Part shown: positions 1 to 64,000 of the stretch, one piece after another
Layout: each line of letters starts with the position of its first letter
Numbering within the stretch: the stretch's first letter is position 1
Source of the DNA: Azolla caroliniana
Taxonomy: Eukaryota; Plantae; Polypodiophyta
Direction: 5' to 3'
DNA: 64,000 nt
Assembly: GCA_043228905.1 (NCBI GenBank)
Contig: JBHGNT010000021.1
Location: 9,982,001 to 10,046,000, forward strand
The notes under the pieces: model-generated
The model's database searches: none
Told to the model about the DNA's origin: nothing
Seen by the model: the letters and a program-made list of their open reading frames with translations, nothing else
Position numbers and translations under genes: made by a program

Positions 1-1630
1 TTCAAATTAGTGAGAAGAGTGTTTATTTTGCTTATTGGTCAATTTTGGGGCCATTTAGGTTTTCTTCTTCTTTCTTTTTTAGGGTTTTGATGTTTGGTTT
101 TGGGATTTTAGCAACTAGCTATTGATTTTTGCATGTATATTAATGTATTCCTCCCATCAATGAGGAAGAGATTAATATATTATTGATTCAATATGTGAAG
201 CTTATCACTCCATATATGTGCTACATATCAATCACACTATTGGGCCATGGCAATACAACATTTCTTTCTAGTGCACCTTTTCCGTAGATTATATAGTTTG
301 TAACAAAAGTACAAATGCAAAACCAACTTACTATAATAATGAAAAATGTTTCAAATCAAACCGCCATTACAGCTAAGGTAAAAAAAAAACAATAATTCAT
401 TCGACTAGAGAAAAGTAATGGAAACAATTCTACATTAGGTTTTAGGGTCGCACACTAACAAATTGCTCCTAAGAAAATGGCTTTAAAACACAATACCATT
501 CCCTTAAAAATGCAACACTAAAAAAGAGGTTAACAAATTTTGCTTATAAGATGAGAAGTTTACTAAACAAGATAAAATCTCAAGAATATTGATATTTGTG
601 ACATAATCTATGCACAAAGAAATATTTGCCTAAGCCTAATATAACATATGAAGAACATAAAAGAGCGATATGTATAACATTACATAGTATTTTGTAGATA
701 TAATTAGAAATCTTTGAGTGAAACTTATTTCACTTAATGGAATCTGTTACTAAACCCCAACATGCTTTCTTCTTTTCATATTTCATCTATGTAGTCAATG
801 GTGTACCTCTTGTTACATGCAAATGAACACAAATTAAATCTTAATATACCTAAGTTAAGATTTAAGCTGAATAACATTTCTCCTAAGGTAATAAAGTTGA
901 CCAAAAATTTACCTTGTAGTAGTCAACCTCCATGCTGAAATTTACCAATTTAGTTTTCCATTTCATGAGGGATATATAAATGAAGTTAAAATTTTATTTA
1001 TTTATTTATTTATTTTTCGGGCTTGGGGTTAAGAGGCATCCACCTTGCTTAAAAGTAGTTTAAACTATATAACCTGTTGAATAATGTTTGTAACAATGAT
1101 TTTATGTTATGCATCATGGCTTGCTCTAATGGAAAATATCATTGGTTTCACCCTAATTTAAGACATAATACAATGATGATAATGATTCTCAACAAAGCTA
1201 CATAATATACAAATGAAATTTTGATCCCAAGATATATTTACATATCATTTCAAAACTGTTGAAATTGCTCCCAACAGAAAAAGGCCATGTACTGAACAAT
1301 AATTTCTCGAATAGCAACTGCTGGATTATCAACATTTGAAATCTACTTAATTGCCACAGTCTTTTGTTTGTTCATACAAGCCACTTTGGCCACTTAAAAC
1401 ACCGTAATGTAGTAATATTTTCCTCACCATGCCAAGAAGACCGACTTATTTCAGCTATACATGTAGACAACTACCAAAACCAATACGCTTATTAAAGGGC
1501 ATAGAAATACAACTTCATAGTGTACCATTCCAATACTTTTATTAGTATAGATAAGTTGTCCAGGAGCATACCTCAGCAAGAAACAACAATCAAATAAGCT
1601 TGGTGAAAGTAATGTAATTAACTAACAATA

Positions 1631-2384
1631 TGTTGTGTAAAGGTGTCCCTCCTTACGGGGGAGTCGGCCGAAAAGTCGATTTAAGAGTCAGTTGGTCGAA
1701 ATCGGCTGAGAAGCCGAAATGTGTCGGATTACCAAAAATAGCCGAAAAGCCAAAAATAGTCGGATTACCGAATTTGGCCGAAGTCGGTCGGAGAGCAAAA
1801 GAATGGTCGGTTTGCCGAAGAACCGAATCAGGGGTCAATTGACCGAATTCGGTGAGAAAGCCGAATTCGTACTCAATCAAATGGACACATATACATATAC
1901 ATATGCCTTCTTACATATAAAGTAAAAACGACCTAGTATATATATATGCCAACAGGCCTGGCAGTATATATGTATGAGGGAAAAACGAGTTGTATGTATG
2001 CGTAACTCTGAGAACGACTGAGTTTTCTACACACTAATGGCTGTGTAAGAGTATACGTACTCAGAAGCTAAGAGAGAAGAAAAGAAGAGAGAATCAAAAG
2101 AGAAACAAAGAGTGAAAGACAGAGAAGCTTGGGAAGCTTCAAAAGGAATAGACGTCTATGTGCTAGGGTTTGGATGCGGTCGGCTGAAATCGTGGTTTCA
2201 GCACACTCCCATACCAAATCAGGTTTTATTGTTCTGATTGTATTCCGTAATTGCTCATAGTGAAATTTCCTATTCCCGTCGTTTTTCCCTGAAATCAGGG
2301 TTTTCCACGTAAATCGTGTGTTCTTCATTTTCTGTTTGGGTCTAAGTTCGATTTCTGATTTTTTGTCTTAGTGAAACTCTATCA
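1631..2384 (+). mobile_element. Solo LTR, probably Copia-type
   Basis: TGTTG...TATCA termini with a perfect 5-bp TSD CAATA (1626-1630, 2385-2389). CCGA-rich U3 repeats, TATA-like tract near 1937, and a GGGTTTTCCACGTAAA U5 motif also present in the Copia B LTRs. No internal domain. Confidence 0.85.
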
Positions 2385-2777
2385 CAATATACACTTTTTA
2401 TTTCAAGCCTCAGTTGATGTATGGAGAAGAGATGGAACTAGCATTTTGAGTACTATATAGCAAGTCTCTATCTATCACAAATAATCATGAAAGATGCTTC
2501 CTGCCAAATGATATCGGGACATACAGAGAGCAATCAGAATCGTTAACCTTGAACAGACATACGTTGCAGCTGAAGATATTAAGATAAGACGGAACAACCA
2601 GTATTTTGAATCCTTTACTTTACACAGATCAATAAGAAGAGAACGAATTCAGAAATAGATTTCATTAATGTATGAAGCAGATATATTTCATGAAGAGATG
2701 GACCTTACATCAATCAGACAGGAAAACCAAGTGATCAAAGGGTGGGAAGCAGTCAATATTTTGTATCCCTAACCGAC

Positions 2778-2778
<1 letters not shown>

Positions 2779-2817
<39 letters not shown>
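2779..2817. repeat. (CA)n microsatellite
   Basis: About 19 perfect AC units. Confidence 0.95.
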
Positions 2818-2820
<3 letters not shown>

Positions 2821-2932
2821 CAGAAATAGACCCTCAAAGAATATGTTGATCTGCTCCCATGAAACAGTAAAAAATAGGTTCTTTCATCAACCCAACATCT
2901 CGATACTCTAGAAACACCCATGATGAAGACTC

Positions 2933-3299
2933 TGTTTATACATGTACCCCCGATACATGCTAAGTGTGAAAAGGCCAAATTTGGTCTTCCACTTAGTTGT
3001 GTGTGGAGAGAGAGAGAGAGAGAGTTAGTGAGTGAGAGTTTGCTTCCTCTCTGTGGTTTTTTTCCCCTTTTCTCTGTTGCAAAGATTCACTACCTCTTCA
3101 TCTCTCATGTAACCTCCACCCTCCTGTTGTATTGAGAGTTGTCTATAGAATCCCTTTGTTGCTCGCCCCCTATTCCTGCCGTGCACACTACAACTAAGAA
3201 GGAACACCACTCCTTCTTCATCCTTGTTGTCCTTGCATCACGATTCGGAGTAGATCAGAACAATTCCCTCTTGGTTTTCTGCTCTATCGACTTACAACA
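2933..3299 (+). repeat. 5' LTR of Copia A
   Basis: TG...CA ends; aligns to 31254-31503 plus 42632-42755 with scattered substitutions. Confidence 0.92.
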
Positions 3300-3300
3300 A

Positions 3301-3312
3301 TGGTGTCAGAGC
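3301..3312 (+). promoter_or_regulatory. Primer binding site (tRNA-iMet type) of Copia A
   Basis: TGGTGTCAGAGC, one mismatch from TGGTATCAGAGC, 1 nt after the LTR. Confidence 0.85.
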
Positions 3313-3674
3313 TTGGGAAACAACGATAGGAAACTTTGGAGTCGGAAGCAACGTGCGCCCGAGACTCAAAGCAATGGCGTAGGAGATTCATGTGGCGAGC
3401 ATTGGAGTATCGGGCTTGGTTGAAGCATCTACCTACTGTTGGGCATCTCTAGTATCTTCGACATTGAAGAAAGGAGCCTACTATTCACAGGTATTTCTCT
3501 TGGTTAAACTCTTCATTTATCCATCATAAGAGAAACATTTTTTGGTGGAAATAAGTTGTGGTGGGAGAGACCCCTTGTCACATTTGGAAGAGAGATTTGG
3601 GGTCAGTGTGAATGTATGGCAGAGCAGATGCCTACAGTTTGTGATTCAGGAGATGTACGCTAGTTAATATTGTT

Positions 3675-5138
3675 TTTTTTTTCCAAAAAAACATCTTCTT
3701 CATTAGTAGAAACTTGTACATCCATGACAAAATGATTACAGTAACAACCTTGTAAAGGCTGTAGTCGTGGTAGACCAATAAAAACTACAAAGAGTCATAA
3801 TATAAAAGTACAAAGAATGGTGAACACCTACAAGAATGTTCTTTCTATCACCTATAATCATTGGCTTAAACACTGAACTATAATGAAAACATTGCAGGAG
3901 ACTACCTTTCGAAATGGAAGCATATCCAACCGTTCATGTACTTTCTATAAGACTCCACATGTATCATATAGATCAAGCAATGCATTGTTAACAACCTGGT
4001 TTCTCTTCAGCCTGAGGATCTCCTTAATCTTTACCTACATTTCTCTCCTCAATATTCAACCTGGTTTTGAATTGAAATCATATCCTGTAATAAGAACATT
4101 GCAGTAGACTATCTTTCGAACGGGAAGCATAAGAAACAGTTCATGTATGTGACTTCATCTCCAGAATTTCGTTGAAGTTGCATCTTCTTGACTTGATCAA
4201 CGCATCCTCACCTTGCTCCTCTTTTTGCTTTTTCAAGTGATCCAACATGTCAACTATTCATCTGAGATGATCCCTTGACATTGCATATGTTGTAAACCTT
4301 CGAACTATCATGAAGACCAGTCGTGCTAGTAATGCCTTCCATGGCACCACATCACAAAACAAGACCTTATGGACTACATCTCTGACTTGATGTATCCCAG
4401 TAGCTTTTGAATACATCATTAAATAAAAAACAGTACTCTCCACTGTCTCTGTAGATATTGCATATGTACAAGCCAAACTTTCCTTGCTGCCCTAGAGATG
4501 TTTCCTTCAATCGCATTCCATTGAAGTTCTGAATCACAGTCTTCTAGATATAATAATTTGGAATATACTTCACCGAATACAATAGACACCTGCAAAAGAA
4601 AATGCTTCTAATTTCGTCATCCCCTCATAAAAGTCTGCTTTAGCCCCCAACAACATCATCACTCATCCTTATCAAACAAAGAAAACATGCTTCCTTTTCC
4701 CCAACCAACCATCTCGCCATAGCTTAGCTTAGCAAAACCTGTACATACCAAACAAAAACCTAATGACACTACTCTCTTAATCCCCTCATGAAATTCCGCT
4801 TCTTCCCCTGACACCAATGTCACTCATCCTTTACAATTTTCTTCGTTTTCCACATCAACCATATGTTCGTTGGCCATTGAATTCCTATACAAACAGAAAA
4901 TAGAGTGAATGTGCTATCCTCATCCCCTCATAAAAACATTGCTTCAGGCCCCAACACCACCATGATTCACTCATCCTTAAAAATAGAGAATTTGCTTCAA
5001 TGACCACATCAACCATCTTGATTTATACCACCAAGAACTTGTACCAAAAAAACAGAATGAGCTTACTCTACTAATCCCCTCATGAAATTATGCTTCATCC
5101 CCCTACACCATCGTCACTCATCTTCTACAGAAATGTGC
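3675..5138 (-). mobile_element. 5'-truncated LINE 3'-UTR insertion in the Copia A leader
   Basis: Poly-T at 3673-3682 (minus-strand polyA). Imperfect ~19-bp TSD TA(C/T)GCTAGT(T/C)AATATTGTT at about 3656-3674 and 5139-5157. Tail and degenerate ~150-bp repeats (4610-5130) resemble the 3' UTR of the full LINE. Confidence 0.72.
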
Positions 5139-6660
5139 TATGCTAGTCAATATTGTTGTCACGTTTGGAAGAGAGATTTGGGGTCAGTGTGAATGTATCG
5201 CAAAGTAGATACCTACAATTTGTGATTTGGGAGGTGTATGCTAGTCAGCATTGTTGACATTTTGGAAATTATATGTTTTTCAGTGGTGCGTGTTATATGC
5301 AAGAGTGGCATTAGTCTTTTTTGGACAATTTGTAGCTGATATTTTGGAAGTTGTATGCTTTCAGTGGTGCATGTTGCACGCATTATTGGGACCATTTTTT
5401 GATAGCTTGCCATAAGCTAGTCAGTTACTAGTTTTTTGTTGCCCAATCGTATTTTGTTGCCTGGTACTATCATTCACTCCCATGGAGTCTGAAATGTTGG
5501 TGCATCTAGTAGCACTTCTGTTGCTCGCAATAGTTCAAGTAAGAACTATTCATTTTTGGGAAAAGATCATATTCAGATCCGGATATTTGATGGATCTTTT
5601 TTTTTTCCATAAAAATTATCCTCCATTAGTATTAAGATTAAAGTAGCCAAAGGCAAGATACAAGATAATCCAACATTACAATGAATATTGTGCAACCAAT
5701 CTTTCTAGATAAAGATAAAGGCAAGATACAAGATAATACTGGTGAACTTCTCCCTAAGTAATATTGTTGCCCTACAAACGTCCATATCACCAAGTAATGT
5801 TGATGCCATGCCAAAGCCCCTAGCATCAATTCCATCGTATTCAACATGTAGTGATATATCTTCTTTCACAATGATTCCTTGATCGCTGCTACATGTAAGA
5901 GTTCATCATATCCAAATGATCTAGATGAACCTACCATATGAAAATATTGGTTCTCTACTCAATCCAATCTCCTCAGACCCTCATGAAAATTTGCTTTTGC
6001 CTCTGCCACCATCTTCGCTCATCGTTGTATAAACTAAAAACAAAAGAAAAAATTAGTTGTTCTCATCCACTCAGGACATTTTGCTTCAACCCTCGACAAC
6101 ATCCTCACTCATCCTTTCAAAAATAAATCAGCTTCCTTTTCCACAACATCCATCTTGCCAGTCATTGCTTGAGTCCTGTATCTCTCTATTTTCAGCAATT
6201 TCCTGTACATACACAAAACAGAATTAATCCACTCTCCTCACCCTCATAAAACCTTGCTTCTACCTCCGCCACCATCTTCACTCATCATTCTGAAAACTGA
6301 AAGTAAATCAGACTGCTTGAAAAACTTCCACATCAACTATCTCTCCATTTTGCATCAAGATCTGTTAACCGATTTTGGGAAAACACCTTTGATGAGCCCA
6401 CAGGCTATCGGTGTCAACCAGAGCGATCTGGGCCTTAAGCTCCTCCTGGTAGTCCCGAAGGGGAGACCCTGTCTGGGTTGCCGCTTGCTGGATTTGGGGT
6501 GAGGGCTCCCTGTCTGTCTATGTAAATCGTTCCATGACGACTGATGGTGGTGGCGTTTGCGTGGAGGCGTGGCTGGTTTGGGGGTGCGGGCTGATATCTG
6601 CCCGTGATGATGGCTCACTTGTCTATACCAAGTCCGTCATTGTGTTGGCATCGACCGTGG

Positions 6661-8006
6661 CTACCCTGGGTGAGAGGTGTTGTCTTTGTGTGCTTCGGTA
6701 CCTGCAGCACTCAGGCTCGGGTTCGGAAGAGTGGTTGGTGAGCCAACGTCACTCGGCGCAGGGAGGCTTAAGGGCGGCTGTTCTGGATGTTGATGCTGGA
6801 ATGTTGCCAGTTTCTCCTTGATGGCTTGCCATAGCTCGGTAGACCGCTTGGCTTGCTGATGCGCCATTTTGATACGTCGGGCCATGTCCTTGGTTGCCCG
6901 AGTAGTGTGGTGTAGATTGCGATATGCCTCGACTAAGGCCATGTTTAGATCTGGTAGTTCCATGAGGAGCGAAGCATTCTGTGCTTGCTTCTTCCATCCT
7001 ATCTTCTGTAAGGCTTGATCCTCGTGAGGTTTGATTTCACCCATTAGAGCGCGTTGAATCATCTTTGTTTCGGCGTGCTCCTCGGCCATACGAGCGACGA
7101 CAGCTACTTGGGCGTGCGCGAGGAAATCCATTAACTCATATATTGTGCCCAGTCGAAGTAGTGCACTGAACTTGTATGCCTCCGCGGGGAGATCTTTGTA
7201 ACCGAGGACTTCCTCCTTTGATATCTGCGTGGTTTGTCCATGCTCGATCCTACTGACTTGGATCCATGACTCCGCTGGTACCATGGCCATGGTCGCCCTC
7301 GATTTTTGTGGTTACCTCTCGAATGATGCAACATCTTTTTGGCGGCTGATCCTGTGCATCCGGGGCCGGTGGTGTTGGCTCCTCGGCCTGTTTCCTCTTT
7401 TGTTGCCGGATGGCCGAGGGTTGCTGGCTTGTGGGCCGTGGGCTCGATTGTGGAGAGGTCATTGATGACCTTGGTGGTTTCATGCGTATGGTGACATCCT
7501 CGGGGATGGACTCCTCGGCCTCGTCCCATTCGACACGGGTCGCTGTGACCGCCTGTTGTTTCTGTGTTTTTGGTGGGGGTGGTGCCGAGGCGGAAGTGGG
7601 ATTCCGAACGCCTGAGGGAGGTGGAGAAGGCGAGGGGTCTTCCCATTCTTCCTAGGTTATCGCCAAAATCTTCTCCCGTTGTTTCCTTGGTGGTGGTCGA
7701 GGGGTCAGGATGCGACGAGGGGAAACCGAAGGAGGTGGGTAGAGGATTGTGAGGAAGTGATTGATCACAGGCAACAAACACTTACCGGTTTGGAAGGATT
7801 CGAGCGTCGCGCGGACTCCTTCACCGGTGATGATTCCCCAATCGATTTTGTTTCCCTCGTATTCACTGATAATGATCGCCGCTTTGTTCTCTGGCATACT
7901 TGTAGGGTTGGTATGCACGAACGTGTACTCCATCAGGATGGGAGCGATTTCTCCGAATGCCTTGTTGGATCCACTGTAAGTGCGATAGGCCTTACTAGAT
8001 ATGGAA
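6661..8006 (-). pseudogene. 3' part of the extra ORF of Gypsy D (plant transposon accessory protein-like, coiled-coil-like C-terminus)
   Basis: ORF pieces 7652-7933 (KIDWGIITGEGVR) and 6661-7290; reading joins 13663-13903 once chromovirus A is removed; internal stops. Confidence 0.65.
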
Positions 8007-8431
8007 TGTCAAGAATAGTACTAAAGCAGAGATGGAATTAGTACTAAGAAGAGTAGTACTATTAGTACTAAGAGGACGGGACTGCGTAAGATTCCCGAGA
8101 GAGAGAAAATAAGAAGAGGAGAGAGAGAGATAGGATGATGACAGCAGCTCTTATATTATATGAAAGATAAGTACAAATCGGCTAAGAGGCTTAAGACTGG
8201 TGTTGAACCAATTTGGTTCAACATAATGCTTAGTGCCTTCTTTTATAGTGTTCTCAGGAATAATCCTGAAGCTTCTAGAATGTTCCAGAGAAATCTGGAA
8301 TATACATTACTTTCTTATAATAAAACATAAATGAAAATAATATTCTATGAATTACAATAGATGGTGAGATGGTTAAGAGCTCGACCCATATACCATAAGG
8401 TCATGGGTTCGAGTCTTGCCATCTCATGACA
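8007..8431 (-). repeat. 3' LTR of chromovirus A
   Basis: TGTCA...TGACA termini; direct repeat of 13238-13662. Confidence 0.96.
8360..8426 (+). promoter_or_regulatory. tRNA-like Pol III A-box/B-box module in U3 (second copy 13591-13657)
   Basis: A-box-like TGGTGAGATGG and B-box GGTTCGAGTC preceded by AGGTC, at tRNA spacing; cloverleaf degenerate. Confidence 0.6.
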
Positions 8432-8442
8432 CTATCTCCCCC

Positions 8443-11400
8443 TTAAAGACGACGAGTGGAACGAGTCGGCGCTGATTGCGGACCGGGTTTGTCCGGATAC
8501 TTTCGGTGGAAATCAGCAAGCAAATCCTGAGCATTGGCAACATGCTCGACAGGTTCCCAAGTGCGTTCGCTCGGACTATAACCAACCCAATCGACCAAAT
8601 AATAAAGTTTGTTGCGAAGAAGTTTGGAATCGAGGATGGCAGCAACTTCATACTCCGGGCCGGTGTCCAACTCCAGCGGGGGCGGCGGTGGTGTAACACG
8701 ATTGGGAATGGTGTTTGCTTTATAAGGTTCAAGAAGGGAACAATGGAAAACCGGATGTAGCTGAAGCGGCGGAGGGAGATCAAGGCGGAAGGTGACATCA
8801 TTAACTTTACCCGTAATAAGGAAAGGACCGAGTCGTCGATAATCCAACTTGTCGCATGGTCGAGTAGTCTTGATGTGACGACGTAAGAGCCATACTCGAT
8901 CTCCGATCGCAAAAGAGGAGGGAAGCCGATGACGATCCGCGTAAATCTTCTGTGTCTGTTGAGCATGACGAAGATGAGTCGAGAGATCTGTCTGGATCTT
9001 GCGTAGTCTCTCCAAATGATCCCCGGCACGAGGATTGGTAGGTAGCTCCGGGGTGTCGATCACCGACCAGCGAGGATGAGAACCGGTATACGCGTAGAAG
9101 GGGGAGACTCGAGTCGAGGAGTGAACAGCATTATTATACGCAAACTCCGCAAAGTGGAGAATCTCGGCCCAATCGTCTTGTTGATAACTCAGGAAACACC
9201 GGAGATATTGCTCCAACGTTTGGTTTGTTCGTTCTGCCTGCCCGTCGGTCTGAGGATGGTAGCCGGAGGAGAGGTTGCAAGAGACCTTGAGCATCTTGAA
9301 GAGATGCTGCCAAAATTTGGAGACAAATTGCGGTCCTCGGTCACTAATGATACTGTCTGGGAGGCCATGATGCCGAAATACCTCACGCATGACTAGGACG
9401 GCGGTTTCCTCGCTAGTGATGGCCTTAGTACATGGAACAAAATGTGCCATCTTCGTATATCGATCGACGACGGTTAAGATAGCATCGAACCCCTGCGAGA
9501 CCGGCAAATCTGTGATAAAATCAAGACAAATAGATTGCCACGGCTTACTTGGAATCGGTAAGGGTTCCAACAAGCCATATGGATGGTGTCGTGGCATCTT
9601 TGCTCGACAACAAGCATCACAGGTCCGAACGTAGTCATCGATAAAACGGCGCATGTGGGGCCACCAAAAAGATCGTTGCACTAGCTCCAACGTCTTAGTA
9701 CTACCGAAATGTCCCGCCGTATGGGTGTCGTGACAATGCTGGACGATGTGAAGGCGACAGGAGCAATCGGGGACATATACGCGCTTTTTAAAGAATAACA
9801 AACCATCATGATATTCGAATTGTCGGTAGTCAATACCTGGTTGTTGAGACTGAGAACAGGATGCCCGAGAAGTATCAATGTGCGCCAAGATGTTTTGAGA
9901 AAAACTATCCGTCTTCAAGTTTGCACGTATGTCGTCGGTAATCCGTGAATCCATCGGGGTGTGAAAAATCCGCGTCGTGTGCAATCGTGTTGGTCCCAAG
10001 ATTACTTGCTTTTGATTATCAAATGTTGGATCACCAGGACGAGGTGCAAGATATGAACGCCGTGACAGTGCATCTGCTTTTCCTTGCTGCTTCCCCGGTC
10101 GATATGTGATTTTGAAGTCGAAACGCGTGAGGAATTGCGCCCACCGAGCTTGCCGTCGATTTAGTACGCGAGCGTTCTGGAAATAAGCAAGATTTTTATG
10201 ATCACTAAAGACAACGACCTGATGTGGAGAGCCCTCTAAGAAATGCCGCCATTGCACAAATGAATCCACGATGGCTAATAATTCCTTGTCATGTATTTCG
10301 TAGTTGATTTCCGCAACATCGAATTTGCGCGAATGGAAAGCCACCGGATGCAACTCTTCTTTATCTCCTTGTTGAGAAAGGATGCTACCGAGGGCGAAAT
10401 CTGAAGCATCGGCCTCCATGATGAATGGTTTGCTAGTATCCACATGAGCTAGAATCGGTGCTGATGTAAAGGCTTTCTTAAGATGCCGAAAAGCCATATC
10501 TGCTTCAATGGACCAAAGAAATGCTTGGCCCTTCTTCGTAAGTTGTGTGAGGGGTAAGATAATCTTCGAGTAATCCTGTATAAACTTACGGTAGAAGTTA
10601 GCAAAACCTAGAAAACATTGTACATCTCGTACCGACCGTGGAATTTGCCACTCTAGTACAGTTTGGACTTTAGCTGGATCCATGGCGATGCCCTTTGAGG
10701 AGATGACGTAGCCTAGAAATTCCACTTGCTTGCAGTCAAAGCTACATTTTTCTAGCTTGGCATAAAGACCATTCTCGCGGAGTCGCTTTAGTACTAATAG
10801 TACATGAGAATCGTGCTCTTCCTGGGTCTTCGAATAAATCAACAGATCATCCAGATAAATGATCAAACAGATATCTAAGAGGTCTCTGAATATATCATTT
10901 GCCATGTGTTGGAAGACTGCGGGTGCATTGGTTAGGCCAAACGGCATAACAGTATACTCGAAATGCCCATACCGCGTGCGAAAAGCGGTCTTCCACTCAT
11001 CTCCCGGTCGGATCCGCACGAGATTATACGCTCCTCGTAGGTCGATTTTAGTAAAAAACTTGGCACCATTAACTCGCTCTAAAAGACTTGATATAAGAGG
11101 AAGTGCATACCTATTCCGGATGGTGACTTTATTCAATCCGCGGTAATCAACGACAAGACGAAGTGAGCCATCTTTCTTCTTGACAAAGAAGATGGGTGCA
11201 CCGGCCGGAGATTTCGAATGACGGATGAACCCGCTTGCCAAGTTCTCCTCTATGTAGGCTCGAAGGACTTCTAACTCGGTGGGTGACAAGTTGTAAATTG
11301 GTCCCCATGGTGGCTCGGTTCCTGGTTGTAAATCGATGGGACAGTCATAGGGACGGTGATGAGGAAGGGTACCGGCTTTTACCTTGTCAAATACATCGGC

Positions 11401-12015
11401 ATAAGGATGATATTTTGCCGGAAGTTGTACTGAGGAGTCCTTCTTAATAGTGCTGGAAGGATGTACTGATATGGCAAATAGGAACATTGCCTCCTTGGGT
11501 CCTTCTTCACGTAGTTGATGGAGTGAAATGGTCGAAACTCGGTGAGTTGATTCTTGGGGTGGTCGATATCGGACTTCTCTTGTTCTCCAATCTATGGCTG
11601 GATTATGTAATTCAAGCCAAGGTAATCCTAGGACAATGGGATGCTCTGGACTACTAATTATATTAAATGATATTATACACACAAAACTACCTAGGACAAC
11701 TTGAATGGGTTCTGATTCTTCTACAATATTCCCGGAAGCAATGGGACGACCATCAATGACCACTACAGATGCGGGACAAGGAAGTTTTCTTAAGGATATC
11801 TGAGAAGCTTGGGCAAAATTTCGATCCATGAAACAGGAATTAGCTCCAGAATCTAAAAGTGCTAGGACGGGTACTGGGGGAGTACTTTTAGTACTAACAA
11901 TGACTTGGGCTAGGAACACATTGCTAACTTGCTTGGAAGGAATGGAACCACTAATGGGCTGTACAGATCTAGGGCTGCTGTCCAACCAAATGGCTCCTAT
12001 TTTGGCTGGACTCAA
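8443..12015 (-). CDS. pol: Pol polyprotein (PR-RT-RH-INT-chromodomain), in -1 frame to gag
   Basis: LLDSGA protease, YLDD RT, DASD RNase H, HHCC and DDE integrase, GPF motif, chromodomain YEVAAILDS...YLVDWVGYSPSERTWEP. ORF has no ATG at its start. Confidence 0.95.
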   Translation of the reverse strand: MSPAKIGAIWLDSSPRSVQPISGSIPSKQVSNVFLAQVIVSTKSTPPVPVLALLDSGANSCFMDRNFAQASQISLRKLPCPASVVVIDGRPIASGNIVEESEPIQVVLGSFVCIISFNIISSPEHPIVLGLPWLELHNPAIDWRTREVRYRPPQESTHRVSTISLHQLREEGPKEAMFLFAISVHPSSTIKKDSSVQLPAKYHPYADVFDKVKAGTLPHHRPYDCPIDLQPGTEPPWGPIYNLSPTELEVLRAYIEENLASGFIRHSKSPAGAPIFFVKKKDGSLRLVVDYRGLNKVTIRNRYALPLISSLLERVNGAKFFTKIDLRGAYNLVRIRPGDEWKTAFRTRYGHFEYTVMPFGLTNAPAVFQHMANDIFRDLLDICLIIYLDDLLIYSKTQEEHDSHVLLVLKRLRENGLYAKLEKCSFDCKQVEFLGYVISSKGIAMDPAKVQTVLEWQIPRSVRDVQCFLGFANFYRKFIQDYSKIILPLTQLTKKGQAFLWSIEADMAFRHLKKAFTSAPILAHVDTSKPFIMEADASDFALGSILSQQGDKEELHPVAFHSRKFDVAEINYEIHDKELLAIVDSFVQWRHFLEGSPHQVVVFSDHKNLAYFQNARVLNRRQARWAQFLTRFDFKITYRPGKQQGKADALSRRSYLAPRPGDPTFDNQKQVILGPTRLHTTRIFHTPMDSRITDDIRANLKTDSFSQNILAHIDTSRASCSQSQQPGIDYRQFEYHDGLLFFKKRVYVPDCSCRLHIVQHCHDTHTAGHFGSTKTLELVQRSFWWPHMRRFIDDYVRTCDACCRAKMPRHHPYGLLEPLPIPSKPWQSICLDFITDLPVSQGFDAILTVVDRYTKMAHFVPCTKAITSEETAVLVMREVFRHHGLPDSIISDRGPQFVSKFWQHLFKMLKVSCNLSSGYHPQTDGQAERTNQTLEQYLRCFLSYQQDDWAEILHFAEFAYNNAVHSSTRVSPFYAYTGSHPRWSVIDTPELPTNPRAGDHLERLRKIQTDLSTHLRHAQQTQKIYADRHRLPSSFAIGDRVWLLRRHIKTTRPCDKLDYRRLGPFLITGKVNDVTFRLDLPPPLQLHPVFHCSLLEPYKANTIPNRVTPPPPPLELDTGPEYEVAAILDSKLLRNKLYYLVDWVGYSPSERTWEPVEHVANAQDLLADFHRKYPDKPGPQSAPTRSTRRL

Positions 12016-13169
12016 TCGTTTAACTCTTCATCTAATTGACTAAGGATTTCAAATTTATTTGAGATACTTGGGCTATTAGTACTATGAATACTATCTGACA
12101 CTCTATTAGTACTATTAATACTATCAGACACTCCGAAGGGAAGAATTGACTCGGGTTTAGTACAGGCGACGATTTGATTTACCTGTCTTCTTGGCCTATG
12201 GGGACAATTGATGGCGATATGTCCTGGTCCACCGCAATAAAGACATAATCGATTGGCACGTCGTCGTTGCTTTTCTTCTTCCGATAACGGGCCGCGTCGA
12301 CGCATGGTATCGATCTCCATCGGTGTCGAAGTATTTGCTTGAGGTATGTCTCGTGCAAATGGTTTAGCCGCGACTGCGGCGTAAGTGGGCTCTGGTCTAG
12401 AGCGTGGTATCTGTAATTGACGTTCTGAACGCCGTTCGAACAGGCGGTTGTCACATCGAACTGCTCGACTGATTGCCTCCGTAAGAGACTTTGGTTCTTC
12501 GGGGAAAGTGAGAAGTAGATCTTTGACATCGTTTCGCAAGCCATAGCGAAACTGCTCCATTAGTGCTTGATCATCCCAGGGTATATCTGAAGCAAGTAGG
12601 CGGAAATCCGCCGCGTAGGCAGAGGCTGGACGATCGCCTTGACGCAATCGCCGGATCTTGTTGATCGCCGTCCTGATGCTGTCGGTGTCTCCAAAGCAGG
12701 CTTTAAACTCACCAATAAAATCTTCAAAGTTATTAAGCAAGGGGGATTGTTTTTCTAGAAGCGGAGCGAACCATGCCAAGGCTGAGCCGCTAAGTAGCGT
12801 GCCTATTAGGCCGACTCGAGATGCATCAGTGGGATATCGGGAAGGATGCATCTGGATGACTAAGCGTACCTGATTAAGGAATCCCCGGAATTGCGAACGC
12901 GTTCCATCAAATTTCACAGGAAGTCCAATCTTGGGCTCTTTATGAAATCCTTGGGGACTGGATCCTTGTTGTTGCAACGCTGCTTCGAGTTGTTGTACCC
13001 GTAACGCTAACTCCCCATGTTGTTGTTGCGTTTGTTGTTTTTCGAGAGCGATTTGTTGCAGATCCCCTATCAGCCGTTGGTTTTCTTGTTCCAGGGCCAC
13101 AAACTTTTCTTTTAGGCACTGTAGCTCGGAGAAAACGGATTGGTATTCTTGGGCGCTAACAATAGCCAT
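12012..13169 (-). CDS. gag: Gag (PEG10/Ty3 capsid-like) with CCHC zinc knuckle
   Basis: 385 aa; N-terminal coiled-coil, PVKFDGTRSQFRGF, LRQGDRPASAYAADF, PMEID, CLYCGGPGHIAINC. Confidence 0.95.
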   Translation of the reverse strand: MAIVSAQEYQSVFSELQCLKEKFVALEQENQRLIGDLQQIALEKQQTQQQHGELALRVQQLEAALQQQGSSPQGFHKEPKIGLPVKFDGTRSQFRGFLNQVRLVIQMHPSRYPTDASRVGLIGTLLSGSALAWFAPLLEKQSPLLNNFEDFIGEFKACFGDTDSIRTAINKIRRLRQGDRPASAYAADFRLLASDIPWDDQALMEQFRYGLRNDVKDLLLTFPEEPKSLTEAISRAVRCDNRLFERRSERQLQIPRSRPEPTYAAVAAKPFARDIPQANTSTPMEIDTMRRRGPLSEEEKQRRRANRLCLYCGGPGHIAINCPHRPRRQVNQIVACTKPESILPFGVSDSINSTNRVSDSIHSTNSPSISNKFEILSQLDEELND

Positions 13170-13237
13170 AGTATAGGGAAAAGGGTAGGAGGATGAGGGA
13201 GAGTGACAAGTAGGCTAGAGGGGAAATTGGTTCAAAC

Positions 13238-13662
13238 TGTCAAGAATAGTACTAAAGCAGAGATGGAATTAGTACTAAGAAGAGTAGTACTATTAGTACT
13301 AAGAGGACGGGACTGCGTAAGATTCCCGAGAGAGAGAAAATAAGAAGAGGAGAGAGAGAGATAGGATGATGACAGCAGCTCTTATATTATATGAAAGATA
13401 AGTACAAATCGGCTAAGAGGCTTAAGACTGGTGTTGAACCAATTTGGTTCAACATAATGCTTAGTGCCTTCTTTTATAGTGTTCTCAGGAATAATCCTGA
13501 AGCTTCTAGAATGTTCCAGAGAAATCTGGAATATACATTACTTTCTTATAATAAAACATAAATGAAAATAATATTCTATGAATTACAATAGATGGTGAGA
13601 TGGTTAAGAGCTCGACCCATATACCATAAGGTCATGGGTTCGAGTCTTGCCATCTCATGACA
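13238..13662 (-). repeat. 5' LTR of chromovirus A
   Basis: Direct repeat of 8007-8431; TATAAAA on the minus strand at 13472-13478. Confidence 0.96.
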
Positions 13663-13903
13663 TGGAATATGCACCAAAGTATTCCTTCAAGGTCGTGGAA
13701 GGGGGAATCTCTACTTCATGATCACCTCCTCGCTTCAGGTTCAAGGTAGCACGAATCATATTGTTGGTGACCGTGTCCGGGTGGATTCGGCGTGCGACCG
13801 CTTGGGCATCAGGGTGTGCAGGGGCATCAATCACCTTTAAATAACCACCTAATCCTCGTTCCTAAAGCCAGGAGCGGGTTTCCTGTGAAGCTGCAAGAGG
13901 CAT
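13663..13903 (-). pseudogene. 5' part of the extra ORF of Gypsy D
   Basis: MPLAASQETRSWL*ERGLGGYLKV... continues in frame across the TGGAA TSD into 8001 and below. Confidence 0.55.
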
Positions 13904-14432
13904 AATGGACTCGGGGTTTTGATGTGTGGAAGATTCGGGAAAGAGGATGAGACCAGGCCGAGACAAAGTGAGGGAAGGAGATGGTTGTGGTGCGGCAAAG
14001 GGGCTACGAAGACAAGAGAGGGCTTGTGAGCAAGAGTGGTGGGAGCAATGAAAGCGCTGAGAGCGAGAGGAGGCTTGAGAGCGTGGGAGCGATGGAGGTT
14101 GGGTGTGCAAGAAAGCGTCTGTGTGTGGGGTGTGCTTGGGGTAACTGTTTTTTATCAAACGCCTAGGGTTTTGTGCATGAAGAGGAGCCCGAAGATTCTT
14201 GGTCGTGGATGCCATAATAGGATATTATGGCCACGTGTCCTAGGGAGTTAGTGGTGTGCCTCGGGTGTTGTGCATGTGCCTTAAATACTTAAGTGAATGT
14301 GAATGTGACGAGTGTGTGCCTCTAAACATGACGTGATTTGGGTGATGTGGTAGGTGGTTTAGGTGGAACTAACTAATTGCTAAAACTATGCCTAATCCTA
14401 CCTAATGTATGCTTTGGAATGTTGGTGGGTTC

Positions 14433-17400
14433 TTACCGAGGGGGATGCATGGCCTCCTTCGTGGCATTGTCCGTGCCGTGAGACTCGGCGAAAGGGTTGG
14501 CTAGGGTATTTCCCTGGTACGGTCGCAGTCGAAATCCATTCACCCAGCTTTTGACAATTTCCCCGGCAAGGGTGCCGAGCTGGAACATGCCGTTAAACTC
14601 GTCAATAATCCAGAAGGGGCTGGTCCATCGAAATCGTAACTTCCTTGGCATGGCACCGAGTCGTGTCTAGAAAACGAGGACCGGTTTGCAGATGGTCAGT
14701 TCTTGTTCCAATCCTTTCCGATGTCAGTCCACAAAGGCTTTCCATTGTCGTTGGCACTGTTCAAGTTGGGCCATGCTCGCTACTCGGTCCTCGCCAAGTT
14801 CGAGGAGTTGTTCCAACCTAAATTGTACGGATTGGGCCTCAAGTAGCCTTGCTTTAACTTGAACTCGGAGACTCGGAACTCGGAACTCGATGGGCATAAC
14901 GGCATCGAGACCAAAAGCCATCCGAAAGGGGGTGGATTGAATGCTCGTTTTGAATGTAGTGTGATAAGCCCATAGTGCACTCTGGAGCTTGTCATCCCAA
15001 TCAATGTAGTTCTCGTTGACGATCTTCTTCAGGATTATTTGGAAAATTTTGTTAGTCGATTCTGCCAATCCGTTTGCCTACGGGTAGTATGGTGTACTTT
15101 TCTTATGTACAACCGCGTAGTGTGTCGTAAGCTCGCGTATTATATGGTTTATAAAGTGCCCACCTTGGTCACTAACGAGCTCTATTGGGCATCCATAACG
15201 GCACCATAGATGTTCGTACACGAGTTTGGCCATGGATGTTATCCTGTTGTCTCGTAAAGCCTTTGCCTCGACCCATTTTGTGTAGTAGTCCGTGGCCACG
15301 ATGATATACTTATTACCGGTTCGGGCCGCAACTGGTTTGAAGGGTCCCACAAAATCTAACCCCCATTTTTGAAATGGTTCCAATGGAAGAATGGGTTGGT
15401 GTGGCATTCGAGCTTGTTCCATCGGTTGTCCCAACCGTTGGCACAAGTTGCACTACCGACAGAACTCGTGGGCATCCTTTTTCGTTGTAGGCCACCATAA
15501 CCCACTCTACCATACTTTCCTTGCCGTGGACTCTCCGGTGTAGTGTCCACCGGCGATTCCTAGGTGGGCCTCTTGGAGGATGGCCTTCTTCTCGAATTGT
15601 CGAATTGCCCGACGCCATATTCCGTCCGAGCCTTTGTGGTAGAGGATGTTGGAAATGAGAAAAAAGTTTCGGCTTCGTACTGCGATTCGTTTCCGCGCAT
15701 CGAGGGGCATGTGGTCGGGAGGCAGGCCAGTACTAAGGAAATGGGTCATCTCCGTGATCCATTCATCTTCTTTGTCGTCTGGCAGCGTTGTGAGATTAAA
15801 TAGGCCGGCATCGGGTAAATCGTGATACGTGGACTCGACAGGGTCCCTTGACTCGAGGCGGCTTAGGTAGTTAGTGACGGCGTGTTGGACTCCGAGTCGA
15901 TGTTGTATATGAAAATCAAACTCTTGTAACAGGAGCATCCATCGAGCCAGTTGACTTGTCAGGGCTTGTTTATTGACCAGGTAAAGGAGGGCCGAGTGAT
16001 CGACATGAAATGTGAATTTTTGGCCTAACAGGTAATGCTGAAATTTACTGATGTTGTAGATCATACCGAGGGCCTCTCGTTCGGTGGTTGAATAGTTCTT
16101 TTCTGCAGCCGAGACACATCGGCTAGCATAATACACTGGCCGAAACCAATTTGGGGGCGTGCATTGCATAAGTGCGCTCCCAATGGCGATATCTGATGCG
16201 TCCACGAAGACGTGAAAAGGTTCCTACATATCGGAGGTTGTACAACTGGGGCATGCAAGAGCATTAATTTCAAATCTTGGTAAGCCTCGTCCTTGATGGA
16301 AGTCCATTCAAAGGGAAGTCGATGCACCGCCACGTGTAATGGTGTTGCGAAATCGGCTCAGTGGCATATCATTCGGCTGTGCCATCTGATTTGTCCCAGA
16401 AATCGGTTGAGGGCCTTTGCGTTTGAGGGTGCGGGGGTGTTTAGGATGGCTTATACTTTATCCGGGTCCATGGCGATACCTTCTTGACTGACGATGTGCC
16501 CGAGTAGGTTTCCGCTTGTGACCAAGAACGCGCATTTTGCCGGGTTTAAACTTAACCAAGCCTGGCGACATCGACCAAGATAGAGACGTAACTGGGTCAT
16601 GTGTTCCAGTCACTGGCCATACATGGCGAAGTCATCGAGAAAGACTTGCATGAATGTCGGGATATATTTGTTAAAAATTTCGGTGATGATCCGCTGGAAC
16701 GTGGCCGACGTCGTTTTCAAACCGAACATCATTACTTCTGCCACGAAAACACCCCATTCTGTGACAAATGTTGTTTTCTCCTGATCATCTGGGTGCATTT
16801 TGATTTGGTTGTAGCCACTGAACCCGTCTAGAAAGTTGTAGCATTCGTGAATTGCCATTGTGTCGAGAACGCTATTCGTGATCGAGAGAGGGAATCCATC
16901 TGTGACCGTTGCAGCATTAAGTTTGCGGTAGTCGACGCAGACTCGGATTTTCCCATTTTTCTTGGGGACAACTATGATTGGGCTTAACCATGTGGCACGT
17001 TTTACAGGTCGTATGAACCTGACTCGGAGGATCTTGTTTATTTCTTCCTTGACCTTAGCCGCATAATTGGGGTTCATCCGGTAGCGTCTTTGTTGAACCG
17101 GCTAAGCGTCAGGGAGAAGATGGATATGATGTTGGTAGTATTGAGGGTCCAAACCCTTCATATCTGTGTAAGACCATGCGAATACATCCTGGTAATCAAC
17201 GAGTAAACGTATGAGGGTTGCTTGTTCGCCAGCTGGTAAGTTATTAGCAATCTGCAGGGTGTGAGGGTTCTCGTCCGAACCGAGGTTCAGTGTTTCAAGT
17301 GTTGATGCCTTCACTCATTGGGAGATGGCGAGTTCACGTTCAAAAGCGTCCTGAGCGTGTCGTAATTCTGCGATGGTGGTGGGATCGGGCTCGTCCTAGG

Positions 17401-19780
17401 GAGGTGTATTCTCCGTGACCTCCTCGTCTAGAGGTGTGCCGACGGCCGATATGGCATTGATTTCGAAGAGGGGTATGATAGTGGGATGGTCTTCTAGGAA
17501 GTCATCCACCTCATCATCGGCTAACCCGTCGAGCATGTGCACCCCTTTCGCGTATAACGGCGAGGTGTTCTGGGGCATGGTTACGCGTTCTTCGGTTATG
17601 ATCCGGACCTTGGTCTTTCCTCGGAGAAACGAGATCATGTTGCACTGCTAATGCTATTTGATATTTGTTGTGCGCAACCATAGTCTGCCAAGTAATATTG
17701 GGTAGGCGGCCTATGCTTCGAGTCATAATACAACAGCCGAGATAGTGAACATGTGGCCTCCTAGAGTAAAGTCGAGGTGGCGGATTAATCCGATGGGGCG
17801 AACCGATCGTCTAACAGCCATCCAAAGCCAAAAGGGGCAAGGCTCCCATTGGTTTATGCCGAGGGTGTGACATGTGGCCTCGTTGATGACGTTCACACCG
17901 AAGCCACCGTCGATTATGCACCCATGAAGGTCGCGTCCTTTAATCATGATTTTCACAGCTGGATTCTGGGAATCCATGAGGGGTGGGCCCGTCCCTGGCT
18001 CCATCAGGTTAACAGGGGGTATGACCGATTTGTCGTTAGCCATGAGCTTAGCCAAGGTATCCTGAAAGCGCAGCATGAGTAGTAATAGCTTAGGTAATGG
18101 TAGCGAGATCTTAGCGCTTGTAAGGGCTTCCCATAGATGGTCATCTTCTGCCATAGTGGATGGTCCTACGGCCGGTGGTGCGTCGATGGTCACATCCTAC
18201 ATCTCTGTGTGCATCCGTGCCACGTTGCTTTTGTTGGCGGTTTCAATCCATTCCCTGGCCGCTTGTCGGACGTCATCTTGTTCTTGCCATTGGCTGGCAT
18301 GGGTCTTGCTACGTGTAGTGACGTGTTGCACGTCAGCCATAATCGTATTCACAGCCGGGGCCTTGCCGCGGTCCGTGGTTGGGCATTGGATAGCGTAGTG
18401 GCCGGGTTGGCTACACTTAAAGCAGATAACGGGTGTCGAGTTGCTTGTGTCACCATGTTCAGTGTGTGGGAAGGGTTGTGATTGATTCCCGGCCGCTTGG
18501 GTAGGCGTGTTGGCCCGTGGCGCGGTGTGCGGGGCGTTTGAAGGGATGTCCCGACGACGATTGTCGTTCTGACGGCGATTGATCCGCGGACCTCTATAAG
18601 AGTTTCGTTGGTCGTTTCCTGAATATCGTTGATCGTACTAGTCCTCCCGGTCGTCACCGTACCAATTGTACTCATTGTTCGCTCTATATATTGATCGTCG
18701 TGGTACTGGTCACGGTCATCTGATCTCTTGCGATTGTCGTGGCGGTACCGGTCATCGTATCGATGGTAGTTGTCGTCGCGGCGGTAGTCGTCGTCGTGGC
18801 ACTGACGATCCAGGGATCATGGTCGCTCATTTGCCCGATGTCGGTATGACTTATGTTCATCTTGCCGGGAGTACGTATTGCGCAGCTCGATCTAGTGAAC
18901 CGGAGCCATGATTGTGCGGTTGAGCATGTTGTACTGACATTGTTCGATCGTGTGAGCTCGGGACTGACATATTGGGCAATGTGGCTGATGAGGGCACTCT
19001 AGAGCCAGATGGCCTGAGCCTAAGCAGGTTGTGCATTAAAGAGCTTGTTGGAAACGATTGTCCTCCTGCGGAAGGGAACTTTGCAAATAGCCCATGGAGA
19101 AAGTTGTGGTATGTTGTGTCTGATCGATTGCAAGGACGCGTGCGATGACTTGCTCGATAGTCTAGTTGGAGAAATCTGTAAGTGCGAGAGTCGTCCGTAG
19201 AGGCTCCCTTAAGTTGGATAGGAAGGTATCCAGAATGTGATGAGCGGGGACGTCGTCGGCCAGTTGTCGGTAGAGATCCTGAAACCGGATCATGAACTGG
19301 GCGACCGTCTCGTGAGGTTCTTGGTTCATGGAAAAGAATTGCCGGAGTAGTTCCTGTTTCGGAACTTGGCGGTGAAATAATTGGAGGAACTTTGTCCTGA
19401 CGTCCTGGAACGTTGTGACCTCCCCCATGTCGAGGCGGGAGTACCTCGAGCAGTCGGGCCATCGAGGGATAAAGCAAATTTCACAAGTTTGGAGGCCTCG
19501 ATTTCGGCAGCCAATAACCGTCATGTGGACACGAATGCCCGGGTGAGTGGTTGGCCTGCCATGTGGACACGAATGCCCGGGTGTGTGCTTTGGCGTCGGG
19601 GTTGTCGGTATACCGTGGGTAAGGGTAATGCATGGTATCGAGATCCGGTTCCTTGGGTAAGGCCGGAAAAGGGTTAGGGTCAAGTTGGGTGAACTCTGGG
19701 GGGCTCGGCGGGGAGGTTGGTGCGGAATCAACTCGCGACTGGGTATCGGGTGGCGAGGATTGCAACCAATGAGCCTCCAA
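14433..19780 (-). pseudogene. Degenerate gag-pol of Gypsy D
   Basis: Gag remnants 19000-19780, zinc knuckle near 18400, protease IIDGG 17723-18193, RT (VCVDYRKLN, FLDD) 16610-17077, RNase H DASD 15507-16205, integrase 14433-15446; many stops and frameshifts. Confidence 0.92.
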
Positions 19781-19940
19781 AAGTTCCTGGAACGATTGGT
19801 CAGTGACCGCCGAGTCGGAAGTTCCTTCAACTGGCTCAGGGCGTCGAGCAGGTGGCCGTGACCACGTGATACGATGGGGCGCCGTAATGGCAGCTGGAGT
19901 TTGCTTCCAAAGTAGTTCGTTGTGACCTTACAGTTGTAAC

Positions 19941-19951
19941 CGGGCGTGCCA
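19941..19951 (-). promoter_or_regulatory. PBS of Gypsy D (TGGCACGCCCG, probably tRNA-Arg)
   Basis: TGG-initiated motif 5 nt inside the 5' LTR edge; tRNA identity recalled, not verified. Confidence 0.65.
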
Positions 19952-19956
19952 AATTG

Positions 19957-20449
19957 TGTTAACCGATTCTGGGAAAACACCTTCGATGAGCCCACAGGCT
20001 ATCGGTGTCAAGGGATCGTGTTACGTGGGAGCCTCTTCTACATGGGGAAAAAGAGAGGAGAGCACAGAGCGTACATGGGCTACAACCCATTAAGTATGAA
20101 CATAGCCCGATTTACGAGTACGGGGAGAATACACAGATAGAAGTTGAGAAAAATGAAACTTATATTCAATGATAAAGCTCACAGTGATTACAGTACTCGG
20201 CCTCAGCCGATAACAGTACATACAGAGCTTGCTGCTATGATATTACTCTCGCTCAGAACGATCTAGGTACCCCCCTTGAGGTATGCATAACTTGGGTTAT
20301 ATAGTTTTTCCCTTCAGACAGAGCTGAGCCATCGGCTGATTGTGAGGGCTAAAACATGGCTATTTCTAGTCTTACCTATTTCCTCACCTACTCTTCTACC
20401 TAACAGCGAGTTTACATAACATATTTATATTTCTGGCCTATGGACAACA
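19957..20449 (-). repeat. 5' LTR of Gypsy D
   Basis: TGTT...AACA termini; first 55 bp match 6363-6417. Confidence 0.88.
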
Positions 20450-20454
20450 AGATC

Positions 20455-21350
20455 CTCTTGTCATTCATCACCCGAGTCCTGTACCTACAAAAACCAGAAT
20501 GAATCCACTCTCTTGAAACCCTCATGAAACCTTGCTTCTACCTCCACCACCATCTTCACTCATGCTTCCAAAATTAAATTAGCTTCATTTTCCACTACAA
20601 CCATCTTGCCATTCATCACCCGAGTCCTATACCTACAAAAACCAGAATGAATCCACTCTCCTGAAACCCTCATGAAACCTTGCTTCTACCTCGACCACCA
20701 TCTTCACTCATCCTTCCAAAATTAAATTAGCTTCATTTTCCACTACAACCATCTTGCCATTCATCGCCCGAGTCCTATACCATACCTACAAAAACCAGAA
20801 TGAATCCACTCTCCTCAAATCCTCATGAAACCTTGCTTCCGCCTCCGCCACCATCTTCACTCATCCTTTTAAAATAAATCAGCTTCATTTTCCACTACAA
20901 CCATCTTGCCATTCATTGCCCAAGTGTTGTACCTACAAAAACAAGACCAGAATGAATCCACTCTCCTCAAACCCTCATGAAACCTTGCTTCTGCCTCTGC
21001 CACCATCTTGACTCATCATTCTAAAAACTGAAAATAAATAAGCCTACTTAAAAAAAACTTGCACATCAAAGCATCTCGCCATTTTCCATCAAAATCTTCT
21101 CCATTTTCAGCACTTTCCTGTATATACACACTCCTCAGACCATCATGAAATTTTGTATTTGCCTCCGTCCCCATCTTCATTCATCGTTCTAAAAGTTACA
21201 ATAACTAAATCTGCTTCAAAATAATTCCACAGCAACCCTCTCACCATTTTCACCAAATTCATGTATAGACAACAATCAAAATGAATGAACTGTCCTCATC
21301 CCCTCATGAAATTTTGCTTCAAACCTCAACAACATCCTCGCTCATCCTTG
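20455..21350 (-). repeat. ~150-bp tandem repeat array in the LINE 3' UTR (continues at about 5970-6362)
   Basis: GAATGAATCCACTCTC recurs at 20497, 20645, 20798 and 20950 (periods 148, 153, 152), then degenerates. Confidence 0.9.
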
Positions 21351-21359
21351 CCATGTTGT

Positions 21360-24300
21360 CTACACTAAGAACGACGATGGTGGCGGAAACAACCAACGAG
21401 GTGGAACGTAATTCCACTTAACATCATCACCTGCATCCAACAAAATAGGAATAGCTGCCCAGACTCTACTAATTCTTCTTCTTCTCCGGTTAGCTCTATT
21501 TCCATAACCCTTATAACTATCATACTCACCTTTTACTATATGCATCACTAATTCCCATAAGGTCTTAACCTGATCCACAACATGAATTTGTTCATCGTTG
21601 TATAGTTTGGAACATCTCGCTTTCCACAAAACCCATAGGGCCAAAGAGAAAACAATCTGCCAAACATAACACCGTGAGAAGAACTTGATTCTCGGTACGG
21701 AGGTTGTAATAGAGTACACCTAAAAACTTTTTACCTATAAAGTCAATGAAGAATTATGATAATGATAAAAAGCCTTTTGCTGATCCAACGTTCCCCAAAA
21801 TATTGCACCCCACGTGAAAATGGTTGACCTATACTTACGACCTAATAACCTAAGAATTTGAAACCAAAAACTTTTGGCCGCAACACATTCCCAAAAAACA
21901 TGATGCAATGTCTCAACTGCAAACCCACACATAACACATGATCTATCAGGCATTGTTCCCCTCAATAAACCTCCTATTGGCAAGGCATAATGAATCATCA
22001 ACCATCGAAAATGTAATACCTTATTCATACACTTAAGTGACTAAAACTATTTCCAGAACTTCAACATATGCGAGGATGACACATTACCTGCCTCCCAATA
22101 TTTTTTCCCCCCAGGTACCGATTCAATCTTATTCAAACAAAAATTCCTTCCAAACGCCACTGAATATGTGAAGAATGGGAGGACCTTCGTTTGCGAAGTG
22201 TCAGATCTAGACAGCTTCCAACCATAATCAGACGGATCCCAATGCAAATCAGCAATTGGCCTAGATTGTAAAACCCAAATATGAGATGAATATTTAGCAA
22301 TTAAGGGATTAGGATCTATAAAGATCTTTTTATCTAATCAAGCAATTACTCGCACTGGTAACTGATTTGCAGAAGAGATAATTGGAGCCTCCTCCTCCAC
22401 TAAAAACAGTCTACCATTATCCAGAACTTCATAAAAATAAAGGCTGCCATTTTGATGGTATAAACGAGCTCCTATAAGTATATTAAGAGTCGAAAACATA
22501 CCATACCAATTCTGAAAATGGTCGAATTTCATAGTTGGCATTGTTACCTGAAATACCGTGGACACTTGATAGAACATAATATTTGCCCCTCTTAAATTAG
22601 ACAACCTATTCCTCTGGTCCTGCGCCGAAGTCTCCAAAAACTTTAGCCACTCCGCAACCATACGAGCGGGGCTACTATCCAATGCCGCCCAAGATAACCT
22701 AGGTCGTAAACCCAAAGCATATGTAGCTTCATCAGTAAATAAAGGATTCCATAACAATGGTTAATGCATGAATTGAGAATGAGTTTTTGGTGGCAAGAAA
22801 ACAAGTGCTTGACGAATACTTTCCCATGCATGACTAATTCCATTAAAGAACCGTAAAGACCCAACAAACGACTTAGGTAAAGGAAAATAAAAATTAAAGA
22901 ACCATATAAGACTATCCCTCCATTGACCACCTATCGATGGCTTAAACTTATGTAAATGAAGAATCCATAACTCCTCTCCAAGCAGTAAACTTCTAACAAC
23001 ATGTTTTGCCAGTAATGCCTTACTTTGCATTAAGGGATCAATCAAACCTAAACCTCCTTTCTGTTTAGACTGTATAAGAACAAACCAAGCGAGCTTTGCT
23101 ACAAGAGTGTGTGAACTAGCATTCCCCCAAATAAAATTTCATAGTAGACGTTGAACTTTAAGCATTATTGACCTAGAAAACAACCATGTAGATGCAATAT
23201 ACCAAATCGAGGACAAAAGCACCGAATTTGCAACAACTACATGTCCTGCTAAGGACAACTTTTCCTTATTCCAGTATATTAACTTATTTCTTAATCTTAA
23301 CAACAAAGGCGCTATCATATCTTCTACATTTAATCCCAAACCCACTCTACATCCTCGATACCTAATAGAATGACATGTATGTATCCATGTAAATCTTGAA
23401 CTAAATACATTAATTGGCGGATCTCCCTCAGCCACCCAAAAACCTGATGATTTATCCTAATTAATCAATGCACCCGATGCATGTGAGAATTCATCCACAG
23501 CTTTTTGAACCTGCAACAAATTAACTTGTGAGGCTTGAACATAGAGAGATGTATCATCAGCAAACTCACTATCCACGCCAACATCTGTGAATGGTATTGC
23601 TAAACATTTGATATTTACATTATGAGAATTTAAATGTACAAAAAACGCTTCAGAAATTAGTAGAAACAGAAAAGGAGCAAGTGGACATCCTTGTCTTACA
23701 GATCTTGAAATAGAGAAACACCTACCAACATCCCCTACAAATAGAAGAGAGTTGTGTGCATTACGATATAGTGTTGAAACTCCTCAGATCCATCTATTTG
23801 GAAAACCCACCCTGAGCAAAGTACCCTCCATAAAATCCCAATCCACTCTGTCATAAGCTTTCTCAAAATCAAGAAATAACACTGCCAAATCTTGCTTATG
23901 TAGTTCAGTGAAGGCAACCATTTCCCAAAAAAGAATAATATTATAAAAAATACACCGTTCTTGCATAAAACCAGTTTGGGAAACATGAATTAACTTAGAA
24001 AGGTAGGTTGTAGACGTCTACCTATCGTTTTTGCTAATATCTTATAGATAACATTCAACAAAGTAATTGGTCTCCAATTTTGAAGCTCCTCTAACTGGCC
24101 ACTTGATTTGGGAATCATATATATTAACCCCTCATTCCAAACTTGTGGCATATTTCCAAAATCTAAAATTTGTTGATAAGCTTTGGTCAGTCCCTCACCT
24201 ATCAAATCCCAATACTTTATATACCATTGAACCCCCAACCCATCCAATCCAGGACAAACATTCTTTGCTAAGGCCTTTGCCACTTTCAGAGTCTCTTGAG

Positions 24301-25708
24301 GGATTAATGGTTTCAAAAGACATTCTGAAAGTTGTATAGATACTCTACTTTGAATCCTTGACCATACAATATCCCATTTAAACAAATCATCTCTAGAAAA
24401 GGATCTAGCCTTCAACAAATTTTCATAATAATTCGAGGCTATTTGACGCATCTGACTAGGATTGGTGGTATAAGAGCCATCATGACATTTTAAACAAGAA
24501 ATCCTAGCAGTCGGCTTATGCTGATTATGCATTGCAAAAAATGGTTTATTCACTTTATCTCCAGACTCTGCCCATTCAAAAAGTATATTATAATAAGTAA
24601 AATCAGCTGAAACTTTTTGTAATTCCAAAATCTAATTCCCTACTTGTATCACTCTAGATCTTATATAAGTCGAATATGGGCTTCTCTCTTGGAGATGCTG
24701 CAACGACCGCAATCCACTACGAAGTCTTCCTATTTTAGTTAAAGATGCATGAAATACTTGTTTAGCCTTACAGTGAAAGAATTGTTGTATTTCAATAATA
24801 GCCTTCTAAACACTAGATAAAGCAAAATCATAAGAATAATCATACTTATTCCATAGATTGTAGAGATTAGAAGCCCAATCTTAGTTAAGAACCACATGAT
24901 TCGGAATTCTAAATCTCGAAGTTTTAGACTGGTCTTGCAAGATTATAGCTAAACGAAGTTGTGCATGATTCGAAAAGGAGAATGAAGGAAGGATTCCAAT
25001 GAACCCTCCGTTGTCCCATAAAAAATTATCAGCATAGAACCTGTCTAGCCTAGACAAATTGGTATTTGACTCTCTTCTATCTGATCTTGAATCAGTGAAA
25101 GAATCTTGCATCTTTACAAAAGAAGACACTTGCCACAAGTCCATAAATCCCAAGGAAAAAATCAGATGTTCCCATTCATATAATTTTGAACCAGATATTG
25201 TATGTGGTATGCCTCCTAACCTATCACTCACATCCTCCAACATATTGAAATCACTTGCAATCGCCCAATGGTCCACACTAGGTACTTGTGAAAGTATGTT
25301 TTTCCATAATATCACTCGATCTCTTGCATGGTTTGGTGCATAAATATTCATGAGACCCCACTTTTTCAATCCTATTTGAAAAATTACATATTGACCTCGA
25401 CCACATGTCAAGACTCCATAATGCAAGAAGGAACCCAACCAAGTATCATTTAATGCAATGCAAAGTCCCACTTTCAAACAATTATCACCAACTACAGGCA
25501 CCCAAAATTGTCTCCACTTGCTTGGCATCATATTTCCATATTTTTGAATCCTTTGCTCATTTAAATGATGCTCTTGAATAAGAAGAATATCGATCCTACC
25601 TACCAAAGACTTTCTCAACTGCTGAAGGAAAACATTCCTTACTTTACGACAATTTTTGCCTTCTAAGCCCCGTACATTCCATGAAATAATATTTAACCTA
25701 TCCATCAA
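21360..25708 (-). pseudogene. LINE ORF2 (APE endonuclease, RT, zf-RVT), disrupted
   Basis: IISWNVRGL, IQEHH, NIYAPN, SDFN, SRLDRFY; WRPITLLNVIYKILAK, LDFEKAYDRVDW, RQGCPL, FADD; CVMCGFAVETLHHVFWEC. Confidence 0.93.
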
Positions 25709-27133
25709 TCATAGTTTTTCCCCCTATTCTCCTTTCAGCAAGTGCGACATCTCTACCCTTCCTTCCATCCTCTGAGGCTCGTAATTGTCTCTTATTAGCC
25801 CAATGGTCTTTCCCAATCACCTTATGTGAACACACTGGCATGTGCTTATCTACCCTATCCGAAGACCTAGCAACATAAGTGAAATCACCTATATTCTCAC
25901 TATCCATGTCAACATTTACAAGATCTACCTTGATCCCTTCATTTTGTTTAACATCATTCACAACTAAGGACATATCAATCTATTGTACTTGATCAAAAAC
26001 AATTTGTTTACCCTTATTAGATTGCTTATTAACCTTTGTAACATGTTCCAACTCTTGTACCTGTAAAAGGATGTCCTGTAAATTCTGTTCCACTCGTTGT
26101 TCCTTTGTAGCATCCACTTTCTTACTACATCCTTTTCCACTTCCTACAACAAATGATAAGGGTTAGCTTCGAGTAATAACAATGGGTTAACCAATTTATT
26201 TGTCGTCTTGAAAACATGTTTTATAGAAACTAAAGACCAACCATCATTATTAGCAGCTGATCGAGGTGGTGGATGGGATTCAACATTTGGGCATCGCTTC
26301 TGACACTCTCGACCTAAATGACCAAACTGACGACACACAAAACATTGGTTAGGCAAACCTTGATAATACACATTTTGCATAACCAGAGGTTTATTGGTAA
26401 GCAAATTAGGTAAAGAAATCATTGTTGGCAAATGAACACTTCTTGGGGCGATCACCCTAACAACTGGAACTCCACCCACTCTATCTGACCCAGAAGCTTG
26501 TCCATCACGTGTAGCAATGACTTTTCCTAACAAAGCCCAAATGTGAGGAAGAACATTCCTCCACTCTTTCCTCAAACCGGGGAATATCGTCATAAAGATC
26601 ATACTAGACTCCTGATCTTGCACAATCTCGTCTACCTTAATATTATGTGACCATTTATGAAAAGAAATCCACGCACCTTCCACGCCTGCCTCCTTAATTA
26701 CGAATAGTTTGCTAACCGAATCCTCATCTCCAAATTCCACATGATAACATCCTCTAGACATAAATTAAATGTTGAGGATGTTAGCTATTTCCTCTGAAAT
26801 AGCAACATATAAGATATGTCGGAGTTCCGATCTATTTGGCCGCGAACCCTAGACTTGCACTACCAAGGAGACTGTCTCCAGCCTATGAACTTCTCCCAGT
26901 ACGGTGTATTTATCCTCCTTTGACAGCAAAAGGTTGACTAACTCATCACTCAGATGAGGCGACTTTTGGGGGGGTGCACTGGACTCCCCGGCTTGCGTGT
27001 ACAGGCCAACCGAGAATGGTGTATGCAGTTGTTCTGTAGTCAACCTGTTGTTCGTGCTATTCGATCCTCTCGCGGAGGCAGCGCTGTTTGCTCCATCCGT
27101 GACCTATTCGACATTCGTCACTGCGCTCTTCAT
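25698..27133 (-). pseudogene. LINE ORF1 (DUF4283-like region plus zinc knuckle), disrupted
   Basis: YQGLPNQCFVCRQFGHLGREC knuckle in 26144-26761; ATG at 27133, 11 nt inside the TSD; overlaps the ORF2 start. Confidence 0.8.
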
Positions 27134-27154
27134 TGTCTCCTCTCTGATGGATCT

Positions 27155-30100
27155 AATTTTGCTTTGTGGAAGGATCAGATGCGTGATGTATTGGTTCAAA
27201 GAAAGCAAATGAGGCCCCTAGGCGACAAAGCGAAGAAGCCGGATGACATGGATGATGATGATTGGGAGGAACTTGATGCCTTGACCATGTCCGCTATAAG
27301 ACTGCACTTGGCGGATAGTGTCTACTTTACTGTTTTAAACAGCAAAAATTCCGAAGAACTTTGGAAAAAACTATGCAATACCTATGAGAAGGAAACTACA
27401 GCTAAGAAGGTGTATTTGATGAGGAAGCTATATGACCTTTGTATGAAGGATACGGATAGTGTTGCATTTCATTTAAATCAATTTGATGCATTATGGTCAT
27501 AGTTGCAATCTCAGAAAATGACCATGGATGATGAGTTGAAAGCTGTATTTTTGCTATGCACATTGCCTAGCTCATGGGACACATTTTGCACCGCTATTAG
27601 CGCTATGTACCAAATGCGAAATTGGTGTATAATGACATAAGTGGAGCACTATTGGGTGAAGAAATACGTAGGAAATCTATGGTTTCCTCACAAGTTGGAG
27701 AGGCATATAATGTTCGAGATTCTGGTCATGGCAAGAACCAGCAACGTGGTAGAAGCCATACCAGAAATAGTCATGGAAATCATGAAAAGAGTAGAAGTCA
27801 ATCTAGGAATAGACTTATGGAATGCCATTATTGCCACAAGAAGGTTCATATCAAAAAAGACTATTATGACTGGAAGAACAAAGAAAGGGAAAAGGGTAAA
27901 ACTCATGGTGATGGGCATGTTAAACAGTTGATGGGTTCATCATCTTCAGTGAAGATAGAGGAAATAAATGTCGCATTCGATGATGGTGTTGACATCTTGT
28001 TCACGGATGATGATGTTACCTATGTTGAGGCTAATATTGTTCATGTGCTTGGTCATACATGGTTGTTAGACTCTGGTGCTTCATTTCATGTGACTCCACA
28101 TAGAGAGTGGTTCACATGATATGAAGCTAAACCACTTGGTACATTACGACTTGGAGATTCACATCAATGTGATGTGATTGGCATTGGAGATGTTATGGTA
28201 CAATTTTCTGATGGCTCTCAGTTTACCGTACAAACTACGCCATGTGCCTGAGCTAACTCGTAGCTTAATGTCTGTTGGACAGCTTGATAACATTGGCTTT
28301 AAAGTGACATTTGCTTCCCAGTCCTTTTGTATTACGAAAGGAAATATGGTTATTGCCAAAGGGAACAAAGTTGGTTCACTTTATCCTTTAGTTGTCCATA
28401 AAAAAGAGCATCTTTTGACAGTCACAGAATAGCCTATGACTTGTATTTGGCATGGCCACTTAGGTCACATGTCTCATAATGGAATGGAAACTCTATCACG
28501 TTTTGGCTATTTACCTGTGTTGTCATTTTCAAAAAAATTTGTTTGTGAGCATTGTCAATATGGTAAATAAACTAGAAGTGTGCATCAAAATATTAATTCT
28601 GATTCATCTACTCAACCCTTGGATCTAGTTCATACAGATGTATGTGGCCCTATGCCTACTAGATCATTGGGTGGAGCTTTGTATTTTGTGACATTTATTG
28701 ATGATGCCACAAGAAAGGTGTGGTTGTATCCCATAAAGGGAAAGGGTGATGTATACCCCATTTTTAGAAAATGGTTTGCCTCGGTGGAGACCGAAAAAGG
28801 AATAAAGCTTAAGGCGTTACGTTCTAATAATGGAGGTGAATATACCTCTCATGAGTTCAGAGAATTTTGTGAGTCTGGAGGCATACATAGAGAGATTACT
28901 ACCCCTTACACTCTGGTACAAAATGGTGTGGCAGAAAGGATGAATAGAACCATCTAAGACAGAGTTGTTTCTATGTTGCATCATGCAAATTTGCCGCAAG
29001 GTTTTTGGGCTGAAGCAGTTCGAATAGCAGTCCACGTGATAAATCTATCACCTAGTACTGCCAAAGGCTTGAAAGTGGCACAAGAGCTGTGGACAGGAAA
29101 AACCCCAAACTATGATCATCTTAGGGTATTTGGATGTGAAGCGTATGTTCATGTTCCAAAACAATTAAGGCAAAAACTAGATTTTAAGAGCAAAAAATGT
29201 ATTTTCCTTGGCTATGGCGTAGATGGTCAATTTGGATATTGTTTGTGGGATCCTGAAATGCGCACTATAGTTAGAAGTAGTGATGTCATTTTCAATGAAA
29301 AGATTATGCATAAGCAGCCAATTAGGAAGTGGAAGTGAGGAAAGTGGCATTTCAAGATGTTACACCCTCTATTAGTGTGCAAAAGAATAATTCCACACCT
29401 ATGTCGAACAGTCCTACAAATGTTCACCCATATGAGGATGTTCAAAATGAGGATGCATGTGTACAACCTGAAAACAATCCGACTTCAGTTCAGCAACCAG
29501 TGAGATGATCTACTTGTGTCTATAGGCCACCTGCTAAGCTCACGAACAATGTGATGTTAACGGATGCAGGTGAACCCTCTTGTTATAAAGAAGCTATGTT
29601 GGCTAGTGATCATGCTAAATGGGAGCACGCCATGCAAAGTGAATTGGACAGTATTTATAAGAATGGTACTTGGGATTTAGTACCTTTGCCAAAGGACAGG
29701 AAACCATTGCCATGCAAGTGGGTATACAAGTACAAGTATACATCTTATAGTGTTTCCCCAAAGTATAAAGCATGCTTGGTAGCCAAAGGTTTCAAGCAAG
29801 AACATGGAATTGATTTTGATTAAACATTCTCTCCTGTAGTTAAGATGACTACATTATGTATGTTGCTTTCATTCGCTGCAACTCAAAATTTGGAATTAGT
29901 CCAAATGGATGTGAAGACTGCCTTTTTACATGGGGACCTTGATGAGGATATTTATATGGAACAACCAGAAGGTCATGAAGTCTCGGGAAAAGAACATTTG
30001 GTATGTAAACTCAAGAAGAGTTTGTATGGGCTTAAGCAGTCCCCTAGATTGTGGTACCAGAAGTTTGATGCTTTTATGAAGACTCAAGGATATACTAGAA

Positions 30101-31124
30101 GTAAAGAGGATGCATGTCTTTATACGAAAACTTGTTCAAATTGGAGTTTTATCATGTTGATACTATATGTTGATGGCATGCTTATTGTTGGTAAAAACAA
30201 GGATGAGTTATCCTTGTTAAAGAAAAACTTGGGCCAGAATTTTGACATGAAGGATTTGGGAGATGCAAAACATATTCTTGGTATGCGTATTACTCGTGAT
30301 AGGAGTAAGCGATGCATTTACTTGTCTCAAGTTGAGTACATATCGAAAGTGCTCAAGAGGTTTAATATGGAGAATGCAAACCCGGTGAGCACTCCATTGC
30401 CTACATATGTAAAACTGAGCACATGTGATTGACCCACATTTATGAGGACAAGGAATTCATGTCCAAGGTTCCTTATCAATCCGCAGTTGGGAGTCTTATG
30501 TACGTCATAATGGCTACTAGACTAGACATTGCATTTGCAGTTGGAGCAGTAAGTCGATTCATGTCAAATCCTGGTAAGAAACATTGGGATGCTGTCAAGT
30601 TGATATTGAGATATCTTAGTGGCACTAAGGATAAGTGCCTTTATTAAGGTAAAGGGGATGTCTCTACCATTGGATACACATATTCAAATTATGTTGGATG
30701 TGCTGATAGTAGGAAATCTACTTTAGGGTACATCTTTCAGATTATGGGAGGTGTTATTGCTTGGAGATCTCGTCTTCAAGATTGTGTCGCATAGTCAACT
30801 ACAGAGGCTAAGTATGTTGCAGCCAGTGAGGCATGTAAGGAAGCAATTTGGTTGTCTCGATTAGCTAGTGACATGGGTATACCGCAACATGCACCTATAT
30901 TGTTTTGTGATAGTCAGAGTGCCATTCCTTTGGCTAAGAACTCGGTATATCATGTGAAGAACAAACATAATGGAGTGCGATACCATTTCATTTGAGAATG
31001 CGTAGCTAATGGTTGTATTAGCCTTGAGAAGGTTGTTTCTCGCGAAAATGCCGCAGATGCATTGACCAAGGCCTTACCACAAGATGTGTTGGAGCATTGT
31101 TGTTAGTTGATGGGCATTACTTAG
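27155..31124 (+). pseudogene. Degenerate gag-pol of Copia A
   Basis: UBN2-type gag, CHYCHKKVHIKKD knuckle, WLLDSGASFH, VHTDVCGP integrase, QMDVKTAFLHG RT, YQSAVGSLMY, RNase H; many stops. Confidence 0.93.
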
Positions 31125-31253
31125 TACCTTACATTACACACTTGTCGTGTACATTGTGTAACATGCCCATCAGGTGGGAGGTATAGGTCTAGGTCTTGTA
31201 CAGGTCATCCTTCCATTATTTATACTCCTAGTTTAGGCCTTTTAGTGGGACAA

Positions 31254-31503
31254 TGTTATACATGTACCCCCGATACATCCTAACTGTGAAAAGGCCAAAA
31301 CTGGTCTTCCACTTAGTAGTGTGTGGAGAGAGAGAGAGTTAGTGAGTGTGAGCAAGTGAGTGAGAGTTTGCTTCCTCTCTGTGGTTTTTTCCCCCTTTTC
31401 TCTGTTGTAGAGATTCACTACCTCTTCCTCTCTCATGTAACCTCCACCCTCCTGTTGTATTGAGAGTTGTCTATTGAATCCCTTTGTTGCTCCACCCCTG
31501 TTC
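31254..31503 (+). repeat. 3' LTR of Copia A, first part
   Basis: Matches 2933-3175; follows the purine tract; interrupted by Copia B. Confidence 0.9.
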
Positions 31504-31782
31504 TGACAGGAAATATGCAGAATATTGCTCGACCACAACCGAGTCTTAGGATCAACCACAGAAAGATGGTAATAGGAAGAAATGCACGTATACACACAAA
31601 CAATAGAGCAAGAGAAAGTACACAGGATGTTTACGTGGAAAACCCTAAACGGGAAAAAACCACGGGAGCCCACTAGCTCCAATTATCACTATGTAGAGGG
31701 AATACAACAGGAGGAGCACAGAGGCAACGACCTCGTGCTCTCAATATTTGCCTGACGACAGTTACAACAGAGACATGCTCTG

Positions 31783-31863
<81 letters not shown>

Positions 31864-32137
31864 CTATTTATCTATCTATCTATCTCTGTTACACTCTGTA
31901 CAACACTTACACCAATAACTCTATACAAAATAATGACAACACTTTGATATTGTTTGCCCTAGGTCATATTTATACTAATATGACTTTCGGGCTATTTACA
32001 AATATAGCCCCAGTGGGCTCTCTGGAACATATTTACATATATGTCCCTTCATCCGGTGAGAGGTTCTCACCAGGCCTGCAACATCCGGTTCTCACCGGGC
32101 CTTCATCATCCCATCCGGAGGGACCGAAATCCTAACA
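31504..32137 (-). repeat. 3' LTR of Copia B with (TC)n(TATC)n microsatellite
   Basis: Direct repeat of 41970-42626 with a few substitutions and indels. Confidence 0.93.
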
Positions 32138-32147
32138 AACTCCCCCT

Positions 32148-33106
32148 TCACTCCAGCATGGAAAGTTTGGTTAGTCCAATTCGCTTCCGGCATTCGTCCA
32201 GCTTGTCGGGTGTCAGCACCTTGGTCAACATATCTGACCCATTCTCCTCCATGTGGATCTTCGTCAGCACGAACTCTCGATCTTCCACTCGCTCCCGGAC
32301 CCAGTGGTACCTCCGTTGGATGTGCTTCGTCCTGGAATGATATGCCACGTTCTTCGCAAGGTGGATGGCACTTTGACTGTCGCAATAGAGCCGGTATTCC
32401 TCTTGCCGGATCCCAAGCTCTCCGATGAAGTCCTTCATCCACAGTATTTCCTTGCCGGCTTCCACAATTGCCATGTACTCCGCTTCTCTTCTGCAGCCTT
32501 GACTACCACAAAATAGCTCCCCCTACATATGTCATGATGTATCCGGATGTTGACCGGCTGGTATCCGCATCAGCCAACATATCTGAATCGGTGAAACCGT
32601 CAAGTTGGGGTTTACTGGAGCCGAATCGGAGACACATACTTGAGGTGCCTTTCAAGTACCGGAGTATCCATTTTACTACATTCCAGTGCTCCTTGTCAGG
32701 ATTGCTCATAAACCGGCTCACCACTCCGACTGCGTATCCGATATCCGGTCAGGTACACACCATTGCGTACATTAAGCTCCCGACAGCAGAGGCATATGGT
32801 ATCTTCATCATATCCGCCTTCTTTGCCTTCGTCTTCGGGCTTTGCTTACCGGATAGCTTGTAGTTTGCCGAAAGTGTCGATCTGACCAGTTTCGCGTCTG
32901 ACATGTTGAACCGCTGAAGCACCTTTGTCACGTACTTCTCCTGTGACAGCCACAATTGCTTCGTTGACCGGTTCCAGATGATATGCATCCCCAGTATCTG
33001 TCTTGCCGGACCCAATTCTTTCATTGAGAAGGTCCGGTTCAGGGCCTTCTTTAGCATCCGTATCTTGACTCGGTCTCGTCCGACGATCAACATGTCATCC
33101 ACATAA
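32148..33106 (-). pseudogene. Copia B pol 3' part (RT end, RNase H)
   Basis: VDDMLIVG, YASAVGSLMYAMVCT, FTDSD, CDSQSAIHL, RTKHIQRRYHWVRE; frameshifted. Confidence 0.9.
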
Positions 33107-33235
33107 TGTCAGGAACTCTATTAAGGCAGAGAAGGAATTAGTACTAAAAGAAGGATTAGTACTATTGTTGGGGAATAGTACTAAGACAGAGAAGGATTAG
33201 TACTATGAGAGGTGTCGAACTTTGAGAGAAGGAAT

Positions 33236-33283
<48 letters not shown>

Positions 33284-33573
33284 TGATGCGAAAGATATAT
33301 GTATTATATGACGGAAGATATACAACAGTAGTTAGAAGGCTTAAGACTGGCGTTGAACCGATTTGGTTCGAACTAATGCCTTGCGCCTCCTTTTATAGTG
33401 TCTTCAGGAATACTCCTGAAGTTTCTAGAATGTTCCAGAGAAATCTGGAATATACATCAATTTCCCAATAAAACCTAAATGAAAATAATATCCTTCAAAT
33501 TACAATTCATACCCTAATGGTAAAGTCTCGACCCGTGTAACAAAAGGTTATGGGTTCGAGTCTAGTTATGACA
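33107..33573 (-). repeat. 3' LTR of chromovirus B
   Basis: TGTCA...TGACA termini; direct repeat of 38409-38869. Confidence 0.95.
33510..33564 (+). promoter_or_regulatory. tRNA-like Pol III A-box/B-box module in U3 (second copy 38806-38860)
   Basis: TACCCTAATGGTAAAG ... AGGTTATGGGTTCGAGTC at tRNA spacing. Confidence 0.6.
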
Positions 33574-36500
33574 CTATCCCCCCTTTAAAACGACGAGTTT
33601 CACGAGTCGTTTTGGATTGAGGACCCGGTTTCTCGGGATATCGTCGATGGAAGTCTTCTAGAAGAGCACGAGCATTGGTCACATTCTCGATCGGTTCCCA
33701 AGTACGCTCGCTGGGACTATATCCTAGCCAATCGACTAGATAGTAGAGCTTGTTGCGAACAATCTTGGAATCGAGGATGGCAGCGACCTCATACTCAGGT
33801 CCATCTTCAAGCTCGATAGGAGGTGGAGGTTGTATAGTACGTCCTGGGATAGTGCTCTCGTGATAGGGTTCGAGGAGAGAACTATGAAACACCGGGTGTA
33901 TCCGAAGTTGTGGAGGTAGCTCGAGACGAAAAGCGACATCATTAATCTTCCCGATAATACGGAAAGGACCTAATCGCCGATAATCCAACTTCTCACATGG
34001 GCGAGTAGTCTTGATGTGTCGTCGTAGCAGCCACACCCGATCTCCAATGTTAAAACTGGATGGAAGTCGATGACGATCTGCGTAGTCCTTGTGTGATTGT
34101 TGAGCTTGCTGGAGTTGAGTAGATAAATCCGCTTGTATCTTGCGTAACCGCTCCAAACGATCCTCCGCGCAAGGATTTGTGGACACTTCTGGGGTTTCAA
34201 GGACACACCACCGGGGATGATATCCCGTATAAGCGTAGAATGGCGTGACTTTAGTCGATGCGTGGATAGCGTTATTATAGGCAAATTCGGCGAACTGAAG
34301 AATATCTGCCCAGTCATTCTGATGATAGTTGAGAAAGCACCGCAGATACTGCTCCAGTGTTTGATTTGTTCGTTCGGCTTGACCGTCGGTTTGTGGGTGG
34401 TAGCCGGAGGAGAGGTTACAAGTGACCTTCAGCATTTTAAAAAGGTGCTTCCAGAATTTTGACACAAACTGGGGTCCACGATCGCTGATGATATTATCAG
34501 GGAGTCCATGATGCCGACATACTTCCCGCATGACAATTTCGGCGGTGTCTTCACTAGATATTTCTTTAGTACATGGTAAGAAATGAGCCATCTTCGTATA
34601 TCGATCCACCACTGTGAGAATCGCACTGAATCCCTTAGAGACTGGAAGATCTGTAATGAAGTCAAGAGCAATGGATTGCCATGGCTTGCTTGGAATTGGT
34701 AATGGTTCTAATAAACCATATGGATGATGTCTTGGCATTTTCGCTCTGCAGCATGTATCGCAAGTCCGAACAAAATCTTCGACAAATTGTCGCATATGGG
34801 GCCACCAGAATGATCGTTGTACTAAATCTAATGTTTTAGTACTACCAAAATGTCCTGCTGTATATGTGTCATGGCAGTTTTGTACTACTCGAAGGCGGCA
34901 AGAACCATTAGGAACATACAAAAGTTCTTTAAAGAAGAGTAATCCATCACAGTATTTGAATTGCCGATAATCCGTACCTGGTGATTGTGATTGTGAACAT
35001 GACGCTCGAGAGGGGTCAATTTGTGCTAGTATAGCTTGGGCGAAAGCGTCAGTCTTCAAGTCCTCACGTATAGTATTGGTAATGTCGGAATCCACGGGCA
35101 TGTCAAAGACCTGTGCTGCTTGCAGTCGTGCTGGACCCAAGATTACTTGCTTCTGGTTATCGAAAGCTGGCTCACCGGGACGTGGTGTTAGATACGAACG
35201 CCGTGATAATGCATCTGCCTTCCCTTGGTGCTTCCCCGGACGATATGTAATTTTGAAGTCGAAGCGTGTGAGGAAGTGGGCCCACCGAGCTTGACGTCGA
35301 TTCAGTACACGAGCATCTTGAAAGTAGGCAAGGTTCTTGTGGTCACTGAATACAGTGACCTGATGAGGAGATCCCTCCAGGAAATGCCTCCATTGCATAA
35401 AAGAATCAACTATTGCTAATAGCTCTTTATCATGAATTTCGTAGTTGATTTCGGCGGCGTCAAACTTACGGGAGTGGAAAGCCACAGGATGTAGCTTCTC
35501 GTCGTTACCCTGTTGTGACAGAATGCTCCCCAATGCGAAATCCGATGCATCAGCTTCGATAATGAATGGTTTTTCCGGATCCACATGACCTAAAATTGGA
35601 GCTGATGTAAACGCCTTCTTAAGACTCTCGAAAGCCATGTCCGTCTCTTTAGACCACATGAATGATTGTCCCTTCCTGGTGAGCTGTGTGAGAGGCAGCA
35701 CAATTTTTGAGTAATTTTGTATGAACTTCCGGTAGAAATTTGCAAAGCCTAGGAAGCATTGCACATCCCGCACCGAACGCGGAGTGTGCCATTCTATCAC
35801 CGTTTTGACCTTGGCTGGGTCCATAGATATGCCTTCTGAGGAGATGACATAGCCGAGAAACTCCACTTGGTTGCACCCGAAACTACATTTCTCTAACTTT
35901 GCATACAGACCATGTTCTCGAAGTCGTTTTAGTACTAATAGTACATGAGAATCATGTTCTTCTTGGGTCTTTGAATAAACCAGTAGATCATCCAAATAGA
36001 TGATCAAAAAATCATCCAAGAGATCTCGAAATATATCATTCGCCATGTGCTGGAAGACTGCCGGCGCATTAGTGAGTCCGAACGGCATGACCGTATACTC
36101 GAAGTGCCCATATCTGGTGCGAAACGCGGTCTTCCATTCATCTCCTGGTCGGATCCGTACGAGGTTATAGGCTCCTCGTAAGTCTATCTTCGTGAAGAAC
36201 CTGGCACCGTTGATCCGTTCTAAAAGACTTGAGATAAGGGGAAGAGCATACCTATTTCTTACTGTGACCTTATTCAAGCCACGGTAATCTACAACGAGTC
36301 GAAGCGAGCCATCTTTTTTCTTGACGAAGAAAATGGGTGCGCCGGCTGGAGATTTCGAATGCCGAATGAAACCGTTCTCCAAATTCTCCTCTATATAGGC
36401 TCGAAGGACTTCTAGCTCGGTTGGTGACAAATTGTAGATCGGCCCCCATGGCGGCTCTTTTCCCGGTTGTAAGTCGATGGCGCAGTCGTACGGCCGATGA

Positions 36501-37123
36501 TGAGGAAGTGTGTTGGCTTGTACTTTATCGAACACATCAGCATACTGACGATACTTCTCGGGAAGTTGAACGGTGGACTCCTCTTTGGTGGTGCTGGAGG
36601 GTTGTACTGATATTGCAAAGAGAAACATTTCCTCCTTGCGCCCTTCCTCACGCAACTGACGTAGCGAAATGGTTGCAACCTTCTGGGTAGATCCTTGGGT
36701 TTGTCGCAACCGGATTTCCCTTGTCCTCCAATCTATGTCTGGGTCATGTAACTCGAACCATGGTAATCCTAAAACTATGGGATGTTCTGGAATACTAATA
36801 ATATTAAATGATACTACACATGTTAAGTTATCTAGGACAATATTAACGGGTTCCGACTCTTCTATGATATTACCAGAAGCAATGGGACGACCATCAATGA
36901 CTACTACTGAGGCTGGACATGGGAGCTTTCTGAGAGATATCTGATGAGCTCGGGCAAAATTCCTATCCATGAAGCAAGAATTAGCTCCGGAATCTAGAAG
37001 GGCTAAGGTATGTACTGGAGGGGTACTTTTAGTACTAACTGCTACTTGGGCTACGAACACATCACTAACTTGCTTAGAGGGAATGGAACCACTAATGGGC
37101 TGCACAGATCTAGGGCTGTCCAA
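33566..37123 (-). CDS. pol: Pol polyprotein (PR-RT-RH-INT-chromodomain), in -1 frame to gag
   Basis: Same motifs as chromovirus A pol; frame is open up to the slippery site at 37156-37162; stop codon lies inside the 3' LTR. Confidence 0.95.
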   Translation of the reverse strand: MDSPRSVQPISGSIPSKQVSDVFVAQVAVSTKSTPPVHTLALLDSGANSCFMDRNFARAHQISLRKLPCPASVVVIDGRPIASGNIIEESEPVNIVLDNLTCVVSFNIISIPEHPIVLGLPWFELHDPDIDWRTREIRLRQTQGSTQKVATISLRQLREEGRKEEMFLFAISVQPSSTTKEESTVQLPEKYRQYADVFDKVQANTLPHHRPYDCAIDLQPGKEPPWGPIYNLSPTELEVLRAYIEENLENGFIRHSKSPAGAPIFFVKKKDGSLRLVVDYRGLNKVTVRNRYALPLISSLLERINGARFFTKIDLRGAYNLVRIRPGDEWKTAFRTRYGHFEYTVMPFGLTNAPAVFQHMANDIFRDLLDDFLIIYLDDLLVYSKTQEEHDSHVLLVLKRLREHGLYAKLEKCSFGCNQVEFLGYVISSEGISMDPAKVKTVIEWHTPRSVRDVQCFLGFANFYRKFIQNYSKIVLPLTQLTRKGQSFMWSKETDMAFESLKKAFTSAPILGHVDPEKPFIIEADASDFALGSILSQQGNDEKLHPVAFHSRKFDAAEINYEIHDKELLAIVDSFMQWRHFLEGSPHQVTVFSDHKNLAYFQDARVLNRRQARWAHFLTRFDFKITYRPGKHQGKADALSRRSYLTPRPGEPAFDNQKQVILGPARLQAAQVFDMPVDSDITNTIREDLKTDAFAQAILAQIDPSRASCSQSQSPGTDYRQFKYCDGLLFFKELLYVPNGSCRLRVVQNCHDTYTAGHFGSTKTLDLVQRSFWWPHMRQFVEDFVRTCDTCCRAKMPRHHPYGLLEPLPIPSKPWQSIALDFITDLPVSKGFSAILTVVDRYTKMAHFLPCTKEISSEDTAEIVMREVCRHHGLPDNIISDRGPQFVSKFWKHLFKMLKVTCNLSSGYHPQTDGQAERTNQTLEQYLRCFLNYHQNDWADILQFAEFAYNNAIHASTKVTPFYAYTGYHPRWCVLETPEVSTNPCAEDRLERLRKIQADLSTQLQQAQQSHKDYADRHRLPSSFNIGDRVWLLRRHIKTTRPCEKLDYRRLGPFRIIGKINDVAFRLELPPQLRIHPVFHSSLLEPYHESTIPGRTIQPPPPIELEDGPEYEVAAILDSKIVRNKLYYLVDWLGYSPSERTWEPIENVTNARALLEDFHRRYPEKPGPQSKTTRETRRFKGGIVS

Positions 37124-37149
37124 CCAAACGGCTCCTATTTTGGCTGGAC

Positions 37150-38319
37150 TTAGTCGTTTAACTCTTCTTCTAATTGGCTAAGGACATCAAATTTGTTTGC
37201 GAGATTCAGACTATTAGTACTATTAGGACTATTATGACTATGAGGATTATCAGAGATTCCTACTGAAATAGACTCGGGTTTAGTATAGTCAGAACTAACA
37301 ATGACTTGGTTTACCTGCCTTCTTGGTCTATGGGGACAGTTTATCGTGATATGCCCTGGTCCACCGCAATAAAGGCATAATCGGTTTGTTCGGCGTCGTT
37401 GCTTTTCCTCCTCCGATAGCGGCCCACGACGACGTGTAGTGTCAATTTCCATTGGAGTTGGAGTACTTACTGGAGGCGCATTATGTGACTCCCTTTGAAA
37501 AGGTTTCGCTACCACTGAGGCATAGGTAGGCTCGGATCTTGCCCTCGGCATCTGAAATTGTCGTTCCGAACGTCGCTCGAAGAGGCGGTTGTCACATCTG
37601 ACCGCTCGACTGATTGCTTCTGTTAATGATTTTGGCTCTTCAGGGAAAGTCAAGAGTAAATCCTTGACATCGTTGCGTAGACCATAGCGGAACTGCTCCA
37701 TCAATGCTTGATCATCCCAGGGGATATCGGCGGCGAGTAGGCGGAAATCTGCAGCATATGCGGAGGCTGGACGGTCACCTTGGCGTAATCGCCGGATTTT
37801 GTTGATTGCAGTCCTTATGCTGTCAGTATCTCCAAAACATGCTTTAAACTCACTTATGAATTCTTCAAAATTATTTAGTACTGGAGATTCCTTTTCTAGT
37901 AGCGGAGCGAACCATGCTAATGCTGAGCCATTTAACAACGTGCCTACTAAACCCACTCGTGATGCATCGGTGGGATATCGGGACGGATGCATTTGAATAA
38001 CTAACCGTACCTGGTTAAGAAACCCTCTAAACTGCGATCGCGTTCCATCGAACTTCGTGGGAAGGCCAATCTTGGGTTCTTTATGAATCCCTTGTGCTCC
38101 GTGCCCTTGTTGTTGCATTGCTACGATGGTTGCTTCGAGTTGTTGCACGCGTAACGCAAGTTCCCCATGCTGTTGTTGCGTTTGCTGCTTTTCTAAGGAA
38201 ATTTGCTGAAGATCCCCCAACAAGCGTTGATTTTCTTGTTCCAAAGCATGAAACTTCTCTTTCAAACATTGAAATTCCGAGAAAACGGATTGATACTCTT
38301 CAGCGCTAACGGTGGCCAT
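37150..38319 (-). CDS. gag: Gag with CCHC zinc knuckle
   Basis: 389 aa, closely similar to 12012-13169. Confidence 0.95.
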   Translation of the reverse strand: MATVSAEEYQSVFSEFQCLKEKFHALEQENQRLLGDLQQISLEKQQTQQQHGELALRVQQLEATIVAMQQQGHGAQGIHKEPKIGLPTKFDGTRSQFRGFLNQVRLVIQMHPSRYPTDASRVGLVGTLLNGSALAWFAPLLEKESPVLNNFEEFISEFKACFGDTDSIRTAINKIRRLRQGDRPASAYAADFRLLAADIPWDDQALMEQFRYGLRNDVKDLLLTFPEEPKSLTEAISRAVRCDNRLFERRSERQFQMPRARSEPTYASVVAKPFQRESHNAPPVSTPTPMEIDTTRRRGPLSEEEKQRRRTNRLCLYCGGPGHITINCPHRPRRQVNQVIVSSDYTKPESISVGISDNPHSHNSPNSTNSLNLANKFDVLSQLEEELND

Positions 38320-38408
38320 GGGATGAAGGAAAAGGGAAATAAGAGACTAGTAGGAAAGGAGGGAGACAGAAGGAAGAGGGAGACTAGTAGACCAAAATCG
38401 GTTCAAAC

Positions 38409-38537
38409 TGTCAGGAACTCTATTAAGGCAGAGAAGGAATTAGTACTAAAAGAAGGATTAGTACTATTGTTGGGGAATAGTACTAAGACAGAGAAGGATT
38501 AGTACTATGAGAGGTGTCGAACTTTGAGAGAAGGAAT

Positions 38538-38579
<42 letters not shown>

Positions 38580-38869
38580 TGATGCGAAAGATATATGTAT
38601 TATATGACGGAAGATATACAACAGTAGTTAGAAGGCTTAAGACTGGCGTTGAACCGATTTGGTTCGAACTAATGCCTTGCGCCTCCTTTTATAGTGTCTT
38701 CAGGAATACTCCTGAAGTTTCTAGAATGTTCCAGAGAAATCTGGAATATACATCAATTTCCCAATAAAACCTAAATGAAAATAATATCCTTCAAATTACA
38801 ATTCATACCCTAATGGTAAAGTCTCGACCCGTGTAACAAAAGGTTATGGGTTCGAGTCTAGTTATGACA
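38409..38869 (-). repeat. 5' LTR of chromovirus B
   Basis: Direct repeat of 33107-33573; TATAAAA on the minus strand at 38687-38693. Confidence 0.95.
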
Positions 38870-41800
38870 CATAAAGGAGGAATATCATGAAGTCTCCATC
38901 TTCGAACTTCTTCACAAATACGCAATGATCGGCCTGCGTCTTGTGGTACCCTTGATCGATCATGAAGGAGTCGAACTTCCGGTACCATTGCCGGGGAGCC
39001 TGCTTCAAACCGTAGAGACTCACCTTCAACCGGCAAACCAGGTGCTCCTTCCCTTTCTTCACAAATCCCTCCGGTTACTGCATGTAGATCTCCTCTTCGA
39101 GGTCGCCGTGGAGGAATTCCGTCTTCACTTCTAACTGCTCTACCTTGAGGTCCATGCTTGCCGCTATGCTCAGCACCGTCCGGATGGAAGTCATCTTTAC
39201 TACCGGGGCAAATATCTCGTCGAAGTTCATGCCCTTCTTCTGCTAGAACCCCTTCACCACGATCCTGGCTTTGTATCTCAGGGGGTTACCGACATCTCCC
39301 AGTTTGAACTTGTACACCCACTTATTTCGGAGTGCTCGCTTTCCTTTCGGCAACACCACTAGTTCATATGTGTGGTTCTCATGCAGGAAATCCAACTCGT
39401 CCTGCATGGAACTTAACCACTTGCGGCTATGGGTGTCCTCCCTCACTTCTTTGAAGCTTTCCAGCTCCCCCTCATCGGTTAGCAACACGCGCTCTGCATC
39501 CGAAAATCTCTGGGGGGGGCTTCTCTCTTTGAGAGGATATCTGCGTCTTTGGTTTCCGGAAACCGGCTCCTCTGTTTGTTCTTCATCCGAATCTGATTCG
39601 GGATCTTGGCCGGTTCCGATTCCTGCTTCCTCTTCTTCTTTTGCCGGTTCGGTTTCCTCTCCGTAACCGACCGGTTCTTCGAGTGTCAACCAGGTCTTAG
39701 CCAAGTAGGTCTGTATCTTATCGAACCAATCCTTACCGGTCGACTCGGAGTTCATTATCTTCTTCTCCGACTCCCAGTCGGCAAGGGTGTTGTCCTCCAT
39801 GAAGATAATATCTTGACTCAGGAAAATCTTCTTGTCGACCGGATCCCACACTCGGTAGCCGAACTCATCATCGTCATATCCGAGGAATATGCAAGGCCGG
39901 GACTTTGGATCCAACTTTGCTCTCCGGTCCTTTGCAACATGCATGTAAACGAGACACCTGAAAACCTTCATATGCCAGTAAGACACTTCCTTACCGGTTC
40001 ACACTCTCTGTGGCGTGTCTCCGTCCAAGGGCACTGAGGGTGATTTGTTTATTATGTACGTCATTGTCGCCAGTGCCTCAGCCCAAAACTTCTTGGGTAA
40101 CTTTGCATGTGCCAGCATACTCCGAACCCTCTCCATTATGGTCCGGTTCATCCTCTTGGCCAGCCCGTTTAGTTTCGGCGTCTTCGGCACAGTAAATTCG
40201 AGCCGGATTCCCTTCGAGCAGCAATACTCCTCCAACTACCCCCGGTATTCTCCTCCATTATCTGCTCGAACCGCCTTCAGCTTCCAGCCGGTTTCTCTTT
40301 CCACTCTTGCATGGAGCTCCTTGAAGACAAATAACACATGATCCTTTGTCTTCAATGGTGTGGCCCATAGCTTTTGGCTGTGGTCGTCTATGAACATCAC
40401 GAAGTACTGCGATCTGGCATGTGACTTCGTGACCACTTGACACACATCGGTATGCACCAGCTCTAGTGGTGCATTACGTCTCATCGGTGGTCTTGAGCGG
40501 AAGGAGGTCCGGTTTTGCTTACCAGCCTGGCAGTCGGTGCACTTCTCAAGATGCACGTCTTTCACCGGAATGAGGTTGTCATCGGCAAGCCTCTTCATCC
40601 CCTTCTCACTCCTGTGATACAGTCTCTTGTGCCACAGCTCACCGGCAGTGTCAGAAGCAACGTTCACTTCTTCCGAGCATAACCGGGCATTCATCAGGTA
40701 CAATGTGTTGCCTTTCCGGGCCCGAGCCAATATTAGGCTCCCTTTGTTGAACTTCATAACACCATTCCAGATGCTACCCGTGTAGCCTTCATCATCTAGC
40801 CAACCGGCTGATATCAAGTTCAGTCGAACCTCCAGAACATGTTGGACATCCTTCAGCAGCAACTTGCATCCGGTTGATGTCATCAATAGCACGTCTCCTA
40901 TGCCAATCATTCAGCATGTCCCTTCATTCCCCATCCGGACACAGTCGTGCCCACGGGCTATGTATGATGAGAAGCATTTCCGGTCCAAGGTAAGGTGGAA
41001 CGAGGGTCCGGAATCGACAACCCACATTGTCTCGTCGGCGGCAAGGTTCAACTCACTCTCCTCGGTAATGAGCATCAACTCCTCTTCACTTGCCACGATT
41101 CCCGTCGTTCCCTTCCGGTCTGGTCCTCTCCGATCTTTGCCGTTCCAATCCGGTGACCGCTTCGAATCGGTATAGTCGGTTTCCTTGTCTTTCCGGAAAT
41201 GCCGACAGTTCTTCTGGAAATGCCCCGGCTTCCCACAGTAGAAGCAAGTGGGCCTTCCCCTTGACTTTGACCGTGTCCCCGACTTTTCCCGGTTCTAGGG
41301 ACTCTGATTTCTTTGTCTTCCGCGTTCCGATTCGGTAAGGAGCGCTTTGGAGTCGGAGCTCGTATCCTTGTCTTTCTGACGCACCTCCTCATCTAGCAAG
41401 CTCGACTTGACTCTTGCTAGGGATAGTTGTTTTCCTTCCGGCCCGACGTTGCCCAAAGTGACAACTAACATCTCCCAGCTATCCGAGAGGGAACCGAGCA
41501 AGAGTAGAGCAAGTACCTCATCGGCGAGAGGTACTTCCAACGAGGTTGCCTGGTGAATCAGCCCTTGGAAGGCATTCATGTGCTCCGCCATACTGGAGCC
41601 ATCTTGGTACCAGAGCCTCACTAGCTTCCGAAATACCGAAAACCGATTAACAACATTTTTGTTCTGAAACATAATGTTGATCTTCTCCCAGAGCTCAGGA
41701 GCCTTACTCTCTTCATTGAAGTTGTTGTACAGGCTCATGTTGATGAAGCACCGTATGTACGTCGTTGTCTTCATGTGCATCACCTCCCATATCGTGGCAT

Positions 41801-41939
41801 CGATCTTGTCTGGTCTTTTGTTCCCGAACTGAACTGGCAACCAAAGATCTTTAACCACGAGCATGTCCCTCATCTTCGACTTCCACACTGAGTAGTTGGA
41901 GCCGGTGAGCTTGAACATGCCGCCAAATGAATCTTCCAT
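38870..41939 (-). pseudogene. Copia B gag-pol 5' part (Gag, PR, INT, RT start)
   Basis: MEDSFGGMFKLTGSNYSVWK, WVVDSG, VHTDVC, YKARIVVKGF, LYGLKQAPRQWY; several stops. Confidence 0.92.
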
Positions 41940-41969
41940 TTTTTGTGTTGTTTCGCTCTGATACCAAAT

Positions 41970-42250
41970 TGATAGGAAATATGCGGAATATTGCTCGGCC
42001 ACAACCGAGTCTTAGGATCAACCTCAGAAAGATGGTTATAGGAAGAAATGCATGTATACACACAAACAATAAAGCAAGAGAAAGTACACAGGATGTTTAC
42101 GTGGAAAACCCTAAACGGGAAAAAACCAGGGGAGCCCACTAGCTCCAACTATCACTATGTAGAGGGAATACAACAGGAGGAGCACAGAGGCAACGACCTC
42201 GTGCTCTCAATCTTTGCCTGACGAAAGTTACAACAGAGACACGCTCTGTA

Positions 42251-42317
<67 letters not shown>

Positions 42318-42626
42318 TTATCTATCTATCTATCTCTGTTACGCTCTGTACAGCAATTACACCAATAACTCTATACAAAATAATGACAACACTTTGATAC
42401 TATTTGCCCTAGGTCATATTTATACTAATATGACTTTCGGGCTATTTACGAATATAGCCCCAGTGGGCTCTCTGGAACATATTTACATATATATCCCTTC
42501 ATCCGGTGAGAGGTTCTCACCGGGCCTGCAACATCCGGTTCTCACCGGGTCTTCCTTGCTGGGTACTCATCATCCAGTTCTCATCGGGCATTCATCATCC
42601 CATCCGGAGGGACCGAAATCCTAACA
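41970..42626 (-). repeat. 5' LTR of Copia B
   Basis: Adjacent to the PBS; direct repeat of 31504-32137. Confidence 0.93.
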
Positions 42627-42631
42627 TGTTC

Positions 42632-42755
42632 TTGTCATGCACACTACAACTAAGAAGGAGCACCGCTCCTTCTTCATCCTTGTTGTCCTTGCATCACGAT
42701 TCGGAGTAGATCAGAACAATTCCCTCTTAGTTTTTTGCTCTATCGACTTACAACA
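42632..42755 (+). repeat. 3' LTR of Copia A, second part
   Basis: Matches 3176-3299; ends CAACA followed by the TSD GACTC. Confidence 0.9.
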
Positions 42756-42874
42756 GACTCCATAGAAGCTCACTCTACCACCATGGCTGCATCAGGGATA
42801 AAGATGGAAGGAGGTGAAGGGATTTGGAAGAGAAGAGAATGAGGTGGAGGTATGGGATATGGAGATTCTTCTAA

Positions 42875-43117
42875 TCAGGCTTGGATGTTGCAATCACGAG
42901 TGAAATGGCCGTTCTAGCCGCACTGCACTTGAAGAAGCACTCGTTGTCGGCTCCGCAAGCTCCACCATATCCCCATGAGGTCCTCCTTGGCTTAGCTTAG
43001 CCATCTCCTCCATATCCACTACCTCCTTCAGAGGAGGAGGCACAGTCTTTAGAGAGATGGCCAGTCTCTCCACACATATAGCAAGCTCCCCTACCTACGC
43101 TTGGGCATGCTCTTGCT
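42875..43117 (-). pseudogene. Glycine-rich CCHC zinc-knuckle gene fragment (cold-shock-domain/GRP2-like C-terminus)
   Basis: ARACPSVGRGACYMCGETGHLSKDC, Gly/Tyr linker with a stop, then a broken CFKCG*NGHFTRDCNIQA* knuckle. Confidence 0.65.
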
Positions 43118-43781
43118 TCTATATCGGACTGTGCAGATCGTATTAGTTGAGCGACATGCACCGTCCGTGGTCGTGATTCCCTCACCAAGTGGTTAATAGA
43201 CACGTTGATGGTCATGTTTATGTATATGTATAGACCGTCATGTATGTATGTATGCCCATGCTTGTCTCTAATTGCTACCAAATCATAAAGAGGCATGGCG
43301 AGGGAATCGCGGCCACAGACGGTGCATGTCATAAAGATTTTCGCCAACTGATGTGATTTGCACCGTCCTTGTAGCCAAGGGTGCGTTGTCGTAAAGATTT
43401 TCGCCAACGGTGTGAAAATTGAATGGAATGTACAAAATCGAGTGTGGTTCTTCACACACAACATAAAACAATAATAGTGAAGATACTACTTTATACTAGT
43501 TTAATATCTTGGTACAAAAATATGGAGGTCCTCAAGAGCTTCCGAATGTACTTTATTACATTTGAAACGGACAACTAAATGTCAAGTTATGTGAATGTGA
43601 AGTTTGAGAAGAAGAAGAGAAAAACAAAATTGTGAGACATCCTACATAGATAGGAGGACAACATCAGGATTTAAGAGTACATAAGTAGAGCCATATCTCT
43701 TTATATTTTATCTACGTGCTAAGAGCACAAAAAGGTTTGGTTGTATAACTTGGATGAATGGATGCAGCCAAGTTATTCAAA

Positions 43782-43950
43782 TAGTGTTTTGGACGGACCC
43801 GGACCCGGACAGACGGCGACGGAACCAGACCCGAACCTGGACCTGGACGAACGGCGACGGAACTGGAGCTGGAGCCGTAACCGGACGGCAATGGAACCGG
43901 AACCGGAACGAACAGACCGAATCACCGGGTCGGAAGCAAACCGGATAGGT
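43782..43950 (+). mobile_element. Possible hAT-type DNA transposon terminus
   Basis: TAGTGTTTT followed by clustered ACCGG/ACGG repeats; no matching other end found. Confidence 0.35.
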
Positions 43951-44603
43951 TGATCGCGACAATTTCGGTGTGAAACCTATTAAAAATTTGTAATCAAAGG
44001 GATGCAAGGAAAGCTTGAACCTTGCACCTCCAAGATATGAGGCAATAAACTTACCACTAAGCCAAGTCATGTCTTTAGAATTGTTTTTACTATCATTATA
44101 CTTTCTCATGTAAATTCTCATACATGAGAGCTTCAATGACTGACATGGTTATCATGGAACACATGTAATACATGAGCACCAAATGGCAAACATGCATCTC
44201 ATGCATGTCTTGCACCCTCACAAGCATCATATGCATGGGGGCATCTATAAAAGAGTGGATGGAGAGGAAAAACGGGCTATGTATTAATCAAGAAATTAAA
44301 AAACAAAAAATAAATCGTTATCCAATTGATGATGCATCTTGTTCTTCAAATCAAAAGTCAAGAGTTCAATCTTAATCTCTCTCTCCATTTCAATCTTTCT
44401 CAATCTGTTTCAAAATTGTAATCTTAATCTCAATCTATCTTAAATCCTTTCTCGCTAAAGCTAGTGCAATCTTCGAGTCCTTCCGGTCCAGAACCCCGGC
44501 GGTTATACCTCACGATCCGCACATAGTGACGGATCTTCATGACAGCGTACAATCTGCGCTGTCCGATCTGGATAAAAAAAAACGTGCCGTCAAAAAAGTT
44601 GAC

Positions 44604-45021
44604 AGCCTTTGTCACCAGGAACCCGAATCTCTGATAGCCTCTATCACCAGGAGCCCGACCGACTCAAAACAGGAGCCCGACTCACTGTTAGCCTTTGTCA
44701 CCAAGAGCTTGACCATCTTAGGGAAGGAGCCAGACTCAAATTCAAACATCATGAACTTCAAAAAATTCTTAATGTAAAACAAAAAATTTGCCATCAAAAT
44801 CTTACATCAAAATTCCTCTAAAAAATAAAAAACCTCCAATTACACAAAATGTAAAACTTCAAATTACACTTAGGTTAAAGCTTAAAACTTCCAATCACAC
44901 ATCGAAATTAAAACTTAAAGCTTAAAATTACACACCTTAAAACTCAAAAATTTCCAATTACACCAAACTTAAAACTCCAAGCTTCAAATTACACACCTTA
45001 AAACCCCAAAACTTAAAACTC
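44604..45021. repeat. Degenerate short tandem repeats
   Basis: GCCTTTGTCACCAGGAGCCCGA-like units at 44604-44740 and AAAACTCCAAATTACACA-like units at 44830-45021. Confidence 0.6.
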
Positions 45022-45602
45022 AAATGGGAGATATTATAGATACATTGAAACTCATACCTTCGAAAATTTCGCAAACTTAACAATTTTCCCACCACAAAAT
45101 GTTCCGTACATCACAAAATGCAAAAAACCAAAGTTGCTAAACCATAGTTTGAATCTTTGTTCCATACTTTTTGCTTCTTGGTAAAATTTTGGAAACAAAC
45201 ATCAAAATGGACGCTATAGTATTGTATCTTAATGTATTCCTCTTCACCCTACCTATTTAACCAACATTTACCATGTTTGCTCTATCCTTGGGCTTGTAGG
45301 TATCTATCTATATATATACATACATACACACACACACACACGCACGCACACACACAAGTCTGAACTTTGAGACCATCCTTCACAATAGTGGTACTATGTG
45401 GTATTTGATTATGCTAAGTGTTGCCTATGTGTGTAGGCTCCAAAATGCTTTGGAATATTTTGGGAACAAGAACATATGTCAAGAACTTAAATGAAATACA
45501 TATTTGAGAAGTATTGGTATCTAAGTGTATGCTTATATGTATGTTAAATCCACTGCATACATATGTATGACAATAAAATGTTCTATTTTTCATTCTTACA
45601 AT

Positions 45603-46422
45603 TGTTAGGTGGTCGGATCAACCAATGTAGTCAAGTATATAGGTCGACAAACCAATATAATGACAGTCGAAATAGTAGTCGTAGTCATAACCGACAAGTG
45701 TGAAAGGAGATAGTCGAAAATCATTATTAATCGAAAATTATTATTGCCAAGTGGAAAAAATAGGACAAGTGGTTGTAATCGTAGGTTCTTGCCGAATGGC
45801 AATTGTAAAATCTTGGTAAGGTCTCTCAGGTCGCCTATAAAAAGGGGCCGAAAGCATTGTAACAACATCGGTCTGTCTTACTATGAGTTTAATATAATTT
45901 TGTTAGTTAGAGTATATTCTATGTCTTGACCTACTATTCAGAATTTCTCTTACTTGGAATGCGTATAACGAATAATTTATTGTTGAGCGGGCAAGCTCAA
46001 CCGGATCCGGATCGGAGAACCGGATAAGTACCCGGATCGGTGTCCGGATAGATCGATATCCGGAACCTAGAGCCAAACCGGAGAACTAGATCGTACACCT
46101 GAATAGTGAGAACCGGTAGGCCGTTGGAGCCTACGGTCTGAGCCTAGTACGTAGGCATATTCCTTGGAGTTAGCGTCAGTCACTCGTATGAGCATTGAAG
46201 TACATGTTAGTACTTTTGTCAGACCTTTTAAGGACTTGTATAAAAAGTGTTTTGTAGGACATTTATATATAGAGAGTGTTGTTATTTTGGATATAGAGGT
46301 TTACTGTTTTGCTCTCTCTGTCTCTCCCGTGTATTCAAGCTTTCCATTAAACCTCCGTTCTGTGTTCTGTTGTTAACCGGACTAGCAAGTTTTGCCTTAG
46401 TTTCCGCATATTAACTTTTACA
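45603..46422 (+). repeat. 5' LTR of Copia C
   Basis: TGTTA...TTACA immediately before the tRNA-iMet-type PBS; left edge inferred from the TG only. Confidence 0.75.
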
Positions 46423-47796
46423 TGGTATCCGAGCACGAGGGTTGAGAACCTCTGTTATCGACAAGCGACCTCTATAGACAAACCCTAATCACTAGTAAAG
46501 AACATAAGGAAGAGGGAAGATATGGACAAAAGCATGGCGAGGTCACTTCCTACAGAAAAGCTCGACCGGAGAAACTATACCTCTTGGTCGTATAAAATGC
46601 ACTAGTACCTACATGGAAGGAGCAAATGTAACAACACCGGATTCGGCACACAAGGACTTCCCTGCATGGGAGCAAGGAGCGAGTAGAGTGTTGTACTACC
46701 TCGCATCATGTGTGTACGATCAGATGCTTGGCTACATCAAAGACGCAAAGTTGCCGAAGGAGGCCTGGGAAAATCTTCGGAAGATTTTTTCCGCAAGTAC
46801 CACGACTCGGAAGTTGCAGCTCCGACAAGAGCTCAACAGTATCCGACAATGTGACATGTCGGTTACCAACTACACCACCAAACAAAGAGATCTACGACGC
46901 GCTCGGTTCCATTAACGTGACAATGGATGAAGGCGAGATGATCCAGATCTGCCTCAGTGGTCTACCACAACAGTACGAGCCAATCCGGACAATGATTTGC
47001 ACCAGGGAGAAATCACTATCTTTCTTCAACCTGCAATCGATGTTGATGGTTGAAGAGAACCACACGAGTGGATCGAGAACCATTGAATCGGACAACCGGA
47101 TGTTGTACACATAGGCAGATCGGCCCCATGGGCGTGGAGGACGAGGTGGGTCAGCAAGCAATGGAGGTAGCTGGCAGTCCAGCAAAATCAGAGGCAAAGA
47201 GATAGTGCCGACAACAGTTCCAGACCGTCCATGAGGAAGAGGAGTCAAAACGGCGTCGGAAACCGGCAAAAGAATGCTGAAACGGAATGTTGGTATTGTG
47301 GCAAGAAAGGCTACCAGGAGAGCAAGTGCTAGAAGAAGTGCGTCGATTCAGATAAATCTGATCCGGCAAAGCCCGCACTACTCTGAAGGATCGAAAGGAT
47401 CCAGGACTGGAAAGACCGAAAAAGGGTCAACCTTTGTGATGAAACACAAGGCGAACTCGATGATGAAGACCACTTCCGGATCAGAGGAAGTGTGGTATGT
47501 TGACTCCAGAGCATAAAATCACATGACGAGCCACGAAGAGTGGTTCTCATACTTGGAGAAAGCAGAGTAACCGGGAGTTGTCGAAATTGGAGACAACACT
47601 CTGCACCCGATTGTGCATGTCGGAGAAGTTCCATTGAGTCATGTCGGACAAAAGGGGAAGCTTATGAACATGCTTCACGTCCCGACAATCACAAAGAACC
47701 TGGTATCGGTCGGGTGTCGACCAAGGGATGTAGGTGCGGTTAACACACCTCGGGTGTTTCATCAAGGAAGAAGGCCAGATAATCGCGCAAGGGCGT

Positions 47797-48622
47797 TGTC
47801 GTGCCTTTCGGCTCCGGATCGTTGCGTGAGTCGGGTGGGAACCACAGAGGTCTTGGACTAGGAGAAAGAAGTTCGTGAGATAGAGATTAATTATGAGTAA
47901 ATAGCAAAGAGAAAGATAAGAAACTCGTGAATCACACGAGTATACTATATTAATTGGTACTTAGGGTGTTAAGAGAGAAGTAGATGTATAAATCGCGAAT
48001 CCCACGAATAAATTTTGTATTGATTAATTCTTAATCCAAATAATCAACAACAACTACAATGTGCTCCCCATCCTTATATAGTGATGGGAGAGACTAAGCA
48101 TAGCTACATGCTTTTTCTCATATGTTCACACACACTAAATGTGCATGTGATGCTTTTTTTTTTATTTCCTAAGTATAGGGCTCATGCACGCTAGACGTGC
48201 ATGAGTTATTTTTAGTGTCTCGTCTTTTTCATATATTAAAAAAATACACGATTTACCTTTTAATAAAGGTATGCATAAATAAAGGTCTTATACGTATTAA
48301 ATCTATATTTAAAACACTTAAGATAAGTTAATGTAATGGTAAGGTTGGGGTTTGTCAACGTGGAGGTGCAGAGTTTGAATCACGCCTTGTGCAGTAGTGA
48401 GTATTTCCTGTCTTTTTTTTACATTTATGTCTCTTTATCCGGCTCTTCCTTGCCGGTATGCCGTTTTCTTCCTTGCCGGTATGCCGTTTTTCCTCCTTGC
48501 CGGTATGCCGTTTTCCTCCTTGCCGGTATGCCGTTTTCTTCCGGTTCTCACCGAGCACTCCATTCTCTATCCGGAGGGACAAAAATATAATTTCCACATA
48601 GTGTGCAACCTACACTACGACA
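47797..48622 (-). repeat. 3' LTR of the Ylt1-like element (4 units of a ~23-bp repeat)
   Basis: TGTCGT...ACGACA termini; direct repeat of 54611-55487. Confidence 0.95.
48329..48420 (+). promoter_or_regulatory. tRNA-like Pol III module with T-run terminator in U3 (second copy about 55143-55234)
   Basis: TAATGTAATGGTAAG ... AGGTGCAGAGTTTGAATC at tRNA spacing, T8 run at 48413-48420. Confidence 0.5.
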
Positions 48623-51600
48623 CTCGCCCCCTCCAAACCCGCACATCCTCCGGTATGTGCCGAAGTTCTTGATTCTTCGTATCCGTCTTCATCCGAAGCT
48701 TCCTCCGATTCTCCCCTTATGTCGACTATGAGTTGTAATCCACTTTCTTCGCTTCCCGCATCATTGTGGTCTTCGTCCGATTGCTCCTCGTTGTCAGCCT
48801 CGACTTGGATCACATAAGGTTTGTCGTCGGTCCGCTTCTTGAAAATCTTTACCCGCTTCCCGGCTATAGGCACTCGTAGTATTGTTCCATCCAACTCGGA
48901 CAGTCGGTACGTCCCGTTGTCGAAGACCTTCCGAACCTCGTACGGCCCGAACCACCTTTTCGCGAATTTCCGCATCGTTGTATGTTGATGGTCCAAGCTA
49001 CTATCATAGACGATCACCCAATCTCCTTCTTCAATCCTCCTCGGTCGTAGTCGGTGCTTTGTGTCGAACCGGCTTTTGTTCTGGAACCGTGCTTCTTGTT
49101 GTCGGCGTGACGCTTCCGCTACATCTTTCGGTCTTCCCTCCAGTTGTCGTATCCGGACCGCTAGTAGTTCTTCCCGGCTCATCTCTTCCTTCCACGGTAG
49201 TATTGTTCCATCCAACTCGGACAGTCGGTACGTCCCGTTGTCGAAGACCTTCCGAACCTCGTACGGCCCGAACCACCTTTTCGCGAATTTCCGCATCGTT
49301 GTATGTTGATGGTCCAAGCTACTATCATAGACGATCACCCAATCTCCTTCTTCAATCCTCCTCGGTCGTAGTCGGTGCTTTGTGTCGAACCGGCTTTTGT
49401 TCTGGAACCGTGCTTCTTGTTGTCGGCGTGACGCTTCCGCTACATCTTTCGGTCTTCCCTCCAGTTGTCGTATCCGGACCGCTAGTAGTTCTTCCCGGCT
49501 CATCTCTTCCTTCCACGGTAGTATTGTCCATGTCGCGATTGCGGTTTCCGTTGGCATTACCGGTGCTTGTCCGGTCATGAGTTCTGCCGGCATATAACCG
49601 GTCACGGAGCTATGCGTCGTCCGATCCGCCCATAGTGCATACGGAAGCATTTGTGGCCAATCCTTCACCCTTCCGTCGCATGCCTTCGCAAGTGCTTTCA
49701 CGATCGGACTATGTCCTCGTTCGATCTTCCCGTTGGCCTCCGGATTGTAGGCCGTTGTCAACGTTAACCGAACTCCATGTTTGGCGAAGAATCCCCTAGC
49801 TTTGTCCGAGTCGAGTTCTCCCCGGTCCGCAATCACTTGTCCTACGCAGCCGTACCTACAAAACACTTCTTCCAAAAGAAATTGGCACACCGCGGCACAC
49901 GTTTTCCTCCGAAGCGCTCGACCTTCAACTTGGTTTGTGAGATCTTCTCGAGCTAACACCAAGTATTTCTTTTGTCCAATCCCGGTCGGCATAGCTACAA
50001 TGTCGACCATCCACTTGAAGTTGATTGTCGGTGAGAATGTCGGATGCAGCTCATCTCGGTGTCGGACCCCGGAGTAGACTTGACATTTCTCGCAGCTTTC
50101 TGTGAACTCCGCGACATCTTTATACATGTTCTTCCACCAATATCTTTGCTTGATTTTCACAAAAGTTGCCCATGTTCCTCGATGTCCAGCCCAATCGGAT
50201 TCGTGGAAATTGGACATTATCCGGTTTCGTTGCTCTTTCGTCCCGACTACTCGAAGTGGTATCCCATCCGGTCTTTTCGGCGTCCTCCAAATTAAACCGT
50301 TTTCCAAGAAGAACTTTTGGACTTGCCTCTTCTTCCTTCGGATCTCGGCTCTCCTTTCTTTATCATTGGTTGAATCCTCGACCTCTTGTAGCATCTTCCC
50401 GATCATCAAGGTTTCCCCCTCGTATTCTTCTTCCCGGAATTCTCGGATCACGTTCACTCGGCATATGTGTTCTGACGTGAAGTAGTCTTCGGAAACTTCT
50501 TCATTATCTGATTCGGTTATGTCGTCTTCAAACCGCGCCCTCGATAACATGTCCGCTACCGCGTTGTCCTTCCCCGAGATGTGTCGAACCTCCGGATTAA
50601 GTGACTTGACATATGCAATCCACCTTAGCATAGCCACATCCGGTATCGTACAACACCGCATCATCCCGAGTATCGGAAGACAATCCGTCTCGATCACCAC
50701 TTCAGCTCCGATCAAATAATCCCGATCCGATTTTATCGCCGACACGACTCCCCACAATTCTCTTTTGACTTGTGCATATCCGCGTTGCCTTTCGTTGAGG
50801 ACCTTTGCTCCAAATCGGATCGGATACCGCGAACCATCCGAGTCGGCTTGATTGATGACCCACCCGATACCGGTTGGACTTGTATCAACCGTTACTATGA
50901 TTGGCCGCTCGTAGCTTGGCTTCCTAAGTGATTCCGCCCTCCATAGTGTCTTCTTGAGCTTCCTCATGGCTTTAGTGTGTTCCGGTTTCCACTCGAATTT
51001 CTTACCTTTCCGCAACAAGTGATAGAGCGGGTCCGCTATATGTGCATAGTGCGGAATCCATATGTGATAGAATGCACACGCACCCAGAAACCTTCGGACT
51101 TCCGATGTTGACTCACATACTTCCTTCATAGCTTGAATCGCATCGATCTTTGTTGGTGACGGTCTTCGGCCGTAGGGTCCACATAGATGTCCGACCACCA
51201 ATATTTCTTCTTGCCCGAATGCCGATTTCTCCCCGGAAAGTGTTAGGTGCACATCTTCTAGCTTTCGCAACACTTTCTCGCAATCATGAATATGGTCGAC
51301 CACGAACTTTCGGCATCCCCGATCATCCATAGTCTCATCTTTTTCTTCCACCGCGCATCCTTTCATCGGAATGTCATCTAGAAACGGCATCGTTATCTCC
51401 GGAATGCAATCTCGAAGCACCTTGTTCATCGCGTTCATCATATGTGCAACCGAGTTTGTCGCTCCTTGTGGTAGTGTGCACATTCGAACTAGTCCTATCG
51501 GTGTCCGCATGGTAGTGATGTCTCGGCTCTCCACGGCTAGTTGGAATTGGTCATATCCCGAGTATAGGTCCCCGATGGAGTATATCGCACGTCCGGCAAA

Positions 51601-52398
51601 AGCTTCCGCGAATTCGTCCACTATCGGACCGACTCCCAAGTTCCGGATCGTGACCTTGTTCACCGGTTGCAAGTCTTGGATGAATCGGAGTGACCCATTC
51701 TTCTTCGGAACCGTAAACCATCGATTTGAGTACGGAGCACTTGATGGCTCTAGAATCCCCATCGCCACCTTCTCCTTGAGCAAGTCGATGACTTTCGGAA
51801 TATGCGCCCGTGGCACCGGAATCGGCTTCAGGTTCCACGGTACATGATCAATCGTGAAAATCACCATCGGCTCCACTATCTTTGGATCAATGCATCCGAT
51901 CTCCCTCGATGTGAACGCGAATGCTTTGCCATGTTGCTCCAACATCTCTCGAAACCGTTTTTCTTCTTCTTGTAAGAGGAACCCACCTCCACCGATCCGA
52001 AGTTTCTTCCGGGTCTCATCTGTGAAGGCATGTCCGATATCCACGGACTTCCGAAGTGTCGGATCTCCCGAGACTTCTTTCTTCTTTTGTTCGCTATCGG
52101 CGGGTAGTGGTCCCGCGGCCGGTTTCACCTTCTTCTCCACGGTCTTGTATTTCGTACTTACCATTGCTTCTTCTTTGCGGAGCGCATCCGGCCCCATTTT
52201 CGCAACGATCTCGTACATCTCGACCGATTCCACCGGGACTACCCGGTTCCCTTGGCTTTTATCTTCCGCAAGCTCTTCAAGCCGTTGTAGTGTATTCCCA
52301 TAGAACACTTCCTCGATCACTCCCACGATTTCTTCGTCTTCTTTTATTATTGATGCCGACCGTAACTTATCCTCCACTTGTCGGTATTGTTTCTTCAT
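48610..52398 (-). CDS. pol: Pol (RT-RH-INT) with duplicated GPY/F C-terminal module; -1 frame open to 52542
   Basis: LRFIQDLQPVN, LPQGATNS, FLDD RT; VDTSPTGIG RNase H; HHCC and DDE integrase; 107-aa tandem repeat; stop inside the LTR. Confidence 0.94.
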   Translation of the reverse strand: MKKQYRQVEDKLRSASIIKEDEEIVGVIEEVFYGNTLQRLEELAEDKSQGNRVVPVESVEMYEIVAKMGPDALRKEEAMVSTKYKTVEKKVKPAAGPLPADSEQKKKEVSGDPTLRKSVDIGHAFTDETRKKLRIGGGGFLLQEEEKRFREMLEQHGKAFAFTSREIGCIDPKIVEPMVIFTIDHVPWNLKPIPVPRAHIPKVIDLLKEKVAMGILEPSSAPYSNRWFTVPKKNGSLRFIQDLQPVNKVTIRNLGVGPIVDEFAEAFAGRAIYSIGDLYSGYDQFQLAVESRDITTMRTPIGLVRMCTLPQGATNSVAHMMNAMNKVLRDCIPEITMPFLDDIPMKGCAVEEKDETMDDRGCRKFVVDHIHDCEKVLRKLEDVHLTLSGEKSAFGQEEILVVGHLCGPYGRRPSPTKIDAIQAMKEVCESTSEVRRFLGACAFYHIWIPHYAHIADPLYHLLRKGKKFEWKPEHTKAMRKLKKTLWRAESLRKPSYERPIIVTVDTSPTGIGWVINQADSDGSRYPIRFGAKVLNERQRGYAQVKRELWGVVSAIKSDRDYLIGAEVVIETDCLPILGMMRCCTIPDVAMLRWIAYVKSLNPEVRHISGKDNAVADMLSRARFEDDITESDNEEVSEDYFTSEHICRVNVIREFREEEYEGETLMIGKMLQEVEDSTNDKERRAEIRRKKRQVQKFFLENGLIWRTPKRPDGIPLRVVGTKEQRNRIMSNFHESDWAGHRGTWATFVKIKQRYWWKNMYKDVAEFTESCEKCQVYSGVRHRDELHPTFSPTINFKWMVDIVAMPTGIGQKKYLVLAREDLTNQVEGRALRRKTCAAVCQFLLEEVFCRYGCVGQVIADRGELDSDKARGFFAKHGVRLTLTTAYNPEANGKIERGHSPIVKALAKACDGRVKDWPQMLPYALWADRTTHSSVTGYMPAELMTGQAPVMPTETAIATWTILPWKEEMSREELLAVRIRQLEGRPKDVAEASRRQQEARFQNKSRFDTKHRLRPRRIEEGDWVIVYDSSLDHQHTTMRKFAKRWFGPYEVRKVFDNGTYRLSELDGTILPWKEEMSREELLAVRIRQLEGRPKDVAEASRRQQEARFQNKSRFDTKHRLRPRRIEEGDWVIVYDSSLDHQHTTMRKFAKRWFGPYEVRKVFDNGTYRLSELDGTILRVPIAGKRVKIFKKRTDDKPYVIQVEADNEEQSDEDHNDAGSEESGLQLIVDIRGESEEASDEDGYEESRTSAHTGGCAGLEGASVVV

Positions 52399-52532
52399 TC
52401 CTCCGGTTACGGCCGTGTACGTAGATGCCCCATCCGGCCCGATTCGTACTTGTTTTGCTCCGAGAGTTTTCTTCCTGTGTGGGGTATCAGGGCTTCTCGG
52501 ACTATCACTTCCCCACTCCGCAACAGTCCGCT

Positions 52533-54572
52533 TTAAAAATCCATTCTCACTTGGGACAAGAGTTCCCTCTTGTTCCTTTCGTGATTTGCCGGCACCGTTA
52601 GGAATTGGACGGATTTCCCTCCGTTTTGGCTCCGAATTCGCGCAAAAGCCGCACCACTATCGAGCACCTTCGTCTCCATCCGTGAAGCCGTGATAAAGGG
52701 TTGGCCAAGGATGACAGAATGTGAAACCTCATCCTGCACAAAGAAATTTTGGTCAATTTCGACATCCCCGATCTTTACCGTCACATCCGGACAAGCCGCA
52801 AATAGGTCTTCTGTCGTTTTCGTGGCTGCCCGAATCTTCCATCCATGGTTGGTGTTTATAGGCCACTTCCCCTTTCGGTAGAACTCCTTGGACATCAAGT
52901 TGATCTCCGATCCGTGATCAATCAATGCTAGCACGGGTTCTTTGATGTTGCCGATTCGGACCGGAGTCTCCGTAGTCGCACGTGCCCAGTGTGGCCTTGT
53001 ATAGTGGGAGTTCGGAATTTCGCCTTCCACTTCGGTGTCGTTCATTGAAACGGTATTTGCATTCACCCTTGGAGCATTTTCCTCCGTACTTTGTCTCTTC
53101 CTTTTCACAAGATCCACGAGAAGATCGTGAAACTCCTTCTTCGCTATTCCGAGTAGTTCCCGCAGCGAAAAATCGACCCGGCTATCCAAGATTCTTTCCT
53201 CGAACACTCTTTTCAAGTCGGTTTGTTGTTCTATGTCCGAGGCGAGCTTGAATGCCGGAGTCGCCTTTTCTTTTCCCTTACCTCCGGAGTTCCAGCTTTC
53301 CGGTATCTTCGATGGTCCGGCCGCATCCTCCGTGCGCCGTCGTTTCTCGTCCACATACACCTCATGTAATTGACACAGGGCGTATATGCTATTCTTGTCG
53401 ACAGGGCACTCCCATCCCGTAGCTTCCCGGACGCCTTCCGCGGTGTTTCGGATATCGTTGGAGTCGGTTTTCTCGGTGTTTCCTAGCACCTCCGGCCAGA
53501 ATGACGCTTTCGCTCCCGATGACTCCCCGACACATATTCCCGCGGTCATCGCATAGTTGCTTCTTGCCGCTAACTCCTCCTCGAGCACCTTCTTCATGCC
53601 GCCTTTCCGGAAGTTCGGTCGGAGTGGCTTCCGAGAGTCCATCGAATGAATCCGGTTTCCCTCGTAGTAGATGAGATCCCGTCGTAGCGCCTCCTTATGG
53701 TCGTCGCAATCCCTCCGATCGTGTTCGGCGCTATCGCACCATATGCACCGTCGATCCGTATATTTGGAGCTTGTGGGGCGGTCATCCGACTTCTTCACCA
53801 TCGCGATCTTTAGATTCTCCATCTCCTTCAGCAGCTGCTCCACCGTAGACGCGTCGACTCCCTTCTCGGCCGTAATCTCCCGAGCCCTCGGTTGATGGTC
53901 TTCCAGTCCCGTACTCGGTTTCGGAATCGGTTCCGAAACCCTCTTTTCTTCGTTGGCAAGCCATTGCCCCCTCTTCGTGTACCGCGCGACGATATCCCGC
54001 ACGCTTTCCCATGTTTCGGTGAGGCCGCTTTCGGTGGTCGTGTCCTCAAGAAGCACTCCGAGATCTTTCCGGTCCTGGACGTCCACAGCTCGCAAAAACA
54101 TGATGACTTTGTCCGGTGCAAGAATAGTTTGATCTCTCGCGGACAACCTCCCGAACCGACTTTCGAACGTCGAAAACACTTCGAGGACCTTCAGCCCCTT
54201 ACCTGACGTTTCCACCCAATCCTCGAATCCCCTCCGCGTTGCCTTGGAGGAGTCCTCGATGGCAAACGTGGTCTTTAACGCCTCTTCGAATGCTTCCCAC
54301 GTCGGATTTTGTTGTTGCAACCCGTGGATACTCCCTTGAAGCCCGTCGGTCGCCACCCGGTTAAAGGATGTCACTTGCAGTCCTTCCGAAGCCCGGCACC
54401 GGAGCATCTCCGCCTTGTAGTCCTGCAAATATCGCGACACATCCTTACCATTAAATTGCCCATTGTGTTGCACGAGCCGCTCTACTGATGCCGAAATCTC
54501 CGACATCGTGCGTTGTTCTTGAAGCATCCGTTCGAACATCGCCATCATATTGTTAGCTTGTTGAGCCTCCAT
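52533..54572 (-). CDS. gag: Gag-protease polyprotein
   Basis: FNGKDVSRYL gag, CIWCDSAEHDRRDC knuckle, ALIDHGSEINLM and ILGQPF protease. First ATG at 54572; the ORF track extends to a GTG at 54659 inside the LTR. Confidence 0.9.
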   Translation of the reverse strand: MEAQQANNMMAMFERMLQEQRTMSEISASVERLVQHNGQFNGKDVSRYLQDYKAEMLRCRASEGLQVTSFNRVATDGLQGSIHGLQQQNPTWEAFEEALKTTFAIEDSSKATRRGFEDWVETSGKGLKVLEVFSTFESRFGRLSARDQTILAPDKVIMFLRAVDVQDRKDLGVLLEDTTTESGLTETWESVRDIVARYTKRGQWLANEEKRVSEPIPKPSTGLEDHQPRAREITAEKGVDASTVEQLLKEMENLKIAMVKKSDDRPTSSKYTDRRCIWCDSAEHDRRDCDDHKEALRRDLIYYEGNRIHSMDSRKPLRPNFRKGGMKKVLEEELAARSNYAMTAGICVGESSGAKASFWPEVLGNTEKTDSNDIRNTAEGVREATGWECPVDKNSIYALCQLHEVYVDEKRRRTEDAAGPSKIPESWNSGGKGKEKATPAFKLASDIEQQTDLKRVFEERILDSRVDFSLRELLGIAKKEFHDLLVDLVKRKRQSTEENAPRVNANTVSMNDTEVEGEIPNSHYTRPHWARATTETPVRIGNIKEPVLALIDHGSEINLMSKEFYRKGKWPINTNHGWKIRAATKTTEDLFAACPDVTVKIGDVEIDQNFFVQDEVSHSVILGQPFITASRMETKVLDSGAAFARIRSQNGGKSVQFLTVPANHERNKRELLSQVRMDF

Positions 54573-54590
54573 CTCCTTGCCACCCGTTTT

Positions 54591-54606
54591 CACGTCGGGT
54601 TCACCA
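54591..54606 (-). promoter_or_regulatory. PBS complementary to plant cytosolic tRNA-Trp
   Basis: TGGTGAACCCGACGTG matches the recalled 3' end CACGTCGGGTTCACCA of plant tRNA-Trp; 4 nt from the LTR. Confidence 0.8.
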
Positions 54607-54610
54607 ACTG

Positions 54611-55487
54611 TGTCGTGCCTTTCGGCTCCGGATCGTTGCGTGAGTCGGGTGGGAACCACAGAGGTCTTGGACTAGGAGAAAGAAGTTCGTGAGATAGAGA
54701 TTAATTATGAGTAAATAGCAAAGAGAAAGATAAGAAACTCGTGAATCACACGAGTATACTATATTAATTGGTACTTAGGGTGTTAAGAGAGAAGTAGATG
54801 TATAAATCGCGAATCCCACGAATAAATTTTGTATTGATTAATTCTTAATCCAAATAATCAACAACAACTACAATGTGCTCCCCATCCTTATATAGTGATG
54901 GGAGAGACTAAGCATAGCTACATGCTTTTTCTCATATGTTCACACACACTAAATGTGCATGTGATGCTTTTTTTTTTATTTCCTAAGTATAGGGCTCATG
55001 CACGCTAGACGTGCATGAGTTATTTTTAGTGTCTCGTCTTTTTCATATATTAAAAAAATACACGATTTACCTTTTAATAAAGGTATGCATAAATAAAGGT
55101 CTTATACGTATTAAATCTATATTTAAAACACTTAAGATAAGTTAATGTAATGGTAAGGTTGGGGTTTGTCAACGTGGAGGTGCAGAGTTTGAATCACGCC
55201 TTGTGCAGTAGTGAGTATTTCCTGTCTTTTTTTTACATTTATGTCTCTTTATCCGGCTCTTCCTTGCCGGTATGCCGTTTTCTTCCTTGCCGGTATGCCG
55301 TTTTCCTCCTTGCCGGTATGCCGTTTTTCCTCCTTGCCGGTCGGTATGCCGTTTTTCCTCCTTGCCGGTATGCCGTTTTCCTCCTTGCCGGTATGCCGTT
55401 TTCTTCCGGTTCTCACCGAGCACTCCATTCTCTATCCGGAGGGACAAAAATATAATTTCCACATAGTGTGCAACCTACACTACGACA
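54611..55487 (-). repeat. 5' LTR of the Ylt1-like element (6 units of the ~23-bp repeat)
   Basis: Direct repeat of 47797-48622, 51 bp longer. Confidence 0.95.
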
Positions 55488-57282
55488 GCGTTGGGATGGG
55501 AGGATGTTTATCCTCAACACCAATGACATCGGCAACGTTCTGTTCACAAAAGGTCAGAAGGTCGAGTCGGATATCGACCTGTGGCATAAGAGGATTGGCC
55601 ACGTCAACTACTAGAGGCTTCAAGACCTGGAATCGAAACAGGTTGTTTTCGGATGGCCGAAATTTAGTGGCCGGAAGGCCTAAATATGTGAAGCCTGCCA
55701 ACTTGGGAAGCAACATTGGTTTCCATTCCCCACCAAAAGGAACTAGAGTCGTAACAAGCTCGATTTAATACACTCAGATGTATGGGGACCAACACAGAAC
55801 GTTATTCTTGGTGGGAGTCGATATTTCATTTCCTTCATCGACGACTTTAGTAGGCACACATGGATCTACCTAATCGAAAGGAAAAGCGAGGTCTTCGACT
55901 GTTTCTGGAACCTGCAAAGTCTTGTCGAACGGGAAACGGAAAGAAAGATCAAGTGCCTGTGGTCGGATGGCAAAAAAGAGTACTTTGTCGAGCAATTCAA
56001 CAGTTATTTGCACCAAAAGGGGATTCGGAGAGAATTCAGCTATAGATACACACCGGAACAAAATGGTGTTGCCAAGAGAAAAAACAGGTCTATTGTGCAG
56101 GCGGCACGGGCAATGCTTGAGGAGAAGAGCATGTCCAAGTTCTATTGGGCTAAGGCGGTATGGACGGCCGTCTACATCCAAAACCGGATTGGGAATAAGG
56201 TGTTAGCACACGAGCTGTATTTCGAGCGGAAGCCGAATTTACGACATCTGAGGATATTCGGCAGCATAGCCTATGTGCATGTGCCGGATGAGAAACGGAG
56301 AAAGTTGGACCCGAAGTCAGAGAAGTGCATACTAGTCGGCTACTCTCATGAGTAGGAAGTGCTACAACCCCCAAACAAAGACAATCCGACTAAGCCGAGA
56401 TGTCGAGTTTGATGAATCGGCATCCTGGTACTCTCTACCGACTCCGATCCGATTCCTGAAGATGAGTCTAGTGAGCCGGAAACGATCTGGGCAGAAGATG
56501 AAGAAGGATTTGGTACTCTAGATGAGAGTCCGATCTCATTTTGGCTGAGTGGGCCAAATGAAGAGCTGAGTTGGAAAGATCATCAGGATGAAGACCTGGC
56601 GAGTAGTGGAGACTCAACTGTGCTTTCCCCGTGTAAGGAACCAAGGAGACGGTTCACACGCAAAGAGAAAGGGAAGAAGAAGATGTTGGAATACGAGACT
56701 GGCAAAGACGAGTCAGATCATAGTGAATCTGACTCCAGGCAGAACGAAGACGGACCTTTGGAGACAAAGTCTAAGCCAACCAAGAGGGCCTTGAAATCGG
56801 CTAACAAGAAGTTACGCCGGTCAAACTGCCAGAAGAACCCTATCAAACAGTATGGGTATAATGAGTACATGGCGCATCATTATGCGTACATGACGAAAGT
56901 GGCGAAAGTGCGTGAGCTGGAGAGCTACACATAAGCAGCAAAGGACGCACATTGGCGTGCCGCGATGGAGAAAGATATGCGGGCACTCGATGCCAATGAC
57001 ACATGGGACCTGGTTGAACCTCCCCGACATTGCAAACCGATCGGTTGCAAGTAGGTTTACAAGGTAAAGTACAATGTTGACGGTTCAGTCAACCGGTACA
57101 AGGCCCGGTTAGTGACCAAAGGGTATGTGCAGACCCACGGAATCGACTACGACGAAACCTTCACTCCGGTAGCGAAGATGACGACGGTTCGTGTGGTACT
57201 AGCGGTTGTTGCGGGTTGGGGGGGGGGGGGGGACATCTTCATCAAGTGGATGTGAAGAATGCATTTCTTCAAGGTGACCTTG

Positions 57283-60235
57283 ACGATGCCAAGTCCATTA
57301 AGGGCCTCTTCATGGGATATGGTGAAGAAGGCGAAATGGGTTATAGGATTTGGATACCCCAGCTCAAGAAGGTTATACGCAGCCGAGATGTTGTTTTCAA
57401 TGAGTTAAGGCTGCTTCAAAACAATTGTGCCTCAAAAGATAACCATAAAAGGTTTAGATTTCAGCATGACCAGCCACCTATTAGACCCATTTTTGGCCAT
57501 AAGGATCCACCACAAAGGACTGAAAATATTGATCGTCTAGTGGTTTTGGAGTCAGAAGATGTTGGACAGCAAGATGGGGATCCTGAGAGGAATATGCAAC
57601 CAAATAATAATGCTGAAAATGGCACTGAAATAATGGATAGCAACCTAACAATCATGATTTAGACATGTTGCCTGATGTTGATCCATTGTAACCTGAAAAT
57701 AAGGATAATTGGGTGAGACGTTCTACTCGTATAAAACAAAATGTGAGTAGATTTGACTCTTTGTTGCACTACATAATGTTGACCAATGAGGGAGAACCTC
57801 TTACATATAAAGAGGCAAAGGCATGTGAGCACAACAATAAGTGGGAGCTTGCTATGCAGGAAGAGATTAAGGCTTTGCATTCAAATAATACTTGGGACTT
57901 GGTTAAATTGCCCAAAGGAAGGAAAGCTATTCCTAACAAATGGGTATATAAAATCAAGACCGTTGTTGACAAATCCAAGTATAACACAAGGTTGGTTGCA
58001 AAAGGATATGCTCAAACTAAGGGCATAGATTTTCAGGAAGTGTTTTCTCATGTGGTAAAAATGACCACTTTGCAAGTGTTATTTGCTATAGTGGTTACAC
58101 TTGATTTGGAATTAGACCAAATGGATGTACATACAACTTTTTTGCATGGTGACATTGACGAAGAGCTTTACATGAAACAGCCCGAGGGCTTCGTTATTCT
58201 TGGAGAGGAACATTTGGTATGTAAGCTCAATAGAAGCTTGTATGTGCTAAAACAAGCTTCTAGACAATGGTACAAAAAGTTTGACGCTTTTATGCTCAAA
58301 CGTGGGTACAAAAGAAGCCATGTTGATCACTATTTGTATACTAAAAGAGATGAAAGTGGCATAGCATGTGCCAGCATGCTCCGGACTCTCTCCGTTACGG
58401 TCTGGTTCATCCTTTCGGCCAATCCGTTTAGCTCTGGTGTCTTCGGCACGATGAATTCGAACCGGATTCCTTTCAACCGGCAGTACTCCTCGAACTGCCC
58501 CTGGTATTCTCCTCCGTTGACCGCTCAAACTGCCTTCAACTTCCAACCAGTTTCCCTTTCCACTCTCACATGGAAGTCCTTGAAGACGGACAATACCTGA
58601 TCCTTCGTCTTCAGCGGTGAGACCCATAGCTTCTGGTTGTGGTCGTCTATGAACAGCACGAAGTACTGCGATCTGGCATGTGACTTCGTGTCCACTTGGC
58701 AAACGTCGGTATGCACAAGTTCCAGCAGTTTGCACTCGGTTGACGTAATCAACCACACATCTCCTATGTCGAGAATTCGGCATGCACCTTCATTTTCCAT
58801 CCGAACAGAATTGTGATCTCCAGCTCTATACGATGAGAAGCACTTCCGATCAAGAGTCAGATGGAACGACACGCCGGAGTCGACCAACCATGTCGTTTCG
58901 CCACTAACAAGATGCAGCTCACTCTCCTCGGTGATGCCAAGAAAAGGAGCATTGTTGATGTCTGTAAAAAGCATTTGAAATCTGCATTTTCAATGAAAGA
59001 CCTTTGGGGAGTTGAACATGTACTTGGAGTAAGAATTAGAAGACAAAGGGAGCAGCACACATCGTAGTATTTATCTCAAGAAAAATACATTAACAAGGTG
59101 TTGGATAGATTTTGTATGGCGGACGCAAAGCCTCTTGGAGTGCCATTACAACCATAAGATAAAGACTCTAAGGAAGATTGTCCTAAGACACAAGAAGCAA
59201 TCAATGACATGCAAGGTGTACCTTATGCTTCAACTTGTGGTTCACTTATGTATGCTATGGTTGCTACTAGACCTGATATTGCCTATGCAATGGGAGTTGT
59301 AAGCCGATTCATGGCTAATCCAAGCAAGGCACATTGGAATGCAGTAAAGTCCATTATGAGGTACTTAAAAGGGACTAAAAATAAATGCCTCTGTTATGGA
59401 AAAGACCCATTAGAGCTTAAGGGTTTTTGTGATTCTCACATGGCAGGTGATGTGGATACACGGAAATCCACAAGTGGCTATGTACATATTCACACTTGCA
59501 AGTGGTGTTGTGTCATGGTGTACTAGGTTGCAAAAGGTTGTTGGTTTGTCCACTACCAGGGCAAAATATAGCTCAACCACTTAGGCTTCCAAGGAAGCAA
59601 AATGGTTAGCATATGTATGCAATGAGTTTAGTTTGCCTGAAAAGGCACCCATTCTTGGTTGTGATAGCCAAAGTGGCATTTGTTTGGAAAAGAATGTTAT
59701 GGTTCATGCACACACAAAACATATTGATGTGCAATATCACTTCATTCGAGAAGTGCTTGAGGATGGCCTTATCACATTGATAAAGGTCCACACATCACAG
59801 AACCTTGCGGATGTACTAATCAAGTGCTTACCTAAAGCACAACATCAAATATGTAAACAAATGGTGGGAGTCACGTACCTTAAAGGCATCATTTATGCCT
59901 TTAAGTGGGAGGTTGTTGGGGTAAAGGCCCTAAATGACCCCCTTATAGTGTGTACATGTGTATAGGCCTATTTATAAAGGCCAAAAGTCACTCATCACAT
60001 TTTCATTATTTTTGGGCCAAGTTCATTGTGAACTTGGTCAACCCTAAATGGGTCTTATAAAAGATAAGTTAACAACGTTTGGATCTTACTTCAAAGGTGA
60101 GCTCCTCCAACTACTCCAACTATTGCTCTCTCTCTACCTTTTCTACCATAGCTCCATTGTTCCATCTAAAGAGCTTGTGCTAGGGTGAATTCTGAGTATT
60201 CCTCGGCCCAATTGACATCATTCCTAGCCCTTACA
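57283..60235 (+). mobile_element. Copia element D, 5'-truncated (INT C-terminus, RT, RH, 3' LTR)
   Basis: DAKSIKGLFMGYG...SRDVVFNE, second RT start 57713-58360, YASTCGSLMY, RNase H to about 59880, PPT AAGTGGGAGG, putative LTR 59914-60235. Confidence 0.85.
58364..58936 (-). mobile_element. Inverted fragment of a Copia B-family element inside Copia D RT
   Basis: Aligns to 40105-40460 and 40855-41070 (INT and PR) in the opposite orientation to its host. Confidence 0.85.
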
Positions 60236-60952
60236 CAAGATGTTGGTGATAATTGGCGACAACGAGATGGTTGATGTGGACTAAATGAAGCTAATTTTCT
60301 GTTTTTTATCAGGATGAGTGATGATGGTGTGGGGGGCGAAGCATATCATGAGGAGATGAGGAAACATTCTAGACTCATGTTGTTGTTGTATGTACAGTAC
60401 AAGGCCTTGGTTACAATCGGTGAGGTGGTTGATGCGGACAGAATGAAGCACATTTTTGTTTTGTGATAAGGATGAGTGAAGATGGTGTGGGGGTGGAAGC
60501 ATATTTTCTTGAGGGGATGAGGACACTATATACTTTTGTTGTTATAGGTACATGATTTTGGTGGTAACCGTCGACATGGCTGATGTGAGAACATGAAGGT
60601 TGTGCTAAAACGGAGTGTTGATGGTATGGAGGTTTCATAGAAGTATATTCTCAAGGACATGGTCTACACCTTCCACAATGTAGAGAATTTTTCAGCTAAT
60701 TCGAAGGCACTAGTAGGCGTTGATCATTTAAAGGAAGAATGCCAAGATGAATCATCCTCAAAAAGGGCTTTGCTAGAGGCTCATTACATATATGATGTCC
60801 AATGTCATTCTTTGTAATCTTTCACCTTGCTTCTTTGTGCTTTGTTATAGGTCATCATGGCTAGAGCCATTGTAATGCTTTCAGCCTAATCATTTCATCA
60901 TGTATGCAGAAGTTCTACTAATGAAGAATAATTTTTTTGGAAAAAATAAAAA
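60236..60952 (+). mobile_element. LINE 3'-UTR remnant related to 3675-5138
   Basis: Reverse-complement copies of the ~150-bp repeat at 60240-60640; tail TTCTACTAATGAAGAA...TTTTTTGGAAAAAATAAAAA matches the reverse complement of 3673-3720. Confidence 0.7.
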
Positions 60953-62247
60953 CAAGATCTCATCTTCTTTTTCTTCTCCTCGTGTCTCTCTCTCCCTCTC
61001 TTAAGTGGCATGCATACTTAAGATACCACCTAGAAGGTTGAGCTCATATGTGTATTCTTTATTCACAAATAGAGGCTTTGTGCTTCAATTTATGAATATC
61101 CCTTCTTAGTAAGGAGACACATATCAAGAACACATGTATACTTTGGTCCCATAGGTCAAAACTAGCCTCTTTATGGACAATAAAAATTCTAATTCTCTCT
61201 CTTTCATAAATAATGGCTTTCATTAAGAACAAAAAAACACCATGACTAGTAACTTACAGCTAAGTATAGAACCTTTCTAGGGACCAAATCATATGTTAAT
61301 AAGATATGTTTTGAACATTGAAAGTCACAACTCACTTTCACATGTATTTGGTGAAATTTAATATTTTTGGTCTAATAGGTTATATTTGACCTCCAACAAA
61401 TGATAATAGAATCCTTTTATCTATCTATCTCACTGAACAAGTGATCAAGAAAATAAGTTCTTCATGTTGTAATTGGTGGTCATCGAACAATTCATCCTCT
61501 TACTCTTACAATATGGAATCTTTAGAGTGTGAGATACTTAAAAACCTATTCTATACGTAGACACTTAATACAAATATCTTTAATACAAATATCTTCGACA
61601 TGCAAGAAGTTGGTCTCACATTTGAGGACAATTAGACGTTTGGAACATATTAAAAGTCTGTAAGCTCATTTTGTTCACGCACACTTCTTACATTTTCATG
61701 TCAAACTCATTCTAGTGCAAGCACAATGAATATGCAGCTTCCAATCAATTAAGCTTAATTAATTATCCATTAATTGATACTTGGGTTAATGTTCACTCGA
61801 TGTGATTTGGCAAACAAAAATTGCTGCAACACATCGGTTGAGTCCACTTTGCTCAAATCACCAAACATCTTTTCATCAACTTTAATCATAAAGTGGTATC
61901 TCAAGCACCCTTGAAAAAAAATTCATGAATATATACAAACAGCTGCCACAAGCAACAGAGATGTCTCCTTGACTTTCTAATCCACTACTGCGGTCAAACA
62001 CATAACCTTCCAACTAACAAAACTAGAAGCAGGGGAACTCTGTTTCTTCATGTTAACTATTGGTGTGTCAACAAGACATTAGAACAAAAGAGACTTTAGC
62101 AATTTGAAGGAGATAAGCTGACAGGATATTCAGATATTGCACAACAGTAAAAGAATGGCCATCACCTATCCATTGAATTGGGAAAAAAAATCTTTTCTAT
62201 ATCCTATAGGGCATGATTCCACAGTTTATTCTATAGATGACCACTCA

Positions 62248-62310
62248 TCAAAATATTTGCCTGTGGCCTTCATCTGGAATCGCGAGTTCATCAAAATCAC
62301 CAACAATTAC
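62248..62310 (-). CDS. DNAJC11: DnaJ subfamily C member 11 / AtJ13-like, last exon
   Basis: CAG acceptor; VIVGDFDELAIPDEGHRQIF*; matches the end of the DUF3395 domain. Confidence 0.88.
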   Translation of the reverse strand, partial: VIVGDFDELAIPDEGHRQIF

Positions 62311-62445
62311 CTGCATACATGTAAACTTACATGGTTGAGACGTGGAAATAAACGCCTACATTTGCTAAAAAACTGTTGTATGCCTTATTATGACTTTGGA
62401 TACAGAAGTTTTTGTAATGAAAACGAGCTTGGCAATCAAGATTAC

Positions 62446-62553
62446 CTCAAATTTTTTATTTCTAAATGTGTATATAACTTTCAATTGCTTTGCTTCACCA
62501 GGGCATGGATCACAAAACCCAATCAGACCCGATTTCTTTACACCTCCATGTAG
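62446..62553 (-). CDS. DNAJC11: DNAJC11/AtJ13-like exon
   Basis: AG/GT bounded, 108 nt, [36 protein letters not shown] (GFxDPCPGE signature). Confidence 0.93.
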
Positions 62554-62649
62554 CTGAAAAACAGTTGCAGAAAATGAGGAAAAGCCAGTAAACTAAGAGC
62601 AATTTATAAACATATGTATCAGGGATTTCGAGGGTGCTGTCTAGCCAAC

Positions 62650-62913
62650 CTGGAGTTGACCATTATCACTGACTAGAAAATTGAGCGTTGTTGTGACATC
62701 AACAACTGGAGGTGGTATATCATCTTCATTCTCCGAATTTCTATCATCAGAGAACTCATGGATGAGCCTTCTTGATTCAAAATCAAGGATATTTCCATAC
62801 ATTCCCTCCAAGACAACCAATCCTCCAAATTTCAATTGTTTATCCCGCTTTCTATCTGATACAACTTTTACTAGTGATTGTGCCTTCTCAGCTTTGGCTC
62901 TTGCTTCTTGAAC
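62650..62913 (-). CDS. DNAJC11: DNAJC11/AtJ13-like exon
   Basis: AG/GT bounded, 264 nt, VQEARAKAEKAQ...GGLVVLEGMYG...VVDVTTTLNFLVSDNGQLQ. Confidence 0.92.
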
Positions 62914-63422
62914 CTGAAATTTTCTACATGTCAGCAAAAAAAGGAAAGAAAATATATTTAGATCTGAAACCCAGATTATCCTATGAGAAGATTCCAATGA
63001 CAAGATACATTCCCCATGGTCACATGGGAAGGACAAGGGGAATGTGGAATCCAAAATGGGGAGAATGCCTAGGTTAGGCTGAAGGAACAGTTCAGAACAG
63101 CATTAACATTTGGGAAAAAATCTGAAATACCCCAGTGATCTTCTTTATTTCCCCAAATGCCCTTTGTTAGTCCTGAAATGCAATTATATGATCAATTTAT
63201 CCCTGTTTAATACTCTACACATAAACAAATGGTTAATTTATCCCCATTTTCTCTCTCAGGAGTTGACCAAAGGCACTTGGAAAATAAAGAATAGCTCGTG
63301 GATATTTCAAAGTTCTTCATTTAAAAAGAATAATGATTCTCACAGGGATGCAAACATAGATAATACACTCACGAGGATGCATAGCCTGATTTTTTACAAG
63401 GTTTTTTTACGATACTACATGC

Positions 63423-63500
63423 CTGAACAGCTGTAGCGCGTCTTTGTTCCTTTCTCCTCTGTTGGTTTCTTCGTAAATAAAATGGCTTGAAGACATAAAC
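63423..63500 (-). CDS. DNAJC11: DNAJC11/AtJ13-like exon with GC donor
   Basis: 78 nt, VYVFKPFYLRRNQQRRKEQRRATAVQ; TAG acceptor, CAG|GCATGT donor. Confidence 0.85.
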
Positions 63501-63596
63501 CTACATGCATCACCATCAGCTACTATACGCCATCACCATCACCATCACCATCACCACTGAAATGCTTCACATGCTCATTAGATGGCATCTACTGAC

Positions 63597-63677
63597 CTTA
63601 AGCAAAGCATAAAGAGATGAAGGTATTAGAAAGGCTCCAGTCGCTATCCAAGGGTTGAGAGAGGGTGTTAGCAGAAC
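63597..63677 (-). CDS. DNAJC11: DNAJC11/AtJ13-like exon (hydrophobic segment); upstream exons not found in the window
   Basis: 81 nt, AG/GT bounded, VLLTPSLNPWIATGAFLIPSSLYALLK. Confidence 0.88.
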
Positions 63678-64000
63678 CTGTTGAGAAATACAACACCTTA
63701 CTCAGAATTGAACTTACCATAGAAGATCATAAAATGCATCAAGTAAAGAAGAAACAGAACTTCATGGAAAAGGATGAGAGCTGCAATATGGAACATAATC
63801 TTGACATCGACTCGGCATACAAATCCTCGATGTACAATTTTCATAACCTCTAGCCTCAGATGGTTAAGTGAAACTCATTTAATGACCACACAACCACCTT
63901 GATGAGCCCTACACTAGTTCCAAAGTACAGTGTATACACTGAAAATCATATAGACACATGGGTAGCTGAAAAATCCATTCAGTCAAAAAAGCATGGATTA

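Follow-up and report, generated by a model that had tools for sequence, protein, structure and literature searches.

Two lineages of autonomous Gypsy retrotransposons in a 64,000-nucleotide stretch of Azolla caroliniana DNA (the window, analysed over its whole length) carry, in the U3 region of their long terminal repeats (LTRs), a cassette of tRNA-type promoter boxes that points antisense to the element. Judging from the sequence, this cassette is quite probably an RNA polymerase III (Pol III)-type promoter maintained by selection, whatever its effect might be. We tentatively propose, by analogy with known systems, that an antisense type 2 Pol III promoter in the U3 of these autonomous elements could serve as a portable chromatin barrier or open-chromatin anchor.

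The window is composed of nested retrotransposons, and a search with ARAGORN yielded no tRNA genes in it. Element A (positions 8007..13662, minus strand) is a self-priming, Tcn1-like chromovirus with identical LTRs of 425 nt each (8007-8431 and 13238-13662), intact gag (12012-13214) and pol (8443-12027) frames on the same strand, and a target-site duplication (TSD) of TGGAA. Element B (33107..38869, minus strand; TSD CATAA) is of the same lineage, its Pol being 83% identical to that of A, and is inserted into a Copia element; its LTRs (33107-33573 and 38409-38869) differ from one another solely by a 6-nt repeat indel. Because the LTR pairs are near-identical and both TSDs are 5 nt long, the two insertions are judged to be recent. 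In both elements gag and pol are separate frames, and pol ends in a classical chromodomain (Pfam Chromo, E values of 2e-12 and 2e-14). The two frames overlap at 12012-12027 in A and at 37150-37177 in B, which suggests programmed frameshifting. Elsewhere in the window, arrays of ~150-nt repeats at 4569-6363, 20456-21349 and 60264-60598 flank the old Gypsy element that hosts A and are possibly its LTRs, and an exon of a host DnaJ-like C11 gene lies at 62641-62919 (minus strand); the two named proteins among its four matches are from ferns (58-59%).

Neither A nor B has a tRNA primer site. The primer-binding site of A (13224..13235, minus strand) is not of the TGG tRNA type and is complementary over 12 nt to the element's own LTR. 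Its counterpart in B (38395-38406) bears the same self-priming signature: the match is 12 nt long at offset 2 in both elements, and both partners in B have changed compensatorily relative to A. In the 3' LTR copy of A, these signals span 8203..8247 (minus strand): a Pol II TATA box lies at 8247-8242 and the self-primer sequence 33 nt downstream at 8214-8203. The self-primer would mark the Pol II transcript start, and hence the end of U3, 217 nt into the LTR. A near-perfect palindrome spans the U3-R border (~8201-8223), and the self-primer sequence forms one of its arms. A second, imperfect palindrome in the U3 of A (8251-8292), between the cassette and the TATA box, is strongly conserved between A and B, and its TTCTAGAA repeats are found in several relatives; we presume that it may be an enhancer resembling a heat-shock element. 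Under the REXdb rule for Tcn1 (PMC6317226; here and below, papers are cited for the sections drawn on), an element has no tRNA primer-binding site and its 5' LTR includes a self-primer no shorter than 10 nt; A and B conform to this rule. Self-priming, together with the chromodomain and the separate gag and pol frames, fits the placement of both elements among the Tcn1-type chromoviruses, an identity that the earlier note on this DNA did not recognise. Among the matches listed, those with names belong to elements of fungi, vertebrates, algae and protists, and none is from a seed plant.

The cassette comprises an A box, the motif AGGTC at tRNA positions 44-48, and a B box (G53-C61). In the 3' LTR of A it occupies 8362..8415 on the plus strand (A box 8362-8372, AGGTC 8398-8402, B box 8407-8415), 16 nt from the LTR edge, and an identical copy in the 5' LTR (13593..13646, plus strand) is directed into flanking DNA. 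The cassettes of B lie at 33510..33562 in the 3' LTR (A box 33510-33520, B box 33554-33562) and, as an identical copy, at 38806..38858 in the 5' LTR, both on the plus strand. Because A and B are minus-strand elements, these cassettes are antisense, and because the inferred Pol II start lies well inside the LTR, that of A falls within U3. The earlier note had placed such motifs at 8360..8426 and 33510-33564, antisense to the elements at the outer edge of U3. They are present there, on the strand opposite to the elements and upstream of the inferred Pol II start, and recur in both other LTRs. Measured against the general A-box and B-box consensus strings, the A boxes of A and B each depart from TRGYNNARYGG at one position, as had been noted, and the B boxes at none; the G18-to-G53 distances of 36 nt (A) and 35 nt (B) were likewise reproduced.

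When both strands of the window were scanned for the two boxes with at most one mismatch in total and a spacing of 30-45, five matches were obtained, compared with a mean of 0.55 in 20 dinucleotide shuffles. The LTRs of A and B account for four of these, and a solo LTR designated D for the fifth. Upstream of the A box of A lies a stretch of 90% AT (8312..8341, plus strand) that is a predicted TFIIIB site. The A box is separated from the Pol II TATA box, and points away from it, by ~115 nt in A and B, 247 nt in a third element designated C, and 183 nt in D. Thousands of variant contigs cover the LTR in four DNA sequencing runs; among 105 variable positions, the 40 listed include none within 8398-8415, and 8367, 8368 and 8374 fall in the A box or next to it. 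Of three further runs presumed to be RNA, one is probably DNA, another gave 11 short contigs of less than 90% identity and the third gave none, a result that carries no information on expression.

The cassette is more widespread than the earlier note described, since it also occurs in a Gypsy element without a chromodomain and in a solo LTR. Element C (47797..55487, minus strand) is Phygy-like, has a TSD of GCGT (a 4-nt NCGN site), and carries a tRNA-type primer-binding site, which we take to be of the Trp tRNA type. Its LTRs (47797-48622 and 54611-55487) differ only by a 51-nt indel, and its Pol is 24% identical to that of A. The antisense cassette of its 3' LTR (48329..48420, plus strand) begins with the A box at 48329 and includes a B box at 48373-48381 with T at position 56 and a run of eight T residues at 48413-48420; that of the 5' LTR (55143..55234, plus strand) has T at position 56 as well. 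Solo LTR D (43387..44544, plus strand), also flanked by GCGT, is collinear with the LTR of C (alignment score of 161 versus a shuffled maximum of 113.5). Its antisense cassette (43982..44064, minus strand) has an A box from 44064, a B box at 44020-44012 with T at position 61, and a run of five T residues at 43986-43982. Each of the two B boxes thus has one non-consensus base. In both C and D the cassette is upstream of the Pol II TATA box with a 35-nt spacing, and the T runs follow the A box by 84 nt (C) and 78 nt (D).

A matrix trained on the cassettes of eight families from outside the window identified seven sites of at least 22 bits in the window, all in the LTRs of A through D (four in A and B, two in C and one in D). 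The next site reaches 19.2 bits, and 60 shuffles of the window gave no site of at least 20 bits. Eight other LTR-like regions of the window, Copia LTRs among them, lack the cassette (best score, 12.6 bits). Alignments of A and B LTRs with C and D LTRs give weak scores near the shuffled maxima, and the cassettes are not paired to each other. The NCGN target site, the absence of a chromodomain and the compact coding region fit Phygy for C and D, and the Phygy-like side is represented by these two LTR families only. Named relatives of C are proteins from a liverwort (Riccia) and a fern (Adiantum), at ~70%. As side observations, the outer U3 of C contains GC-rich tandem repeats of 23-24 nt (48444-48551 and 55258-55416), with similar repeats in D, and the cassettes of C and D retain letters like those of an anticodon loop (T33, GTC or CAT, A37) though the stems are gone, approximately at 48353-48359 (plus strand) and 44040-44034 (minus strand) as read from the alignment.

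Relatives were gathered with an alignment of integrase and chromodomain ends, yielding 100 loci; the metagenome scan covered 16 of 64 parts, with the best 80 of 577 retained. In 68 of these loci we could locate the beginning of an LTR together with a minimum of 100 nt of sequence. Cassette-bearing labels were fixed before the tree was built, 13 by rule and three by eye. In a quick integrase tree of 69 rows, 14 loci plus A and B fall on one side of a branch (SH-aLRT of 94), and the cassette pattern is seen in all 16 LTRs of this subclade. Under a strict rule that permits at most two mismatches within the first 150 nt, 13 of the 16 clade LTRs pass, every one antisense, compared with none of the 54 other LTRs (one of 54 when the first 400 nt are used) and with 0-7 per 1000 shuffled U3 sequences. 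The three that miss the rule (L005, L015 and L026) are low-coverage contigs with substitutions, yet they align in register. When the spacing is left free between 28 and 60 nt, the best score occurs at 35 or 36 in all 16, eight of which had trained the matrix. Because the 14 related loci carry contig names of one assembly series, they may stem from few related hosts. Viral contigs contained no relatives of A by single-protein search, two distant ones by alignment, and no relatives of C. Outside the clade, weaker antisense tRNA-like boxes were observed in L075 (~720-776, minus strand, 16 bits) and L095 (~3310-3361, minus strand, 21 bits), hinting at further separate captures in distant elements.

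We then consider which parts of the cassette are conserved. The near-copies L003, L008 and L009 were left out, and the remaining 13 families were aligned without anchoring. Between subclades, identity is 0.78 in the B box, 0.84 at positions 44-48 and 0.58 in the A box, versus 0.38 in the spacer and 0.36-0.47 upstream. In eight distant representatives, identity is 0.89 at core box positions and 1.0 at positions 44, 46 and 47, and the spacer is at 0.35, the free box positions 59-60 at 0.43 and the downstream sequence at 0.29; positions 49-52 are at 0.48. When C and D are included (15 sequences), nine of 74 columns are invariant, and eight of these nine are promoter or promoter-adjacent positions. 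T8, G18, A44, G46, T47, G53, T54 and A58 do not vary, R9, Y11 and R57 always agree with the consensus, and free positions are variable. B-box substitutions do occur, with C56 kept in 11 and C61 in 12 of the 15. The distance from the A box to the LTR edge ranges from 69 to 103 nt, while the spacing of the boxes is fixed.

These data bear out, across 13 diverged families, the proposal that the boxes persist while flanking bases diverge, and the comparison of box with flank over family LTRs that had been suggested as a check favours the boxes. The original observation, drawn from A and B, stood for the B box (9/9 identical) and failed for the A box (5/11, versus 63/71 for the upstream U3); this pair cannot test box conservation, because it represents only two families at 83% Pol identity. 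Conservation of positions 44-47 fits recognition of DNA, because yeast TFIIIC contacts the base at +47 and transcription is affected when positions between +44 and +47 are changed (PMC11724288). The yeast A box is required for TFIIIB positioning and not for TFIIIC binding (PMC11724288). Across the aligned LTRs, AT content peaks at 89% at 30-21 nt upstream of the A box and is 55-65% at 100-200 nt upstream. AT enrichment is weaker at non-angiosperm tRNA genes (PMC13437025), and an AT-rich U3 can also have causes other than TFIIIB.

The cassettes do not appear to encode a tRNA-shaped RNA. A covariance-model search, also proposed in the earlier note, which counted the lack of a score above shuffled controls against its reading, gave no match to the Rfam tRNA model at E ≤ 10 for the cassettes of A, B, C or D, a result indicating a promoter relic and not a tRNA-shaped RNA. 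Cloverleaf pairing is at the level of chance (48% versus 49% in shuffled sequences), although one D-stem pair, 11-24, is paired in 14 of 15 with covariation. No consensus pairs were found in the cassette alignment, and ARAGORN at lowered thresholds returned noise only (0 at 90, 39 at 80). A cassette-derived pattern matched six sites in the viral contigs, and since all six are ARAGORN tRNA genes, the motif is tRNA-derived in kind. A tRNA-type Pol III promoter under selection is well supported by this comparison, in which the TFIIIC-read positions are kept and neither the stems nor the spacer are; the two effects suggested in the earlier note, a silencing barrier or a source of antisense RNA, are weighed below as candidates.

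How such a promoter might act can be outlined as follows. A tRNA gene or a tRNA-derived SINE would have been copied into an ancestral LTR. The resulting cassette, presumably competent for initiation, would load TFIIIC and TFIIIB beside the Pol II promoter of the element, with the two promoters facing away from each other, and would block silencing that spreads from flanking repeats, so that the selected effect would be on chromatin and not exerted via RNA. Loading of TFIIIB, and not of TFIIIC alone, is suggested because the A box is kept and an AT-rich stretch lies upstream of it. Because U3 is copied to both LTRs at each transposition, every new insertion would carry its own barrier. Given the antisense orientation, any Pol III transcript from the 5' LTR would lead away from both the Pol II start and the genes. 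We favour the barrier because the DNA positions read by Pol III factors are kept, whereas the fold, sequence and end of the predicted RNA vary. Elements A, B and C are all inserted within other retrotransposons, in coding or internal regions, and a chromodomain of the same class, from a fungus, targets heterochromatin (PMC3350952). The barrier at the tRNA-Ala gene of S. pombe cen1 requires the TATA element and the A box and is orientation-independent (PMC2040200).

Several points weigh against the barrier. The function is assigned by analogy with yeasts, and a review of plant barriers, in the sections drawn on, cites no tRNA or TFIIIC barriers outside animals and yeast (PMC9540200). In Arabidopsis heterochromatin, methylated, clustered tRNA genes are silent (PMC7544208), so resistance to silencing cannot be assumed for a Pol III promoter in a plant. 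Orientation-independence by itself leaves the all-antisense arrangement of the copies unexplained. The young element C has T56 in both LTRs, and D has T61. Finally, the T runs of C and D, located at a tRNA-like distance, suit an RNA product. That two autonomous Gypsy lineages captured a tRNA promoter and keep it reversed in U3 as a self-carried insulator, which would leave their copies transcribable in heterochromatin and would be the first tDNA-type barrier in plants, is a possibility that we hold with considerable reserve.

The main alternative is that the promoter is kept for its RNA, which might control copy number, supply small RNAs or act as a decoy. The products would be a short uncapped RNA of ~90-100 nt from C and D and, from the 3' LTR of A, a long antisense read-through that passes the polypurine tract and enters the part coding for integrase and chromodomain. 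This explanation accounts for the strict antisense orientation in 16/16 chromovirus-clade LTRs and in C and D, and it draws on the T8 and T5 runs just mentioned and on stretches of four T residues inside the LTR in six of 13 related loci. It can also point to strong hairpins: the cassette of A folds as one long hairpin of -36 kcal/mol (z of -6.6 to -6.9, with none of 200 shuffles equally stable), and its close kin L001 and L054 give z values of -3.5 and -3.4. A precedent exists in simian foamy virus, whose U3 yields Pol III miRNAs (PMC3993851). However, the sequence, fold and end of the predicted RNA are all unconserved. Only three of 15 cassettes have z below -3, the value for B being -1.7, and in the chromovirus clade the distance to the first T4 ranges between 54 and 1423 nt, with none inside the LTRs of A and B. 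Transcripts that run past the LTR edge would, moreover, differ between the 5' and the 3' copy in A and in B. We regard selection for an RNA as rather unlikely.

A second alternative places the activity on the genomic RNA, where the cassette would anneal to the D and T arms of a host tRNA and so assist packaging, dimerisation or strand transfer. The Ty3 split primer site and the HIV-1 U3 are precedents for tRNA annealing at the RNA 3' end. U3 belongs to the 3' end of the genomic RNA, in which the cassette is the complement of tRNA; conservation is almost unbroken from position 44 to 61; and C has a tRNA-type primer site. Against these points, A and B are self-priming, with a compensatory change in the 12-nt match, and can do without a tRNA primer, positions 49-52 and 59-60 vary beyond wobble in the manner of free promoter positions, and the AT-rich upstream stretch would be left without a role. 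Annealing is improbable on this evidence.

If the cassette were a SINE or tRNA copy that had entered ancestral LTRs and was merely inherited as a neutral relic, this would explain the lost stems, the lack of an Rfam tRNA match and the B-box substitutions in several copies. Such a relic is strongly disfavoured, and in our estimate highly improbable, by the invariant columns set against a spacer identity of 0.35, by a box spacing that stays fixed as the distance to the LTR edge changes, and by the presence of the cassette in two lineages with 24% Pol identity. Hardly likely, too, is a role of the promoter as landing pad or decoy for elements, possibly of its own family, whose integration sites lie upstream of Pol III genes: the three LTR pairs of the window differ by repeat-length indels only, the aligned upstream sequence of 13 families has no obvious insertion, and A, B and C lie inside other retrotransposons in a window without ARAGORN tRNA genes, albeit a small sample. 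Scarcely credible is a conserved RNA or DNA hairpin at the LTR end with the boxes as its arms, which the stability of the A cassette might recommend; with no strong fold in 12 of 15 cassettes and no consensus structure, it is refuted as a clade-wide explanation and confined to the A subfamily.

If the barrier is real, it would explain how elements that insert into other transposons retain active promoters, and it would offer a small, natural and mutable test of insulation by a tRNA-type promoter in plants. If instead the cassette is kept for its RNA, it would represent a Pol III route to retrotransposon self-control. The fixed sites make either reading directly testable. In the sources drawn on, Pol III promoters of plant LTRs are a feature of non-autonomous elements, whose transcription they are believed to drive. 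That role is closed to a conserved promoter that lies antisense in autonomous elements, which must therefore do something else.

Our literature search, which covered few subscription papers and few Repbase entries, found no description of an antisense tRNA-type promoter in autonomous plant LTRs. Tcn1 resembles A and B in its classical chromodomain, self-priming and separate gag and pol, and Phygy resembles C and D in its NCGN target, lack of a chromodomain and compactness (PMC6317226, PMC2864245, PMC3350952); a tRNA-like LTR promoter found no mention in the portions drawn on of the main texts of Neumann et al. 2019, Novikova et al. 2010 and Novikov et al. 2012. In the corresponding sections of a sugar beet preprint and a mosquito paper, nothing closer than Helenus or the foamy virus was found.

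The Cassandra elements, which the earlier note rightly named as a precedent while omitting Helenus, the closest case, also have a Pol III promoter within a plant LTR. They differ in that this promoter is 5S-derived, of type 1, and drives the RNA of the element itself, which is non-autonomous (PMC10886601, PMC12786077). A 2025 review treats Cassandra as the exception to the Pol II transcription of plant LTR elements (PMC12786077). The cen1 tRNA-Ala barrier of S. pombe shares with our cassettes a TATA-like stretch upstream of an A box and a B box, and its activity requires assembled Pol III machinery, but it is a fixed gene of a yeast host with no transposon as carrier (PMC2040200). The units of foamy virus (Kincaid et al. 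2014, PMC3993851) are similar in consisting of A and B boxes in an autonomous U3 beside a Pol II promoter; they produce defined hairpin RNAs and have terminators, whereas neither is conserved here.

Helenus (TRIMp3; Kojima 2024, PMC10886601) has tRNA-derived sequence in its LTRs that is conserved around boxes A and B. Its tRNA is mostly non-functional, a SINE insertion into the LTR has been proposed as its source, and one plant family, in Selaginella, is reported; the same paper, whose analysis is restricted to TRIMs, mentions tRNA-like parts in "not a few LTRs" of Repbase. Helenus elements are non-autonomous and 311-1263 bp long, in contrast to the autonomous Gypsy elements of 5.7-7.7 kb with a Pol II TATA box described here. 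The tRNA-like part of Helenus is in the sense orientation in two supplement LTRs, including that of the Selaginella family, and is proposed to transcribe the element (PMC10886601). The cassettes of A through D are antisense in U3 and therefore cannot make genomic RNA. This comparison suggests that the cassette, with the function proposed above, is a tDNA-like promoter that is neither a tRNA gene nor a form of Helenus.
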